Origin: an uncultured Chloroflexia bacterium | GTDB lineage: Bacteria; Chloroflexota; Limnocylindria; Limnocylindrales; CSP1-4 | DNA: 64,000 nt | Assembly (NCBI GenBank): GCA_963809375.1 | Contig: CAWEJO010000008.1 | Location: 69,075-133,074 of the forward strand | Direction: 5' to 3' | Notes under the pieces: model-generated | Seen by the model: only the letters and a program-made list of their open reading frames with translations | The model's database searches: none | What the model was told of the DNA's origin: nothing | Part shown: positions 1 to 64,000 of the stretch, in pieces | How positions within the stretch are numbered: the first letter of the stretch is position 1 | Layout: each line of letters begins with the position of its first letter | Position numbers and translations under genes: made by a program

Positions 1-739
1 CACGGGCGGGACGACCGTGGCAGCGATGGAGTAGGTCCGGGTCGCGGGGTCGGTCACGAACGGGGCTGTCCCGAGGGGGATCACGTCGCTCGCGACCGGG
101 GCCGTCGCGGGCGCCGGGAACACGAACTGGTCCGTGCCGGTTGCGACATCGAGCGGGATGCCCTGGCCGTACCAGGCGATGACGTCGCCGGCGAGGACGG
201 CGAAGGGGCCCGCCGGCGAACGTGGCAAGCTCGCTGACGAGCGGGTCGGCAAGCGCCGGCATGGTGAGCAGGCCGCTGTCGAAGGCGACCGTGTACTCAC
301 CCGGATTGGCCGTCGGGCGGAGCACGTACGCATGGAACGTGTTCGCCGCGGACGGCGTCATCGGATCGGCCTGGTTCCAGACCTGGAAGTTGCTCAGGGT
401 GCCAGCCTGCAGGGGAGTCCCGGAGACCACTCCGAAGACGACCCCCGTGTCGGTCGCGAAGGCCCGCGGGGTCAGCTGGTTGCCGATCACCACGGGGGTA
501 GGCAGGGCGGGCGACGCGATCGACACGATCGCGTTGGCGAGCACCTGCGGGCTGTTCGCCCAGTTCGAGTACGGACCGAAGTAGTGGGGAACCTTGGTCT
601 CGTCTGTCGGGCTGCTGGGAAGGGTGCTGTTCGTCGCCGCAGGAGCGGCGGCGGTCGGCTTCGGCTGGGCAATGGCCGGCGTGACGACGGTCGCGCACAT
701 CGCGAACGCCATCACCGTGGCCAGGAACCTCCGTCTCAT
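1..739 (-). CDS. N-terminal part (runs off window) of a large secreted protein, probably a Geobacter OmpB-like large multicopper oxidase
   Basis: ATG at 739 with GGGAG RBS; signal peptide MRRRFLATVMAFAMCATVVTPAIAQ; motif DETKVPHYFGPYSNWANSP, which I recall from N-termini of large multicopper oxidases; one frameshift near 205; missing from the ORF track; Cu motifs lie outside the window. Confidence 0.55.
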   Translation of the reverse strand, partial: MRRRFLATVMAFAMCATVVTPAIAQPKPTAAAPAATNSTLPSSPTDETKVPHYFGPYSNWANSPQVLANAIVSIASPALPTPVVIGNQLTPRAFATDTGVVFGVVSGTPLQAGTLSNFQVWNQADPMTPSAANTFHAYVLRPTANPGEYTVAFDSGLLTMPALADPLVSELATFAGGPLRRPRRRRHRLVRPGHPARCRNRHGPVRVPGARDGPGRERRDPPRDSPVRDRPRDPDLLHRCHGRPAR

Positions 740-1262
740 CTGTACTCCCTCTCTCGCGCCGTTGGGGGACGGGGCGAGCTGATCGATGGGGCGCTGCCGC
801 CATGCGGGCTCGGGCCGCTATCGGTGGGCCTGGGTGGCCCTCTGTACGTGGTGAGCGTCGTGACGCTCCGGGCTCCAGCCCTCCCGCACGGGGCCTCGCG
901 CTTCGACGGGCTCTCCCGCGGGACGGTGTCGTGATCCTCTGCCTCTCTGTGCTCCGTCGCCTCCGTGCTCCGCCTAATTCCCGCATCCAGGCGCGCGCAT
1001 TGCATGCACGCGCGAGGCCTGCGGCCACGTCGTTGTAATGCGAATGTAGTGAGGACGACGTAGGTCGAAATCCGGGCGACCACGGACCGGGGTACGGACT
1101 CGCGACTGCGTAGCCGGGGGCCAATCGCCCTGGGGTCCGGGGACCAGCGGCGGGCGGCGCGATTTCCCGCGTGAGCCGGGGGCCGATGGTGACCGGTGGA
1201 CCCGGGCGACGGGCCATCCGGCCATGGCGCGGTCCGGCGGGCCGAGCCGAGACTCGGGCACC

Positions 1263-2825
1263 ATGTCCACTCTGCGTCCCCGGCTCCCGCTCCGCAGTCC
1301 CCTTGCCGGCGTCGTTCTGGCGTTCGCGCTCGCGAGCGTCGGCGGAATCGCGGTCGGAGCGCTCGGCTACGCCGCGATGGCCGGCCCGACCCCGGCGCCG
1401 ACGGCGTCACACCCTCCGATCGCGTGGCCAGTCACGGGTCCGGCCACCGGCGTCGCGCAAGTCAATGCCGCGCCGGCCCTGGCCCTGACCGACCAGGAGG
1501 GCAGGCCATTCGAGCTCGCGACCCTGCGAGGCAAGCCCGCCCTCGTCTTCTTCGGCTACACGCACTGCCCCGACGTGTGCCCGACGACCCTCGCTGACGC
1601 GCGCGACGCGCTCAAGCGGAGCGCTGCCCCGTTCGCGATCGTGTTCGTCTCGATCGACCCCGACCGTGACACGCCGGCCGAAATGAAGAAGTTCGTCGGC
1701 TATTACGACATCCCGATCGTCGGCCTGACCGGATCGCCGACGGAGATCCGGGTCGCCGCTGACGCGTGGGGAGCCCGGTACGCCAAGCTCGACGAGGGAG
1801 GGACGTCCGGGTACGCAATGGCCCACACGGCGGACGCCTACCTGGTCGACGCCAACGGCATGCTCCGTGACGTGATCCCGTTCGGGGCCGGGGCGGACGT
1901 GATGGTCGATCGCGTCGACGGCCGCGGCGGCCATCCCGATCGTCGCCGCGGCGGGCCCAGGCCCCGCGACAGCCCCGGGAGGACCGGCAACGAGCCCTGC
2001 GGCGTCGGCGTCGAACCTCAACGCGGCGCTCCTCACGACGGTGATCCGCGAAGGCCGGCAACCGCCTCGTCATCACGATCGCGGACGCGGCCAACCGGCA
2101 GGCTCGCCGACCCGGCGATCGACCTGGATGTCGTGGTGCGCTCCACGGACCGGCCCGCCGAGCAGCCGATCACGGTGGCCGGCCGGTTCATCTGGATCAT
2201 GCGCGGCTCGATGGGTGGCTACGTCGCGGACATCACGTTCCCGTCGGCGGGCAGCTACCGCGCGTCGGTGAGCGCGACGACGACGGCCGGAACCCTCGGG
2301 CCGGTCGAGCTGCCGATCGCGGTGGCCACGTCCAGGCCCGTCGTGGGCACCGGTGAGCTGGCCCCCTCGTTCGACTACGCCGACCGCGTGCCGGCGCTGG
2401 GGGGCATGCTCAGCGCCATCTCGACCGATCTCTACCCGATGGATCGCCTGTACGAGTACTCCGTCGCACGGCTGCTGGCGAAGCACCGCCCGTTCGTGCT
2501 GGTGTTCTACTCGCCGACCTTCTGCCCGAACACGGAGTGCGGCCCGCTGCTCCCCAACATCAAGAGCGTGGCGCGGGACTTCCCCGACTTCGCGTTCGTG
2601 CACGTGGAGCCGTACGTCATGGAGGATTCCGGTGGCGGGAGGATCCAGCCGGTGATCCGCGACGGCAAGTTCGTCTGGGCGCCCTGGAGCGTCGCCTACG
2701 GGATCCCGATCGAGCCGTGGATCTTCGTCGTCGGCGCGGACGGCCGGGTGGCGACGAGCTACGAGCTGATCGTGGGCACCGACGAGCTTCGCGCGGCGAT
2801 CCGGTCGGTCGAGGGCGGTTCGTAG
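1263..2825 (+). CDS. SCO1/SenC copper chaperone fused to an Ig-like segment and a C-terminal thioredoxin-like domain
   Basis: N-terminal TM; FFGYTHCPDVCPTTL (CxxxC) and MAHTAD His; C-terminal FYSPTFCPNTECGP...EPWIFVV; compensating frameshifts at about 1920-2100. Confidence 0.8.
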   Translation: MSTLRPRLPLRSPLAGVVLAFALASVGGIAVGALGYAAMAGPTPAPTASHPPIAWPVTGPATGVAQVNAAPALALTDQEGRPFELATLRGKPALVFFGYTHCPDVCPTTLADARDALKRSAAPFAIVFVSIDPDRDTPAEMKKFVGYYDIPIVGLTGSPTEIRVAADAWGARYAKLDEGGTSGYAMAHTADAYLVDANGMLRDVIPFGAGADVMVDRVDGRGGHPDRRRGGPRPRDSPGRTGNEPCGVGVEPQRGAPHDGDPRRPATASSSRSRTRPTGRLADPAIDLDVVVRSTDRPAEQPITVAGRFIWIMRGSMGGYVADITFPSAGSYRASVSATTTAGTLGPVELPIAVATSRPVVGTGELAPSFDYADRVPALGGMLSAISTDLYPMDRLYEYSVARLLAKHRPFVLVFYSPTFCPNTECGPLLPNIKSVARDFPDFAFVHVEPYVMEDSGGGRIQPVIRDGKFVWAPWSVAYGIPIEPWIFVVGADGRVATSYELIVGTDELRAAIRSVEGGS

Positions 2826-2941
2826 CGACGCATGTGGCCGCCTCGCCGGCGGCCGCGCTTCGGCGGGTCCGGGGCGAAGCGCGAGCGCGCGGTCACCGGC
2901 CACGCCGGGCACGCCGATTCGGTCAGGCGTGCCGGCCTGGC

Positions 2942-4084
2942 CTACTTCAGGAGGCTGATCACGTTGGCGACCAGGCTCGTGTCGCCGGTCTGGATCGCGT
3001 ACACCACGCCGTTCAGCGTGTAGAAGTACACCGGCGGCCCCTTCGAGTAGGAGATCTTCGTGAGCGGGTGGCCCGCGATCGTGATCGTCGAGCTCTCCGC
3101 GCCCGCAGCAGTGTTGCTCAGCTGGCTCGCGATCAGGGCCTGCGCGAGCGGCGCGGCATCCAGGCCCGGGACGCGATAGGCGAACATGCTCAGGTCGAGC
3201 GTGCCCGCGGGATCGTAGCCACCGGCGATCTGGAGGTCGGCCGCGGTCTTGCCGAGCTTCTGGAGCGATGCCACGAGGGCCTGGCTTGCGGCGCTGGTCC
3301 CCAGGGCGGTCGACCCGAGCACGCTCTGGGTGGCGAGCGGGTTGCCCCCGACGGCGGCCGGGAGGAGCTTCTCGAGGTCGGGCGCCGCGTGGCTCGGCGG
3401 CGCCGCCGACCCGCTCGGTGCGGGGCTGGACGGCGGCGCCGACGGGGTCGCTGCGCCCGCGGCGGCGTCGGATGGTCGCGGGATCGGTGAAGGCTGGGCG
3501 ACCGGCGAGGCATCGGCGCTGACCGCGAGCGCGCGGACCATCGCGGCATCGATCGTCCGGCCGATCGACTCGAGCGTGGCGCGGTCCACCGACGTCGACG
3601 CGGTCAGGTCGGCGATCAGGGCGCCGCGCCGGATGTCGAGCGTCGTCGTCGAGCCGTCCGCGCTGGACACGTAGAACAATTCGTCGCCCAGGGTCGGGAA
3701 CCCGACGTCGGTGGCGCCCGCGGCGAGGGCCCCTTCATGGGCCCGGCGGAGCGCGAGCCCGGCAGTGCCCTCGTAGCAGCTGACGCTCGAGAAGACGGCC
3801 GGCTGCTGGCTCGAGCCGGACGGCAGCGGCCCCGAGAGCGCGGTCGAGAGGTTGTCCACGAAGATCCGGTTCGACTCCATCGACCAGCCCGCGGGCAGCG
3901 CCGCCCCGTCGGGGAGCGCCTTCCAGGCGACCGTCGTGCAGCCGGAGGCGTCCGGGCCCCGCGCCGCGACGAACAGGGCCCCGGCCGCGATGGCCGTTGC
4001 GACGACGCTCAGGATCGCCGTCAGGACGATGGCCCGGCCCGTCGTGGAAGCCGTCCCTGGACCCTGGCTCTGCCTTCGGCTCAT
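2942..4084 (-). CDS. hypothetical membrane-anchored exported protein with a Pro/Ser/Ala linker
   Basis: ATG 4084 (MSRRQSQG), TM segment AIVLTAILSVVATAIAAGALFVAA, two globular domains, strong GC3 bias. Confidence 0.75.
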   Translation of the reverse strand: MSRRQSQGPGTASTTGRAIVLTAILSVVATAIAAGALFVAARGPDASGCTTVAWKALPDGAALPAGWSMESNRIFVDNLSTALSGPLPSGSSQQPAVFSSVSCYEGTAGLALRRAHEGALAAGATDVGFPTLGDELFYVSSADGSTTTLDIRRGALIADLTASTSVDRATLESIGRTIDAAMVRALAVSADASPVAQPSPIPRPSDAAAGAATPSAPPSSPAPSGSAAPPSHAAPDLEKLLPAAVGGNPLATQSVLGSTALGTSAASQALVASLQKLGKTAADLQIAGGYDPAGTLDLSMFAYRVPGLDAAPLAQALIASQLSNTAAGAESSTITIAGHPLTKISYSKGPPVYFYTLNGVVYAIQTGDTSLVANVISLLK

Positions 4085-4430
4085 GCGGTCGAACGCCCCG
4101 TCTGCTCTGTCCCTGGTTGCCCTGCCCGGGTGGCGGACCTGACGATGCCGCCAGGGGTCATCGGCTCGTGCGATCCGGGACCCGGCTCTCGACTCCGATC
4201 GATCGGGGTCCTGAGCACCCGCGCGTCCGAACGAACGCGGGCCTGACCCGTCGACCGCCGGGCGCCACAGGGTGCCGCGTCGGCGATGGATGCCGGCAGA
4301 GTGTAGGTGGTCCGCGCTCGGCACGCCGGCTGATGACGAAATGGCGGCCGTCCACGTAGCCGGAAACCCGTACCGGCATCGGTACTCGCCCGCATCCCCT
4401 CGCGCGCAGGACAGGGTAGCGTCAGAGTCT

Positions 4431-4930
4431 ATGGAGGAGGCCGGTCGCAGCCGCTCTACGAGTTCGCGCGTGGTCCGCGACACCGACGCCCGGCCTCGCG
4501 CGATCGAGGACGAGGTCGCCGCGACGGAGGCGCGCAGGCGCTACCGGACCGAGCCGATGGCGTCCGTCTCGCACGACGCTGCGCTCGATGGTGTCCTTCG
4601 CCCGGGGGAGGTCGTCCTCGCGGTCCGCCGGGCAGCGAGTGTCGGCCACGGGACGCCCGCGGTCGATCGACTGACCCGCGAGCGCATGACGGACATGTTC
4701 CTCACGTCCGAGCGCCTCGTCATCGGCTGCGAACGGGCGATCTCCATCGAGCTTGCCGAGATCGTCGACGCCATCGTGGTCCGCGGCCGGCTCGTCCTCA
4801 TCCTTCGCGACGGGTCGTCCGTCTCGCTCGCCGTCGAGCGCCCGCGCGTCCTGCGGGTGGAGATCGCGACGGCTCGGGTGGCGGCTCGCCCGCCCGCGAG
4901 CGCGGCCCACCCGGGGCCATGCCCGTCACG
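4431..4930 (+). CDS. hypothetical protein (possible PH-like fold); 3' end uncertain
   Basis: beta-rich segment MFLTSERLVIG...ISIELAEIVDAIVVRGRLVLILRDGSSVSL; the frame runs on into the antisense of the next gene. Confidence 0.45.
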
Positions 4931-5594
4931 CCTGGTCGCGGAACCGGCGGGCGGCATCGGCCCGGTTCCGGGCGTGGAGCTTGTGCAGGATGCTGCTGAC
5001 GTGGGTCTCGACGGTCCGGGGCGAGACCGTCAGGACGCCGGCGATCTCGCGGTCGGTGAGCCCGCCGGCCAGTAGGCGCAGGACATCGAGCTCGCGGGAG
5101 CTCAGGCTCGCCATCTCCGGGTCGTCGGAGCCCGGCGCGGTCCGGCTGCCAACCTGCGCGAGGCGGTGGATCACGCGGAGCGCCATCCTGCGATCCATGG
5201 CCAGCTCGCCGCGGTGCACCCCCCGAACGGCGCGCAGCAGGGCTGCCGGGTCGAGGTCCTTGGTGAGGTAGCCGGAGGCGCCGAACCGGATCGCCTCGAC
5301 GATGCCCCGTTCCGCCGATGACACCGACAGCATCACGATCCGGGTGTCGGGCAGCCGGGGCGCGAGCTCGCGCATCATCCGGATGCCGTCCATCCCCGGC
5401 AGGTCCACGTCGAGGAGGAGGACGTCGGGACGCACCCGGGGCGCGAGGTCGAGGGCTTCCTCGGCGGTGGACGCCTCGGCCACGACCTCGACGTCGGGGG
5501 CGCTCAGGGCCTGGCGGATGGCGGCCCGGACGAGGGCATGGTCGTCGACCAGCATGACGCGCAGGTGACTCGATCGAGCCCGCTCGGGCGTCAT
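4926..5594 (-). CDS. NarL/LuxR-family response regulator
   Basis: VMLVDDH, LLDVDLPG, GYLTK receiver; LSSRELDVL...SPRTVETHVSSIL LuxR HTH; ATGA overlap with the kinase. Confidence 0.95.
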   Translation of the reverse strand: MTPERARSSHLRVMLVDDHALVRAAIRQALSAPDVEVVAEASTAEEALDLAPRVRPDVLLLDVDLPGMDGIRMMRELAPRLPDTRIVMLSVSSAERGIVEAIRFGASGYLTKDLDPAALLRAVRGVHRGELAMDRRMALRVIHRLAQVGSRTAPGSDDPEMASLSSRELDVLRLLAGGLTDREIAGVLTVSPRTVETHVSSILHKLHARNRADAARRFRDQA

Positions 5595-7120
5595 GCGGGC
5601 TGCGCCGAATCAGGATCCGCGGCGACCGGTACCAGGACCTCGATGAGCGTGCCGTCCTGCGGATGCGACGTGATCGTCATCTCGCCGCGGGCGAGCCCCG
5701 CTCGCTCGCGCATGCCGGCAACGCCGTAGTGGCCTTCGCCGATCGCGTCGGGGTCGAAGCCGACGCCGTTGTCCCGGATCGACATGCGGACGTTCCCGTC
5801 GCGGTGCTCGACGCGGATGCTCACCAGCGTCGCGTCCGCGTGGCGGGCGACGTTGCTGAGCCCTTCCTGGGCGATCCGCAGGAGCTCCGACTCCGTGCGG
5901 GCGCCGAGGTGCGGTAGCTCGGTCGGGCATTCGAGCTCGGTCCGGATTCCGAAGCGATCCTCGAACTCCTCGATGCTGCGCACCAGGAGCTCGCGGAACG
6001 AGCTGCTCGTACGGCTCGTCATCCGCAGCGTCTCGACCGCGTTGCGGGCCTCGGCGAGGCCCGCCTCGATCGCGCCATCGAGCTCGTAGCTCAGGACGCT
6101 CGCCTCAGGGCTCAGGTCGGGCAGCGCGACCAGGCGGGCCGCCTTGAGCTTGGCCAGCCAGAGGTCCTGGGCGAGGCCGTCGTGGAGCTCGCGCGAGAGC
6201 TTGGTGCGCTCCTCGAGCGCCGCCCGGTCGGCCTCGGCGTTCCTGAGTCGTTCGAGAGTCTCGTTCGCCCGCCGCAGCTCGTCGAGCGACCTGCGCGCCT
6301 CGGCCTCGATGGCCAGCACGAGCATGAGCCCGAAGAAGAGCCAGAGGATGTCCGAGCTGGCGACGCGGATCGGCTCGACCCCGGGAAAGGCCGCCTCGTG
6401 GATCTGGGCGAACGATGCGACGATCAGCCCGAGCGCCAGGTACGCGTCCGCCACGACATGGTCGCGCCGCCACAGGCGGCGGCACAGCTCGCCGGCCGTC
6501 ATCGTCAGGACGGCACCGATCATCTGGATGCTGACACCGAACGGCGTGGCGGTCGCCGCGCCCGACTGGCCGTCGCCGGGTACGACGAGCTCAGGCAGCC
6601 TGTCGCCGGCGACCTGGACGACGACGACGGCCGCGAGGATCGCGATCGTGGGGATCGCCAGGATGACGTAGGGATGCCGTGGCCGGACGCCGCGCAGCGA
6701 TGCGACGCCTCCGATCACGAGGGTGGCCGCCGCGATGAGGCGACCCGCGCTGGTGAGGTAGAGCTCGGCCTCGCCGCCCTTCGCCAGGGCGTCGTCGGCC
6801 GCCGGCGGGGTCGCGATGGAGAACACCAGGCCCACCACGTACGCGATGGCCAGCGCCTGGAACGCCGCCGCCTGGAAGAGGGCGATCGGCTCGCGGCGCT
6901 CGCTGTAGCGGACCCAGCTGAGCAGGGAGACCGCCACCATCACGGCGCCCGCGATGGTGTCGAGCGCAAGGTCCAGGCTCGGAGCGAAGAAGTCCGCCGC
7001 ACCCGAGCGAAGCGTGGCGATGCCGAGCGTGATGCCCAGCAGGACGGTCAGGAACACGACCGCCGCCATGTCGAGGCGGTCGAACCGATAGCCCCTCCAC
7101 GCCTGGGTCCCGCGCATCAC
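5591..7120 (-). CDS. multi-TM sensor histidine kinase (HisKA_3 type)
   Basis: about 8 TM helices; ERTKLSRELHDGLAQ H-box; QEGLSNVARH, DNGVGF, GHYGVAGMRERA. Confidence 0.93.
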   Translation of the reverse strand: MMRGTQAWRGYRFDRLDMAAVVFLTVLLGITLGIATLRSGAADFFAPSLDLALDTIAGAVMVAVSLLSWVRYSERREPIALFQAAAFQALAIAYVVGLVFSIATPPAADDALAKGGEAELYLTSAGRLIAAATLVIGGVASLRGVRPRHPYVILAIPTIAILAAVVVVQVAGDRLPELVVPGDGQSGAATATPFGVSIQMIGAVLTMTAGELCRRLWRRDHVVADAYLALGLIVASFAQIHEAAFPGVEPIRVASSDILWLFFGLMLVLAIEAEARRSLDELRRANETLERLRNAEADRAALEERTKLSRELHDGLAQDLWLAKLKAARLVALPDLSPEASVLSYELDGAIEAGLAEARNAVETLRMTSRTSSSFRELLVRSIEEFEDRFGIRTELECPTELPHLGARTESELLRIAQEGLSNVARHADATLVSIRVEHRDGNVRMSIRDNGVGFDPDAIGEGHYGVAGMRERAGLARGEMTITSHPQDGTLIEVLVPVAADPDSAQPA

Positions 7121-7365
7121 GCGCGATCATTCGCATGCGCGAACCCGGAGCGCAAGTCCCAGTTGCAGCGTTCCGCCGGTCCCGTGCCATCTTCCGGCGC
7201 AACGGCACGCCGGGACCGGGCCGACCGGGGGGCCGCGGCGGGCCGCGCGACCCAGTCCGACGGGCCGGGCGGCCAGTGGTGACGCCCGCTGGACGTGCGC
7301 GCTCCGATCGATCGGCTGGCCGGGACGCGCCCGATCGGCTGGCCGGGACACGCCGCGCCCTTCCG

Positions 7366-8238
7366 TCAGGGGCGTTCGAGCCCGTGCGCCAGCAAGAACG
7401 CGTCGTCGGCGAGCACCTGCTCGGTGCGGCCGTCGCCGACGATCGTCCCGCCGTCCATCACGATCACGCGCGGAAAGACCTCCGCGACCAGGCGCATGTC
7501 GTGCGTCGAGACCAGCAGGGTCTGGGTCAGCGAGCGGAGCAGGCCGATCAGCTCGCGCCGGCCGCGCGGATCGAGGCCCGCGGACGGCTCGTCGAACACG
7601 AGCACGGTCGGGTCCATCGAGAGCACGGTCGCGAGCGCCACGCGCTTGCGCTGGCCGAGAGACAGGCGGTGGGGCAGCCGTCGCTCGAACCCCGCCATGC
7701 CGACGGCGGACAGGGCCCGCTCAACCCGGTCGTGGATCTCCGCCTCCGGGACGCCCATGTGGAGGGGACCGAACGCGACGTCGTCGAAGACCGTCGGCGA
7801 GAACAGCTGGTCGTCCGGCTCCTGGAACACGAGGCCAACCGCGGCGCGGATCCGCTTCACGGTCGACCGGCTGACCGCCTCACCCGCGATCCGCACGCTG
7901 CCGTGGGACGGCAGGTGGATCCCGTTGAGGTGCAGCATCAGGGTCGACTTGCCGGCCCCGTTGGGGCCGACCAGGGCCGCCTTCTCGCCCCGGGCGAGTC
8001 GCAGGTCGATCCCGTGGAGCGCCTCGAAGCCGTCGGGGTACGAGAAGTGGAGGTGCTCTACCTCGACCCACCGCGCGGCAAGGTCCGGCGGCGCGGGTCC
8101 GTCGCCTGACGGCGCGACTCCGTCGCCGGACGGCCCACCCGTCGTCGACACGGCCGGCTCGTGGGCATGCTCGTGGACGTGCGCCCCGGTGTCCGGGTGC
8201 GCGTGCTCGTGGACGTGCGGCTCGGATGGGCCGGTCAC
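7366..8238 (-). CDS. cbiO: ECF Ni/Co transporter ATPase (CbiO/NikO) with His-rich N-terminus
   Basis: GPNGAGKST, VFQEPDDQLF, LSLGQRKR, VFDEP; N-terminal HVHEHAH twice. Confidence 0.93.
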   Translation of the reverse strand: MTGPSEPHVHEHAHPDTGAHVHEHAHEPAVSTTGGPSGDGVAPSGDGPAPPDLAARWVEVEHLHFSYPDGFEALHGIDLRLARGEKAALVGPNGAGKSTLMLHLNGIHLPSHGSVRIAGEAVSRSTVKRIRAAVGLVFQEPDDQLFSPTVFDDVAFGPLHMGVPEAEIHDRVERALSAVGMAGFERRLPHRLSLGQRKRVALATVLSMDPTVLVFDEPSAGLDPRGRRELIGLLRSLTQTLLVSTHDMRLVAEVFPRVIVMDGGTIVGDGRTEQVLADDAFLLAHGLERP

Positions 8239-8257
8239 GCCGCTCCTCCGAAGGCGA

Positions 8258-9058
8258 TCATGCGTGCGGGAGCCATACCTGGCCGGCGACGGCGTAGGCG
8301 ACCAGCAGCCCCGTCCCGAGGGCGAACCACGCGACCTCGGAGCGGGCGATCGCGCGGCCGCCCAGCGACCGGAACTCGCCTTCGAAACCGCGCGCCAGCA
8401 TCGCCGCGTAGACGCGCTCGCTGCGCTCGTAGGACCGCAGGAAGAGCGAGCCGACCATCCCGCCGGTCACCCGGGCGCGCCAGAGGAGCGGTCCGCCGGA
8501 GCGTCGACCGGGCGCTTCGGCTGAGCGGCTTGCTCGCGCGCGGGCGAGCCTCGTCGCCTCGTCCGTCAGGACGGCCAGGTAGCGGTACATGAAGCCGATG
8601 ATCGCGACCATCACGCGCGGCAGGTGGAGGCGCCGGAGCGCCTCGACGAGGTCGGTGAACGGCGTGGTGAAGGAGAGCAGGAGGGCGGCCTGGACGCTGA
8701 TCCAGCTCTTGAGGGCGATCGTGGCGAACTCGCGGAGACCCTGCGCGGACACCGTGAGGACGATCGGGCCAAGGACGACGGTGCCCAGCGACTCGCCCGG
8801 CCGCGTGAAGACGAGGGGCAGCGCGGCGAGCATGAACGGCAGGGCGAAGAAGGCCGTGCGCGAGAGGCGGAAGAAGCCCAGCTTCGCGATGGTGGCCAGG
8901 ATCGCGAGCGCGAGCCAGGCCAGGCCGAGCGCCAGCCACGACCCGGTCGGGAGCAGGCTGATCGACACGATGCCGATGACCGTGAGCAGGAACTTCAGGC
9001 GCGCGTCGGCGCGATGGAGCGGGCTCTCCCGGGCGAGGAAGCGATCGAGGGCCAGCGC
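8258..9058 (-). CDS. cbiQ: ECF Ni/Co transporter T component (CbiQ/NikQ)
   Basis: SPLHRADARLK, FMYRYLAVL, ARASR, RSYERSERVYAAMLARGF; start codon not clean (about 9055-9061). Confidence 0.92.
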   Translation of the reverse strand, partial: ALALDRFLARESPLHRADARLKFLLTVIGIVSISLLPTGSWLALGLAWLALAILATIAKLGFFRLSRTAFFALPFMLAALPLVFTRPGESLGTVVLGPIVLTVSAQGLREFATIALKSWISVQAALLLSFTTPFTDLVEALRRLHLPRVMVAIIGFMYRYLAVLTDEATRLARARASRSAEAPGRRSGGPLLWRARVTGGMVGSLFLRSYERSERVYAAMLARGFEGEFRSLGGRAIARSEVAWFALGTGLLVAYAVAGQVWLPHA

Positions 9059-9061
9059 CGC

Positions 9062-9610
9062 CTACCGATCCGTGGTGGCGTCGGCGTCCGCGCGCCGGCG
9101 CCGGGCGAGGAGCCTGCCCAGCAGGAACACCGCCGCGACGACGATCGCCACCCCGATCAGCCCGGCGACGATCGTCGAAAGGCGGCCATCGAGGCCCGCG
9201 ATCGTGTAGCCCGGGATGACCTGGAACGGAGGATCCTGGGCGGCCTTCTCGAACCCCTGCTGGCGAGCGAGCGAATCAAGCCCGTCGGGATCGCCGGACG
9301 CGAGGGGCGCGAGGATCACGACCACGAGCGCCGCGATCGCCAGGCCGACGACCCACCACCACCGGCGAAGGGTCGCCCGCAACCCGGCCGGCGCGGGTCC
9401 GGCGGGTGTCGGAGGGGCCGCCGGCCGTTCGTGCAGGATTGGATCGGCCGCCGCAGCGGCGACCGGCGTCGGTTCGGCCGTGCCCTGCGCGTCGGCCGCG
9501 GCGACCGGAGTCGGCTCGGCCGCGCTCTGCGCGTCGGCCGTGCTCTGCGCGTCGGCCGCGCTCCAGGCTGTCGCCGTGTCCGACCCGGCTGGCAGGTTCA
9601 ATTCGGGCAC
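9062..9610 (-). CDS. PDGLE-domain Ni/Co transporter accessory subunit (NikN-like)
   Basis: ASGDPDGLDSL motif between two TM helices; Ala-rich repetitive N-terminus. Confidence 0.85.
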   Translation of the reverse strand: MPELNLPAGSDTATAWSAADAQSTADAQSAAEPTPVAAADAQGTAEPTPVAAAAADPILHERPAAPPTPAGPAPAGLRATLRRWWWVVGLAIAALVVVILAPLASGDPDGLDSLARQQGFEKAAQDPPFQVIPGYTIAGLDGRLSTIVAGLIGVAIVVAAVFLLGRLLARRRRADADATTDR

Positions 9611-9625
9611 CTCGGTCGCCCGCCC

Positions 9626-10349
9626 TCAGGCCGCCGGCGCCGAGGGCACCCGCGCATCGCGCAGCGGTGAGCAGGTCGGCGCGCGTCATCGCCACGAAGC
9701 CGATCGCGGCCGCCGTGATGAGGGCCTCGCCGATGCCGATCAGGCTGTGGACGCCGACCATCGCCGGGATCGCGACAGCGAGCGTCGTCGTCCCCGACAC
9801 GCTGAGCTCGATCGCCATCAGCGCGGCGCCCGCGACGACGGACACCCAGCCGGCCACGGCCGCGGCCGGGATCCGGGCGCGCGCCTCGCCGCCGAAGGCG
9901 GACGCGATGATCCGGTACACGGCGTACCCGCCGAGCGTCCCGACGACGCCCATGTTGAAGATGTTGGCGCCCATCACGACGAGGCCGCCGTCCTGGAAGA
10001 CCAGGGCCTGGACGGCGATGACGCACGCCATCACGAGCGTCCCGGCCCACGGGCCGAGCAGCACGGCCGCGAGGACGCCGCCCAGCAGGTGGCCGCTCGT
10101 CCCGCCGATCACCTGGAAGTTGAACATCTGGGCGGCGAAGATGAAGGCGGCCATCACGCCCATCAGCGGGATCGCACGCTCGTCGAGGCTCCGGTTCGTC
10201 TTCCGCACGGCGACCGCGAGCACGACCAGGGTCGCCGCCCACATCCCGGCCGCGATGGGAACCGAGAGGAACCCGTCCGGCGCGTGCATCTCGGGAGGCG
10301 GGGCGGTGCGGGCGGCTGCGCCCAGGCCGGCGGCGACGGATGCGAGCAC
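9626..10349 (-). CDS. cbiM: ECF Ni/Co S component (CbiM/NikM)
   Basis: MHAPDGFL at 10289, GTSGHLLGG, VQALVFQDGG; GTG 10349 with GGAGG RBS; frameshift near 9660, true stop TGA 9626-9628. Confidence 0.93.
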
Positions 10350-10399
10350 GGTTCCCTCCGTGTGCGGATCGGCTTGTCAGTCTACACGCGAGGAGTCTT

Positions 10400-10419
10400 T
10401 GTTGCCATTTGTTGCAACA
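10400..10419. promoter_or_regulatory. candidate Fur/Nur operator TGTTGC-N8-GCAACA in the divergent cbiM/fur promoter
   Basis: AT-rich inverted repeat overlapping a TGGCAA-N17-TAGACT promoter on the minus strand. Confidence 0.65.
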
Positions 10420-10457
10420 GGGGCGACGCGGCGACATGTCGCCCTATACTTCGCGCG

Positions 10458-10913
10458 ATGGGCGACCTCGGATCAGCGCGCGATCGGACAGCTGCCTGGG
10501 ATTCGATCCAGGAGCGGCTGCATGCGCGCGGCCTGCGCTGGACGCCGCAGCGCCGGACGCTGGTCGGCGTGCTCTCCGAGGCCCGCGGCCATGTCACCGG
10601 CGCCGAGCTGATCGAGCGGTGCCGCGCGCGCGATCCCGGGACGACCCCATCGACCGTCTACCGGACGCTCGACGTGCTCGAGGACCTCGGGCTCGTCCGC
10701 CACGGCCACGGGGCCGACGGGCGCGAGGAGTACCACGTCCTTCCCGATGCCGAGCACGGCCACCTGCACTGCGCGGGCTGCGGCGGGACCTGGGAGATCT
10801 CGGCGGACGAGGGCCACGCCATCGTGGGGTCGTTCGCCGCGGCGCGCGGCTTCGCCGTGGACCTGTCGCACGTGACGGTCGTCGGGCGCTGCGCGGCGTG
10901 CCGGCCGGCCTGA
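10458..10913 (+). CDS. Fur-family metalloregulator, Nur-like
   Basis: RWTPQRRTL, STVYRTLDVLEDLGLV, HGH, HGHLHCAGC, SHVTVVGRCAAC; TATACT 7 nt upstream of the ATG. Confidence 0.92.
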   Translation: MGDLGSARDRTAAWDSIQERLHARGLRWTPQRRTLVGVLSEARGHVTGAELIERCRARDPGTTPSTVYRTLDVLEDLGLVRHGHGADGREEYHVLPDAEHGHLHCAGCGGTWEISADEGHAIVGSFAAARGFAVDLSHVTVVGRCAACRPA

Positions 10914-10971
10914 GGGCCCGACCCTCGTCGCGAAGGCCTCACGTCAGCTCGGGCGCCGCGCCGCGGCGAGG

Positions 10972-11772
10972 TCAGCCCGCGGCGTCGCGGTTCGGGACGC
11001 CGACGATGCTGAAGCCACCGTCGACGTAGAGGGTCTCGCCCGTGACCTGGCGGGCCAGGTCGGAGGCGAGAAAGACGGCTGCCCCGGCGACGTCGTCGAT
11101 CGAGATGCTCTCGCGGAGGGGCGCGATGTCGCGGAACGCCCCGTGCATCCGCTTGAAGCCCGCGATCCCGTGGGCGCCCAGCGTCCGGACCGGGCCCGCC
11201 GAGATCGCGTTCACCCGCACGCCCGACGGCCCGAGATCGGCGGCGAGGTAGCGCACGGACGCCTCGAGCGCCGCCTTCGCGACGCCCATCACGTTGTAGT
11301 TGGCGACGACCTTCTCGGCACCGTAGTAGGTCAGGGTGAGGATGCTCGAGCCTCGCTGAAGGTGCGGCCGCGCGGCCCGGGTGATGGCCACCAGCGAGTA
11401 CGCCGAGACGTCCATCGCGAGCGCGAACCCGTCCCGCGAGGTGTCGACGAACGACCCCTCGAGGTCGGTCCGGGTGGCGAATGCCAGGGCGTGCACGAGG
11501 ATGTCCAGGCTGCGCGCTTCCCGGCCGACTTGGCTGTTCCATGCATCGAACACCCGCTCGATCTGGGCATCGTCTCGCACGTCGCACGGCTCCACGAACG
11601 TAGAGCCGATGCTCTCGGCGAGCGGCCGGACGCGCCTCTCGAGCAGGTTCTCCATCGACGAGAACCCCACCGTCGCCCCGTGGTCGTGGAGCGCCCGGGC
11701 GATCCCCCACGCGATCGAATGGTCGTTGGCGACGCCGAAGATCAGGGCGGTCTTGCCATCGAGCAGGCCCAT
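10972..11772 (-). CDS. fabI: enoyl-ACP reductase
   Basis: LIFGVANDHSIAWGIA, YYGAEKVVANYNVMGVAKAALE, NAISAGPVRT. Confidence 0.95.
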   Translation of the reverse strand: MGLLDGKTALIFGVANDHSIAWGIARALHDHGATVGFSSMENLLERRVRPLAESIGSTFVEPCDVRDDAQIERVFDAWNSQVGREARSLDILVHALAFATRTDLEGSFVDTSRDGFALAMDVSAYSLVAITRAARPHLQRGSSILTLTYYGAEKVVANYNVMGVAKAALEASVRYLAADLGPSGVRVNAISAGPVRTLGAHGIAGFKRMHGAFRDIAPLRESISIDDVAGAAVFLASDLARQVTGETLYVDGGFSIVGVPNRDAAG

Positions 11773-12023
11773 GGGGCGCGATCCTCCTGGTGGGCTGGGG
11801 CACGTTCGCCGGCGAGAGCATGGCCCGGTCGCCCTCGGGCGATCGTCCGCGGCCATGGGCATCCGCCATGGGCAGGGCCTTCGGGAGAGGCGGACGGCCG
11901 GGCGGCCCGCCCCGCCATCGTACCCGCTGCCGCCCCGGCATGGCCTCCGGCCTGCCGTCCGGCCGGTCGGACGCGGTCCGAAAGGATCTCCCGGCCACCG
12001 GGCCAAACACGTACTATTTGCAT

Positions 12024-12824
12024 GTGAGTTCTGTCGGCCGCCTGGCGGCGGCACCCCGCGACCGCCCCCGCGGCCTCTGGATCCCGCGCCAGCACGGGGC
12101 CTGGGCGATGCTCGCGCTGCCGATCGTGGTTGGCGTCGCGAACAGCCGGTTCGATGTCGCCCAGGTGGTCCTGGCGGGCGCAGCGCTGGGGGCATACCTC
12201 TTCTCAGCGACTGCCCAGGCGTGGCTCCGATCCCGGCGGGGAGCGACGTTCGTTCGCTCCCTGGCCGTCTACGGGATCGCGACGCTGGCGGCGGGAATAC
12301 CGCTCCTCGTGGTCGAGCCCCGGCTCCTCCTCGCGGGCCTCGTCGTCGTCCCGGCCTCGGCGTTGACGCTGGCGGGAGCCCGGCCAGGATCGCCGCGTGC
12401 GCTTGCCACGAGCCTCGGCCAGGTCGCCCAGGCCTCGGTCCTCACGCCGGCCGCGATGCTCCTCGCCGGGGAGGAGCGCCTCGTGCCGCTCGCCGCCGCG
12501 GCGCTCGTCGTGGCGGCCGAGATGGCCGGCTCGGTGCTCGTGGTCCGATCGTGCATCCGCGAACGGGACAACCCGCGCTTCGCCGCGGCCTCCGTCGGCT
12601 TCCACCTGGCGCTGAGCGCCCTCGCGGCGGTCGCCTTGCCCGCTGCCTATGCGTGGCTCGGCCTGCTGCTCTCGATCCGGGCCGCGGCGCTGCCCGTCGT
12701 CCGTGGCCGCCGGGCCGCCTCGGGACGTCCGATCCGGCCCGTCCATGTCGGGATCGTCGAGGCGGTCGCCTCGCTCGGGCTCGTGCTCGTCTCGTTCGCC
12801 GTCCCGCTCACCGGCCTCGGCTGA
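12024..12824 (+). CDS. YwiC-like membrane protein
   Basis: WIPRQHGAWAML motif, multiple TM helices. Confidence 0.75.
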   Translation: MSSVGRLAAAPRDRPRGLWIPRQHGAWAMLALPIVVGVANSRFDVAQVVLAGAALGAYLFSATAQAWLRSRRGATFVRSLAVYGIATLAAGIPLLVVEPRLLLAGLVVVPASALTLAGARPGSPRALATSLGQVAQASVLTPAAMLLAGEERLVPLAAAALVVAAEMAGSVLVVRSCIRERDNPRFAAASVGFHLALSALAAVALPAAYAWLGLLLSIRAAALPVVRGRRAASGRPIRPVHVGIVEAVASLGLVLVSFAVPLTGLG

Positions 12825-12981
12825 CGGATCCGGCGGCCGCGTGCCGCCGCAGACGGGCCCGGCGGCCGCCGGCCGCGAGTCTGCCCAGTTGTGCGCGCTC
12901 GCAGGTGACGCGTCCGGCCGGGCCCCGCCGGCGCCGCGGGCCGAGCGCGCAGGCGGCGCCGCTGCGGCGTACCGTCCCCGC

Positions 12982-13932
12982 ATGCACAGCCTCGACCCGG
13001 TGCCTGACTCCACGCCCGACGATCTCCCGACGCTGCGGGCGGCGCTGGCCGGGGTTCGTGGCCTCGTCCTCGACGCCGACGGGGTCCTGACGATGAAGGG
13101 CGCGACCCTGCCTGGCGTCCCGGAGGCGATCCGGGCGCTCCAGGAGCGCTCGATCCCGTTCCGCATCGCCACCAACATCTCGACCGCGCACCGGTCGACC
13201 GTCGCGGCCCGTCTCTCTGCGGCCGGCATCCCGGTGACCGAGGAGATGGTGGTGACCGCGGCAAGCGCGACCGCAGCCTGGGCGGCCGCGGCGTTCCCGG
13301 GCGGCACGCTGTTCGTGATCGCACGGCCCGACGGCCGCCGCGAGTTCGCCGGGCACCGACTGCTCACGGTCGAGGAGGCGCTCGAGCCGGACGCCCGGGC
13401 CGACGCCGTCGTCCTCGGCGACGCCGACGACGAGATGAGCTTCGCCGCGATGAACGCCGCGTTCCGGCTCGTCCACGCCGGCGCGGCGCTGCTGGCCTGC
13501 CATCGCAACCCATGGTGGTGGACCGCCACCGGCCCGACGATCGACGGCGGCGCTTTCGTCCGGGGCCTCGAATTCGCGACCGGGACCCGCGCGCGTGTCT
13601 GCGGCAAGCCGTCGCCGACGATCTTCCGGACGGCCCTGGCCGGGCTCGCCAGTGACCTCCGGACGAGGCGGCCGCTCCTCGCCAGTGACCCCCGGACGAC
13701 GCGGCCACTCCTGGCCCACGAGGCGGTCATGGTTGGCGATGACCCCGCCCACGACATCGCCGGAGCCCGTCGGATCGGGATGCGCGGGGTCCTCGTCCTG
13801 AGCGGCCGCACGACGCCCGAGCAGGCGGCACAGCTTCGCCGGCGCGCCGCGGCGACGGGCGGGCGACGGAGCAAGGCGCTCCCCGAGGCGATCGCCGCGT
13901 CGCTGGCGTCGGTCGTGGCCGCCCTCGGCTGA
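12982..13932 (+). CDS. HAD-superfamily subfamily IIA hydrolase
   Basis: LDADGVL, TN motif, CGKPSP, MVGDDPAHDIAGA. Confidence 0.92.
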   Translation: MHSLDPVPDSTPDDLPTLRAALAGVRGLVLDADGVLTMKGATLPGVPEAIRALQERSIPFRIATNISTAHRSTVAARLSAAGIPVTEEMVVTAASATAAWAAAAFPGGTLFVIARPDGRREFAGHRLLTVEEALEPDARADAVVLGDADDEMSFAAMNAAFRLVHAGAALLACHRNPWWWTATGPTIDGGAFVRGLEFATGTRARVCGKPSPTIFRTALAGLASDLRTRRPLLASDPRTTRPLLAHEAVMVGDDPAHDIAGARRIGMRGVLVLSGRTTPEQAAQLRRRAAATGGRRSKALPEAIAASLASVVAALG

Positions 13933-14134
13933 CGGCCCCGACCCTGGCATTCCGGCCCGGGCGGCTGCTCCGCGCGCGGCGGCCGGTGAGACCGAAGACC
14001 GGCCGCCGGTCGGTCCGAAGACGGCCGATCGACCGCGCTAGACTGGACGCAAGAACGCCGTCCGGCCGCGATCGACGGCGCGCCGAGCGCGCGCCTCGGG
14101 CCGGGCCCTGAAGTCCGAATTGAGGACCGCATCC

Positions 14135-15700
14135 ATGGCCGAGCGCATCAAGATCACGTACGCGACGCTCCGCAACGACAACGAGGAGCTGCACGCGCTC
14201 TACGAGGCCGGCGTCGAGAAGGCCCGCGCGCGCCTCGGCCGGGAGCACCCCAACGTGATCGACGGGGCCGATCGGGCGGGCGACGGGACGTTCGAGCTCC
14301 GGTCGCCGATCGACACCGACATCCTCGTCGGGACGTTTGCCCGGGGCACGCGCCAGGACGTGAAGGACGCGATCGCGGCCGCCCGGGCCGCCCAGCCGGC
14401 GTGGCGCCGGACCCCGTGGGCGGATCGGCTGGCGATCCTTCGAAAGGCGGCCGCGCTCATCAGCGAGCGCCAGATGGAGTACGCGGCCCTGATGGCGTTC
14501 GAGGTCGGCAAGAACCGCCTCGAGGCGCTCGGCGAGGTCGAGGAGGCGGCCGACCTGATCCGCTATTACGCCGACGTCTGCGACCGGAACGCCGGCTATG
14601 ACCACCCCATGGACAACCTCGGCGACGCGGCCGTCCACACCCGCTCGGTCCTGCGCCCGTTCGGCGTCTTCGCGGTCATCGCGCCGTTCAACTTCCCGAT
14701 GGCGCTTGCGGCGGGCCCGACCAGCGCGGCGATGATGACCGGCAACACGGTGGTCTTCAAGCCCGCGAGCCAGGGCGCCATGACCGGTGTCCTTCTCGCC
14801 GAGGCATACCGCGACGCGGGCATCCCGGCGGGCGTGTTCAACCTCGTGATGGGCCCGGGTTCCAGCGTCGGCGCCGAGCTTGCCGAGAACCCCGCGATCG
14901 ACGGGATCGTCTTCACCGGGTCCTACGAGGTCGGCTTCGATCTCTTCGCGAAGTTCTCGACGCGCTTCGCGAAGCCGTGCATCGTCGAGATGGGCGGCAA
15001 GAACCCGGCCATCGTCACCGCGAAGGCGGATCTCGAGGAGGCCGCCGAGGGGATCCTGCGCTCCGCCTTCGGCTTCGGCGGCCAGAAGTGCTCGGCGAAC
15101 AGCCGGGTCTATGTCGAACGGCCGGCGCGGGACGAGCTCGTCCGCCAGCTGGTCGGCAAGACGGAGAAGCTGACGATCGGCAACCCGATCCCGCGCGAGA
15201 ACTGGCTGGGACCGGTGATCGACCAGAAGGCGGTCGACCGATATGTGGACGCGGTGGCCGAGGCGCGCCGTGACGGGCGGGTCCTGACCGGCGGCGAGCG
15301 GTTGACCGACGGGTACATGGGGCGCGGGTTCTACGTGGAGCCGACGGTCGTCGAGCTGCCCGCATCGCACCACCTCTTCCAGGACGAGCTCTTCGTGCCG
15401 TTCACCTCGGTCGCCGCGGTCGACACGCTGGCGGAGGCGATCGCGCTCTCGAACGACAACCTGTACGGGCTGACGGCCGGTGTGTACTCGGAGGACCCGG
15501 CCGAGGTCGACGAGTTCCTTGACGAGATCCACGCGGGCGTGCTGTACGTGAACCGGCGGGCCGGGGCGACGACCGGCGCGTGGCCGGGCGTCCAGCCGTT
15601 CGGCGGCTGGAAGGGATCGGGGACGACGGGCAAGTCGGGCCTCGGCATGTACTACCCGGCGCAGTTCCTGCGGGAGCAGAGCCACACGGTCGTGGACTGA
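14135..15700 (+). CDS. aldehyde dehydrogenase (RocA/P5C-dehydrogenase-like)
   Basis: PFNFP, KPAS, FTGS, EMGGKN, GQKCSA, QDELFVP, QPFGGWKGSG. Confidence 0.93.
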   Translation: MAERIKITYATLRNDNEELHALYEAGVEKARARLGREHPNVIDGADRAGDGTFELRSPIDTDILVGTFARGTRQDVKDAIAAARAAQPAWRRTPWADRLAILRKAAALISERQMEYAALMAFEVGKNRLEALGEVEEAADLIRYYADVCDRNAGYDHPMDNLGDAAVHTRSVLRPFGVFAVIAPFNFPMALAAGPTSAAMMTGNTVVFKPASQGAMTGVLLAEAYRDAGIPAGVFNLVMGPGSSVGAELAENPAIDGIVFTGSYEVGFDLFAKFSTRFAKPCIVEMGGKNPAIVTAKADLEEAAEGILRSAFGFGGQKCSANSRVYVERPARDELVRQLVGKTEKLTIGNPIPRENWLGPVIDQKAVDRYVDAVAEARRDGRVLTGGERLTDGYMGRGFYVEPTVVELPASHHLFQDELFVPFTSVAAVDTLAEAIALSNDNLYGLTAGVYSEDPAEVDEFLDEIHAGVLYVNRRAGATTGAWPGVQPFGGWKGSGTTGKSGLGMYYPAQFLREQSHTVVD

Positions 15701-15857
15701 CCCGGAGGCACCCCGCGAACGGGGGCACGTCGGCGGCCTCGATTGGGGATGGCGCCCGGAGGCCGAACGCGGGCATCCTCAGCCTGTCCACACGGGGGCT
15801 CCGGCCGGTCCGACTCCGGGGGAGCGCTCCAGCGGGACTTGGGCATGGGGACACGAG

Positions 15858-16079
15858 ATGGGCCGGGACGAGCGCTGGTTCTGGTTCGAATGGATCTGCC
15901 GGCTGCGCGACGCCTATCGCGCGGCCGAGCACGTGACTGTCGTCACCATCGACGAGGTGATCGCCCTGGCCGAGCAGATGCTCGTGGCCGGCACGGGCGC
16001 GGCGGACGTCGGCCTCGGGGCGCCGACGCCTCCCGGCACGCCGGGTGCCGGCGCCGATCGCCGCACCGCCGAGAGCTGA
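15858..16079 (+). CDS. small hypothetical protein (73 aa)
   Basis: MGRDERWFWFEWICRLRDAY...; codon usage like the host genes; fills the gap between ALDH and the permease. Confidence 0.6.
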   Translation: MGRDERWFWFEWICRLRDAYRAAEHVTVVTIDEVIALAEQMLVAGTGAADVGLGAPTPPGTPGAGADRRTAES

Positions 16080-16090
16080 TCGGGACCCGG

Positions 16091-17434
16091 TCAGGTTCCC
16101 CGGAGCGCCTCCGTCGGGGGCACGAGGGCAGCCCGCAGGGCCGGGTAGAACCCGGCGACTCCGCCGATCACGACCGCCGCCAGCAGGCCGCCGCCCACCC
16201 CGACGGCCGGGACGACGAACGGCCAGCCCTGGCCGCGGGCGTAGGCACCGGCGATCGCCGTGCCGACGGCCACGCCGACGGCCCCGCCGATCCCCGCCAG
16301 CAGGACTGCCTCGGTCACGAACTGGCCGGCGATGTGGAGGCGCGTCGCGCCGAGCGCGCGCCGCAGTCCGATCTCCGAGCGACGCTCGAGGATCGCCATC
16401 AGCATGACATTGGCGATGCCGAGGCCGCCCACCAGCAGGGCGACCGCGCCGAGCCCGAGGAAGAGCCCCGTGAACGTCGTGGAGGCCGCAGCCTTCGCCT
16501 CGATCGCGTCCGACGGCCGGCTGATCCGGATCTCCTCCGGGTGCGCCGGGTTGGCCGTCGCGGCAAGCACGGACCGGACGGCGGCGACGGCGTTCGGGCG
16601 CGCCCGGACGTAGATCGTCGAGGCCGACCCATCGGCGCCGAAGAGCGCCTCGGCGACCGGGAAGCCGATCAGGGCCGACCCGTCGATCTCGGGCGCCAGC
16701 GGCAGCGGATCGAGGATCCCGACGACGGTGAACCACTCCCCACCGATGTACACGGCCAGGTTCGCGTCGAGGTCGCCGATCCCGAGGCGGCTCGCGGCCA
16801 GGGACCCCAGCACGACCGTCGGGTAGCGCGCCGTCGCGGCGTCCAGGAAGCTCCCCGACGCGAGGTGCCCGCCGAGCGTCGCGAGGAGCGTGGGCTCGGC
16901 TGCGACGACAGCGATCCCACCCGTCTCGGACGCCGAGATGCGGTCCGTCCGGCGCACGGTCGCCGACACGGCGGCCACGCCGGAGACGCCGTCGATCGGC
17001 CCGATCCGGCGGATCATCAGGGCGGCGTCCTCGGGCAGCTTGACGTCCTTGCCGAGCACGCTCTGGCCCGGCGTCACGGCGAGCAGGTTGGTCCCCAGCC
17101 GGTCGAGGACGTCCAGCAGCGACGCCCGGCTGGCCTCGGAGATGCCGAGGACCGCCACCATCGCCGCGATGCCGATGGCGATCCCCAGCGCCGTCAGGCT
17201 CGATCGGAGGCGCCGGCTGCGAAGGCCGCCGGTCGCGATCCGGACGAGGTCGAACGGCCCGGGCAGTCCGGCCACGTAGGTGCCGCCCGGCGTGCCGAGG
17301 CCGTTCGTCGCGCCTGCGCGGCCCGGCGGGCGGGAGAGGATCGTGGCGCCGGAGGAGATCGTGGTGCCGAAGGCGTTCGTCGCGCCCACGCCGTCCGACG
17401 CGCCGCCGCCACCCGCAGGACGCAGGCCGGTCAT
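16091..17434 (-). CDS. MacB/FtsX-like ABC permease
   Basis: [41 protein letters not shown]. Confidence 0.92.
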
Positions 17435-18309
17435 GCCGCGCCCGCCAGTCCGTCGCGGGTGATCCGTCCGTCGCGCATCTCTACCCGGCGCGGGAACGCG
17501 GCCGCGATCTCGCGATCGTGGGTGATCACCGCGATCGTCGTCCCGTCCTGCCGGTTCAGCTCGAGGAGCAGCCCGATGATCGACGCGCCCGTCTGCGTGT
17601 CCAGGTTGCCGGTAGGCTCGTCCGCCAGCACGAGCGCCGGTCGCCCGACGAGCGCCCGGGCGATCGCCACCCGCTGACGCTCGCCGCCCGACAGCTGGGC
17701 CGGGCGATGCCGCGCCCGCTCGAGCAGCCCGACGCGGGCGAGAGCGCCCTCGGCGGCCTCGCGCCGGGCCGCGCTGCGGACGCCGCGGTACAGCAGGCCG
17801 TCGGCCACGTTCTGCAGCACCGTCTCGCCATCGAGCAGGAAGAACTGCTGGAAGACGAACCCGATCTGGGATGCCCGGAGCCCCGACAGGCGCCGGTCGG
17901 ACAGCCGGTTGACGAGCTGGCCGACGATCCGAACCTCGCCTTCGGTCGGTCGGTCGAGGGTGCCCATCATGTGGAGCAAGGTCGACTTGCCGGAGCCGGA
18001 TGGACCGACGATCGCGACGACCTCGCCTGCCAGGATCGAGATGTCCACGCCTCGGAGGGCCTCGATCGGCGGGTTGCCCGGGTATCGCTTGACGACGCCG
18101 CGCAGGTCGATCGCGGGTGTGGCAGCCGGCGGGGCCGTCTGCCGCGCAATCCCGTCGACCGCCGCCGCTTCCTCGGCATCCGGCACGGCCGGTTCGACTG
18201 GTTCGCCTCCCACGGGTTCGCCTGCCACTGGCGGCGCGGTCCGCGCCCCAGACACCCGCCCCTCCGGATCGCGGCCGGAAGGGATGGCCGTGGGACCGGC
18301 CGCGCTCAC
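17431..18309 (-). CDS. ABC ATP-binding protein (LolD/MacB type)
   Basis: [41 protein letters not shown]. Confidence 0.95.
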
Positions 18310-19409
18310 GACGCCACCACCACGTGGTCGCCCGCCGACAGGCCGGCGCCCTCGATCTCCACCTTCCCGTCCTGGAACAGCCCGAGCGTGACGCCGACGT
18401 AGCGGCGCGACCCGTCGGCCGCCTGCACCTCGACCGCGTAGCCGCCCTCGGCGAGCGCAACGAGCGCCCGGACGGGGACGACCAGGACGTCGGGATGCGA
18501 GCTGGTCACCACGTGGATGGTGACCGGCGCTCCGTCCAGCTCGGCTCCCGCGGACCGATCGTCGAGGGCGATCGCGACGTCGATGGTGGCCGGCGTCGTG
18601 GTCCCGAAGCCGTTGTCCTGTCCCGGGTGGGCCACCCGGCCCACGCTCCGGACGTGGGCGCCCGTCGTCGAGCCGTCGGGGAGCTCGACCGTCACCGCGG
18701 CGCCCTTCGACAGCAGGCCGCGGCGATCGGCCTCGAGGGCGACCGTCACCACCCGGGTCGGGGTCGTGCCGTGCAGGACGGGCTGGCCGCCGCCTGCCCG
18801 CGCGCCGAGCGAGGCCTCCCGGGCCGTCACCCGGATCGGCGTCGGCAGGAAGACGACCTCGCCCAGCTCGACTCGCCCGTCGACCGGCAGGTGGCTCGCC
18901 TTCTGCCAGCGCCTGACCGCGGCCGTGGTCTTCGAATCCCAGTGGCCGTCGACCTTGAGGCCGTGTCTCGTGTAGCCGAGCGCCTTCAGGTTGGCCTCGA
19001 GCTGGCGGACATCGGGCCCGTCGGGCACGCCCGGCTCGAGCGTCCGCCAGGCAGGTCGCCGGCCGAGCAGGAGCACGGCGCGGGACCGCCCGTCGACCTC
19101 GTAGAGGCGCCCGCCGCGCCCGATGACGGTGCCCTCGGCGGGGAGCCAGGTGAGCGTGCCCGGCAGGGATGCAGGCACGGCCAGCGACCCGTCGTACCCG
19201 AGCGTTCCCTTGAGCTTCTCGCTGACCGTGAGCGTCCGGCGTTCCACGGCTGCGGTCTGCGCCGCGCTGCTGGCGCCGCCCCCGGAGTCCGGCGAGGGGC
19301 TGGCGGCCGCGGCGCCCGCGCGCGGGATGAGGCCGGCACTCCAGGCTGCGCCGGCTCCAGCCGCGACGACGGCGGCCAGCGCGGCGACGCGGACGATCCT
19401 GCCGGGCAT
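18306..19409 (-). CDS. peptidoglycan-binding periplasmic adaptor (efflux RND-adaptor-like)
   Basis: N-terminal TM; [16 protein letters not shown]...[11 protein letters not shown]-binding domain; [13 protein letters not shown]. Confidence 0.85.
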
Positions 19410-20113
19410 CAGTTGCCCCCCGGCGCTGGAACCGCGACGTGGAGGCTGGGCCCGCTGCCTCCGTCGGCCGGCGCCGCGCCTCCCGCCGGCGGCCCCCCGA
19501 CGCTGAAGCCCGGGCCACCCTCCGCGGGCGCAGGCAGCAGCTTCTGGCAGGTGGCCTGCGCCTCCTGGAAGTCGGACGAGCTGGGGTCGATCGAGCTCGC
19601 GCCAGGCCCGCCGAACTGGAGCGACGCGCCGCCGCCGCTGAAGACCGGGTCCGGCATGTCGACGCCGTGATCCCGCATGCAGCGGCTGAACGCCAGCATG
19701 GCGTCCTTCATCTCCTGGCTGATCTCGCCCTTGGACGAATCGAGGGTGATGCTGTCGAGGAAGTGGCGACAGGCCGTGTCGGCCGTCGACATCTCGCTCT
19801 GGTCGGGCGCCGACGCGGTCCCGCTGGACGCGCTGCCCTGGACGACGACGCCCCCTCCGCCCGCGCCGTTGAAGACGGGATCGGGCATGTCGACGCCGTG
19901 CTCTCGCATGCAACGGGCGTAGTCGACCATCGCCTGCTGCGGGTCGGCGCTGGCTGCGGGCGACGCGGAGGGGGCCGGGGTGCCGCTCGGATCGGGCGAG
20001 GCGAGCGTCGCGATGCCGGGGCCGCTGGGCGTGGCACCGCCGCAACCCGCGGCGAGGCCGGCGACGAGGACGAGCATGCCGGCGAGTCTCGCCGGTCGGA
20101 TCTGTCGGATCAT
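19409..20113 (-). CDS. lipoprotein with duplicated (Y/F)[14 protein letters not shown] motif
   Basis: lipobox LAAGC; two repeats each with paired Cys. Confidence 0.8.
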
Positions 20114-20164
20114 TCGCTTTCAGAGCTCCATGAGGGTTCCTGTGCGACGTTGTCGCGCACCGCG

Positions 20165-20248
20165 ATCAAAGGACTCTCAAAGCGTGCGGGCGCGGCTCCT
20201 GTCGCGGGCGCGGCATCGCCGCGGCCGCGGCTTTGAGCGTTCTTTGAG
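20165..20248. promoter_or_regulatory. two OmpR-type direct-repeat boxes CTTTGAG-N4-CTTTGA in opposite orientation
   Basis: 20231-20248 on +, 20165-20182 on -; both with an 11-bp period. Confidence 0.65.
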
Positions 20249-20313
20249 ACAGTCCGGGTACACAGGGACCGGGACCCGCCGGGTCACCCGCCACCCCGAG
20301 GACGAACGTCCGG

Positions 20314-20991
20314 ATGCATCTCCTCCTCGTCGAGGACGACACGCAGCTTGCCGACCTGACCGCGCGACTCCTGGAGGAGGACCACCATGTCGTGGAAGTC
20401 GCCGCGCGCGGCGAGGAAGCGCTCGACATCGTCGACGCCGGCGGCATCGACGCCGTGATCCTCGACCTCGGCCTGCCTGACGTCGACGGGCTGGCGATCG
20501 CGCGCCGGCTCCGGGCCAGTGGCGATCGCGTGCCGATCCTGGTCGTGACGGCTCGCGACGCGGTCCTTGACCGGGTCGCGGGTCTCGACGCGGGCGCCGA
20601 CGACTACCTGGTCAAGCCGTTCGCCTACCCGGAGCTGGTGGCTCGCCTGCACGCGCTCGCCCGCCGGTCGCGCCAGACGATGGCCCCGGGCGGCCGCACC
20701 CTCACCTGCGGGCCGCTCGCGCTCGACGACGCGACCCGCGAGGTCGCGGTGGACGGCCGGCGCGTCGACCTGAGCCCGCGCGAGTTCGCGATGCTCGAAT
20801 GCCTGCTCCGGCACCAGGGCCAGGTGCTCACGCGCGATCAGCTGCTCGATCACGCCTGGCCCCACGGGGTCGAGGTGCTGCCCGGCTCGGTCGACGCCTA
20901 CGTCTACTTCCTGCGGCGAAAGCTGGGGCCTGCGGCCGGACGCCTGATCGAGACGGTCCGCGGTGTCGGCTACCGGATGGGGCGACCGTGA
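20314..20991 (+). CDS. OmpR-family response regulator
   Basis: LLVEDD, LDLGLPDVDG, GADDYLVKPF, IETVRGVGY. Confidence 0.96.
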   Translation: MHLLLVEDDTQLADLTARLLEEDHHVVEVAARGEEALDIVDAGGIDAVILDLGLPDVDGLAIARRLRASGDRVPILVVTARDAVLDRVAGLDAGADDYLVKPFAYPELVARLHALARRSRQTMAPGGRTLTCGPLALDDATREVAVDGRRVDLSPREFAMLECLLRHQGQVLTRDQLLDHAWPHGVEVLPGSVDAYVYFLRRKLGPAAGRLIETVRGVGYRMGRP

Positions 20992-22403
20992 GCGGCGGCC
21001 CGGGCGACGAAGCCACCGGCACGGGCCGTCGGGCGGCCGCCCGCGGGCCCGATGCCCGCCTGCTCCGGCGGACGCGGCTGCGACTCATCGCCTGGAGCGG
21101 CGGCTCGACGCTCGTCCTCCTCGTGATCCTGGGCGGCCTGCTCTACTGGGCGACGGCCGCACGGCTCCGCTCGGAGTCGATCGACCAGCTCGCCGCGCGG
21201 GCTGCCGGCCTGCGCGTCTCGACGGTCTCGGTCCCGGCCGGCGAACCGGCCTTCCAGGTCCCCGTCACCGCCGATCCCGGTTCGGTGGGCATGATCGTCG
21301 GAGGTCCGATGTCCGGCACGATCGCCTTCGTGATGCCTGTGGACGGCACGAGCGGAGTTCGCGTGCCGTTCGTCATCGGGGGAGCCTCGGTCGTCGGTCC
21401 GGCAGGAAGCGGGGTCGGCGTCGGTGGTGGCCCGGTGCTCACCACGACCGAGGGTCCCGGTGAGGGCCCCGTTCCAGCGACCGATCCGATCGCCGTCGAC
21501 CTCTCGGATGGGCCGGTCGTCACAGAGCAGGTGGTCGGCGGCCTGCCCGTGCGCGTCCTCATGAAGGGCATCGACATGAACGGGCAGCCGATGGTGATCC
21601 AGGTCGTCGCGGACCGGACGGCGGAGGTCAGGGCCCTTGAGACGCTGCTGCTCGTGCTGGTGGTGGGCGGCCTTCTCGTCGTGCTCGGGGCGGCCGGCGC
21701 GGGCTACGTCTACGCGGGCCGGGCGCTGGTGCCGATCCGGCGCTCGCTGGAGCGCCAGCGGGAGTTTGCGGCGGACGCGAGCCATGAGCTCCGGACGCCG
21801 CTCGCCATCGTGAGCACCGCCCTCGAGCACCTCCGGCGGCGACGGGATGACCCGGAGGCCGTCTCGCGCGCGATCGCCGACCTCGAGAAGGGCTCGCAGC
21901 GCATGACCGGGCTGGTCGACGACCTGCTGTTCCTCGCGCGCACAGACGCCGATGCCGTCGAGCTGGCGCACGGTACGGTGGATCTCGCCGAGGCCGCCGC
22001 GGATGCCCTCACCGCGTGCGAGACCCTCGCCGGTGAGCGGAGCGTCCTGTTGCGGCTCGACATCGAGCCCGCGCCGGTCATTGGCGACGAGGCCCGTCTC
22101 CGGCAGCTGGCCGGGATCCTCCTCGACAACGCAATTCACCACGCGCCCGCCGGGTCGGCCGTGACCGTCAGGGTTCGTCCCGGCGCGACGCTCGAGGTGG
22201 AGGACGCGGGTCCGGGCATCCGGCCCGAGGACCTTCCGCACGTCTTCCGGCGCTTCTGGCGAGCGGCCGACGCGCCGCCCGGCGGCACGGGCCTCGGCCT
22301 CGCGATCGCCGAGTGGATCGCGACCAGCCACCGCGGGCGGATCCTGGCCGAGACCCGCACCGAAGGGGGCGCGCGGTTCCGGGTGACGCTTCCGGGGGCG
22401 TGA
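20988..22403 (+). CDS. sensor histidine kinase (HisKA)
   Basis: two TM helices; FAADASHELRTPL, LLDNAIHH, DAGPGI, GTGLGL. Confidence 0.94.
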   Translation: MSGGPGDEATGTGRRAAARGPDARLLRRTRLRLIAWSGGSTLVLLVILGGLLYWATAARLRSESIDQLAARAAGLRVSTVSVPAGEPAFQVPVTADPGSVGMIVGGPMSGTIAFVMPVDGTSGVRVPFVIGGASVVGPAGSGVGVGGGPVLTTTEGPGEGPVPATDPIAVDLSDGPVVTEQVVGGLPVRVLMKGIDMNGQPMVIQVVADRTAEVRALETLLLVLVVGGLLVVLGAAGAGYVYAGRALVPIRRSLERQREFAADASHELRTPLAIVSTALEHLRRRRDDPEAVSRAIADLEKGSQRMTGLVDDLLFLARTDADAVELAHGTVDLAEAAADALTACETLAGERSVLLRLDIEPAPVIGDEARLRQLAGILLDNAIHHAPAGSAVTVRVRPGATLEVEDAGPGIRPEDLPHVFRRFWRAADAPPGGTGLGLAIAEWIATSHRGRILAETRTEGGARFRVTLPGA

Positions 22404-22597
22404 CGCCGGCCCTGCCGGCGGGTCCGCAGGCCGACCGTGCGGGCGCTCACGGACCCCGCACGCCGCCAGGTCAGGACCCGCTGGGACCATCAGCCCGCTA
22501 TACTGGGCGTATCCAGCCTGCATAGTTTCTATGCGTTCTCTCGGCGCCCGCCCCTCGCGCGCCCAGGAGGTCATCGGTCCAGCTACGGAGGTGCCCC

Positions 22598-24094
22598 GTG
22601 AGCCAGGCGTCGATCCGCCCCGTCGTGGTCCCGGCTGTCCCGGATGTGACAGTCATACCCGGCAGCGGAGACGTCCCGGTCACGGATGGCGACCTCGCTG
22701 CCGATGCGGCGACTGGTCACGCCCCGCACCTGGCGGTCGTCAGCCCCGACGAAGACGACTGGACCGGCACCGCGCCGCGACTCGTGACGCCGCTGCCCGG
22801 GCCGAAGGCGCGCGCCCACATCGCGTTCGACGAGGCATACACGTCGCCCAGCCTGCCGCGGGCGTACCCCATCGTCCCGACGCGCGGCCGGGGTTCGGTG
22901 ATCGAGGACATCGACGGCAACCGGTTCCTCGACTTCTGCGCCGGGATCGCGGTCAACGTGACGGGCCACTGCCACCCGCGCGTCGTGGAGGCGATCCAGG
23001 CCCAGGCCGCCGAGCTGCTCCACTACTCGGCGAGCGACTTCTACCTGCCCGTCTACGCCCACCTCGCCGCCGAGCTCGAGCGGATCGCGCCCATGGCGGG
23101 CCCGACCCGGGTGTTCCTCGGCAACTCCGGCACCGAGGTCGTCGAGGCGGCGATCAAGCTCGCCCGGTATGCGACCGGGCGCCAGGCCATCGTCGGGTTC
23201 CTCGGCGGGTTCCACGGCCGGACCTACGGCAGCGTCAGCCTCACGGCGTCGAAGGCCAAGTACCACGCCCACTTCGGGCCGCTGCTCCCCGGCGTCTACC
23301 ACGTGCCCTTCGGGAGCGCCGGCCTCGACGAGCTCGAGCAGCGTGTCTTCCACCGTCTCGTGCCGGCCAACGAGGTCGCGGCCATCGTCGTGGAGCCGAT
23401 CCAGGGTGAGGGCGGGATCATCGTCCCCGACGACGCCTTCCTCGCCCGCCTGCGGCGGATCTGCGATCAGCACGGGATCCTGCTGGTTGCCGACGAGGTC
23501 CAGTCCGGGATGGGCCGCACCGGGAAGATGTGGGCGGTGGAGCACTGGGGCATCGAGCCCGACGTGCTCGTGACGGCCAAGGGCCTCGCCTCCGGGATGC
23601 CGATCGGCGCGCTGATCGCCCGGGAGCACCTGATGACCTGGACCGCGGGCGCTCATGGCAGCACGTTCGGCGGCAACCCGGTGAGCTGCGCCGCCGCGCT
23701 CGCGACGATCGCCCTGCTCGAGGGCGGCCTCATCGCCAACGCCAGCGCCCGCGGCGACCAGCTCCTCGCCGGCCTGCGCCCGCTTCGTGACGCCCACCCC
23801 GCGCTCGTGCGCGACGTTCGCGGCAAGGGCCTCCTGATCGGGATCCAGTTCGACAGCGGCGCCACCGCGGCCGAGGTCGAGCACGCGGCGTTCGAGCGCG
23901 GGCTCCTGGTGCTCACGGCGGGCGACGATGTCGTCCGCATGTCGCCCCCGCTCGTCCTCTCCGAGGCCGAGGCCGCGACCGGGATCCGCATCCTGGGCGA
24001 AGCGGTCGCGGCGGTGGCGACCCGGCACGCGACCGGGGCAGGTCCCGTCGGCCCGGTCGCACGTTCGGGATCCGCTGCCCCCGCCGCCGGCTGA
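22598..24094 (+). CDS. class-III PLP aminotransferase (GabT/4-aminobutyrate aminotransferase-like)
   Basis: NSGTEVVEAAIK, FHGRT, EPIQGEGG, DEVQSGMGRTG, AKGLASG. Confidence 0.92.
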   Translation: MSQASIRPVVVPAVPDVTVIPGSGDVPVTDGDLAADAATGHAPHLAVVSPDEDDWTGTAPRLVTPLPGPKARAHIAFDEAYTSPSLPRAYPIVPTRGRGSVIEDIDGNRFLDFCAGIAVNVTGHCHPRVVEAIQAQAAELLHYSASDFYLPVYAHLAAELERIAPMAGPTRVFLGNSGTEVVEAAIKLARYATGRQAIVGFLGGFHGRTYGSVSLTASKAKYHAHFGPLLPGVYHVPFGSAGLDELEQRVFHRLVPANEVAAIVVEPIQGEGGIIVPDDAFLARLRRICDQHGILLVADEVQSGMGRTGKMWAVEHWGIEPDVLVTAKGLASGMPIGALIAREHLMTWTAGAHGSTFGGNPVSCAAALATIALLEGGLIANASARGDQLLAGLRPLRDAHPALVRDVRGKGLLIGIQFDSGATAAEVEHAAFERGLLVLTAGDDVVRMSPPLVLSEAEAATGIRILGEAVAAVATRHATGAGPVGPVARSGSAAPAAG

Positions 24095-24113
24095 CGCGCC
24101 GGGAGTCCAGCGG

Positions 24114-25034
24114 ATGGCCGCTTCCAAGGTCGCCTCGATGCGCGACGCGGTCGCGGAGCTGGTCCGCGACGGCGACACGGTCGCGATCGAGGGGTTCACC
24201 CACCTCATCTCGTTCGCGGCCGGCCACGAGATCATCCGGCAGCGCCGGCGCGATCTCACCCTGGCCCGGATGACGCCGGACCTGATCTACGACCAGATGG
24301 TCGCCGCCGGCGTCGCCCGCAAGCTGGTCTTCTCGTGGCTGGGCAATCCCGGCGTCGGCGGCCTCAACGCGATCCGGCGGGTCACCGAGGGCGCGGGTGC
24401 CACGCTCGAGCTCGAGGAGTACTCGCACTTCGGCATGGTCGCCCGGTATGCCGCCGGCGCCGCCAAGCTGCCCTTCATGCCGCTGCGGAGCTACTTCGAG
24501 ACCGACCTGCCGAAGGTGAACCCGCGGATCCGGCAGGTCCGGTCGCCGTTCGGGGACGAGGTCGTGTACGCCGTGCCGCCCCTGAACCCGGACGTGACCG
24601 TGGTCCACGCGCAGCGCGCCGACGCCGACGGGAACACCCAGGTCTGGGGACTGCTCGGCTGCCAGAAGGAGGCGGCCTTCGCCGCGAACCGCGTCATCGT
24701 CGTTGTCGAGGAGCTGGTGGACGCGGCCGTGATCCGCGCCGATCCGAACCGCACGGTGATACCCGGCATCGTCGTCGACGCCGTGGTGGTCGAGCCGTGG
24801 GGCGCCCACCCGTCGTACGTCCAGGGCCGCTACGACCGCGACAACCGGTTCTACCGCGACTGGGACCCGATCTCGCGCTCGGCGGAGGCCACGGAGGCCT
24901 GGCTGGCGGAATGGGTCCTCGGCGTGCCGGGGCGGGCCGAGTATGCCGAGAAGCTCGGCCCGGAGCGGCTCGCGTCGTTGCGGCCGACCGGTGCGGCGCT
25001 GTCGGGCGAAGTCGACTACGGCGAGTACCGCTGA
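24114..25034 (+). CDS. family I CoA-transferase subunit A (glutaconate/3-oxoadipate type)
   Basis: GFTHLISFAAGHE, HAQRADADGN, WGAHPS. Confidence 0.9.
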   Translation: MAASKVASMRDAVAELVRDGDTVAIEGFTHLISFAAGHEIIRQRRRDLTLARMTPDLIYDQMVAAGVARKLVFSWLGNPGVGGLNAIRRVTEGAGATLELEEYSHFGMVARYAAGAAKLPFMPLRSYFETDLPKVNPRIRQVRSPFGDEVVYAVPPLNPDVTVVHAQRADADGNTQVWGLLGCQKEAAFAANRVIVVVEELVDAAVIRADPNRTVIPGIVVDAVVVEPWGAHPSYVQGRYDRDNRFYRDWDPISRSAEATEAWLAEWVLGVPGRAEYAEKLGPERLASLRPTGAALSGEVDYGEYR

Positions 25035-25825
25035 TGGCCGGCCAGGCTGCCGACCCGGGCTTCACCCGGTCCGAGATGATGATCGTGGCTGCCGCCCGCG
25101 AGCTGGCCGGCCAGCGCGTCTGCTTCGTCGGCGTCGGCCTGCCGAACATTGCGGTCAACCTGGCCAAGCGGACCGTGGCCCCCGACCTCGAGCTCGTCTA
25201 CGAGGCCGGCGTGTTCGGCGCCCAGCCCGCGCGGCTTCCGCTCTCGATCGGCGATCCCACGATCGTCACGGGCGCCACGGCGGCGGTCTCGATGTGGGAG
25301 CTGTTCGCGTACTACCTGCAGGGCGGGCTGATCGACGTCGGGTTCCTGGGCGCCGCCCAGATCGACCGGTTCGGCAACATCAACACGACCGTGATCGGCG
25401 ACTACGCCCACCCGAAGACCCGCCTGCCGGGGAGCGGCGGGGCCTGCGAGATCGCGATCAACGCGAAGCAGATCTTCGTGATCATGCGCCAGTCGGCGCG
25501 CTCGTTCGTCGAGCGGATCGACTTCCGGACATCGCCCGGCAACCTCGGCGGCGCGGAGAAGGCCGAGCGGATCCGGCGGGAGCAGGGCTGGCTCGGACGG
25601 GGGCCCTCGGTCGTCGTCACCGACCTCGGGATCTGGCACTTCGACGAGGCCGGCGAGATGCGCCTCGACTCGCTCCACCCGGGCGCGACGCTCGACGAGG
25701 TCCGGGCGACGCTCGGCTGGGCTCCCAGGATCGCGGACGCGCTGGTGGAGACGCCCGCGCCGACGGCCGACGAGCTGCGGCTGATCCGGGAGGAGCTCGA
25801 CCCGGAGGGCATGTACACGAAGTAG
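25034..25825 (+). CDS. family I CoA-transferase subunit B
   Basis: FVGVGLP, VYEAG (catalytic Glu), AQIDRFGNINTT, RLPGSGGA. Confidence 0.9.
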   Translation: MAGQAADPGFTRSEMMIVAAARELAGQRVCFVGVGLPNIAVNLAKRTVAPDLELVYEAGVFGAQPARLPLSIGDPTIVTGATAAVSMWELFAYYLQGGLIDVGFLGAAQIDRFGNINTTVIGDYAHPKTRLPGSGGACEIAINAKQIFVIMRQSARSFVERIDFRTSPGNLGGAEKAERIRREQGWLGRGPSVVVTDLGIWHFDEAGEMRLDSLHPGATLDEVRATLGWAPRIADALVETPAPTADELRLIREELDPEGMYTK

Positions 25826-25895
25826 GGTCCGGGGTCTGTGCGCCCGGACCCGCGCCGGTCGTGGCCCGCGAGGGACGGGCCAGGTCCGCGCCGCG

Positions 25896-28264
25896 CTACC
25901 GGCGCCCCGCCACCGCGGGGCCGGCGTCGAGCACTGCGCGTACCCGCTCGAGGAGGTCGGTCGCGGAGTACGGCTTGGCCAGGAACGCGGTTCCCGGGGT
26001 CGAGCACGCCGCGGTGGACCGCGGCGTCGTCGGTGTAGCCCGACGCGTACAGCGCGGGGCACGCGGGGTGTTCGGCCTGGAGTCGCCGGGCCAGCTCGGC
26101 ACCGTTCATGCCGGTCATGACCATGTCCGTGAAGAGCAGGTCGACCGGCCCGGAATCCCTGGCGACCTGGAGCGCCGCCTCGCCGCTCGGCGCGCAGAGC
26201 ACCCGGTAGCCCCACCCGGCGAGGATCCGGACCGCGAGATCGCGGACGGACGGCTCGTCCTCGACCACGAGGATGGTCTCGTGGCCACCTCGCGGCGACG
26301 CCGGGGCCCGCTCGGCCGGCCGTCGCTCGGCGCGCCGATCGGTGCCGGGCAGGTAGATCGTGAACGTCGTGCCGCGGCCGGGCTCGCTCGCGGCGTAGAT
26401 CGCCCCGTTGAGCTGCTGGACGATCCCGAACACGCTCGAGAGCCCGAGCCCGGTGCCGCGCCCGCGCTCCTTGGTCGTATAGAACGGCTCGAAGATGTGG
26501 TCGAGAACGCCCTCCTCCATCCCGACCCCGGTGTCCGACACCACGAGCCGGACGTAGCGCCCGTTTCGGAGCCCGACGTGCTCACGGGCGAACGCCTCGT
26601 CGACCTCGGCCCCGGACGTCTCGATGGTGAGCGTTCCGCCGGACGGCATCGCATCCCTCGCGTTGACGGCGAGGTTCACGAGAACCTGCTCCAGGTAGCC
26701 CGGGTCGGCGAAGGTCGGGTCCGGCCCGGCGGACGTGTCGACGGCGAGGACGACATCCTCGCCGATCAGCCGCGACGAGCATCGGCACGATGCCCCGCAC
26801 GACTTCGCCGAGGTCGACGACACGAAGCTGCATCACATGGCGGCGCCCGAACGCCAGGAGCTGGCTCGTGAGCGCCGCCGCCCGATCGGCGGCCTTCAGG
26901 ATCTCGGCGATATCGCGCTCCTGCGCAGAGCCGGGCACGGCTGCCTCGAGCGCGAGCCGGCCGAACCCGCTCATGGCGGTGAGCAGGTTGTTCATGTCGT
27001 GGGCGACGCCGCCCGCGAGGCGTCCGATCGCCTCCATCTTGGTGGCCTGGCGGAGCTGCTCCTCGAGCAGCGCCCGGGCGCTGATGTCCTCCATGATCGT
27101 GGCCGAGTACCGGACGACGCCGGCCTCGTCGAGCACCGGCGAAGCGTAGACGTGCGCCGTCAGGACCGACCCGTCCCGCCGGACGTAGCGCTTCTCCATC
27201 TCGATCGAGCCCGTCCGCCCGGCGAAGAGCCCGCGCATCGCGTCGCCCGTGAGGGCGAGGTCCTCGGGGTGGGTGATGTCCCGGATCGTCATTGCCGCGA
27301 GCTCGGCCCCGTCGTACCCGAGCAGGCGCTGGAGCGCGCGGTTCGTCGAGATGCAGTGGCCCTCCGGGTCGAGGAGGAGCATCCCGATGGATGACTCGTC
27401 GAAGATCGCCCGGATCCGGGCCTCGCTCTCGCGCAGGGCGGCCTCGGCCCGCTTGCGGTCCCGCATGTCGCGCGCGATGTACTCGATCGCAGGGCGCCCG
27501 TTGAACGTGACGGCCGACGCCGTGACCTCCACGTCGACGACCTGCCCGTCGAGCCGGAGGTGGCGCTGCTCCATGAGCGGGACAGAGCCGCCGTTCGCCA
27601 GCAGGTGCTCGATCCGGCCCCGAACGACGGCCCGGTCGGCGGGATCCACGAAGTCGAGGGGACTGCGGCCGAGCAGATCGGCGGGGTCGGCCGCGCCGAG
27701 GAGCCGGGCGGCCGACGGGTTCGCGAACACGACGCGCCAGTCCTGGTGGACCACGATCGAATCGGGCGAGAGCTTGACGAGCGCCTCGTAGCGCCCCTCG
27801 GTCTCCGCCAGGGCATGGATCGCGCGGCGGCGGCGATGCGCCTCGGTGCCCGTCAGGACGAGGCATGCCGCCCGGCCGGCAGAGACCACCAGCCTGGCGA
27901 CCCAGCCCTGGATCGCCCACTCGCCAGCCGGATGTGCCTGGCCCGGCCCGCCGACGATCCGGCCCTCGAATTCGGGGTTCGCCGTCGCCGATCCGGGCGC
28001 CGGCGTGTGTGCCGCGCGCCGGGCCGCCTCGCCAAGAAGGCCCTCAACGGCGTCGCGCGCCGCGGCCCGGAGCGGCGGTTCATAGAGCGCCTCCCAGAGA
28101 GGGAGGCCGAGGAGCGCGGCCCGCGGCCGCCCGGTGAGGTCAGCTCCCGCGGCATTGGCTGCCCGGATGACCCCCTCGAGGTCGGCGACGATGACGGGCG
28201 CACCGACCGCGTCGAGGATGGCTGGGTCGACGGCCAGGCCGTCGACGTCCGAGGAGTGGCGCAC
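25896..28264 (-). CDS. PAS-PAS-PAS hybrid histidine kinase with C-terminal receiver (frameshifts near 26770 and 25995)
   Basis: three PAS domains; LAGGVAHDMNNLL, NLAVNARDAM, GTGLGL, LVVEDE, FTDMVM, FLAKPY. Confidence 0.9.
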
Positions 28265-28377
28265 GTTTCGACGATACTCGCGCCTACCCCGACGCGCAGG
28301 GGCCGAACGTCCCGTGCGCGGCGAACCGTCGGCGGCCCCGATCCGGCGGGACCCCGAGGACGCTGGAGACCGCCGGG

Positions 28378-28803
28378 TCAGGTCCCGGCAGGCGACGACG
28401 AAGCGGCGATCCGCGCCGGACGGACGACCATGACAGGGCAGCGCGCGTGGCGCACCACGTGATCGGAGACCGAGCCCAGGAAGAGGCGCCCGACGGCCCC
28501 GCGCTCGTGCGTCCCGACCACGATGAGGTCGGCGGACTCCGCCTCGGCGGCCTCGACGATCGTCTCGCCGGCGTCGCCCTCCCAGGTCAGGCCGGTGGCC
28601 TCGGCGCCGGCGGCCCGGGCACGCTGGACGATCGCCTCGATGGAGAGCTGTCGCGCCGCGCGGACGGCCGGAGCGCCGCCGACGACCGAGATCACGACCA
28701 GGCGGCCGCCCAGGCGGGCGGCCAGCTCGATCGCCTGCTCCTCGGCAGCCTCCGACGCGGGCGATGCGTCGGAGGCAAGGAGGATCGTTTCGATTCGCGC
28801 CAT
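28378..28803 (-). CDS. universal stress protein
   Basis: ILLASDAS, ADLIVVGTHERG, LGSVSDHVVRHARCPV. Confidence 0.95.
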   Translation of the reverse strand: MARIETILLASDASPASEAAEEQAIELAARLGGRLVVISVVGGAPAVRAARQLSIEAIVQRARAAGAEATGLTWEGDAGETIVEAAEAESADLIVVGTHERGAVGRLFLGSVSDHVVRHARCPVMVVRPARIAASSSPAGT

Positions 28804-28845
28804 TCGGACCCTTGGTGGGACGTGGTGGTCGTCCCGACTGGAAGC

Positions 28846-30335
28846 CTAGGGCTTGTAGGCCGCGGCGACGGCGCCCACGACCGCGTCGACGTCCTTGGCC
28901 GTCGGCAGCACGATGAGCGTGCTCACCATTCCGAACATGCCGTCGGTGCCCTCGACGTGGGGCAGGATGTGGCAGTGGAACGCCCAGATGCCCGGCCGGT
29001 CCGCGGTGATGATCGCGTCCCACCGCTCGCCCGGGTTGACGCCCAGCGTGTCCGCGAAGAACGCGGCGCTGCCGAGCGGCGCGCCGTCACGGGCGACGAC
29101 GTGCATCCTGAATCCGTGGCTGTGCCACGGGTGCATCATGATCCCCTCGTTCATGAAGCGGATGAGCACCTTCTCGCCGACCGCCGCGAGGACCGGCACG
29201 GTGGCCGGGAACCCGTGCCCGTTGATGGTGAACCCGCCCAGCGTGTCGTTCGAGATCCAGATGTACTCGCGGTCGTAGGCCTCGCCGTAGAGCTTCTGGT
29301 ACGCCTTCTTCGGGTCGGGGTCGTCCTTCGGGTCGACGATGAAGGCCGCCAGCAGGCCGCGCCCGACCTGGTCGGTCGCGTTGTGATGCGAGTGGTACAT
29401 CAGCGACCCGGCGGGCGTCGCGGTGAACTCGTAGGTGAACTTCTCGCCGGCCGCGAACGGCTTCTGGGTCACGAACGGGACGCCGTCCATGAAGAAGTTG
29501 TCGAAGTCGACACCGTGGAAGTGGACGCCGGTCGTCTCCTTCATGTTGTTCGTGAAGGTGACCCGTACCTTCTCGCCTTCGGTGACCCGCATCGTCGGGC
29601 CTGGCCACTGCTTGTTGTAGCCCAATGCGGCGATCGGGTCCTTCAGCTCGTCGATCTTCTGCTGGAGCTCGTCGATCGTGAGGTCGAAGACCTTGACCCC
29701 GCCCTGGGTCGTCGGCTTGAGCGGCGCCAGGATGTCGTTGAGGTAGACCTGTGGCACCTGGGCGAAGGCGGGCGGCTGGGCCAGCTCGGGATAGTTGTCG
29801 GCCGCGCCGAGGATGTCCGCGAGCTGGGTGAAGATCGCCGGGTTGACGGGATCGAAGATGCCCTTGAGGGCCGGGGCCAGCGAGCCGACGTAGCGGCGCA
29901 CGACCTGGCGGGCGTTGTAGTCGTGCTCGCTCCAGCCGGCCGGCAGGTTCGGGATGGGCGAGGCGGATGGCGCGGGCGACGCCGGCGCGGGAGTCGCCTC
30001 GGGCATGCTGCTCGCGCCGGGGGTGGCGGGTGCAGGCGACGCAGGGGCTGCCGACGCAGGGGCTGCCGACGCGGCGGCGCCGACGCGGCTGGCGCCGATG
30101 CGGGCGCGGCGCTCGGGGCCGCGGCGGGCTTCGCGGTCGCGTACTGCCAGGCCGGAACCGCGGCCGGCGCGCAGGCCGCGACCGTGGCCGCGACCAGGCC
30201 GCCTCCGGCCAGGGCCGCGCCGCGGAGGAAGCCACGTCGCGTGACGCTGCCCGGGAGGGCGGCCTCGGCGGGCGTCGCGAGATCCGAACCGGACCCGAGG
30301 GGCAGGGGATCGGTGGGGCGCGTCGGAGAGTCCAT
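28846..30335 (-). CDS. Tat-exported two-domain multicopper oxidase (type B-like), probable lipoprotein; frameshift near 30080
   Basis: TRRGFL twin-arginine, VAAC; VHFHG, MYHSH, MHPWHSHG, FHCHILPH...GM. Confidence 0.88.
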
Positions 30336-30370
30336 GGGGAGATGCTAAACAACGCGTCGAGGGCCCCGAT

Positions 30371-30415
30371 GTGACCTTTGTCACCTATCGGTGGTCCGCC
30401 CGGGCCGATATGCCC
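30371..30415. promoter_or_regulatory. palindromic activator-like sites GTGAC-CTTT-GTCAC (30371-30384) and GGGCCGATATGCCC (30402-30415)
   Basis: first site is centred 42.5 bp upstream of the leaderless MCO start; it resembles both DevR and CRP/FNR boxes. Confidence 0.6.
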
Positions 30416-30610
30416 ACCGACGAATGAATCGGTCGACGATCGTGCACGCCGCTGGGGAACCGCCGACCGCGGAATCGCAGGAACGGCCGGGGGCGACCCG
30501 CCGGAGCACGCCGCGCGGTCGCCGGCGCGTGCGCCGGGGGCATCGACGACGAGGCTCGCGGCGGCAGGTCGCGACCACACGCACGCACGGGACCCTGCTA
30601 CGCTCGCCGG

Positions 30611-32192
30611 GTGACCGAAGACTCGCGTCCCCCGGTGGTCGATCCGGATGCCCTGCTGGCCGCCCTCGAGGTGCTCGAGCGGTGGGCCGGCTCGCCGGAA
30701 GCCCATCCAGCGGCTCGCGGCCAGCTGCTCGAGGAGATCCTCAACGCGACGAGTGCCCGCGGCGCCTATCTCGACGCGACGTTCCCGCCGCTTCCCCCGA
30801 TCGCGGCCGGCGCGGGCACGCTGAAGCGGCGGCCGGGCGGGCGGCGCGCCGGGGGTCACCGCGATCGACATTCGTGCCGCGGCCGACGATCGGTCCGGCC
30901 GGGCCGGGACGCTGTACCTCGACCGCCCCGCCGCGGGCTCGCGGATCGTCGCCCGGCTGCTCGCGATCGGTCTCGAGTCGGCCGGCCTGCGCGAGGAGCT
31001 GGCCCATTCGGCGGAGCGGCTCGGCGCGCTCGACGAGGGCATCCGGGCGATGGCGGCCGTGCTGTCGGTCGAACGCGTGCTGCAGGTGATCGTCGACAGT
31101 GTCCGCGCGCTCACGGGGGCCGCCCACGCGGCCCTCGGGATCATCGATCCAGAGGGCTTCATCGACCAGTTCATCACGAGCGGCATCAGCCGCGCCGAGC
31201 GCGCCCGGATCGGCTCGCCGCCGCGCGGCCACGGGATCCTCGGCCTGATCATCCGCGAGAACCAGTCGTTCCGGATCGACGACATCGCGACGGACCGCCG
31301 GCGCCACGGATTCCCGGCCAACCACCCCGTGATGCACGCGTTCCTCGGCGTCCCCGTCGCGATCCACGGCCGCACGATCGGCAACCTGTACCTGGCCGAC
31401 AAGCCGGGCGGCTTCACGGAGGCCGACCAGCAGATCGTCGAGACGTTCGCGGCCCACGCCGCGATCGCGATGGAGAACGCGCGGCTGCACGAGCAGGTCG
31501 AGCGCCTCGCGATCGTCGAGGAGCGCGAGCGGATCGGTCGCGACCTCCACGACGGCGTCATCCAGTCGATCTACGCGGTCGGGCTCTCGCTCGAGGACGT
31601 TCCCGAGATCATGGAGGAGGAGCCCGGGGAGGCCCGCCGCCGGGTGGAGCGCGCCATCGAGAGCCTCGACCAGACGATCCGCGACATCCGCAACTTCATC
31701 TTCGGGCTGCGCCCCCAGCTCCTCGACGGGGTGGGCTACGTCGAGGGTGTCGCCGCGCTCGCCGACGAGTTCCGGGTCAACACCATGGTCGACGTCGAGC
31801 TTCGCGCCCGGCCCGACGTGGCGCTCCTCCTCGACGAGGGCCAGTCGCTCGAGCTGCTGTCGATCACCCGCGAGGCGCTCAGCAACATCGCCCGCCACGC
31901 CAAGGCGACTCGCGCGATCATCGCCGTCCGACCGTCCGACGACGGCTCGGGCGTGGTGATCGAGATCATCGACAACGGCATCGGCTTCGATCCCGCCGCC
32001 CCGCGCGGGCTCAGCCACCAGGGCCTCCGGAACATGCGATCTCGCGCTTCCTCGATCGATGCCACCCTGACGATCGAAAGTCAACCCGACGCCGGGACGC
32101 GTATCATCGTCCGCGTGCCGCGCGGCAACGCGACCGGCAGCCCCGAGCAGGCCCTCGGAACGGATCCACCGGAGGAACGCACTTCGCCATGA
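30611..32192 (+). CDS. DosS/DosT-like GAF sensor histidine kinase (frameshift near 30840)
   Basis: GHGILG...GFPANHPVMHAFLGVPV heme-GAF motif; ERERIGRDLHDGVIQ; REALSNIARH; DNGIGF. Confidence 0.9.
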
Positions 32193-32863
32193 CGGAGCAG
32201 CCCGAGCAGCGTCCACTGCGCCTGCTCGTCGTCGACGATCACGAGGTGGTCCGCCAGGGCCTCGTCGCCCTGATCGAGCGCCGCGAGAGGTTCCAGGTCG
32301 TCGCCGAGGCGGGGAGCGTCGAGGAGGCGCTCGAGGCCGCCCGCAAGTTCCAGCCGGACCTCGTCGTGATGGACGTGCGCCTGCCCGACGGCTCGGGCAT
32401 CGAGGCGTGCCGCGAGATCCGCTCCGAATTGCCGGCGACCCGCGTCGTGATGCTGACGAGCTACCCCGACGAGGAGGCGGTCCTCTCCGCGATCATCGCC
32501 GGCGCGTCCGGCTATCTCCTCAAGCAGATCCGGGCCCGCGATCTCGTGGCCGCGCTCGAGTCGGTCGGGCGCGGGGAATCGCTCCTCGACCCCGCCGTGA
32601 CCGAGAAGGTCCTCGAGCGCGTCCGTCGCATCGCGTCGGGCACCTACACGGACGAGCTCGCCCAGCTGACGGCGCAGGAGCAGAAGATCCTCCAGCTCGT
32701 GGCCGAGGGCAAGACCAACAAGGAGATCGCCTCGGAGGTCTTCCTCTCGGACAAGACCGTGAAGAACTACGTCAGCTCGATCCTCTCGAAGCTCAACCTC
32801 CAGCGCCGGGCTCAGGCGGCGGCGTTCGTCGCCAAGCATCGGCTGCCCGGCTCGGGTACCTGA
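32189..32863 (+). CDS. DosR/DevR-like NarL-family response regulator
   Basis: VVDDHEVVRQG, MDVRLPDGSG, GASGYLLK, GESLLDP, KTVKNYVSSILSKL; ATGA-coupled to the kinase. Confidence 0.92.
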   Translation: MTEQPEQRPLRLLVVDDHEVVRQGLVALIERRERFQVVAEAGSVEEALEAARKFQPDLVVMDVRLPDGSGIEACREIRSELPATRVVMLTSYPDEEAVLSAIIAGASGYLLKQIRARDLVAALESVGRGESLLDPAVTEKVLERVRRIASGTYTDELAQLTAQEQKILQLVAEGKTNKEIASEVFLSDKTVKNYVSSILSKLNLQRRAQAAAFVAKHRLPGSGT

Positions 32864-33034
32864 CCCCGGGATCGCGCCGCCCCAGGATTGCGCCGCGCCA
32901 GCGTCGCGTGCGCCGCCGGCTTGCGCGGCCAACGGCAAGGTCACGCCGGCGAGCTGCACGTTCATTCATCAGCCGACTAATCGGGACGCCTGACGCCACG
33001 CTGCGCCCCCGGCCGGGCCCGCAGATCCGCACGT

Positions 33035-33200
33035 GGACGCTTCGCCGCCCGCCGGAGCCGCGTTGTCAGTCGCAACTGGTTGACGACGGGGTTGCGAGGG
33101 CAGCGATCCAGCCCGACGAGGTCTCATACCTGTGCACGCCAGCCGCGTGCTGAATGAGACTGCGCGAAACTGAGGTGCAGCCGTCGGCGGTGTCTGTTCA
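33035..33200. ncRNA. candidate rod-shaped structured RNA (6S-like?) between convergent genes
   Basis: nested stems CGACGG 33084-89/CCGTCG 33181-86, GTCTCAT 33121-27/ATGAGAC 33154-60, GCACGC 33134-39/GCGTGC 33145-50; lower GC than the flanks. Confidence 0.35.
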
Positions 33201-33267
33201 GACTCGCCCGCGCCCGCGACCGCGGCCGGGCGCCGCGCCCGGGGACGCGGCCGGGGACGGCGACCCG

Positions 33268-33850
33268 TCAGCGTCCCCTGGACGGCCCCCGTCGGCCCTC
33301 CGCCGCCGCGACTCCCCGCCGTCCCGCCTGCCGGAGAAGCGCGTCGAGCTCCGCGCGGTGGGATCGCCCGATCGGCGTCCGGTCGAGCCACTCGATGTAC
33401 TCGAGGTCGGCCCGGGCGACCTCGCCGAGCGACCAGCCCGCGTAGCGCCCGAAGTGCAGGATCGTCCCCGCCGGGCGGCCGGGGGCCGGACCGGCCTCCG
33501 CGGGACCGACCGGCGGAGCGTCGGGCCAGGCGTGGGGCACCGCCCGCCGCGGAGCGGCCTCGGGCCGTTCGCTCCTCGGGCGCGGAGGAGCGGCCTCGGT
33601 GGCCGGGGCGAGAATCCGCGCCGGGTGACCGATCCCGGCGTGCCGCGGCCCGGTCGTAGGCAGCCCGTCGCTCGGGGTCGGCGAGGAGGTCGCGCGCCGC
33701 GTTGAGCTCGGCCATCCGGGCGGCGGCGTCCGGCGACCCGGCGACGTCCGGGTGATAGCGCTGGGCGAGCTTGCGGTAGGCCGCCTGGATGATCTCCGCG
33801 TCGGCCTCCGGGTGGACCAGGAGCGTGCGGTACGGGTCGAGCGTCGGCAT
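33268..33850 (-). CDS. J-domain (DnaJ-type) protein with C-terminal FGRY small domain; one frameshift
   Basis: DPYRTL...AAYRKLAQRYHPD; C-terminal ILHFGRYAGWSLGEV...YIEWL. Confidence 0.85.
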
Positions 33851-34014
33851 CGGCGCCGATTCTCCGATCTCGGATCGGTCGCGTCCACGGGACGGATGGG
33901 GCATGCTCGTACCAGGCGACGTGGCCCGCCCGTGCGGCGCCGTGAAGGACGCCGGCCCGGTCGTGGCGTCTGTCCGCCGCACCGGGCCACGTGGCCACCC
34001 GTGTGTCGCGCCGC

Positions 34015-34090
34015 CCGGTCGCGGCGGTGTCCGGTCGCGGCGGTGTCCGGTCGCGGCGGTGTCCGGTCGCGGCGGTGTCCGGTCGCGGCG
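34015..34090. repeat. tandem repeat of CCGGTCGCGGCGGTGT (16 bp, 4.75 copies)
   Basis: exact copies read directly; intergenic, no spacers. Confidence 0.95.
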
Positions 34091-34162
34091 CCCTTCAGCA
34101 GCTCGAGCTCCGTCTCCCTGCCGCGCCCCGACCCACCGCCCGGCCGACCCGGACGCCAACCG

Positions 34163-35224
34163 TCAGGCGCGCACCTCCTGGCGCATGAACGCCATGTAGG
34201 CGAGCCCGAAGGCGACCGCCGTGATGCCGACGATCACGAGCAGCTGCTGGCCGACGACGAGCAGGCTCTGGTCCAGCGAGAGGATCGACGTCGCGAGCGT
34301 GCCCTGCTGGGCCGCCGCCACGAGCTGGTCGGTCGTCATGATCGACTGCGTCAGGTGCGGGTTGAGGATCGCCTGGGTCGCGACCTGGAACATGCCATCC
34401 GGGCTGATCCGGTTGATCGCGTCGACGAGGCGGCTGTTGGCCAGCGCCTGGGCCTGGGTCGGCGCGGCGCCGAGCGGCGACAGCAGGCCAGCGAGCGTGC
34501 TGCTCAGCAAGCCGCCGAACAGCGAGAACACGAGCCAGGCCGAGATCGACACCAGGGCCGACGATGCGGCCCGGCGCATCAGCACGGAGCACAGCGTCGC
34601 GAGGGCCAGCCAGAAGCCGATGTAGACGACCGTGAAGACATACCAGACGAGGAGCCGGGCAGCATCTTCGGCGGTCGGCACGACCCCCAGCTGCAGCACG
34701 CCCCAGGCCGTGATGATCAGCAGGATCGCGCCGAGGGCGATCGCCACGGCGGTGAGGCCGGCGACGAACTTGCCGTTGATCACGTCGTCGCGGTAGATCG
34801 GCTGGGCGAGCAGGCGGGGCAGCGTCCGCTCGGAGCGCTCGCGGTTCACGGCGTCGAATCCGAAGGCGATGCCGAACAGCGGTGCGAGCCACGCGACGAG
34901 GGTCACGAACGCGGGCAGGGGCGTGGTGGCCGTCTGCTGGGTCGCCCCGGCCACGTCCGAGGCGCTGAGCGTGAACAGCAGCGGGAACAGGCTGTCGCTC
35001 GTCCGCAGGCTCGCGGCGACAGCGGTGATCTGCTGGGAGACCGAGTAGATCGCGGCCAGGCCGGCCAGCGCGAGGACGGCGAAGACGACCGCGAATCGGA
35101 CGCTCCCGAGGTGATCCGTGAGCTCCTTGTCCGCCACGATCCGCCAGCCGCCCGACGGCGGCCGATCCGCGCGGCTGGCCGGGCGCGGGCCGTCCGGCTC
35201 CACCTGCGAGGCCGCTCCGCTCAT
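34163..35224 (-). CDS. ABC-2 type transporter permease
   Basis: [34 protein letters not shown]; multiple TM helices. Confidence 0.9.
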
Positions 35225-36497
35225 CGGGGTCCTCCGTCCGTCGGATCGTCCGGGACGTCGGCGCCGCCGGGCTGTCCGGGCTGGTCGTCGCCCACACCGC
35301 CCGGCGCCTCGGGTCGGCCGGCTCGCCGCGGGGCACGGTGGATTCGGGGGACCGGGGCGCCGGCCGTGGTCGTCGGCGCAGCGGTTCTCGCGGCGATGCT
35401 CCCCGCCCGGGCGTCCGGCGCCGGAGCCGGCGGCCGGGCCGGCAGCCGAGCCAGGAGATGCCTGCCCGTCGTCGCGGCTCCCCTCCGGCAGGTCGGCGGC
35501 CGCATGGACGAGGCGGCGATAGATCGAATCGAGGCGCTCCTCGCGGGTTCGGAGGTGGTCGAGTCGAGGCTCCGCGGCCGTCAAGGCCGGCACGAGATCG
35601 GCCGCGATCCCGGGCCTGCCCGTGACGATCACGATGCCCAGGTCCTGCGGGTCGGCCGCGACGGAGGCGACCCCGGCGACGCCGAGCAGGGCTGTCCGCA
35701 CCTGGTCGATCGAGGCCGTCTGGCCGCCGGCCGTCCGGGCGCCGACCTCGACCGCGTCCTCGGTCCGGGCTCCCTCGCCGGCGAGCTCACGGACCGTCCC
35801 GTCGGCGATGAGGCGGCCCTTGTAGAAGATGCCGACCCGATGGCAGATCGACTGGACCTGGTCGAGCAGGTGGGAGGAGAGCAGCACGGCAATCTGCCGC
35901 TCCGCCGCGATCCGATCGATGAGCGCGAGCAGCTCCGCGACGCCCTCCGGATCCAGCGACGCGGTCGGCTCGTCGAGGATCAGGACGGACGGGTCCTTGA
36001 GGAGCGCGTCGGCGATGCCGAGGCGCTGGCGCATCCCGCGGGAGTACGTCTCGACGGCTCGATCGGCGACAGTCGGCCAGGCCGACCTGGTCGAGCAGGT
36101 CGTCGATCCGCTGCGCCGCGACGGCGCCGGGGATCCGGTTGAGCCGCCCGGTGTAGGCCAGGTTCCGGCGGCCGGACATCCCGTCGTAGAAGCCGACGCT
36201 GTCGGGCATGTACCCGACGTGCCGCTTCACCTCGAGCGGGTCATGCATCGGATTGACGCCGACCACCCGGGCCTCGCCGGCGGTCGGCTCGGTGAGCCCG
36301 AGGAGCATCAGGACCGTGGTCGTCTTGCCGGCGCCGTTGGGTCCGAGCAGCCCGAACACCTCGCCGGGCCGCACCTCGAAGCTGAGCCGGTCGACCGCGG
36401 TCCGGTCGCCGTACCGCTTGGTCAGGCCGAGCGCCTCGATGACCGGCTCGCGGCCGGTGTCGCGTTCGACGCTCGACGGTGCCTCCTGCGCGACCAT
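35221..36497 (-). CDS. ABC ATP-binding protein (frameshifts near 36055 and about 35400)
   Basis: [26 protein letters not shown]. Confidence 0.88.
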
Positions 36498-36500
36498 CGG

Positions 36501-37719
36501 TCAGCGCCGTCCGAAGTGCCCGAACATCCAGCTCAGGGCAATGAACACGAGCACGATCAGGGCGCCCCCGACGATCGAGCCAGTTGAGCCCGACCTGGAC
36601 CGTGACCCGGACCGTCTCGGTGGCGGTCGCGGCGGGGACCGACGGGCTCGTCGCGGAGGTGACGTTGAAGGCGAGACGGTAGTCGCCTGCGACCGCGTTC
36701 GACGCGGGCGTGACGGACGCGGTCACGTTCTGCGTCTTGCCCGGATCGAGCCGGTCGATCGTCGGGGTGTCGAAGGTCGTCGTCCAGCCTGTCGGCGGCG
36801 TCGCGCTGATCGTGATCCCCGTCAGCGTTCCCGACCCGGTGTTCGAGATGACCCAGGTGTACTTCTGGACGGCGCCAGCCTGCGCCGTCATCGCCAGGGT
36901 CTCGTCCTGCGTCGGGTCGAGGCTGAGCGTGTAGCTGCCGGTGATCGTGACCGGCAGGAGGGCCGGGTCGGGCTGGATGTTCCCGTCGGCCGCCACATCC
37001 ACCTCGACCTGGTAGTCACCCGCGGCGGCGCCGGAGGGCGGTGCGACGCTGACGCTGACGCTGCCCGTGCCGGCGGCCGGGACCTTGAGGCTGGTGGCCT
37101 GGCTCGAGCCGCCCGGCAGCGCATTGACCTGCCAGCCGGCCGGCTGCTGGGTCGAGAAGGTGAAGGTCGTGTCCCGCGGCGTGTTGTTGTGGATGGCGAG
37201 GCTGTAGCTGAGCGTGCCGCCTGCGGCGGTCTTCTGGCCGGTGACGGGATCGATCGTCACGCTCCCGCCTGCTCCGCTCTCGACCCGCATCGAGAGTCGC
37301 AGGTCTGCGGTCAGGCCGCCCGACCGGGCGCGAACGGTCAGCGGGATGGTCCCGCTGGCGTCCGCCGGCAGGATCACGTCGAGGCTCACGGCGGCCGGCT
37401 TCTCGGCATCCGCCTGGACGCTGTCGACGGTGAAGCCTCCGCCCGTCAGGCGGGCGGCGCCGCCCTGCGGGGTCCCGTCGATCGACAGGTCCACGACGCG
37501 CAGCGCGTCGCTGGTGACCGTGATCGGGAACGAGACGCTGGCACCGGGCTGGACCGCCACGCTCGGGTATGGGGTGCTGAGCGTCAGCGGGTCGGCCGCG
37601 CGGGCAGCCGACGCGAACGGAGCGGCGAGGGGCACCGCAACCAGCGTGACGAGCACAGCGCCGAGGAGCCGGGCAGGGTGCCGCCGGGCCGCACGCCCGC
37701 GGTCAGTGACGCGATCCAT
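36501..37719 (-). CDS. NEW3/Ig-like repeat surface protein with C-terminal TM anchor (frameshift near 36580)
   Basis: signal peptide; three Ig-like repeats (TPYPSVAVQPG, PAGWQV, PPTGWTT, AGDY). Confidence 0.8.
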
Positions 37720-37871
37720 GGATCCTCCGTAGAACCCGATGCGGTTGAGATGGTCCGGTCGCCCGGCGGCTGGCGGGCGGCGCGCGAGGCACCGCACCCC
37801 AGGCCCGGCAGCCGGCGCGCGCAATCCGGGCCGCGACGAGGATACCGGGATGCTGATTGGGGCGTGGTCAA

Positions 37872-37890
37872 GCGATTGTCATGAAATCGC
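37872..37890. promoter_or_regulatory. 19-bp inverted repeat GCGATT-GTCATGA-AATCGC
   Basis: AT-richer IR in the divergent region between the NEW3 operon and the CoA-transferase. Confidence 0.45.
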
Positions 37891-38062
37891 AATCAAAGGG
37901 GCTCCGACCGCGTTCGGGCCCGTTGGCGCGCGGCGGTGGGCCGGTCGGCCCTCCGGCCACGGCGGGCCAGGCCCGAGACTTCGGACAAACGCCAACCGCC
38001 CGGCGGCGGGCCGATGCGCCCCGCGCCGGACGCGTGGTTGAGCTGCCGTGGAGGCTGTCCGC

Positions 38063-39335
38063 ATGAGGATCGTGAGCGCCGCCGAGGCCGTGGCGGGGAT
38101 CCGGTCACACGACCAGGTGTACGTCCAGTGCGCTTCGGCGGCGCCCAGCGTGCTGCTCGACGCCCTCGTGGCCAGGGCGCCCGAGCTCGAGGACGTCCGG
38201 ATCGTCCACCTGCACATCGAAGGGCCCGGCCCGCACCTGGCCCCGGAGATGGCCGGCCACTTCCGGCACCTCGCCCTGTTCATCGGCCCCAATGCCCGGC
38301 GCGCCGTCAACGAGGGCCGGGCCGAGTACGTGCCGGTCTTCCTGTCCGACGTGCCCCACCTGTTCGATGCGAACCTGTTCCCCCTGGATGCCGTCCTCTG
38401 CAACGTCTCGCCGCCCGACCAGCACGGGTACTGCTCGCTCGGCACGTCGGTGGAGGCGATGAAGGCCGCCATCCGGCGTGCCCGGGTCGTGATCGCCCAG
38501 GTCAACGCGGCGATGCCCCGGACGCTGGGCGAGAGCTTCATCCACGTGTCCGAGATCGACCTGGGCGTCGAGGTGAGCGTGCCGCCCTGTCCGCGGCCGG
38601 ACGGCCCGATCGGGGAGGTCGAGCAGCGGATCGGCGAGTTCGTCGCGGACCTCGTCCCGGACGGCGCGACCCTCCAGATGGGGATCGGCGCCATCCCGAC
38701 GGCTGTCGCCGCCTGCCTGCGCGACAAGCAGCACCTGGGCGTCCACACCGAGCTGATGACCGACTGCGTGCTCGACCTTGTCGAGGCCGGGCGCGGTCAC
38801 CGGGATGGCCAAGGAGCGCAATCGCGGCAAGATCGTCGCCACGTTCATGATGGGAACCGAGCGCCTCTACCGCTTCGCCGACGACAACCCGATGATCGAG
38901 ATGCGGGCGTGCGACTTCACGAACGACACCCACATCATCCGGTCCTTCCGACGGATGACGGCGATCAACTCGGCGATCGCCATCGACCTGACCGGCCAGG
39001 TCTGCGCCGACTCGATCGGCTGGTCGCTCTACTCCGGCGTCGGCGGGCAGATGGACTTCATCCGCGGCGCGGCGCTCGCCCCCGAAGGCCGGGCCATCAT
39101 CGCGCTGCCATCCACCGCGTCGGACGGAAGGATCTCGCGGATCACGCCGTTCCTCGCGGAGGGTTCCGGCGTCGTCACGACCCGGGCCCACGTCCGCTCG
39201 GTCGTCACCGAGTGGGGCGTCGCCGAGCTCTACGGCAAGTCGATCCGCGAGCGGGCGAAGGCGCTCATCGCCATCGCGCACCCCGACTTCCGCGAGGACC
39301 TGACGGCCCAGGCGCGCCGCACGCACTACCTGTAG
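38063..39335 (+). CDS. acetyl-CoA hydrolase/4-hydroxybutyrate CoA-transferase family protein (frameshift near 38790)
   Basis: LQMGIGAIP, LGVHTEL, SGVGGQMDFIRGA, VTEWGVAEL. Confidence 0.92.
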
Positions 39336-39558
39336 CGACGGCACACGGACGCGCGGGCGTCGAGTGGAGCGAGGTCGGAAGGGGCGGCGCGCGCGATGGG
39401 CACCGCAAGAGCAGTGGTGGACGCCGCGCGTCCCCTGCGACGTCCACCACGCACCGTAGTCTCTTCCGGAAATCGGGCAACGTGGCAGGGCCGAACGGCC
39501 CCCTTCAATGGGCCGCCGGGCGGGTGCCGGCGCGACCAATGCGGGGGAACCTTGCGGC

Positions 39559-39945
39559 ATGCCCCAGCCGATCGCGTCGCCCGCGCGCCGCCTCCTCATC
39601 GTCAGCGACCACGTCGGGTCGTCGGACGCGCTTGCGGCGCACCTGGCGCGGCATGGCTTTGCCATCGTCGGGGAGGTCCGCTCGGCGGCGTCCGCCGCGG
39701 TCGCCGCACGGACGTGCGATCCCGACCTCGTGATCGTCGACGGCGCCCTCCGCGGGGGCTGGACCGTCGTGGCAGACGCGCTCGACGGCGTGGTCCCGCG
39801 CACCCGCATCGTCGTGCTGACGGCCTACCTCGGCGCGGACGAAGCGCGCGAGGCCCGCGCGGCCGGCATCGGGGCCACGATCCTCAAGCACGTCGAGGGC
39901 GGCAGCCTCGCCAGCCGCCTCCGGGCGATCGGGGGACCGGCGTGA
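39559..39945 (+). CDS. stand-alone atypical receiver-domain protein
   Basis: RLLIVSDH, LVIVDG, VVLTA, ILKH; no output domain. Confidence 0.7.
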   Translation: MPQPIASPARRLLIVSDHVGSSDALAAHLARHGFAIVGEVRSAASAAVAARTCDPDLVIVDGALRGGWTVVADALDGVVPRTRIVVLTAYLGADEAREARAAGIGATILKHVEGGSLASRLRAIGGPA

Positions 39946-40164
39946 CAACGCTCCGATCGTCGCGCCCGGCGCGTCCCTGCACCCGCCCCGCCAGCGGCGG
40001 CGGTGGTGGTGCCGATACGCCGCGGGAATGAGCTGATTCACGTGAGGCCGGCCGGCGCCACCTGACCCCCTGGCGCCCGCGGTCTCGAGCGGCCGCCACC
40101 CCGCCGGACGTGGCGGGTGGCGGCCGCTTCTTCCTTCCAGGTTCCCGCTGGCTTCCGGTTCGCG

Positions 40165-40720
40165 CTAGGTCCCCGCCGGGACGCCGGCGCCGAACGCCAG
40201 GCCACGCTCGAAGACGGCGAGGTCAGCCTCGAGCACCGCCGGCCGCTTCTTCCCGACGATCTCCGTCAGGGCGTGGCGGACGGCGTCGGCAGACACGAGG
40301 CCGGTCCGGCCGATCAGGGCGCCGAGTGCGGCGACGCTCACCAGCCGGTCGTCACCCGCCTCGCGGGCGAGGCTGCGTGCACGGCGGTCGCAGCTCGTCG
40401 ACGTCGGTCCGGCCGGACTCGGCCTCGACGAGCGTGTCGTTGACGACCAGCACGCCCCCGGGCGCCACGACCGGCCCGAACCGCTGGAGCGACGGCGGGT
40501 TGAGGACGACCGCGGCCCAGGCCTGGTCGACGACCGGCGACCCGATCGGCTCGTCGCCGATCAGCACGGTGCAGTACGCCGTGCCGCCCCGCATCTCCGG
40601 CCCGTACGAGGGGATCCACAGGACCTCGAGGTCCTCGTCCATGGCCGCCCGGGCCAGGACCTGGCCGGCGAAGAGCAGCCCCTGGCCGCCGAAGCCGGCG
40701 AAGATGATCGAGCGTTCCAT
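40165..40720 (-). CDS. 2-oxoacid:ferredoxin oxidoreductase gamma subunit (frameshift near 40385)
   Basis: AGFGGQG, PSYGPEMRGGTA. Confidence 0.92.
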
Positions 40721-40723
40721 CGA

Positions 40724-41509
40724 TCAGCCCTCCTTCGGCTCGACGGCCTTCGTCCGGTCGACGATGACGCCGGGCGGGTAGTGGGCGGCGACGACGTCGC
40801 GCAGCCGGTCGATCGATTCCTGGGGCGTCATGCCCCAGCCGACCGGGCAGTTGCTGATCACCTCGACGATCGCGAACCCGCGCCCTTCGAGCTGGACCTG
40901 GCAGGCCTTGCGGAGGTACTGCTTGGTCCGGCCGATCGACTGCGGGTCGGCCACCGATCCGCGGGCGGCATACGCGACCCCCGGCATCAGCGCCAGCATC
41001 TCGGTCATCGGGATCGGGTAGCCGTGGAGCGCCGCGTCGCGCCCGAGGGGCGACGAGGTGCTGCTCTGGCCGAGCAGCGTCGTCGGTGCCATCTGGCCGC
41101 CGGTCATGCCGTAGATGCCGTTGTTGACGAACACCGCGGTGAGCAGCTCGCCGCGGCCCGCCGCGTGGATGATCTCCGCCGTGCCGATGGCGGCGAGGTC
41201 GCCGTCGCCCTGGTAGGTGAGGACGAACGCATCGGGCCGCACCCGCCGCACGCCGGTCGCCACGGCGGGCGCCCGCCCGTGGGGGGCCTCGACCCAGTCG
41301 ACGCCGAGATAGTCGTACGCGAAGACCGCACAGCCGACCGGCGCCACGGCGATCGTCCGGGGACCGACACCGAGCTCGCCGAGGATCTCGGCGATCAGGC
41401 GGTGGACGACGCCGTGCCCGCAGCCCGGGCAGTAGTGCGTGCTTCGGTCGTTGAGGAGCTCCGGGCGCTCGAAGATGACCCGCGCGCCCTCGGGGATCTG
41501 CAGGCTCAT
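40724..41509 (-). CDS. 2-oxoacid:ferredoxin oxidoreductase beta (TPP-binding) subunit
   Basis: [34 protein letters not shown]. Confidence 0.94.
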
Positions 41510-42675
41510 CGGGACGCCTCCGCCATCGCCTTCTCGCGTGGCCGTTCGGGCGCGGGGCCGTCGAGCATCTCCCGGAGCCGGGCGACGATCTCGGCGGGGC
41601 TCGGGATCATTCCCCCGGTCCGTCCCTCGAACGACACGGGCACCCGGCCTTCCACGGCGAGCCGGACGTCCTCGACCATCTGGCCGGCCGACATCTCGAC
41701 GACGAGCAGGCCGCGGACATCCCGGGCGACATCGTCGAGCGCCTGGGACGGGAACGGCCAGAGCGTGATCGGCCGGAAGAGCCCGGCCCGAATGCCCTGC
41801 TCGCGGGCCTGGGCGATCGCCGTGCGGGCCACCCGCGCCGCCGTCCCGTAGGCCACGATCACGACGTCGGCGTCGGCGAGCCGCTCCCCGGCCCACCTGA
41901 CTTCACGGGCCGCGATCCGCGCGTACTTGGCCTGCAGGTCCTGGTTGTGGGCCTCGAGGTCCTCGGGCTTGAGGTGGAGCGACCGCACGACCCGGGGCGC
42001 CCGGCCGTTGGCGCCGTCGACCGCCCAGGGCGTCGGGAGGCGCGGCGGCTCGCGGAAGTCGAGCTCGACCGGCTCCATCGCCTGGCCGAGGGTGCCGTCG
42101 GCAAGGATCATGACCGGCGTCCGGTACCGCTCCGCGAGCTCGAACGCGTCGGCCATGAGGGTCATCGCCTCGCCGATCGACGATGGCGCGAGCACGGGCA
42201 CCCGGTAGTCGCCGTGGCCGTGCCCCTTCGTCGCCTGGAAGTAGTCGGACTGCGACGGGCCGATGCTGCCGAGGCCCGGGCCGCCGCGCATGACGTTGAC
42301 CAGCACGACCGGAACCTCGCCGGCCGCCATGTAGCTCATCGCCTCGGCCATCAGGCTGATGCCCGGCGACGAGCTGCTGACCATCACGCGGGCGCCCGTC
42401 GCGGCTGCGCCGAGCGCCATGTTGATCGCCCCGAGCTCGCTCTCGGCCTGGACGAACGCCCTGCCCTCCTCGGGCATGCGGCGGGCCATCCATTCGAGGA
42501 GCTCCGCCTGCGGCGTGATGGGGTAGCCGAAGTAGGCATCGCACCCGGCGCGAATCGCGGCCTCCGCCATCGCCTCGTTGCCCTTCATCAGGACGCGGTG
42601 GCCGTGGGGGAGATGGTCGGGCGCCCAGGTCCGGGTCGCTTCGTGCGTGAAGGGATGGTGCTGCACGTTCGGCAT
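41506..42675 (-). CDS. 2-oxoacid:ferredoxin oxidoreductase alpha subunit (Vor type)
   Basis: [34 protein letters not shown]. Confidence 0.94.
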
Positions 42676-43044
42676 CACGCGATCCCGCCGGCCGGCACGG
42701 CCGGCGCCAGCCTCGTCGCGGCACGCCGGGGCGGCGCGACGATCGTCAGGACGCAATCCGGGCAGACCCGGGCGCACAGCGCACAGCTGGTGCACGCGGC
42801 GGCGTCCACCAGGCGAACCGGGTGATACCCGAGCGCGTTGACTCGTTCCATGTCGAGGGCGATCGCCCGGCTCTCGCACACGCCGATGCAGAGCGAGCAG
42901 CCCTTGCAGTAGTCGGCGGCGACGAAGAGCGGGGTCCAGGGTGGTGTCCCGGGCGCGGGTCCGGCCGAAGCCGGCGGCTCCGCGCCCGGTATTGCCAGGG
43001 GATCTCGAGTCTCGTTCCGGGGTGCCGCGATCATCGAAGCGCAT
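42675..43044 (-). CDS. 2x[4Fe-4S] ferredoxin (delta subunit)
   Basis: [23 protein letters not shown]; AGGAGG RBS before ATG 43044 with a likely frameshift. Confidence 0.9.
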
Positions 43045-43317
43045 GCCTCCTGTGGACGGCGAAGGCCATCGTCGAGACGACACGCCGGCCGCGGCTCGAC
43101 GCCGGGGACAGCGCGCCCTCATTTGGCTTCATCGTCGGTCGCGGTCCGCGCCTCCGACAGTGCCGAAAGTTGCGACTTGGTTCCGAAGGAGTACCGGCCA
43201 AAGGTCACCTGATCGGATGACGAGGCAGGCCCGGCACCATCGGGCGAAGCGCGGCGATCCGGGTGACGAATGCGGGCCGTTCGGCAGGTCACGCGGAAGA
43301 CCGACCGGCGGCAATCT

Positions 43318-45793
43318 ATGCGCATGGCTGCATCGGTTGGCGCTCGTTCCGGCGCCGCGGAGCACGGCTCCCGTGTCCCCGCTGCGGACGACGCCAACGG
43401 CCCCAGTGCGCCCGCGCCGGCCGTGGCCAGGGCGTTCACCGTCGAGGGCGTCGTCCAGGGCGTCGGGTTCCGCCCCTTCGTCTGGCGGCTCGCGACCGAG
43501 CTTGGCCTCGCGGGCCGCGTCCGCAACGCGGCAGGGCGCGTCGAGGTGGAGGCTGCCGGGACCGCCGCGGCCCTCGACGCATTCGCCCGGCGCCTGAAGT
43601 CCGACGCGCCGCCCCGCGCCCGGGTGGAGCGGGTGACCGTCGTCCCGCTCGACGCGGCGGCCGCCGCGACGCTGGCAGTGCCGTTCGCGATCGAAGAGAG
43701 CATCGTCGCGGCCTCCGTCGACCGGTTGTTCCCGCCGGACATCGCGACCTGCGACGACTGCCTCGTCGAGCTGTTCGATCCTGCCGATCGGCGCTACCGG
43801 TACCCGTTCACCAACTGCACCAACTGCGGGCCGCGGGCAACGATCATCGACCAGCTGCCTTACGACCGGGCCAGCACGACGATGGCGGCGTTCCCGCTCT
43901 GCCCCGCGTGCGCCCGCGAGTACGCGGATCCCGCCGATCGACGCTTTCACGCCGAACCGGTCGCGTGCCCGGCCTGCGGGCCGCGCCTCGCCTGGCGGCG
44001 GACGGGGAGCGCGGGGCCGGAGGCGTTCGGCGAGGACGCCTTCGCCGCCGCGGTCGCCTCCCTGACGCGCGGGGGCATCGTCGCGGTCAAGGGCCTGGGT
44101 GGCTACCACCTCGCCTGCGACGCGACGGACGAGTTCGCCGTCCAGCGCCTCCGGGAGCGGAAGCACCGCTGGGCGAAGCCGTTCGCGATCATGGTTCGCG
44201 ACGTCGCCGCGGCCGAGCGGCTGTGTCGGCTCGGGTCGGCGGAGCGCGCCCTGCTCACGAGCCCGGCCCGGCCGATCGTCCTCCTCGAGGCGCTCGTCCC
44301 GGGTGAGCCGCAGCTGGGGCCGTCGGTCGCGACCGGGAACCGGCGCCTCGGCGTGTTCCTGCCCTACACGCCGCTCCACCACCTCCTGCTCGACGCGATC
44401 GGACGGCCGATCGTCCTCACGTCGGGCAACCTGACCGACGAGCCGCTGGCCACCGACGACGCCGACGCGCTCGACCGGCTGGCCGCGCTTGCCGACGGCT
44501 TCCTCGCCCACGACCGCGTCATCCGGGCCCGCTATGACGACTCGGTCACGCGCGTCGTCGCCGGGCGCGAGAGCATCGTCCGGCGGGCCCGCGGCCACGC
44601 GCCCGACCCCGTGGCGCTGCCGATCGAGGCGCCCGCGCCGATCCTCGCCGTCGGCGCCGAGCTCAAGCACACGTTCACGCTCGCCCGCGGGGCAAGGGCG
44701 CACGTGGCGCCCCACAACGGCGACCTCGAGGATCTCGCCACGCATCGCGCCTTCACGGACGGCCTGGCCCACCTCTCGCGGCTGCTCGCGCTCGAGCCCG
44801 AGGTCGTCGCCCACGACCTGCACCCCGAGTACCTGTCCACGAAGTACGCCGTCGAGCACTTTCCGCCAGCCAAGCGGATCGCGACGCAGCACCATCACGC
44901 CCACGTCGCATCGTGCGCGGCCGAGCACGGCATCACCGGCCCGTTCATCGGCGTGGCCTACGACGGCCTCGGGATGGGCGACGACGGGACGTTCTGGGGA
45001 GGCGAGATCCTCCTCGCCGACCTTGCCAGCTATCGGCGAGTAGCGCGATTTGGGCGGGCGCCGATGCCGGGTGGCGCGCTCGCCGTCAAGCGACCCTATC
45101 GAATGGCGCTCGGCTATCTCCTCGGTGCGGAGCCCGTCGGAGATCCGGGCCCCGGCGCCGCGGCCGGCATCGAGGGGGCGGACGATCTCGCCGCTGCCTT
45201 CCTGGCGCGTTTCGATCCGCGGGAAGTGGCTACCGTTCGGACGCAGGTGAGGCGCGGCGTGAACGCGCCGACGGCGTCGTCCGCAGGGCGGCTCTTCGAC
45301 GCCGTCGCTTCGCTTCTCGGCCTGCGGGACGTGGCGGAGTACGAGGCCCAGGCCGCGATCGACCTCGAGCTCGCCGCGGACGACCGGATTGCCGCGCCGC
45401 TGCCCTACCGGATCGCCAGGGTCGACGGGCTTCTCGTGTACGACCCTCGCCCGACCCTGCGGGCCGTCCTCGAGGGCACGGCGGCGGGCCGCCTTCCGGC
45501 CGGCCTCGCCGCGGCGTTCCAGGAGACGATCGCCACGCTGACCTCCGAACTGCTGGACGGAGTACGGACGCGGACGGCAGTGCGTACCATCTGCGTCTCG
45601 GGCGGCGTCTTCCAGAACCGCCGCCTGGCGTCCACGCTTGCTCCGGCGGCTCTCGCGCGACGGCTTCGAGGTGTTCATCAACCGGCAGGTTCCAGTCAAC
45701 GACGGGGGAGTCAGCTACGGCCAGGCGGCGATCGCCGCGGCCAGGCTGGCGGGCGGCGCGTCACGCGACCTTCCCGCCACGCCGGACGGGTAG
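43318..45793 (+). CDS. hypF: [NiFe]-hydrogenase maturation carbamoyltransferase (frameshift near 45640)
   Basis: GVVQGVGFRPF, Zn-finger CxxC pairs, KGLGGYHL, HHHAH, SSAGRLFD, NDGGVSYGQ. Confidence 0.96.
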
Positions 45794-45808
45794 AACAGGA
45801 GCGATCCC

Positions 45809-46192
45809 ATGTGCCTCGGCATCCCCGGGCGGGTCATCGAGATCCGTGACGATGCGGGCCTTCCTATGGGGAAGGTCGATTTCGGCGGCGTTCGGAAGGA
45901 CGCCTGCCTCGCCTACATCCCCGAGGTGCAGATCGGCGACTTCGTGATCGTGCACGTGGGCTTCGCAATCAGCCGGGTCGACGAGGACGAGGCCATGAAG
46001 ACGCTCGAGATCCTCAGCACGATGGGCGACCTCGTCAGCGCAGAGCTGGCCACGATGGGGCCCGGCATGGAGCTCCCGGCCGTCGTGTCCGACGACGGGC
46101 AGCCATCGACCGGCGCGTTCGCAGGTAACGCGGGCTCGCCGCCCGATGGCGCTGCGAGCGAACGCTCGGCCGGAGGGGTGCCCCTGGCATGA
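45809..46192 (+). CDS. hypC: hydrogenase maturation chaperone
   Basis: [16 protein letters not shown]. Confidence 0.96.
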
Positions 46193-47406
46193 AGTACCTC
46201 GACGAGTACCGCGACCCGGTGCTCGCGAAGAAGCTCCTCGTCGAGATCCACCGCATCACGACCAGGCCGTGGACCCTCATGGAGGTCTGCGGGGGTCAGA
46301 CCCACACGATCGTCAAGCAGGGGATCGACGAAGCGCTTCCCGACGGCGTCCGGATGATCCACGGCCCGGGCTGCCCTGTCTGCGTGACGCCGCTCGAGCA
46401 GGTCGACAAGGCGCTCGCGATCGCCGCCCGTCCCGACGTCATCTTCGCGAGCTACGGTGACATGCTCCGCGTCCCCGGCTCGTCCACCGACCTGCTGGCG
46501 CTCAAGGCCCGCGGCGCCGATGTCCGGATCGTGTACTCGCCGCTCGACGCGCTCCGGATCGCCCTGGCGAACCCCGATCGGCAGGTGGTCTTCTTCGCGG
46601 TCGGCTTCGAGACGACGGCACCCGCGAACGCGATGGCGGTCTTCGAGGCGGCCCGGCGCGGGATCGACAACTTCAGCGTGCTCGTGTCGCACGTGCTCGT
46701 GCCGCCCGCGATGATCGCCCTGCTCGAGTCGCCGTCGAACCAGGTCCAGGGGTTCCTGGCAGCCGGCCACGTCTGCGCCATCATGGGCTGGACGGAGTAC
46801 GAGCCGATCGCCGCGAAGTACGGCGTCCCGATCGTGGTGACCGGGTTCGAGCCGCTCGACCTGCTCGAGGGGATCCTGATGGCGATCCGCCAGCTCGAGG
46901 AGGGTCGGGCGACGGTCGAGAACCAGTACGTCCGCGCCGTGCGGCGCGAGGGCGTTCCGCTCGCCCAGCGTCAGATCCACGAGGTCTTCGAGACCGGGCC
47001 GCGGAAGTGGCGGGGGATCGGATCGATCCCGGCCTCGGGCTACCGGCTGCGGGACGCGTACGCCCGCTTCGATGCCGAGCAGAGGTTCGAGGTCGGCGAC
47101 ATCGCCACGAACGAGCACCCGGCCTGCATCGCGGGCGCCATCCTGACGGGCGAGAAGACGCCGCTCGACTGCACCGCGTACGGGACGCTCTGCTCCCCGC
47201 AGAAGCCGCTCGGCGCGCCGATGGTGTCGTCCGAGGGCACCTGCGCGGCGTTCTTCGCAGCGGGTCGGGGCCTCGGCGCGAGCCCATTCTCGGCCCCTCT
47301 TCCGCTGCTCCAGGTGGCGCCGGTCCCGGCCGCGGCGGGCGGGCGCGCGAACGCCGCGACGGCCGGCGGGGCCGGGACGGCTTCGTCGGCCGAGGCGGCC
47401 CGATGA
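46189..47406 (+). CDS. hypD: hydrogenase maturation protein
   Basis: [31 protein letters not shown]. Confidence 0.97.
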
Positions 47407-48513
47407 CGGGCGTCGACGCGACGGCCCCGGAGGCAGGTGCCGGACCGCTCACGATCGACCCTGCCGGCGTGGCCTGCCCGGCGCCGTTCCCCGAAGACCA
47501 GCGGGTCATCCTCGGCCACGGCTCGGGCGGCCAGCTGTCGGCGGCCCTGATGCGCGACCTGATCGGACCGTCGCTCGCGTTCGGAGCAGGCGCCGCGGGC
47601 GTCGGCCCGCTCAACGACGCCGCGGTCGTCGAGGTCGCCGGCGCGCGGCTCGCCTTCACCACGGACTCGTTCGTCGTGAGCCCGCTCCGGTTCCCGGGCG
47701 GGGACATCGGCGAGCTCGCGGTCAACGGCACGGTCAACGACCTCGCCATGATGGGTGCACAGCCCGTCGCGATCAGCCTCGCCTACGTCATCGAGGAGGG
47801 GCTCCCGCTCGAGGAGCTCCGCGTCCTGACGATGTCCGCGGCGGCGGCAGCGACCCGCGCCGGGACGCGCATCGTGACCGGCGACACCAAGGTCGTCGGG
47901 CGCGGCGCGGCCGATCGCCTGTTCGTCAACACGGCCGGCATCGGGCTCGTGCCGGACGGCGTCGCGCCATCGGCGGACCGCGCGGCCGTCGGCGACGCGA
48001 TCATCCTCTCGGGGCCGATCGGGCTCCACGGCGTCGCCATCATGTCGGTTCGCGAGGGACTGGAGTTCGAGGTCGAGATCGCGTCCGATACGCAGGCGCT
48101 CAACCGGCTGGTTGCAGCGATGCTGGCGGTCGACCCGGGCATCCACGTCCTGCGCGATCCGACGCGGGGAGGCCTCTCGTCGGCGCTCAACGAGATCGCC
48201 GTGGCGTCGCGCGTCGGCATGGTGCTCGACGAGCCGGCCATCCCGATCCCGGGTCCCGTCCGCGCGGCCTGCGAGTTCCTGGGTCTCGACCCGTTCCACG
48301 TCGCCAACGAAGGGAAGCTGGTGGCGATCGTGCCCGGCCGGATCGGCCGGGGCGGTCGTGGCGGCCATGCGGGCCGACGTCGCGGGCGCCGAGGCAGCCG
48401 TGATCGGTCGGGTCGTGGCCGATCATCCCGGGATGGTCACCCTGCGCACGATCGTGGGATCCGAGCGGATCGTCGACATGCTCGTCGGGGAGCAGCTGCC
48501 CCGGATCTGCTGA
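47403..48513 (+). CDS. hypE: carbamoyl dehydratase (frameshift near 48340)
   Basis: [28 protein letters not shown]-terminal LPRIC. Confidence 0.96.
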
Positions 48514-48680
48514 CGGGGAAGATAGCCTCACAGGCATCCCGGCTGGCGGCGCCCGGCCCACGCGGCCACTCGGCTGGCCCGCGAGCAGTCCGGCTGGCCC
48601 GCGACGGCCCGTCGCGACCCGTGCCGTTCGGCCCCCGGCCACCCTGCCGGCAGATCGCCCGGACGGGCCATTCGGGACTT

Positions 48681-48696
48681 ATGCGCATGTGCGCAT
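48681..48696. promoter_or_regulatory. candidate ArsR-family operator ATGCGCATGTGCGCAT
   Basis: near-perfect 16-bp palindrome overlapping the -35 region of the leaderless arsR promoter (CATGAT 48702-07). Confidence 0.6.
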
Positions 48697-48713
48697 GAGA
48701 CCATGATGCGCCC

Positions 48714-49079
48714 ATGGACCCGATCTGGAGCCTCCAGGCGGAGGTCATGAAGATCCTCGCCAGCCCGCGCCGACTCGAGATCCTCCACCTGCTCGCCGAC
48801 GGACCGAAGGAGGTCGGCCGGCTCGCCGAGGAGATGGAGATCAGCCAGCCGAACGTCTCCCAGCACCTCGCCGTGATGCGAACCGCCGGGATCGTGGAGG
48901 CGGAGCGGGACGGCCGCGAGGTGCGGTACCAGCTGACCGACCCGGACGTGATCATCGCCTGCGGGACGATGCGCCGGGTACTCATGCGCAGGCTCGCCCG
49001 CCTTGGCGAGCTCTCGGAACGGCCCGCCGGCACGAATGCCGCGGCCGCCGCCCCGTCCGTGGCGGCGCGTGCGGGCTGA
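48714..49079 (+). CDS. ArsR/SmtB-family repressor
   Basis: LASPRRLEIL, SQPNVSQHL, GREVRY; a single C-terminal Cys (IIACG). Confidence 0.93.
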   Translation: MDPIWSLQAEVMKILASPRRLEILHLLADGPKEVGRLAEEMEISQPNVSQHLAVMRTAGIVEAERDGREVRYQLTDPDVIIACGTMRRVLMRRLARLGELSERPAGTNAAAAAPSVAARAG

Positions 49080-49088
49080 GGAGGCGGA

Positions 49089-49505
49089 GTGGAAGAGCAA
49101 CCCCTCAACATCGTCCTGTTCTCGGGGACCGAGGACCGCCTGCAGGCCGCCGCGGTGATGACCGCGGGCGCGGCCGCGCTCGGCCGGAAGGTCAACATCT
49201 TCCTGCAGTACTGGGGCCTCGAGGCGTTCCGCAAGGATCGGATCGGGACCAGCCTGGGCCTGGCGCCGGAGGCCGGCGCCGAAGGCGCGCGGCACGTCGC
49301 CGAGGCAGCCGTCGCCGGGCAGGCGCCGTGGCACGTCACGCTGGGCCAGGCCAAGGACCTCGGCGAGGTCGACATCCAGGCCTGCTCGCTCTCGATGGAC
49401 GTCCTGAAGATCGAGGAGTCGGACCTGGATCCCCTCGTCGACGGCGTGGAGGGCGTGACGGCGTTCTACCTCAACGCCGAGGACGGCCACATCCTCTTCA
49501 TCTAG
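49089..49505 (+). CDS. DsrE/DsrF-like sulfur carrier
   Basis: LFSGTEDRL, IFLQYWGL, IQACSLSMD. Confidence 0.85.
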   Translation: MEEQPLNIVLFSGTEDRLQAAAVMTAGAAALGRKVNIFLQYWGLEAFRKDRIGTSLGLAPEAGAEGARHVAEAAVAGQAPWHVTLGQAKDLGEVDIQACSLSMDVLKIEESDLDPLVDGVEGVTAFYLNAEDGHILFI

Positions 49506-49585
49506 TCGAACCGGATGCCCGGGCCGCGAGATCGAGTGCGGCGCCGGCGCGGAGATGCAAGCGGCCGGAGGCGGCCGAAGAAAGG

Positions 49586-49831
49586 ATGGACACGCTGATG
49601 GCGCTCGAAATCGCGCAGCGAGTCGATGCGAAGGGCCTGAGCTGCCCGATGCCGATCGTCAAGACGGCGCAGGCGGTCAAGGGCCTCGCGTCGGGACAGC
49701 TGATGGAGGTCCTGGCGACCGACCCCGGTTCGACCAAGGACTTCGCGGCCTGGTGCAAGACCACCGGCAATGAGCTCGTGGAGGCCACGAACGAGGGCGG
49801 CGTCTTCCGCTTCGTCCTGCGCAAGAAGTAG
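49586..49831 (+). CDS. tusA: TusA/SirA-family sulfur carrier
   Basis: [15 protein letters not shown]. Confidence 0.92.
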
Positions 49832-49840
49832 GAGACCGCC

Positions 49841-50401
49841 ATGACCGCTGTCGCCGACCCCACCTCGGCCGCCGCCGAACCCACCCCCGCCGTCGCCGTG
49901 GAGCCCGAGCCGTCGGGCGAGCCGGTGACCCGGGACATCCTGATCATCGCGTTCTCGGGCGACCTCGAGAAGACCTGGGCGACCATGATCCTCGCCTCGA
50001 CCGGCGCGGCCATGGGCCAGAAGGTGCGCGTCTTCGTCACCTTCTGGGGCCTCCAGACGTTCGTCAAGGACAAGAAGCGGATCACCGGCACCAACTGGAT
50101 GCAGAAGATGCTGGCGTTCATGCAGCGGCCAGGCGTCTCGCACCGCAAGCTCTCCAAGATGAACTTCATGGGCATGGGCCCGTGGATGATGGGGACGCTC
50201 GCCAAGCAGTACAACGTGTCGAGCCCGAAGGACCTGCTCGAGATCGCCATGGACATGGGCGTCGAGTTCATCCCGTGCCAGATGACCATGGACATGTTCG
50301 GCCTCAAGCAGGAGGACATGATCGAAGGCATGGGCGAGCCCGTCGGCGCCGCGACGGTGATGGCCCTGCTCGCGGAAGGCAGCGCCCCGCTCTTCATCTG
50401 A
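49841..50401 (+). CDS. DsrE2-like (DsrE/DsrF/DrsH) sulfurtransferase
   Basis: [28 protein letters not shown]. Confidence 0.9.
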
Positions 50402-50469
50402 TCCCTCCCGATCCGACATCCGTCCGCGGCGCAATCGCGTCGCCCGCACCACCGGAAGGAACCCTTCGC

Positions 50470-50709
50470 ATGGTCACGCCCACGATCAGCACCACGATCG
50501 ACGCCCGCGGCAGCTTCTGCCCGGGCCCGCTGATGGAGCTCATCCGCGCCATCAAGGAGGCCGAGGTCGGCGAGACGATCTCCGTCCTGTCGGCGGACAA
50601 GGGCAGCAAGATCGACATTCCCAAGTGGGTCGGCAAGGCCGGCCACACGCTCGTCGCGGTCGAGGAGCGTGACGGCTACGACGAGATCGTCGTCACCAAG
50701 GTCCGGTAG
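50470..50709 (+). CDS. tusA: second TusA-family sulfur carrier
   Basis: [15 protein letters not shown]. Confidence 0.9.
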
Positions 50710-50716
50710 CCGATCG

Positions 50717-51910
50717 ATGAAGCGCGTTCTCGTCCTGGGCGGCGGGGTCGGCGGCACGCTCACCGCCAACCTCGTCGCTCGCAAGCTGAAGAAGGAGATC
50801 GCCGCGTCGACCGCCAAGGTCACCGTCGTCGACGCGACCGGCCGCCACGCGTACCAGCCTGGCTACATGTACATCGCGATGGGCCAGCAGCGCGCCGACA
50901 AGCTCGAGCGGTCAGAGCGCCGGCTCCTCGACGGGAACGTCGACCTGGTCGTCGACGAGATCGAGCGGATCGACGTCGAGGCGAGCCTGGTTCACCTGAC
51001 GTCCGGCGAGGTCCTCGCCTTCGACCAGCTGGTGATCGCCACCGGCGCCCGGATCCTTCCCGAGTCGATCGCCAACTTCGACACCGAGGCCCACCACTTC
51101 TACACGGCCGAGGCTTCGATGCGCCTGCGCAAAGCGCTCGACGGGTTCGAGGGCGGGAAGCTGGTGATCGGCATCGCGGGCATTCCCTACAAGTGCCCGC
51201 CCGCGCCGCTCGAGGTCGCGTTCCTCGTCGAGGCGGAGCTTCGCGAGCGGGGCCTGCGCGAGAAGACCGACATGACGTTCCTCTCGCCGATCAACCGCGC
51301 GTTCACGATCGAGAGCGTGAGCGAGATGGCGACCCCGATCTTCGAGCAGAAGGGGATCGACCTGCAGCTCCTCGCCGGCGTGGACCAGATCGACGCCGAG
51401 CGCAAGGTCGTGATCACCGACGCGATGGAGGAGTACCCCTACGACCTCCTGATCGTCGTGCCGCCCCACAAGGGCGCCCAGGTCGTGATCGACTCCGGGC
51501 TCGCCCCGAAGTCCGGCTGGGTCCCGACCGACCGGCACACGCTGCTGGTCAAGCACATGATGCCGAAGGGAACGTCCGACGAGGACACCCCCCGCTACCC
51601 GAACATCTACGCGATCGGCGACACGACCGACCTGCCGCTCTCGAAGGCTGGATCCACGGCCCACTTCGAGGCGCCGATCGTCGCCGAGCGGATCGCGGCG
51701 GCCGTCCGCGGCGTCGAGCCCACCGGCAAGCATGCCAACTACACCGGCAAGGTGATGTGCTTCTTCGAGGTCGGCGACGGGAAGGGCACCCTCCTGCAGT
51801 TCGACTACGACCATCCGCCCAAGCCGCCCAAGCCCAACCAGCTCTGGCACCTGGGCAAGGTCCTCTTCAACAGGACCTACTGGCAGACGGTGCCGCGGGG
51901 CCGCATCTAG
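50717..51910 (+). CDS. sqr: sulfide:quinone oxidoreductase-like flavoprotein (type III-like)
   Basis: GGGVGG, YQPGY, YKCPPAPLE, IGD, KVMCFFE. Confidence 0.85.
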   Translation: MKRVLVLGGGVGGTLTANLVARKLKKEIAASTAKVTVVDATGRHAYQPGYMYIAMGQQRADKLERSERRLLDGNVDLVVDEIERIDVEASLVHLTSGEVLAFDQLVIATGARILPESIANFDTEAHHFYTAEASMRLRKALDGFEGGKLVIGIAGIPYKCPPAPLEVAFLVEAELRERGLREKTDMTFLSPINRAFTIESVSEMATPIFEQKGIDLQLLAGVDQIDAERKVVITDAMEEYPYDLLIVVPPHKGAQVVIDSGLAPKSGWVPTDRHTLLVKHMMPKGTSDEDTPRYPNIYAIGDTTDLPLSKAGSTAHFEAPIVAERIAAAVRGVEPTGKHANYTGKVMCFFEVGDGKGTLLQFDYDHPPKPPKPNQLWHLGKVLFNRTYWQTVPRGRI

Positions 51911-52028
51911 CCCGTCGGGCCGCGAGGCCCGACCCCGGCGACGGGTTTCCTCGCCGCACGCGGTGACGTTGCCGGCGACTGCCGGCGGCTGCCCAGCCAC
52001 GATCGGCCCCGGGCATACAATCGAGCGG

Positions 52029-53369
52029 ATGAGCCACCCTGCCGGCCGGGTCTTTCCCAGGGTCTTCGGACGCCAGCTGCCGATCGCGGCCTGGGCCGAT
52101 GGCGCGACCATCCACGACGCCGACGGGCGGACATACCTCGATGCCGCCGGCGGCGCCGTCGTCGTCAATGTCGGCCACGGCCGACGCGAGATCGCGGCCG
52201 TGATGGGAGACCAGGCGGCGCGCATCGCGTACGCCCACGGCACCGCGTTCACGAGCGAGGCGCTCGAGGCATACGCCGCCGAGCTCGGCGCGGTCCTGCC
52301 ACTCGACGACCCGGCCATCTACCCGGTGTCGGGTGGCTCCGAAGCGGTCGAGACGGCGCTCAAGATGGCGCGCGCCTACCACCTCGCGCGTGGTGAGGGC
52401 AGCCGCCAGGTCGTCATCGCCCGGTGGGGGAGCTACCACGGCAACTCCCTCGGCGCGCTCGACCTGTCTGGCCGCCTGCCGCTGCGCCGGCCGTACGAGA
52501 CGTGGCTCGGCCGCTTCGAGCACGTCTCGGCCGCGTATCCCTATCGCGGCGGCGAGCCCGCCGCACGGGCGCTCGCTGACGCCGGGGAGCTCGCCGCCGA
52601 GCTTGAGCGGGCGATCGAGGCGGCGGGACCTGGCGCCGTCGCGGCCTTCGTGGCGGAGCCGATCGTGGGCGCCACGCTCGCCGCCGCCGTCCCGCCCGAG
52701 GGGTACTGGCCGGCGATCGCCGCCGTGTGCCGGCGCCACGGCGTGCTCCTCGTCGCCGACGAGGTGATGACCGGCTTCGGCAGGACCGGCCGCTGGTTCG
52801 GGGTCGACCACTGGGGGACGCGCCCGGACCTGCTCGTCGCCGCCAAGGGCGCGACGTCCGGGTACTGGCCGTTCGGGTTCGTGGCGGCCGCGGGACCCGT
52901 GTATGAGGCGATCGCCGGCGGCGGGTTCGTGCACGGGTTCACGTTCAGCCACTCGGTCGTCGGGGCGGCCGTCGCCCGTGAGGTCCTGCGGATCCTGCGC
53001 GACGAGGACCTGGTCGCTGCGTCGGCGGCGAAGGGCGCGCAGCTGCGCGCGCTCCTCGACGACCGGCTTGGCGAGCATCCGAACGTCGGCGAGATCCGCG
53101 GCCGCGGCCTGCTCGTCGGGATCGAGCTGGTCGCCGACCGCGAGCGCCGGACGCCGTTCCCCCGCGCAGAGCGGCGCACCGAGGCGACGGTCGCGGCGGC
53201 GCGCGCACGGGGCATCCTGGTCTACTCGGGAACCGGCAACGCGAACGGCGTCGACGGCGACCTGATCGTCCTCGGGCCGCCCTTCGTGGCGACCGAAGCG
53301 GAGCTCGAGGCGATCGCCGACGGCGTGGCGGGCGCGATCGACGCGGCGACGGCGGCGCCCGTCGGCTGA
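52029..53369 (+). CDS. class-III PLP aminotransferase
   Basis: SGGSEAVETALK, SYHG, AEPIVG, DEVMTGFGRTG, AKG. Confidence 0.92.
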   Translation: MSHPAGRVFPRVFGRQLPIAAWADGATIHDADGRTYLDAAGGAVVVNVGHGRREIAAVMGDQAARIAYAHGTAFTSEALEAYAAELGAVLPLDDPAIYPVSGGSEAVETALKMARAYHLARGEGSRQVVIARWGSYHGNSLGALDLSGRLPLRRPYETWLGRFEHVSAAYPYRGGEPAARALADAGELAAELERAIEAAGPGAVAAFVAEPIVGATLAAAVPPEGYWPAIAAVCRRHGVLLVADEVMTGFGRTGRWFGVDHWGTRPDLLVAAKGATSGYWPFGFVAAAGPVYEAIAGGGFVHGFTFSHSVVGAAVAREVLRILRDEDLVAASAAKGAQLRALLDDRLGEHPNVGEIRGRGLLVGIELVADRERRTPFPRAERRTEATVAAARARGILVYSGTGNANGVDGDLIVLGPPFVATEAELEAIADGVAGAIDAATAAPVG

Positions 53370-53541
53370 CCGGAGGCGTCGGGGGCAGCGGCAATTCGCG
53401 GGCAGCGCGGGCGCTCACGACGCGCACGCGGCTTGGGCGATCCCCCCGGCCGGGGAGGGTGGCCATCCCCCGGGTGGCGGGGTCACGCCCCACCCACACG
53501 GACCATTCGCCGGCTGCCGGCCAGGCCATACCCTCGTGGGC

Positions 53542-54858
53542 GTGATGCCGCCTGCGCTCATCGCCAGCAGCTCCCGGCCCGCCCGCCTCGCCGGCCCGAT
53601 GGCGCACGTCGCTCCGCGCGTCCGGCTCGCCCTTCCGGGCCTGCCGCGTCGCTGGCGGAAGCGATCGCTCCCGGGCCCGGGGGGTGGCGGTGTCGGTGGC
53701 AGGCGTTCCTTCCTGGGCATCGTTGTCCGCCCGCGTCCCCTTCGGATCGTCGCGCTCGCGACCGCGCTCCTCGGAGCGATCTCCCTGGGCTGCGGCCTGG
53801 CGATCGCCTGGCCCGACGGCCCGACCCGCTGGGCCGTGATCCTGGCGGTCGGGTTCGGCGTTGCGGTCGGCGCCGGCCTGCTCGTCGCGCGCCGTGAACG
53901 GCAGCGCGCGCGGGCGGCCGCCGCGGCCCTGGCAAGCATGACGGCCGAACGTGACCGGATCGCGGCGGACCTCGCCCGCTCGACGTCGAGCGACGGCCCG
54001 GCGCGCGGCGCCGGGGACGGCCTCGCGCGTCGCGCCGGGGACCGCCCGGCGCCGGCAGGCGAGCGTCGCCCCGGGTCCGATCCCTACCGTGCCGCCGGAG
54101 GTCACGCCGCCGAGCGGCATCGCCTCGCCGGCGAACCACGTCGCGCGGCTCGGCATGCCACGACGGACGCCGCCGCGAGCATCGCCCACGAGCTGAGCGG
54201 CCCGCTGACGCGGATCGCCGCCCGCGCGGAGCTGACCCTCGAGGAGCTCCTGCCCGAGGATCGCGCGCGGCCCATCCTCGAGTCGATCCGCGACGACGCG
54301 TTCCGCGCGGCGACGATCGCCCGGGCGATGCTCGCGCGTTCGCGCGGGGAGGAGCCCGCGACCCGCCTCTTCGACATCGGGGGGCTCGTCCTGTCGGTCA
54401 CCGAGTGGCACCGGACCGCGGTCGGAAACCCGGTGATCCGTTTCGAATCCAGCGTGATCCCGCGCGCCAGCGCGCCGTGCGGCGATGGGCGGTCCGCCAC
54501 GTCCGTGGTGGCCGACCCGCTCGCCGTCGAGCAGATCCTCGACAACCTCGTGGCCAACGCGGTCGCAGCCCTGCCCCACGGCGGAACCGTCCGGGTCCTC
54601 GTCTCGGCCGGTCCGGAGGTCGTCGAGGTCCGGGTGATCGACGACGGCATCGGCATGTCCGCGTCGACGCTCGAGCGGGCGTTCGAGCCGCACTTCACGA
54701 CGCGCGGGTCCGCCGGCACCGGCCTCGGCCTCACGATCAGCCGATCCCTCGCCGAGTCGCACGGGGGGTCGCTGACGGCGGCGAGCGCTCCGGGTCGCGG
54801 GACCACCATGACCCTTCGCCTGCCGTCCGCCGCGGCCCCCTTCTCCAGGGCGGCCTGA
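53542..54858 (+). CDS. orphan membrane sensor histidine kinase
   Basis: two TM helices; IAHELSGPL, DNLVANA, DDGIGM, FEPHFTT, GTGLGL; start uncertain. Confidence 0.85.
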   Translation: MMPPALIASSSRPARLAGPMAHVAPRVRLALPGLPRRWRKRSLPGPGGGGVGGRRSFLGIVVRPRPLRIVALATALLGAISLGCGLAIAWPDGPTRWAVILAVGFGVAVGAGLLVARRERQRARAAAAALASMTAERDRIAADLARSTSSDGPARGAGDGLARRAGDRPAPAGERRPGSDPYRAAGGHAAERHRLAGEPRRAARHATTDAAASIAHELSGPLTRIAARAELTLEELLPEDRARPILESIRDDAFRAATIARAMLARSRGEEPATRLFDIGGLVLSVTEWHRTAVGNPVIRFESSVIPRASAPCGDGRSATSVVADPLAVEQILDNLVANAVAALPHGGTVRVLVSAGPEVVEVRVIDDGIGMSASTLERAFEPHFTTRGSAGTGLGLTISRSLAESHGGSLTAASAPGRGTTMTLRLPSAAAPFSRAA

Positions 54859-54929
54859 CGGCCGGCGGCTCACCAGTCCGGTCGGATCGCGGCGCCTGCG
54901 CGTCGGCGACCCAGCCCCGCCAGCCGCCG

Positions 54930-55688
54930 TCAGCGAGTCGGCGGTCCTGCCACGCCGCGGCGCAGGACCACGATGCCGATCAGCACGAGAATGGCCGGCA
55001 CGATCAGGTCGCCCAGGCTCGGGAAGCCCGGGATCAGCGTGCCCACGACGCCCCACGCGCCCCAGATCGCCAGGAAGCCCCCGACCGGGCCGTACCAGCC
55101 GAAGCCGCGGGCGCCGCGCGCCCGGAGCAGCCCCAGGAGCAGCAGCGCGAGGCCGGCACCCAGCGATCCCCACCCATTCGTCCCGAGCCCGGCGAGCCCC
55201 GCGACGAACGGCAGGACGCCGTATCCGACGAGCACGGCGCCAAGGGTCCGGGCCCAGTCGCCGGCTCGGTGGGTGAGGGCCGCCCCGAGCAGGAGCAGGC
55301 CCGCGACGGCGATGCCGAGCGACCCCACGATGCGAACGCCCGGGAAGAACGCGACGACGACGAAGTAGGTGCCGATCGCGACGAGCAGCACGCCGAACCA
55401 CAGTCCGAGCCGTCCCGCGGAGGCCTGGTCGAACGACCAGTGGACGACGCGCGTGCCGACGCCCGGGGCCGCACCGGGCGGGCCGCTCGACGACCCGGAC
55501 CGCCGGCCCGACGCCGGGCCGGAGAACGTGCCGTCACCCGGCTCGAGCACCTCGCCCACAAGCGGGGCGTCGGTGCTTGCTGGGCCGCCGGTCGAGCCGC
55601 TCGCCGAGCCGCTGGCTGAGCCCCCAGCGCTGGCCGGTCCGCCCTTGAGCGCCTGGAGCCGCCGCTCGATCTCGTCGTCCGATGCCAC
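54930..55688 (-). CDS. hypothetical multi-TM membrane protein
   Basis: GTG start VASDDEIERRL; Gly/Ser-rich linker; about 6 TM helices. Confidence 0.75.
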   Translation of the reverse strand: MASDDEIERRLQALKGGPASAGGSASGSASGSTGGPASTDAPLVGEVLEPGDGTFSGPASGRRSGSSSGPPGAAPGVGTRVVHWSFDQASAGRLGLWFGVLLVAIGTYFVVVAFFPGVRIVGSLGIAVAGLLLLGAALTHRAGDWARTLGAVLVGYGVLPFVAGLAGLGTNGWGSLGAGLALLLLGLLRARGARGFGWYGPVGGFLAIWGAWGVVGTLIPGFPSLGDLIVPAILVLIGIVVLRRGVAGPPTR

Positions 55689-55757
55689 GCCCCAATCGTA
55701 GCGCCGAGCGATCCCGGATCGCCACTCGTCGGGCTGGCATCGCACCGACCAGCGTGC

Positions 55758-56978
55758 TCACGGCAGCGGCCACCCGCGGACGAGGACGAGCTGTGTCGAA
55801 CCCGCCGGGGTGTCGATGTCCTGCACGACGACCAGTCGCTCGCCGATCCGCCCGATGAGCCCGATCGTTGCCGCCCCCTCGTCCGGGAGCGCCAGCCGGA
55901 GCCACGCCGCGCCGTCACTCGAGAGCCACGCTGCCGGGATCCCGTTCGAAGTGCCGACCAGAGCCGCCACGTCGCCGGCGCGCTGCAGCGAGTCGATCGC
56001 GCCGGCGGGAAGCGTGTCGGCGGGGACCGGGCCCCAGCCGGAGCCCGCATCCCAGCGCAGGATGACCGGCGGCCCGCCCGCGGTCGTGGCGGTCACGAGG
56101 ACCGTGCCGCCCGCGGCCACCGGAACTCCGAGGTCCACGCCGGTCCGCTCGAGCTCACGTGTCCAGGACCGAGCGTCCGGGCTCGACCAGAGGACGCCGT
56201 GCGAGCCGTCGCGACCCGAGATCAGGTACCGGCCGCCGCCGAAGACCGCACCCCACAGCTGCGCTGCCCCAGCGTCGCGCGGCGTCACGTCGGTCCATCG
56301 CAGGCCGTCCCCCGAGAGCCACGCCCCGTAGACCTCGCCGGTGGCGGACGACACGTCGAGGATCCCGGCCGGCCCGGCCGCCAGCGGCCCCGGGATCCGC
56401 GTGCAGTCCTCGGGCTCGAACGGCTTGGCGCGCCAGCCCGACCCGTCGGACACCCAGTTGCCCCCGCCGAACGGGTGCGCGCAGAGGCCCGTCTCGCCGC
56501 TGCCGCCGATCACGGTCAGCGGGCCCGCCGCGGCCGCGACCGTCGGCAGGATGCGCGCGAACCGCGGCGCCGGCGCCGCCAGCCGTTCGATCGCGAACCG
56601 GTCGCCGAACGCCCGCCAGGCGACCGCCACGCCCTCACCGCTGCCGCTCAGCCGATCCGCCGTGCCGAGCAGGAGCCCGCTCCCGATGTCCGCCAGCGCC
56701 GTGATTTGTCGGTCGGGCGGCACAGTTCCCACGCTCCACTCGCCGCTCGTGGCGGACCGCGTCCAGGGCTGGTCCGCGTCGCCCGCGGTTGGCGCCGCGG
56801 TCGGTCGCGCCTGCCCGGCCGGCTGGGTCGGATCGATCGAAGGGACTGCCGGGGTTGCCTGAGCGGCCTGCGTCGCCGCGACCGTCGCCGGCGGCCGGGA
56901 GGTGGGGATCGGGGCCGGTCCGCCGCACGCCGTCACGAGGAGGCCGAGCACGACGAGCAGCGTCGTCGGCGCACCCAT
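55758..56978 (-). CDS. hypothetical lipoprotein with Trp-Ser-x-Asp-Gly (BNR-like) repeats
   Basis: lipobox LVTAC; WVSDGSGW, WLSGDGLRW, WSSPDARSW, WLSSDGAAW. Confidence 0.75.
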   Translation of the reverse strand: MGAPTTLLVVLGLLVTACGGPAPIPTSRPPATVAATQAAQATPAVPSIDPTQPAGQARPTAAPTAGDADQPWTRSATSGEWSVGTVPPDRQITALADIGSGLLLGTADRLSGSGEGVAVAWRAFGDRFAIERLAAPAPRFARILPTVAAAAGPLTVIGGSGETGLCAHPFGGGNWVSDGSGWRAKPFEPEDCTRIPGPLAAGPAGILDVSSATGEVYGAWLSGDGLRWTDVTPRDAGAAQLWGAVFGGGRYLISGRDGSHGVLWSSPDARSWTRELERTGVDLGVPVAAGGTVLVTATTAGGPPVILRWDAGSGWGPVPADTLPAGAIDSLQRAGDVAALVGTSNGIPAAWLSSDGAAWLRLALPDEGAATIGLIGRIGERLVVVQDIDTPAGSTQLVLVRGWPLP

Positions 56979-57103
56979 GCCGCGCGCAGGCTGGCCGCTC
57001 GAGCGCCCCCGCGGCGCGGTGTCGCCGGCGGCGCCGCCGCGCAGGCTGGCCGCTCGACCGCCCCGGCCGAGCATCGGCGGCCTCGTCGGCGCGCGCGTCG
57101 CGT

Positions 57104-59424
57104 TCAGGCCTCGGGGTCCTCGACGTGGCTGAAGCCGACCCGCTCGGCCATCCGGCCCAGCGGGCCCGGCGCCCACCAGTTCCATCTCCCGAGCAGCCGC
57201 ATCGTGGCGGGGACCAGCAGCACCCGAACGATCGTCGCATCGACCGCCACGGCAATCGCCATCCCGACGCCGATCGACTTGATGGTCACCTCGTCGGCGA
57301 GCACGAAGGCCGAGAAGACGAAGACCATGATCAGGGCCGCGCCGGTGATGACGCGCGCCGTGCGCACCAGCCCTTCGGCGACCGAGGCGGTGTTGTCGGA
57401 CGTCCGCCGCCACCCTTCCTGAATCCGTGAGAGGAGGAGCACCTCGTAGTCCATCGACAGGCCGAAGATCACGCAGAACATGATGATCGGGATCCCGGCC
57501 ACCGTGAAGCCGGGCGATTCGAAGGCCAGCGGGCCCTCCAGGTGGCCGTCCTGGAAGATGAACACGAGGGCCCCGAAGCTCGCGGTCGCTGACAGGAGCG
57601 TCATCAGGACCGCCTTCACGGGCAGCGTCACGGACCCGAACAGCAGGAAGAGCATCGCTGCCGTCGCGAGCATCGTCCAGGCCAGCGCGGCCGGCAGTCG
57701 CTCGCCCTGCCCGGCGAGGAAGTCGGAGCCGAGGGCGGCCTGGCCGCCTACCTGGACCCGGGAGATCGAGGAGCCCGGGTCGACGGCCCGGATCGTCGGG
57801 ACGAGGCTGGTCGCCTCCGGCCGCGACGCGACATACGGGCTGGTGGCGTCGATCCGCACGCTGTTCCCGACCACGTACCGTCGGACGAGCGCCGCGATGC
57901 CCGCCGGCCGCTGCGCTTCAGGGAGCGCGAACAGCTGCTGCACCTGGGCATCGGGCAGCGCCCGGCCGGTCGCCGGGTCGGTGATCGCGAAGAAGCTCTC
58001 CACCCTCGAGATGCCCGGCACGGCCCGAAGGCGCGCCGCGTATGCCTGCAGGCCCGCGATCGTCGTCGGGTCCGTCGGCGAGGCGGTCGTGTCGGCCAGA
58101 ATGACCATCGGCGAGGTCTCGCCGGCCGGGAACTCCGCGCGCAGCGCGACGAACACGTCGCGGCTCTCGAGGCCCACGGGGAGGACCTCGCCGCCCGGGA
58201 CGCCCTGCTGCATGTGGAAGAACGGGATGCCCGCCGCGAGGAGCCCCGTGACGACCGGAACGAGGACGAGCCACGGGTGCGCCATCACCTGGCGCGCCAT
58301 CCGGGCCCAGCGGCTCGAATGCGCCGGATCGGGCACCGCGGTCGCGTGCGGTGGATCGGCCGACGGGCTGGCGCTGCCCGCCTGCCGGCCGGGCCGGCCG
58401 GGGCTCAGCCGGTTCACTCGCGGTCCGAGCATGCCGAGCGCGGCCGGCAGGAACGTCAGGGCGAACAGGACCGAGCACGCCACCACGAGGGCGGATCCGA
58501 GGCCGATCGAGCGGATCGTGGCGAACGGGAAGATCATGAGGCCCGAGAGCCCGACGGCGACCGCGACGCCGGAGAAGAGGACCGCCTTGCCGCTCGTCGC
58601 CACGCTCCGCGCGACGGCCTCGCCGACCGGGTGGCCGCGCGCCAGCTCCTCGCGAAACCTGCTCACGATGAAGAGCGAGTAGTCGATCGCCAGGGCGAGG
58701 CCGAGCATCGTGGCGATGTTGAGGACGAAGACGCTCATCTCGGTCAGCCGGGAGACGAAGTACACGATCGCCAGGCTCGTCGGGATCGCGAGCGCGGCGA
58801 CGAGCAGGGGCATCGCCGCGGCGACGATGCTCGCGAAGACGAGGAACAGGACGAGCGCGACGATCGGCAGGCTGGTCGTCTCGGCACGCTGCAGGTCGAT
58901 CTCGGCCTGGTGCGACGTGTCGATGGTGAGTGGGGCATAGCCGGAGACGCCGACGCTGTAGCCGGCCGGCGGCACGAGGCTCGCCCGGAGCGCCGGGAAG
59001 AGCGGCACGGACGCCTCGTCGCCGACGGTCAGGTTGATCGCGACGTAGGCCGTGTCGCCGGCCGTGCTGACCCATCGTCGGTCGCCGGTCTCGGCATAGC
59101 CCACGACGTTCGCGACCGCCGGATCCGCTGCGGATGCCGGCGACGGCCGTCGCGATCGCGGCCTGGAACTCGGGCGACGTCGCGTCGGCGCCCGGCGCGT
59201 CGCGCCGGAAGAGCGCGATGAGGGTGCTCTTGCCGCCCCCGAAGTCGGCCGCGAGGCGGGCCGCCGACCTGGGCCGACTCGGACGAGGCGTCGAGCCAGC
59301 CGCCCGAGCTCAGCTTCTCCGACGCACGCCCGGCGAACGGGGCGGCGCCGATCGCGAGCATGACGGCGAGCAACGCCACGACCCGCCGATGGCGGTAGAC
59401 GAAGGCGCCCCAGCGATGGAACAC
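57104..59424 (-). CDS. MMPL/RND-family transporter (frameshifts at about 59130-59280)
   Basis: GLALAIDYSLFIVSRFREEL, SGKAVLFSG, FGLSMDYEVLLLSRI, DATIVRVLLVPA. Confidence 0.92.
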
Positions 59425-59634
59425 GGCGGACCTCGGCGGCGGTTGCCCGGGCGCGCGCCGGTGCGAGGAGAGGTTCGGTGCGCCCCCGCCTGAGGATAGC
59501 CGCCCGGCCCGCGGCGCGGACGGCGGCGGCGGTCGGCCACCGCCGGGCACGGACCGGCATTCGACGACGCCGGGTCCCCGGAGGTCGTCGGCGCGCCGCT
59601 CGGACCGGGCCCGAGGACGGCCTATCATTCGTCC

Positions 59635-60564
59635 ATGGCCCACGTCCAGACCGTGCTCGGCCCGGTCGCCCCCGAGGCGCTCGGATTCACGCTGCCCCAC
59701 GAGCACACCCGCTGCGTGCTCTGGCACGATCCCGGACCGCTGGGACTACTGGGAGCTGACCGGCGAGGACGACCTGATCCTCCCCGAGCTGGCTCGGTTC
59801 CGCGAGCTCGGCGGCACGTGCCTGGTGGACGTGACGCTCCCCGAGATCGGGCGCGACCCGCGGCCGGCTGCGCCGCCTGGCCGAGGCGTCCGGCCTCCAC
59901 CTCGTGATGGGCTGCGGCTGGTATCGCCAGTCCTACTACCCGGTCGACGGCGGATGGTCGACCGCCGATCGGTCGACGAGCTGGCCGACGCCCTGATCGA
60001 GGAGATCGTGTGTCGGCGCCGACGGTACGGGCATCCGCCCCGGGATCATCGGCGAGATCGGCACGGACAAGCCGTGGCTCACGGCGCAGGAGGAGCGGGT
60101 CTTTCGCGCGGTGGCGCGGGCGTCGCGCGCGACCGGCCTCGCGGTGACGACCCACGCCGTGATGTCGGACGTGGGGCTGGCCCAGCTGCGCGTCCTCGAG
60201 GATGCCGGCGCGGACCCCGGCGCGGGTGGTGATCGGGCACGCCGATTCGTATCCCGGACCCCGCGCACTGGCGGGCGATCGTCGAGCGGGGCGCCTCGAT
60301 CGAGCTCGACTTCCTGGGCATGTCCGTTCACGCCGCAGGAGCGGATGGCCGAGCCGCGGTCGATCCCGCTCCTCCTCGACGTCGCTGGCCGACGGGTTCG
60401 TCGACCGGGTGCTGCTGTCGCAGGACGTCTGCCACAACCAGCAGCTTCGCCACTACGGGGCAACGGCTACACGTACCTCCAGGAGGCGTTCCTGCCGCGG
60501 CTCCGCGAGGCCGGCGTCTCGCAGGCGGAGATCGACCAGATGACGATCCGACGCGAATCCGTGA
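59635..60564 (+). CDS. phosphotriesterase-related (PHP) amidohydrolase, multiple frameshifts; end approximate
   Basis: TLPHEH, GIIGEIG, TTHA, IGH, LLSQDVC recovered across frames. Confidence 0.8.
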
Positions 60565-60609
60565 GCGACGCCGGATGTCCAGGTCGCGAATCGCGGGCGG
60601 ACCCTGGGA

Positions 60610-61205
60610 GTGACAGGGGGCGGCGCCGGCCCGGCGAGCGAGGTCCCGGCGGTGGTGCGGCGCCCGACGAGCCCGTGGCGGCCGGTCGCCGTGCGTCCCG
60701 TACGAGAATCCGTGGATCCGCGTCGAGCATCACGACGTCATCCGTCCCGACGGCCAGCCGGGGATCTACGGCGTCGTGCGGTTCCGGAACGCGGCCGTCG
60801 GCGTCGTCGCGCTCGACGACCGTGACCGGATCCTGCTCGTCGGGCAGTGGCGCTACGCCCTGGACCGGTACTCCTGGGAGATCCCCGAGGGCGGGGTCCC
60901 GCTCGGCACGTCGCTCCTCGACGGCGCCCAGCGCGAGCTCGCCGAGGAGACCGGCTTCCGGGCCACCGATTGGCGCGAGGTGCTGCCGCTTCGCCCTGTC
61001 GAACTCGGTCACCGACGAGGAGGGCGCGATCTTCGTCGCGGCCGGCCTCGAGGCGGGCGAGGCGTCGCCCGAGCCGACCGAGGACCTGGCCCTGCGCTGG
61101 GTCGGCCTCGCCGAGGCGGTCGCGATGATCGACCGTGGCGAGATCACCGACGCGATGTCCCAGCTCGGAATCCTCCGGGTCGCCCTCGAGCGCGCCCGCG
61201 ACTGA
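60610..61205 (+). CDS. Nudix hydrolase (ADP-ribose pyrophosphatase-like), frameshifted
   Basis: YENPW, GQWRY, WEIPEGG...RELAEETG, ITDAMS. Confidence 0.85.
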
Positions 61206-61258
61206 TCCGGCGGCCGGCGGCCGCGCCGCCTCGGGCCGGCGCAGGACCGGGCCGCGGT

Positions 61259-61703
61259 TCAGCCTTCGAGCGTGGCCTCCACCGACAGCGCGACGTTCCC
61301 CTTCAGCGCGCCCGAGATCGGGCAGCCATCCTTGGCGGCTTCGGCGAGCTCGGCGAACTTCGCGGCGTCGATGCCCGGGACGGTCGCCGACCACGGTCAG
61401 GGCGGACGAGACGACCTTCCAGCCACCGCCGGCGTTGTCGAACGTCACGGTTGCGCTCACGGCAAGGCGTGCCGGCGGCGTACCGTTGCGCCCGAGGCCG
61501 CCGGAGAATGCCATCGCGTAGCACGACGCATGGGCGGCCGCGACCAGCTCCTCTGGGCTCGTCCGGCCGTTGGCCGCCTCGGTCCGCGACGCCCACGAGA
61601 CAGGGAGCCCGGCGAACGCTCCGCTGGTGACGGTTTCGATCGTACCGGCGCCCTCGGCGAGCGACCCGGCCCAGGTGACGTCGGCGCGGCGGATGGCGGC
61701 CAT
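61259..61703 (-). CDS. osmC: OsmC-family peroxiredoxin (frameshift near 61395)
   Basis: PEELVAAAHASCYAMA, GCPISGAL. Confidence 0.9.
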
Positions 61704-61932
61704 CGGAACCCTCCCGTTGTGAGCCCGGCGCGCCGGGCAGTGGCGGCGATCGACGACGTCGCTCCGGCACGGGCCGGGCCGCTCGAACGCCCGCGCCGAT
61801 GGTCGCACAGGTCGCCGAACGCGCGGCGACGCGGCAAATCCGACGCGCGGCGACGCGGCGATCGCGGCGCGCGGCGGACGCGCCGGCCGACGTGCCGGGC
61901 GCCGACCCGGCGCAGTGAGCCGCAGGGCCGCC

Positions 61933-63249
61933 CTATCGGGCGCGGGCGACGGCGCCGGCGAGCGCGCGCGAAGGGCGATCGCGCGGGAACGTGACGCGCG
62001 AGGCGCCCCCGAATGCCGCATATGCGTCGAGCGCGGCGGCGAGCGCCTCGACGAAGCCTTCGATGGCCAGCGGATCGAAGCCCGCCTCCCACCACAGGCC
62101 GAGGATCCGGACTGCCGCGGCCTGCCGGTCGAAGCGCGGCTCGATCCGCCCGACGATGCGGTCGCCATACAGGACGGGCAGGACGTAGTAGCCCCAGCGC
62201 CGCTTCGTCTCTGGGACGTAGACCTCCCAGACGTAGTCGAAGTCGTAGAGCGAGCGCAGGAGGTCACGGTCCCAGCACAGCGGATCGAGCGGGGCGAGGA
62301 AGCTCACGCCGGCTGCCGACCCACCCGGCGGCAGGCCGCCGGCGATCTCCGTCTCCGCGCGCTCGAGCGCGGCGAGGTCCCCCACGACGACGAAGCGCGG
62401 GCCGCGGACGCCCTCGACGGCCACCGGGACGAGCGAGCCGTCCGCGACGAGCTCCTGCCGGAGCTCCGCCCGGGTGGGCGCCCGGGTTGCCGGGGATCGG
62501 GCGCGGCCGGGCCGATTCCGTACCACAGCTCGGCCGGACCGGTGGCGCCCAGCAGCCCGCTGCCGCGATACCGGGAGAGGAGCCGGTGGCGAGCCTGTTC
62601 ACGCTCGGGGTACGTCGTGCGCGAGGAGCTCCGGCGGCACGAGGCGCTCGACGAGGTCGTAGATCCGGCGGTTCCCGTCGCGCCGGGCGATGCCAAGGAT
62701 GCCGGCTTCGGCGAGCGCCTCCAGGATCGCGCGGACCTGGTTGGTCGGGCGCCAGTACCAGTCGATGGCGGCGCGCGGCTCGATGTCGGTGGGGGACAGC
62801 GCGCCTCCGTCCCGGATGCGCGCCAGAAGCTCTTCGACGAGCGGCGCGTGCACGTCGAACGCTGCGCCGTCGTGCTCGCCGCGGGCGCGATCCCAGGTGA
62901 GGCGGTGGTAAGGCAGCTCGGCGATCGGCAGGATGCTCAGGCCCTTGTTGTACGCCTCGAAGAGCAGGTGACGGTCGTACAGGAGGCGCTCGGTCGTCTC
63001 GCGCCGGTAGCCCGCGATCCGCGACTGGAGCACGAGGTCGTGGTTGCGGCCGGCGACGTCGAGAGGGTCGAACTGGAGCGACCCCAGCCGGTCGATCACC
63101 GCGAGCACGGAATCCTCGCCCGGCGGCAGCCCGCGGGGCGGAGCGAGGAGGTGGCGGATGGCGAGGAATCGGCGGGCGACGGCGCGGGAGAGCGTCCGCG
63201 TCGAGAGATCGGCCGCGATGCCAGGGGCGCGGTCGGGGGTGGCGGGCAT
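61933..63249 (-). CDS. YcaQ/AlkZ-like winged-helix DNA crosslink repair glycosylase (frameshift near 62590)
   Basis: LQFDPLDVAGRNHDLVLQSR, FLAPLDPLCWDR, WEVYVPETKRRWGYY. Confidence 0.88.
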
Positions 63250-63384
63250 CCCGGGATCGTAGCCGAGGGCGTCGCCGGCCTGTGCCGGAAGCCGGTCGGT
63301 CGAGCGCCCGCGCCCGGCGGATCCAGGGAATGCCCCGGGGCGACGTGAGTTCGAATGACCGATATACTTCGGGTGACACAAATA

Positions 63385-63404
63385 GATCAACGAAGGATCA
63401 ACGA
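63385..63404 (+). promoter_or_regulatory. GATCAACGA direct repeat (11-bp period) between a TATACT -10 and the MarR start
   Basis: copies at 63385-63393 and 63396-63404. Confidence 0.45.
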
Positions 63405-63405
63405 T

Positions 63406-63951
63406 TTGCCAGAGACGAAGGATCTGTACGAGCGCAGCCCCGAGGTCGTCCAGCGGGAGGCCCTGGTCGACCGGATCGAGCGCCTGTACGACGAGCTCAT
63501 GCAGCGCGCCTCGGCGATGCATGTCCCCGACTTCATGGACGCCACGGTGACGATGGGTCAGGCGAAGGTCCTCTACCTGCTGATGACGTCGGGCCCGTTC
63601 CGGATCAGCGAGCTTGCATCCCGCCTCGGCGTGTCGGCCCCGACCACGAGCCAGCTCGTCGATCGCCTCGTCGAGCAGGGCCTTGCGGCCCGGGCCGACG
63701 ATCGGTCAGATCGCCGCCAGGTCCTGGTCACGGTGACCTCCGCAGGTCGCCAGCAGCTCGAGCGATTCCGCGAGCTGGGCAGCCACCAGGTCCGCCTGCT
63801 CCTCGCCCGGGTCGCCGACGCCGACCTTCCGCTGGTCGAGCAGACCGTGCGGCTCCTGATCGACGCCCTCGCGGCGTCCGCCGGCGACCCGGCGCCACTC
63901 CAGACGGTGCCACCCGGCGACCCGGCGCCACCGCAGCCGGCGCCAGCCTGA
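63406..63951 (+). CDS. MarR-family regulator
   Basis: VTMGQAKVL, ISELA, SQLVDRLVEQG, DRRQVLVTVT; probable TTG start at 63406. Confidence 0.92.
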   Translation: MPETKDLYERSPEVVQREALVDRIERLYDELMQRASAMHVPDFMDATVTMGQAKVLYLLMTSGPFRISELASRLGVSAPTTSQLVDRLVEQGLAARADDRSDRRQVLVTVTSAGRQQLERFRELGSHQVRLLLARVADADLPLVEQTVRLLIDALAASAGDPAPLQTVPPGDPAPPQPAPA

Positions 63952-64000
63952 GGATCGTCGTCTCGCCCGCCCCGACCGACACCGCCACCCACTCCACCAG

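Follow-up and report, generated by a model that had tools for sequence, protein, structure and literature searches.

A likely DevS/DosT-DevR-type two-component system, with part of its predicted regulon, in an uncultured soil bacterium of the Chloroflexota

The 64,000-nucleotide stretch of DNA that was analysed (the window) derives from a MAG of an uncultured soil bacterium of the class Limnocylindria, phylum Chloroflexota, and not from an actinomycete. Judged from its sequence, the locus of this Limnocylindria bacterium is likely to encode a two-component system of the DevS/DosT-DevR (DosR) type together with part of its regulon. The switch is of an already known type, that of the low-oxygen DosS/DosR system of tuberculosis, here in a phylum new to it and with targets that are new in part, since the regulator's predicted box keeps a constant activator position ahead of oxidase, CoA-transferase, oxidoreductase and hydrogenase genes. 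A first-pass annotation of the window had read it as a DosS/DevR-like hypoxia regulon, and a regulon of the DevR/DosR-OsdR type is supported by the kinase, the regulator, the box consensus, the class II promoter position and the tandem spacing of the boxes. Conservation was assessed over ~100 related loci, in genus-level and class-level sets, and the gene order usp-oxidase / kinase-regulator-CoA-transferase-receiver ... oxidoreductase / hypF is syntenic across the class. Coordinates are collected in Table 1.

Table 1. Genes, boxes and promoters of the locus, in window coordinates; box centres are relative to the transcription or translation start.
Feature	Position	Strand	Basis or box centre
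PAS-HisKA sensor kinase, candidate target	26582..28264	-	Pfam PAS/HisKA
Box GGGCCGAACGTCCC, PAS kinase promoter	28300..28313		-42.5 from GTG 28264
Universal stress protein (usp)	28378..28803	-	Pfam Usp, E=5e-30
Tat-lipoprotein two-domain multicopper oxidase, laccase type	28846..30335	-	Pfam Cu-oxidase_3/_2
Primary box GTGACCTTTGTCAC, copper oxidase promoter	30371..30384		-42.5 from leaderless oxidase start
Candidate weak second box, GGTCCGCCCGGGCC at 30393 (offset 22) or GGGCCGATATGCCC at 30402 (offset 31)	30393..30415		
Kinase promoter, class-wide			about -62 and -39.5
DevS/DosT-like kinase	30611..32192	+	Pfam, solved-structure match, intact orthologues
DevR/DosR-like NarL-family response regulator	32189..32863	+	Solved-structure match 3C3W
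Box GGGCCGGTCGGCCC upstream of CoA-transferase	37938..37951		
Acetyl-CoA hydrolase/transferase family, butyryl-CoA:acetate CoA-transferase-like	38048..39335	+	Pfam, NCBIfam
Receiver promoter, first box GGGCCGAACGGCCC	39488..39501		about -64.5 (before ATG 39559)
Receiver promoter, second box GGGCCGCCGGGCGG	39510..39523		-42.5 (before ATG 39559)
Single-domain receiver protein	39559..39945	+	Pfam Response_reg, E=9e-9
2-Oxoacid:ferredoxin oxidoreductase operon, VorB-like	40352..43034	-	Pfam, NCBIfam
Oxidoreductase promoter, two elements	43160..43208	-	
Box GGGCCGTTCGGCAG, hypF promoter	43274..43287		-43.5 from hypF ATG 43324
hypF, hypC, hypD and next gene, [NiFe]-hydrogenase maturation	43324..48698	+	Pfam HypF domains, HupF_HypC, HypD
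Box-like GGGCCATTCGGGAC (9/10), ArsR-sulfur-relay operon	48665..48696 region		-42.5 from ATG 48714
Hydrogenase promoter (another contig)			-42.5 and -64.5 from conserved CATAGT

The regulator combines a receiver domain (Response_reg, E=2e-29) with a GerE/LuxR helix-turn-helix (GerE, E=5e-19) in Pfam, and its top match among solved structures is Mycobacterium tuberculosis DevR (3C3W, E=3e-58), which scores 199.8 bits against 158 for VraR and 129 for NarL. Like DevR it belongs to the NarL family, and the two proteins are 49% identical, in keeping with its earlier description as DevR-like. The recognition helix KTVKNYV is the same as that of DevR and occurs once in this genome, and the longer stretch KTVKNYVS aligns to DevR without difference; DosR reportedly contacts DNA through K179, K182 and N183, which lie in this stretch. 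The receiver motifs DDHE, MDVRLPDG, LTSY and YLLK align with the phospho-acceptor Asp54 and the pocket residues Asp8/9, Thr82 and Lys104 of DevR, and the acidic residues are identical.

The kinase had been recognised as a heme-GAF protein from the peptide GFPANHPVMHAFLGVPV, encoded at 31308, and comparison with solved structures agrees with this assignment. Its GAF domain is best matched by the heme-binding GAF-A domains of DevS/DosT (2W3D, 2Y8H, 2VZW; E 5e-28 to 6e-27), and the equivalents of the proximal His149 and the distal Tyr171 of the M. tuberculosis pocket are kept (HP in GFPANHPVM, Y in GNLYLADK), suggesting that the kinase may bind heme. The E87 position is occupied by Gly, as in DosT, and H89 by Ile. 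According to Pfam, the domain order is an N-terminal ~150 aa, the heme-type GAF, HisKA_3 and HATPase, which differs from the GAF-A/GAF-B/HisKA_3/HATPase order of DevS in that there is one recognisable GAF, directly abutting the kinase core, and no recognisable GAF-B. Furthermore, there is a single linked kinase gene, rather than two as in M. tuberculosis. The N-terminal ~150 aa had no Pfam match, and one subgroup of relatives is missing this domain and has a short low-complexity N-terminus instead. The kinase gene contains a frameshift near 30870, with intact orthologues, and starts at a leaderless GTG (30611) behind an extended -10 element, TGcTACGCT (30596-30604), that is conserved in relatives.

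The box consensus proposed from the window, G(G/T)G(A/C)C-N4-G(G/T)C(A/C)C, was reproduced by phylogenetic footprinting over the ~100 related loci. We trained a 20-bp weight matrix on 52 sites lying upstream of the kinase in other genomes, in which positions G6, C8, G13 and C15 are invariant, and G4 at least nearly so; the invariant bases correspond to G5 and C7 of each half-site, which are essential in the inverted-repeat operators of DevR (PMC3177182). The GGGCC-type boxes correspond to AGGGCCGATCGGCCCT, the gel-shift-validated consensus of OsdR (PMC5069765). The half-sites preferred here are GTGAC and GGGCC, unlike the GGGAC of M. tuberculosis, and the canonical GGGAC-N4-GTCCC box does not occur in the window.

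It is conceivable, but unlikely, that these boxes are the real regulon operator of another transcription factor, and that the kinase-regulator operon is merely one of its targets. Binding by the regulator is predicted from sequence, and other regulators (ArsR, Rrf2, the PAS kinase) are found in or near the boxed set. In addition, no box stands at -42.5 or -63.5 in the kinase promoter of the window; as in the rest of the genus, the pair 30371/30393 is placed for the divergent oxidase, and lies ~200 bp from the kinase -10, which makes autoregulation uncertain in this genome. However, the box agrees with the experimentally defined motifs of DevR and OsdR in its half-sites, its spacing and the bases that are essential, the regulator is the sole protein of this genome with the DevR recognition helix, and a box adjoins the kinase-regulator operon, on its upstream side, in ~50 of 63 loci across the whole class.

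The copper oxidase has two-domain laccases as its best solved structures (2ZWN, 3G5W) and a Tat signal (TRRGFLRGAA), and its gene is frameshifted near 30006-30080. Both the leaderless ATG (30335) and the -10 element TAGCAT (30342-30347, reverse complement) are conserved in relatives. The usp gene lies directly downstream on the same strand, the usp-oxidase-kinase-regulator order is kept across the class, and USP genes also cluster beside OsdK-OsdR (SCO0203/SCO0204) of Streptomyces coelicolor. The box at 30371, which had been assigned to a class II activator position, ranks first in the genome by the matrix (24.2 bits), and 18 of the 19 loci from the genus retain it, at a distance of 42.5-45.5 bp from the start codon of the divergent gene. 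The companion site proposed at 30402 is doubtful: the region around it aligns with the second box of relatives, GGGCCGA(C/G)CGTCCC, with which 30402 is out of register, and both candidates in this region break an invariant base.

CRP/FNR-family activators recognise half-sites of the form TGTGA-N6-TCACA or TTGAT-N4-ATCAA, and 30371 with its flanks reads TGTGA-N6-TCAC, a 9/10 match to the CRP consensus, centred at -42.5. The boxes, or at least this one, might therefore be bound by such a protein, giving a class II promoter for the copper oxidase. Several HTH_Crp_2 proteins are encoded per genus genome, some of them 8-15 kb from the oxidoreductase/hyp cluster, and small cNMP-binding proteins are boxed targets in other genera. 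Nevertheless, we consider this explanation very unlikely. The resemblance is confined to this genome and one subgroup, and symmetric CRP/FNR half-sites were not found to be conserved across the orthologous promoters: in most members of the genus and class the right half is GGCCC or GGCAC (e.g. GTGACATTCGGCCC), which is not a CRP/FNR half-site, while the G-x-G-x-C / G-x-C-x-C pattern of DevR/OsdR boxes is retained. Other conserved sites, such as the first receiver box, are unlike CRP/FNR sites, and tandem boxes spaced 22-23 bp apart are a hallmark of DevR.

This spacing is evident in the related loci, where the offset of the second box peaks at +22/+23 bp (scores of 7.3 and 6.5 out of 10, compared to a background of 4.07), although several secondary boxes are poor motif matches. 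The peak reproduces the arrangement of DevR promoters, where the tandem boxes are helically phased and centred near -42.5 and -63.5 (PMC3177182). Transcription start positions were derived from -10-like hexamers and start codons, and the promoters here, unlike those of M. tuberculosis, are mostly leaderless.

On the basis of these features, we propose that the kinase would sense a gas or redox signal through heme in its GAF-A-like domain and phosphorylate the regulator, whose dimers would bind the 14-bp inverted repeat. Low O2, NO or CO may be the signal, and hypoxia is suggested by homology. A well-conserved box would recruit a second dimer to the weaker box 22-23 bp away, and the promoter-proximal dimer near -42.5 would replace the -35 element and recruit RNA polymerase in the manner of a class II activator, presumably activating promoters with weak xAxxxT -10 elements, most of them leaderless. 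The predicted targets in the window are the oxidase-usp operon (30371), the CoA-transferase (37938), the single-domain receiver (39488), the 2-oxoacid:ferredoxin oxidoreductase operon (43195) and the hypF-led maturation operon (43274), all of which had been proposed as outputs by the first-pass annotation and each of which has a conserved box; a group-1 [NiFe]-hydrogenase operon is a predicted target outside the window. This set, comprising a two-domain laccase, a CoA-transferase, a VOR-type oxidoreductase, hyp genes and a group-1 hydrogenase, differs from the targets in M. tuberculosis.

The 37938 box scores 6.7 bits with the matrix, but it is conserved as G(G/T)(G/T)CCGGTCGGCAC in three genus loci of equal gene order, and box-like sites also precede the CoA-transferase in other genera, which upholds the earlier proposal. 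Its core is identical to one in the published list of OsdR sites (PMC5069765). The CoA-transferase gene has a frameshift near 38700 and is in one frame in relatives. At the receiver promoter, the proposed 39488 site has a class-wide counterpart, since in 16 of 18 loci a box matching at 10/10 positions is centred between -62.5 and -66.5; the second box lies 22 bp downstream here and at +22/+23 in relatives. The OsdR consensus shares its core form with both 39488 and 37938 (PMC5069765), whereas in the primary box here the left half-site is usually GTGAC. The outputs differ as well: OsdR governs genes for development and stress in a sporulating actinomycete, whereas those predicted here belong to metabolism (hydrogen, 2-oxoacid and copper-oxidase genes).

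The oxidoreductase operon, identified by NCBIfam PRK07119 (519 bits, over the cut-off), is ordered delta-like ferredoxin (ATG 43034), alpha, beta, gamma, the delta ORF having been found by tblastn. The box annotated at 43195 is a strong match (GTGACCTTTGGCCG, 43195-43208, reverse complement; 17.9 bits, rank 7 in the genome) centred at about -77.5, and one subgroup of the genus has boxes at a fixed distance on the side of the oxidoreductase. A second conserved element, GCAACTTTCGGCAC (43160-43173, reverse complement), stands at -42.5 from the TSS predicted from the -10 element GACGAT (43131-43136, reverse complement). On the hypF side, the 43274 site that had been proposed is conserved in 20 of 20 genus loci as GGGCC(G/A)TTCGGCCC or GGGACCTTCGGCAC at -42.5/-43.5, with a conserved hypF start codon and a -12..-7 hexamer of the form xAxxxT.

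The suggested link to hydrogenase maturation is supported by this box and by the conserved tandem boxes of the structural operon, located on another contig. The best solved structures for the hydrogenase are those of Allochromatium vinosum (3MYR) and Salmonella Hyd-5 (4C3O), and by sequence it is classed as a Tat-exported group-1 membrane-bound uptake enzyme and not as a fermentative one. Hyd3 of M. smegmatis, in contrast, is a cytosolic group-3b H2-evolving enzyme that reportedly depends on DosR. The Hyd3 genes, which adjoin a DosR cluster, are induced when oxygen is low (PMC2799521).

The boxes are also more frequent than expected. The degenerate consensus occurs 11 times in the window, compared to 4.7 +/- 2.0 times in shuffled sequences, and a version with A/T in the two middle spacer bases occurs 4 times against an expected 0.31; none of 100 shuffles reached either count. 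The matrix yields 11 sites above 16 bits in this genome (2.4 expected), whereas its 61 sites at 12-14 bits genome-wide are barely above the 42 expected. In related loci totalling 1.27 Mb, the matrix gives 158 hits above 12 bits (~52 of them training sites), of which 132 (84%) are intergenic, compared to an intergenic share of 20% of that DNA by GC3 gene calls. It is hardly credible that, in a 73% G+C genome, the palindromes are simply GC-rich inverted repeats that arose by chance or hairpins of terminators, for although GC-only versions are expected ~4.7 times per 64 kb, the 12-14-bit excess is slight and some exact matches lie inside genes (18629, 21510, 43633, 63678), the boxes are conserved at fixed promoter distances in ~100 loci while their flanks diverge, and none has a T-tract or was flagged as terminator-like. 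Such an origin is ruled out for 30371, 39488, 43274, 37938 and 43195.

All of the sites listed by the first-pass annotation are present in the sequence, and these five are conserved. Those at 1118, 1180 and 1211 (MCO-like/SCO) are unsupported: each scores <4 bits, the region is not syntenic in relatives, and the 1180 and 1211 matches overlap what is probably the genuine 5' end of the SCO coding sequence. Chance is the best reading for these three, and also for 7240 and 7262, which had been flagged as possible chance matches and which both score <0 bits.

One further gene and one further operon are probably targets. The PAS kinase gene, whose box was absent from the first-pass list, has a leaderless GTG and a -10 element TATCGT (28271-28276, reverse complement), and is not syntenic in the related loci compared. 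In the ArsR-sulfur operon promoter, the box-like site is followed by a near-palindrome, ATGCGCATGTGCGCAT (48681-48696), and ArsR-type genes in other genera have a box ~42 bp upstream. Boxed genes in other genera also encode Usp, a CBS-BON protein, a P-type ATPase, NirK with an Rrf2 regulator, and PFOR, a set that resembles the DosR regulon of M. tuberculosis, where Usp, CBS-domain and P-type ATPase genes are likewise represented.

Among solved structures, the GAF domain of the kinase encoded in the window (table) comes closest to heme-binding GAF-A domains, those from DevS and DosT (E 5e-28 to 6e-27). Aligned to these domains, it keeps the counterparts of both His149, the proximal histidine (the H of GFPANHPVM), and Tyr171, the distal tyrosine, and it has a glycine at the position of DevS Glu87, as DosT does. 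The first-pass annotation had called this protein a heme-GAF kinase, and the conserved residues agree with that call, heme binding being predicted. Unlike in DevS, the GAF domain abuts the kinase core, and Pfam gave no match in the N-terminal 150 residues. Within one genus the N-terminus takes two forms, either a domain of about 150 amino acids or, in a subgroup, a short low-complexity tail. The gene is leaderless, with a conserved extended -10 element, TGcTAC(G/C)CT. The regulator (32189-32863), described earlier as DevR-like, is closest among solved structures to DevR (3C3W; E=3e-58, 49% identity), and its receiver pocket and recognition helix, KTVKNYVS, are identical to those of M. tuberculosis DevR. 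In 80 further loci from across the class, with regulators 80-96% identical, the kinase precedes the regulator in every one. By contrast, 0 of 16 small genomes from the same order have the kinase.

Coordinates, strand and context of features in the window
Feature	Position	Strand	Remarks
Candidate box GGGCCGAACGTCCC	28300-28313		centred -42.5 from leaderless GTG 28264 of PAS-HisKA kinase; -10 is TATCGT
Frameshift, copper oxidase	30006-30080		single; gene split
Kinase	GTG 30611 to 32192	+	recognisable domains GAF, HisKA_3, HATPase
Frameshift, kinase	near 30870		single; gene split
Frameshift, CoA-transferase	near 38700		single; gene split
Frameshift, oxidoreductase delta/alpha start (5' end)	43034-43122		single; gene split
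Oxidoreductase promoter element ATCGCAAC(C/T)(C/T)TTCGGCAC	43160-43176	-	very conserved in genus
Box-like site	48621-48634		-86.5 from ATG 48714, upstream of ArsR-DsrE-TusA-SQR operon
Box-like site	48665-48678		-42.5 from ATG 48714 (ArsR heads sulfur-relay operon); breaks one invariant base
Near-palindrome ATGCGCATGTGCGCAT	48681-48696		between box and -10 of ArsR gene

The operator proposed for this pair was a 14-bp inverted repeat, G(G/T)G(A/C)C-N4-G(G/T)C(A/C)C, referred to here as the box. Alignment of the divergent promoter from 20 genus loci revealed three conserved blocks: the start codon and -10 element of the divergent Tat-signal gene, which encodes the copper oxidase; the box, reading [GA][GT]GAC[CA]TT[TC]G[GT]C[AC]C; and a weaker block about 23 bp beyond the box. 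Measured from the divergent start codon, the centre of the box is 42.5-45.5 bp away and, since the -10 elements end 6-8 nt before the ATG, it falls at about -42.5 from the inferred transcription start. The window site at 30371, annotated as centred 42.5 bp upstream of the leaderless oxidase start, shares this conserved position and holds the top rank with our weight matrix; the site proposed at 30402 is out of register with the relatives' second box and is doubtful. Class-wide, about 50 of the 63 usable kinase promoters have a box matching rAAG(T/G)GAC-N4-GGCCC, with little or no variation at positions G4, G6, C8, G13 and C15; these bases correspond to G5 and C7 of each half-site, reported by Chauhan et al. 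to be essential for DevR (PMC3177182). In compact kinase promoters the centre of the first box is most often at -61 to -66 relative to the start codon, and an unbiased offset scan placed a second box at +22/+23 (scores of 7.3 and 6.5 of 10; the background is 4.07, and every other offset scores 3.0-5.4). This is the layout of DevR promoters, which have tandem in-phase boxes at -63.5/-42.5 (PMC3177182). The local motif has GTGAC and GGGCC halves in place of the canonical DosR core, GGGAC-N4-GTCCC, which occurs 0 times in the window and 9 times in the genome, and its variants of the GGGCC type are the same as the consensus for OsdR, AGGGCCGATCGGCCCT, which gel shifts have confirmed (PMC5069765). 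Among loci L021-L100 of the related set, the kinase, receiver, hypF, oxidase and CoA-transferase genes mostly look leaderless, with a TAnnnT/xAxxxT hexamer ending 6-8 nt before the start codon.

The originally proposed pattern occurs 11 times in the window (4.7 expected), and 4 times with an A/T spacer (0.31 expected). A 20-bp weight matrix trained on primary boxes upstream of the kinase in other genomes gave 11 matches above 16 bits genome-wide versus 2.4 expected, with 30371 ranked first and 43195 seventh; 84% of its matches in 1.27 Mb of the relatives' DNA were intergenic, compared with 20% of the DNA itself. Both the enrichment check and phylogenetic footprinting favoured the boxes, which are conserved at fixed promoter distances in related loci, and none was terminator-like. 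Given its training set, the matrix scored GGGCC-type sites too low (e.g. 37938, 6.7 bits), and conservation was therefore used to judge such sites. Chance occurrence of GC-rich repeats is excluded for five sites, and is the best reading for those near 1118-1211 and 7240-7262. The proposed sites at 1118, 1180 and 1211 fail; the latter two lie on the probable true coding start of the SCO gene, and because the relatives have a PCuAC-type gene upstream of SCO, there is no orthologous promoter to compare for any of the three.

A CRP/FNR protein might instead occupy one or more of the boxes, notably 30371, which in the window reads TGTGA-N6-TCAC, and proteins of this family are present in the genus; however, the right half is GGCCC in the sites orthologous to 30371. 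The boxes may also belong to some factor other than the DevR-like regulator, a less likely reading that is opposed both by their match to two experimentally defined operators and by the DevR recognition helix, since the KTVKNYVS type occurs only once in a six-frame translation of the source genome.

Control by the DevR-like regulator would extend to several other promoters in the window. Upstream of the receiver gene, the 39488 site is conserved as G(G/T)GCC-N4-GGC(C/A)C, matching at 10/10 positions in 16 of 18 loci; it is centred -62.5 to -66.5 before the gene. There is a further box at +22/+23, and positions -12..-7 have an xAxxxT hexamer. The 43274 site has counterparts in 100% of the genus loci, as GGGCC(G/A)TTCGGCCC or GGGACCTTCGGCAC, centred -42.5/-43.5 from the conserved hypF ATG (window 43324). 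The 37938 site is kept in the three genus loci that share its gene order, and in many other genera the CoA-transferase gene is preceded by box-like sites. The strong 43195 box (17.9 bits) precedes an oxidoreductase operon that begins with a ferredoxin-like delta ORF at 43034, and in one subgroup of relatives a strong box lies on the same side at a fixed distance. About 35 bp downstream of 43195 is the ATCGCAAC..TTCGGCAC element, at -42.5 relative to a conserved -10 element, GA(C/G)GCT/GACGAT. Its conservation in the genus exceeds that of typical second boxes; its right half-site is good and its left aberrant. Several relatives' genomes have a CRP/FNR-family gene at a distance of 8-15 kb from the oxidoreductase/hyp cluster (G020:C9:804605, G004:C1:279271, G011:C3:575194 and G006:C1:1150874), and none was on the window's own contig among the matches listed. 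The PAS-HisKA kinase behind the 28300 box may be a second sensor controlled by the DevR-like regulator. The sulfur-relay operon behind the 48665 site is another probable target, and ArsR-type genes in other genera also have a box about 42 bp upstream. Two convergent genes flank a perfect palindrome, GTGACTGTCGTCAC, at 15933-15946, so that it is not placed at a promoter.

Beyond the window, the [NiFe]-hydrogenase operon on contig C7 of the same genome (G000:C7:243700-243960, locus L123) has tandem boxes 22 bp apart, ATGCC-GTTG-GGCAC and GGGAC-CTGT-GGCCG, conserved in a dozen genus genomes and followed by a conserved CATAGT -10 element and a leader of about 130 nt. The small subunit has a Tat signal and the large subunit most resembles the membrane-bound uptake enzymes of group 1, so that the analogy drawn earlier with the fermentative Hyd3 of M. 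smegmatis holds for regulation and not for enzyme type. Boxed genes elsewhere in the class encode Usp, a CBS-BON protein, a P-type ATPase, NirK with an Rrf2 regulator, cNMP-binding proteins, a DsrE-like protein and PFOR. The window oxidase itself was considered as NirK and ruled out, being of the two-domain laccase type; it is in other genera that NirK is among the boxed targets.

Limnocylindria are abundant in soil and freshwater, and we know of no cultured representative. A predicted regulon readable from DNA offers a testable picture of how these bacteria handle oxygen loss, in which a copper oxidase, the oxidation of hydrogen and ferredoxin-dependent 2-oxoacid metabolism are all connected to a putative heme sensor. 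It also indicates that promoters outside Actinobacteria conserve the DevR/OsdR logic, meaning the sequence of the box, the tandem spacing and the -42.5 position. Judged from sequence, the first-pass observations are largely confirmed and their interpretation, an analogous regulon with a different output, is supported. A known mechanism occurs here in a phylum new to it, the Chloroflexota, with a simplified sensor and partly different predicted outputs. None of the titles or abstracts returned by a full-text literature search concerned a DosR system in Chloroflexi.

A second operator may overlie this regulon. Elements resembling the near-palindrome at the ArsR gene include CGCATGTGCGCATG, which separates the Dev-like boxes from the -10 element of the kinase in about 18 genus relatives (L002-L020) and is absent from the window's own kinase promoter, and the genus-conserved TATGCGCATG, which spans the hypF start (window 43317-43326). 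Together with ATGCGCATGTGCGCAT, these may represent the operator of an ArsR-type repressor; the 8-mer of the element is not significant in the window alone (2 copies versus 0.86 expected). Tentatively, and with considerable doubt, we suggest that a minimal DevS-like kinase with a single heme GAF, paired with the DevR-like regulator, runs a low-oxygen programme unlike the mycobacterial one, and that oxygen or redox state is integrated with sulfur or metal status at those promoters that also carry the second regulator's operator. Such a programme in Limnocylindria would comprise H2 uptake by the group-1 hydrogenase with its maturation genes, ferredoxin-linked 2-oxoacid oxidation with the CoA-transferase, a secreted two-domain laccase, and the sulfide/sulfur-relay operon.

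The source MAG (G000), whose contig C8 contains the window at 69075-133074, is 2.48 Mb in size, 60% complete and 73% G+C. Gaps in the GC3 gene calls traced to frameshifts in four places: the kinase, the oxidase, the CoA-transferase and the 5' end of the oxidoreductase genes. These are probably assembly errors rather than signs of pseudogenes, because the orthologues of all four are unbroken in relatives, many of them MAGs with MFD-prefixed isolate names, which we take to denote long-read assemblies.

Follow-up and report, generated by a model that had tools for sequence, protein, structure and literature searches.

A six-gene operon of the order arsR-dsrEa-tusAa-dsrEb-tusAb-sqr, with all genes on the plus strand, was identified in a 64,000-nt stretch of soil Chloroflexota DNA (hereafter the window), and it probably serves inducible sulfide oxidation together with the handling of sulfane sulfur by dedicated protein carriers. 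The preliminary description of six co-oriented genes behind hypE was borne out, as each gene was located on the plus strand (Table 1), with 200 bp between the end of hypE (...PRIC and stop codon, at 48513) and arsR, and the active-site cysteine predicted for each carrier was present (in IQACS, SCPMP, IPCQ and FCPGP, respectively). The arrangement lies far beyond chance; dozens of species-level genomes share it, and all carrier cysteines are invariant.

Table 1. Genes and predicted DNA sites of the sulfur operon and its neighbours (window coordinates)
Feature	Position	Strand	Description
DosR/OsdR-like box before hypF	43274..43287	+	GGGCCGTTCGGCAG; 36 nt before hypF ATG (43324)
hypF-hypC-hypD-hypE	43324..48513	+	upstream neighbour of arsR; predicted separate transcription unit
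Distal DosR/OsdR-like box	48621..48634		reverse complement GGGCCGAACGGCAC; -93..-80 from arsR ATG
Proximal DosR/OsdR-like box	48665..48678	+	GGGCCATTCGGGAC; -49..-36 from arsR ATG
Likely ArsR operator	48681..48696		7-2-7 inverted repeat ATGCGCA-TG-TGCGCAT
-10-like hexamer	48702..48707	+	CATGAT; ends 6 nt before arsR ATG
arsR	48714..49079	+	ArsR/SmtB-family repressor, 121 aa, Rv0081-like
DsrE-like carrier 'a'	49089..49505	+	Pfam DrsE_2, DsrE2B-like; 138 aa; Cys in IQACS
TusA 'a'	49586..49831	+	~78-81 aa; Pfam TusA; Cys in SCPMP
DsrE-like carrier 'b'	49841..50401	+	DrsE_2; 186 aa; Cys in IPCQ; Met-rich insert
TusA 'b'	50473..50709	+	78 aa; Pfam TusA; Cys in FCPGP
Type III-like sulfide:quinone oxidoreductase (SQR)	50717..51910	+	397 aa; NF049943 match
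Class III aminotransferase	52029..53369	+	downstream of sqr; generic matches under all cut-offs

Gene products and their distribution

Both DsrE-like proteins matched the Pfam family DrsE_2 (cut-off 25 bits), with values of 1.6e-15 and 58 bits for 'a' and 1.8e-42 and 145 bits for 'b'. The nearest structure of both is the DsrE2B-type protein 2QS7, to which 'a' aligned at 2.3e-22 and which 'b' matched in addition to 3PNX, the active-site cysteines being aligned in each case. The labels DsrE and DsrE2 given previously are corrected accordingly: both proteins are DrsE_2 members resembling DsrE2B, and both score below the 210-bit cut-off of the NCBIfam DsrE2 model NF047629 ('b' 75.9 bits, 'a' 30 bits). 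The cysteine of 'a' is invariant among its homologues (70/70) and that of 'b' is retained in all 53 full-length homologues. Similarly, TusA 'a' (1.5e-24, 86 bits) and TusA 'b' (3e-22, 78.7 bits) exceeded the Pfam TusA cut-off of 28.6 bits and displayed their respective CP[ML]P and CPGP motifs in 57/57 and 78/78 homologues; both fall under the cut-off of the NCBIfam equivalog model for Escherichia coli TusA. In the window genome and three relatives, DrsE_2 and strong TusA genes are essentially confined to the cluster, and the carriers are therefore regarded as dedicated to it.

The sqr product matched Pfam Pyr_redox_2 (1.4e-16) and FCSD_central (4.6e-07), and its N-terminus (MKRVLVLGGGVGG) contains the GxGxxG motif of a flavoprotein fold with two dinucleotide-binding domains. 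Its KCPPAP and VMCFF segments align (1e-33) with KCAGAP and SCPLV of human SQOR, which harbour redox residues Cys201 and Cys379, in agreement with the initial view of an SQR-like flavoprotein possessing both redox cysteines; the corresponding C160 and C348 are invariant among 14 homologues of 39-82% identity. The sole strong NCBIfam match was to NF049943 (323 bits against a cut-off of 525), a model of the selenoprotein subtype of type III SQR, the window protein having Cys, and 36 of 36 diverse homologues likewise matched this model alone. An insert of approximately 12 residues is specific to this clade, and the C-terminal WHLGKVLFNRTYWQTV, together with conserved F349 and F362, would be compatible with membrane binding through C-terminal amphipathic helices. 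Type III is the least-known SQR type (PMC10205796), and the characterised type III enzymes cited in that paper oxidise sulfide with quinones.

Related loci were retrieved with a 14-sequence alignment and neighbourhoods were compared over 80 loci. The identical six-gene order occurs in approximately 30 Limnocylindria genomes, Actinomycetota and Dormibacteria carry the same five structural genes in a changed order, and the DsrE-TusA-SQR core extends to at least ten phyla, archaea included. Furthermore, tusAb, whose stop codon in the window lies 7 nt upstream of the sqr start, directly precedes sqr in 77 of the 80 loci, spanning more than ten phyla. The module is accessory, being carried by about half of the genomes of the class (129 of 301). 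The class III aminotransferase gene 3' of sqr is a lineage-specific neighbour only; it adjoins sqr only in the approximately 12 nearest loci and may be co-transcribed with the operon.

Predicted regulatory sites upstream of arsR and hypF

The arsR product displays the winged-helix ArsR/SmtB fold (HTH_5, 4.6e-17; NF033788, 89.7 bits against a cut-off of 55) and, as described previously, contains a single cysteine, C83, which is conserved among its homologues along with H25, while a second cysteine (position 32) occurs in a subset of them. The protein lacks the two cysteines that SqrR/BigR carry in alpha-2 and at the C-terminal end of alpha-5: BigR Cys42 aligns with H25, the position of BigR Cys108 falls approximately 25 residues past C83, and the BigR model scored only 59 bits against its cut-off of 155. 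The regulator is Rv0081-like rather than a two-cysteine SqrR/BigR-type sensor. Its structural relatives include the Cd/Pb sensor CmtR and, as the best match over nearly the full length (5e-16), Rv0081.

A perfect palindrome, ATGCGCA-NN-TGCGCAT, has one exact match in the 64,000-nt window, which is located at arsR; in 30 related loci it occupies -33/-34 relative to the arsR ATG, and only its central dinucleotide varies between them. When up to two mismatches were allowed, 27 of these 30 loci contained one arsR-proximal palindrome, and this conserved element is likely to represent the ArsR operator. The few additional matches at this tolerance include the hypF start of locus L008. In the window, TATGCGCATG at the hypF start was considered as a second ArsR operator and rejected, as its right half-site is missing and its three mismatches correspond to chance level; locus L001, which has TATTCGCATG at this position, also speaks against it. 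An N-terminal ArsR extension called in relatives (MMRKCACV...) was likewise dismissed as coding sequence, as it runs across the operator and is broken by a TGA in the window sequence.

Two DosR/OsdR-like boxes are positioned further upstream. The distal box matches the OsdR consensus AGGGCCGATCGGCCCT (PMC5069765) at 12 of 14 central positions and is present at -93/-94 in eight related loci. At the position of the proximal box (-49/-50), the block G[GT]G[AC]C-N4-GGCAC is kept in approximately 25 loci, ten of which conform to the stringent pattern. Across promoters, 21 of 72 contain an OsdR-like box, the background frequency being one site in 9.4 kb. Within the window, enrichment was seen only with a stricter IUPAC pattern (10 matches, 3.98+/-2.26 expected); a weight matrix derived from the boxes next to arsR showed none (8 matches at >=11 bits, 7.5 expected). 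The OsdR-like motif is GC-rich. The mycobacterial DosR core GGGACNNNNGTCCC occurs below expectation in the window and is absent from the arsR promoter, the local box being an OsdR-like GGGCC...GGCAC variant. The hypF box lies at the same distance from its start codon as the proximal arsR box, and a box occupies the equivalent hypF position in L001 (1316) and L008 (158). The promoter thus carries near-consensus palindromic boxes at fixed positions, as expected of a DosR/DevR/OsdR regulon member; binding by the phosphorylated regulator and induction by hypoxia are predicted, and the sulfur operon appears to belong to the low-oxygen programme of these bacteria. Additionally, a hexamer [CG]AT[GA][AG]T is kept at -12..-7 in relatives, and the operon mRNA is probably leaderless. 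A generic sigma-70 promoter and terminator scan returned nothing useful at the locus, including no terminator between hypE and arsR.

The hyp neighbourhood and comparison with known sulfur systems

The location of hypE upstream of arsR on the same strand had led to the proposal of a relay that either shields or feeds the maturation of [NiFe]-hydrogenase by Hyp proteins, or links the oxidation of H2 to the reduction of sulfur or polysulfide. The lack of a predicted terminator between the two genes speaks for this reading. The neighbourhood survey revealed that direct hypE-arsR adjacency is not unique to the window genome and occurs in several relatives, yet it is limited to three genera of one family, and hyp genes lie within 8 kb upstream in just 6 of 80 loci. 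Across the 301 genomes of the class, hypE was detected in 39, of which 26 also carry the module and 13 do not, and it is absent from approximately 80% of the module-bearing genomes; the module furthermore occurs in many phyla without nearby hyp. Even among close relatives the two units separate, with inserts of 1.5 and 6 kb between them in L001 and L002, respectively, and 300-410 kb between their loci in a sister genus (g2), and arsR has its own predicted promoter and operator. We know of no step in HypCDEF chemistry that requires sulfane sulfur, and a monotopic flavoprotein that reduced sulfur with quinol would have to work uphill by approximately 200 mV. A role in Hyp chemistry or in H2-dependent sulfur reduction is largely refuted by this distribution and we consider it highly improbable; the tempting idea that the sulfur carriers are functionally tied to hydrogenase maturation is thereby set aside as unsupported. 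The hyp and sulfur units do share their upstream box type, and since the DosR/OsdR-like box stands equally far from the start codon in the two operons, their adjacency would be explained by a shared low-oxygen regulon. In this assembly, hypF (near 45660) and hypE (near 48320) each contain one frameshift.

As noted initially, no dsr, shdr, rhodanese or dioxygenase gene adjoins the operon; the cluster lacks genes for a persulfide dioxygenase, a rhodanese and a sulfite exporter, and all-against-all clustering of the flanking ORFs identified no recurrent rhodanese, dioxygenase, TauE or YeeE beside the module. A complete Dsr or sHdr pathway elsewhere, which could have accounted for the carriers, was also sought and was not found. 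DsrA was not detected in any of four genomes (the window genome G000 and G001-G003), and no CCG-domain protein was detected in G000, which is 60% complete. G003 has a single CCG protein that is not Hdr-like, and the Hdr/Etf/hydrogenase-type cluster of G001, at a distance of 500 kb, includes neither TusA nor DsrE. In these four genomes the Dsr pathway is absent and there is no consistent sHdr. The original notion of a compact, self-contained sulfide/persulfide module is supported, as is its control by an ArsR without the SqrR/BigR cysteine pair.

The suggestion that such a circuit is possibly undescribed holds only in part, as a similar operon has been reported in Methylacidiphilum fumariolicum SolV (PMC10205796), although that report does not cover the biochemistry of the carriers. 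There, MFUM_v2_0219-0221 encode a type III SQR with TusA and a DsrE2-like carrier, are upregulated in sulfide-adapted cells or by H2S, and are proposed to act in sulfide detoxification (PMC10205796). Compared by description, that operon encodes a single carrier pair, placed after sqr, whereas the window has two distinct pairs upstream, and an ArsR, an operator and DosR-type boxes are not described for it. The Bacillus licheniformis cluster yrkD-yrkEFHIJ-ydfQ-nreBC-sqr-pdo (PMC9918477) similarly combines dsrE and tusA homologues with sqr under dual control, by a sulfane-sulfur-sensing repressor and a sulfide-responsive two-component system of the HisKA_3/NarL type. Its repressor is CsoR-like (CstR/YrkD) rather than an ArsR, it includes a rhodanese, two PDOs, TauE and thioredoxin, none of which the window cluster encodes, and its two-component system lies within the cluster, whereas that of the window is approximately 17 kb away and would act through the predicted boxes. 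The Sulfolobales also encode small single-cysteine DsrE-family (DsrE3A, DsrE2B) and TusA carriers together, but these feed the sHdr-LbpA complex, whereas the partner enzyme in the window is SQR (PMC11094781).

With respect to regulation, SqrR, BigR, SoxR and sHdrR (PMC12423496) are ArsR-fold autorepressors that precede sulfur-oxidation genes and bind inverted repeats, as is predicted for the window protein; they possess a cysteine pair, which in the SqrR/BigR type forms an intraprotomer tetrasulfide, whereas the window ArsR has an alpha-2 His and one Cys at the start of alpha-5. The best structural relative, Rv0081 of Mycobacterium tuberculosis (PDB 6JMI), has Glu and Leu at the positions of H25 and C83, and its operon encodes a formate-hydrogenlyase-like complex instead of sulfur carriers. 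This ArsR-type repressor lacks metal sites, belongs to the DosR regulon and is encoded by the first gene of a hydrogenase-related operon.

Proposed function and its alternatives

In the proposed mechanism, the type III-like SQR would be a monotopic FAD enzyme with C160 and C348 as its redox pair. From family chemistry we infer that it oxidises H2S, passing the electrons to the quinone pool, and that the sulfane sulfur on its cysteines is transferred to the CPGP-type TusA encoded immediately upstream. Sulfur would then pass along the DsrE2B-like and TusA carriers, in an order deduced in the same manner, so that free polysulfide would not accumulate in the cell; thiosulfate, S0 or cofactor biosynthesis are candidate final sinks. 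Sulfurtransferases are known to accompany SQR and to limit the build-up of sulfane sulfur (PMC9163753). The conserved DNA anatomy suggests that a DosR/OsdR-type response regulator bound to the boxes at -93 and -49 would activate the operon at low oxygen and possibly in response to sulfide as well, and DosS is known to bind H2S (PMC9062744). ArsR would occupy the palindrome (-33..-18) between box and -10 element until a sulfur-derived signal on invariant C83/H25 releases it, both the ligand and the direction of this effect being presumptive, while hypFCDE would be transcribed separately within the same low-oxygen regulon. Counted against this explanation are the SQR score below the NCBIfam cut-off, the lack of a sulfur-sink gene in the cluster, the missing biochemical assignment of the archaeal DsrE2B-type protein (PMC11094781) and the GC-rich box motif with its unenriched weight matrix, as well as the absence of the cysteine pair that all proven persulfide-sensing ArsRs possess, such that the ligand here could be a metal or haem.

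The last point underlies an unlikely alternative that concerns the regulator only, in which ArsR senses metal or haem via H25'/C83 at the dimer interface, or acts as a ligand-independent hub repressor like Rv0081. The structural relatedness to Rv0081 and CmtR and the loss of the SqrR/BigR cysteine positions (H25 in place of the alpha-2 Cys, C83 some 25 residues early) are consistent with it, as is the ability of SqrR and YgaV to bind haem (PMC12344995); however, the controlled genes are all sulfur-handling, C83 is invariant where Rv0081 has no Cys, His-rich alpha-5 metal ligands are lacking, and some homologues have the additional cysteine at position 32. With regard to the enzyme, the flavoprotein might act on TusA- or DsrE-bound sulfur instead of free sulfide, as a carrier-persulfide or thiosulfonate oxidoreductase. 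Its near-obligatory pairing with a dedicated CPGP-type TusA, its score under the type III cut-off and the clade-specific insert would fit such a substrate, and in archaea the sulfur on DsrE3A and TusA is a thiosulfonate rather than a persulfide (PMC11094781). The conserved FAD fold with both SQR redox cysteines, the exclusive match of every homologue to the type III SQR model and the sulfide-oxidising, quinone-dependent activity of those type III enzymes cited in PMC10205796 nevertheless leave this reading little probability.

An assimilatory role, in which sulfide is kept at low oxygen as protein-bound persulfide and delivered through TusA to cofactor or thionucleoside synthesis (e.g. via a MoeZ-type rhodanese-ThiF protein), with neither detoxification nor energy conservation as the purpose of the module, is somewhat less improbable, but still quite unlikely. 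In its favour, TusA acts as a hub that distributes sulfur to Moco and to tRNA thiolation, an oxidising partner (persulfide dioxygenase or sHdr) is missing from the cluster, and a rhodanese-ThiF fusion and a tandem rhodanese are encoded elsewhere in the genome. The accessory nature of the module bears on both sides of the argument: it accords with this role, yet half of the class manages without the module although cofactor synthesis is universal. Moreover, the 80 loci show no linkage to biosynthetic genes, and in M. fumariolicum it is toxic H2S to which the homologue responds, with elemental sulfur as the product (PMC10205796).

The preferred reading, sulfide oxidation with carrier-based handling of the product, may be extended to a broader and tentative proposal, which we hold to be possible though on balance doubtful: that type III SQRs across Bacteria and Archaea neither release polysulfide nor rely on small thiols, their sulfane sulfur entering a dedicated protein relay from CPGP-TusA to DsrE2B-like carriers, to which Limnocylindria have added an ArsR with a His/Cys site and DosR-type wiring. 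The haem kinase of the DosR-type regulon may itself sense sulfide. The oxidation of sulfide by SQR is well understood in cases where the product is removed by glutathione, rhodanese and persulfide dioxygenase; many hosts of type III SQR are presumed to lack glutathione. The near-obligatory, translationally coupled CPGP-TusA and the DsrE2B-like carriers point to a protein-based acceptor route. If correct, the relay would identify the acceptor of SQR sulfur in organisms that lack glutathione and assign a function to the orphan DsrE2B family, for which the literature considered assigns no biochemical role to the archaeal representative (PMC11094781). The Limnocylindria ArsR would then constitute a new kind of sensor, in which a His/Cys site replaces the SqrR/BigR cysteine pair. 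As about half of this abundant, uncultured soil class carries the module, the finding bears on how nominally aerobic bacteria may cope with transient anoxic, sulfidic microsites.

Composition and distribution of the operon

The six co-oriented genes placed by the preliminary description at 48714-51910, beginning 200 bp after the end of hypE (48513), were confirmed with small amendments. Gaps of just 7-9 nt separate three gene pairs (arsR-dsrEa, tusAa-dsrEb and tusAb-sqr). The window has a G+C content of ~73% and lies on contig C8 of a 2.48 Mb genome of 14 contigs with a completeness score of 60%. In this assembly hypF (45630-45700) and hypE (48290-48350) each show one frame change relative to intact homologues, and several other window genes are fragmentary (an isolated AcetylCoA_hyd_C domain, a 123-aa piece of POR and an incomplete ABC ATPase); this and the completeness score suggest that the frame switches are assembly indel errors rather than pseudogenes.

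Genes of the sulfur operon (window positions) and predicted promoter elements (positions relative to the arsR ATG)
Feature	Position	Strand	Remarks
ArsR/SmtB regulator	48714-49079	+	121 aa; single Cys, C83
DrsE_2 protein 'a' (DsrEa)	49089-49505	+	138 aa; IQACS
TusA 'a'	49586-49831	+	~78-81 aa; SCPMP
DrsE_2 protein 'b' (DsrEb)	49841-50401	+	186 aa; IPCQ
TusA 'b'	50473-50709	+	78 aa; FCPGP
SQR-like flavoprotein	50717-51910	+	397 aa; two redox Cys
Distal box GGGCCGAACGGCAC	-93 to -80	reverse	position kept in 8 loci
Proximal box GGGCCATTCGGGAC	-49 to -36		stringent match in 10 loci; looser block kept in ~25
Predicted ArsR operator ATGCGCA-NN-TGCGCAT	-33 to -18		fixed position in 30 loci
-10-like hexamer CATGAT	-12 to -7		kept in relatives

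[quoted passage not shown] Among solved structures human SQOR is closest (1e-33), and the KCPPAP and VMCFF segments of the flavoprotein align with both catalytic cysteines of the human enzyme. Thousands of close homologues occur in soil metagenomes, and the nearest other SQR cluster (at 50%-identity clustering) is just 49% identical. In the SQRs of the Limnocylindria clade, ~12 additional residues (HMMPKGTSDEDTPRYP) are inserted ahead of the conserved GD motif (window 51590-51640, SQR residues ~290-305); this insert is missing in other type III-like homologues. As for the two DsrE carriers, the DsrE2B-type structure 2QS7 is closest to both and their active-site cysteines align; neither reached the NCBIfam DsrE2 cut-off. 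The carrier cysteine was invariant among the homologues of DsrEa (70/70), TusAa (57/57), DsrEb (53/53) and TusAb (78/78). DsrEb additionally contains a methionine-rich segment (residues ~75-115, window 50060-50180) with weaker counterparts in PDB 3PNX and 2QS7, which may form a lid or docking surface.

Scanning of one genome per species and annotation using the window's own proteins yielded 80 loci. The order ArsR-DsrEa-TusAa-DsrEb-TusAb-SQR was found at 30 loci and the same order with ArsR undetectable at nine, in both cases in Limnocylindria-type MAGs; DsrEa-TusAb-SQR-TusAa-DsrEb, including truncated cases, was found at 13 loci of Actinomycetota and Dormibacteria, and DsrEa-TusAb-SQR at 15 (Thermoplasmata, Nitrososphaerales, Archaeoglobus, Meiothermus, Thermomicrobiales, Bacillota, Proteobacteria and others). 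At 77/80 loci tusAb lies immediately 5' of sqr. One locus with an SQR homologue, L069, is that of Meiothermus granaticius NBRC 107808. Within the class sample of 301 Limnocylindria genomes, SQR was present in 129 (77 of the 154 high-quality genomes) and in 39/57 genera. The operon, with its sulfur carriers and predicted sulfide oxidation, is real and widely conserved.

The ArsR regulator and its promoter

The regulator was confirmed to possess a single cysteine, C83, which is invariant among 31 ArsR homologues; H25 is kept in at least 90% of them, and only a subset has a second cysteine, at position 32. Its best solved relatives are Rv0081 (5e-16), CmtR and BigR. Cys42 of BigR aligns with H25, and the position of BigR Cys108 lies ~25 residues past C83, so that the window ArsR lacks the feature by which the SqrR/BigR/SoxR class is defined (PMC12423496). 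Its ligand may be sulfane sulfur bound at C83, a metal or haem.

The operon lies under a conserved predicted ArsR operator and DosR-like boxes; the latter were derived from the arsR promoters and match the OsdR/DevR consensus AGGGCCGATCGGCCCT (PMC5069765). When up to two mismatches were allowed, 27/30 loci had a single, arsR-proximal operator match, and among the few additional matches is one at the start of hypF in L008, a related locus. The position of the -10-like hexamer implies that the arsR mRNA would be leaderless. A box was present in 21/72 promoters, compared with a background frequency of one site per 9.4 kb, and the window contains 10 matches to the box pattern (3.98 ± 2.26 expected), one of them 36 nt 5' of the hypF start codon, at a position equivalent to that in L008 and in another related locus, L001.

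Two further candidates were rejected. The 10-mer TATGCGCATG at the hypF start (43318-43333) also occurs in the ArsR operator; as a second operator site it lacks the right half-site and is not kept in L001, and the likeness is most likely a coincidence of start-codon context. In the called genes of L001 (7991-8030) and L002 (7847-7885), ArsR is extended by 12 residues (MMRKCACV...) over the operator palindrome. Since this frame is interrupted by a TGA in the window, the extension is probably a mis-called start.

Hyp adjacency and partner pathways

The preliminary description had proposed that the circuit protects or supplies Hyp/[NiFe] chemistry, or couples H2 to sulfur reduction. Adjacency to hyp is not unique to this genome: hypE and the module lie within 8.3 kb of each other in 10/10 cases in the window's genus and in one genome in each of two other genera. 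However, hyp genes are upstream at just 6/80 loci (5/53 of those with at least 7 kb of upstream sequence). In the class sample, hypE occurs in 39 genomes of eight genera, 26 with the module and 13 without, while ~100 genomes have the module without hypE. In the sister genus, whose SQRs are mostly 77-82% identical to that of the window, hypE and the module share a contig yet are 300-410 kb apart, and inserts separate hypE from arsR in L001 (1.5 kb) and L002 (6 kb). Sulfane sulfur is not known to be required in HypCDEF chemistry. Taken together, these observations indicate that the adjacency is lineage-specific synteny, and a mechanistic tie between the sulfur operon and Hyp is not supported.

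A complete sHdr or Dsr pathway elsewhere could have accounted for the carriers, and was sought in the window's genome and three near-complete relatives. DsrA was found in none of the four, and DrsE_2 and strong TusA genes were essentially confined to the cluster in all of them. The window's genome (60% complete) had no CCG-domain proteins, one relative had a single, non-Hdr-like copy, and an Hdr/Etf/hydrogenase-type cluster in another relative lies 500 kb away and is without sulfur carriers. Neither pathway therefore accounts for the carriers in these genomes. The Hdr/Etf/hydrogenase-type cluster (locus L087, G001:C1:1064000-1079000) follows a Cache-type two-component system and comprises genes for HdrB/C-like CCG proteins, EtfBA and an HdrA-like flavoprotein, as well as one resembling that of a [NiFe]-hydrogenase small subunit. 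The rhodaneses found were a tandem SseA-type protein and a MoeZ-type Rhd-ThiF fusion, the latter with its rhodanese domain (genome contig C1:114352-114627) N-terminal to a ThiF/MoeB-type adenylyltransferase; this fusion could draw on protein-bound sulfur at a downstream step.

Probable low-oxygen context and related systems

A two-component system resembling DosS/DosR (a GAF-HisKA_3 kinase and a LuxR-type regulator) flanks the module within 8 kb at 17/80 loci (among them L019, L020, L026, L028, L040, L046-L048, L051, L058, L064 and L086), including those of Actinomycetota and Dormibacteria; at L048 the pair directly precedes the module, in the same orientation. Genes for Usp, CBS, hemerythrin and P-type ATPase proteins are likewise recurrent in the flanks. 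Given these neighbours and the boxes at both arsR and hypF, hypFCDE and the sulfur operon appear to be separate units within a single predicted low-oxygen island of DosR type. DosS itself binds H2S (PMC9062744). In regulatory logic the closest parallel is the B. licheniformis cluster, where control is exerted by a sulfane-sulfur repressor plus a sulfide-responsive NarL-type two-component system (PMC9918477). As an operon, the closest case described is that of M. fumariolicum, type III SQR-TusA-DsrE2, which is induced by H2S (PMC10205796). Of greatest interest is that TusA and the DsrE2B-like proteins may serve type III SQR as its physiological sulfur acceptors. Sulfurtransferases are known to limit the build-up of sulfane sulfur in SQR turnover (PMC9163753).
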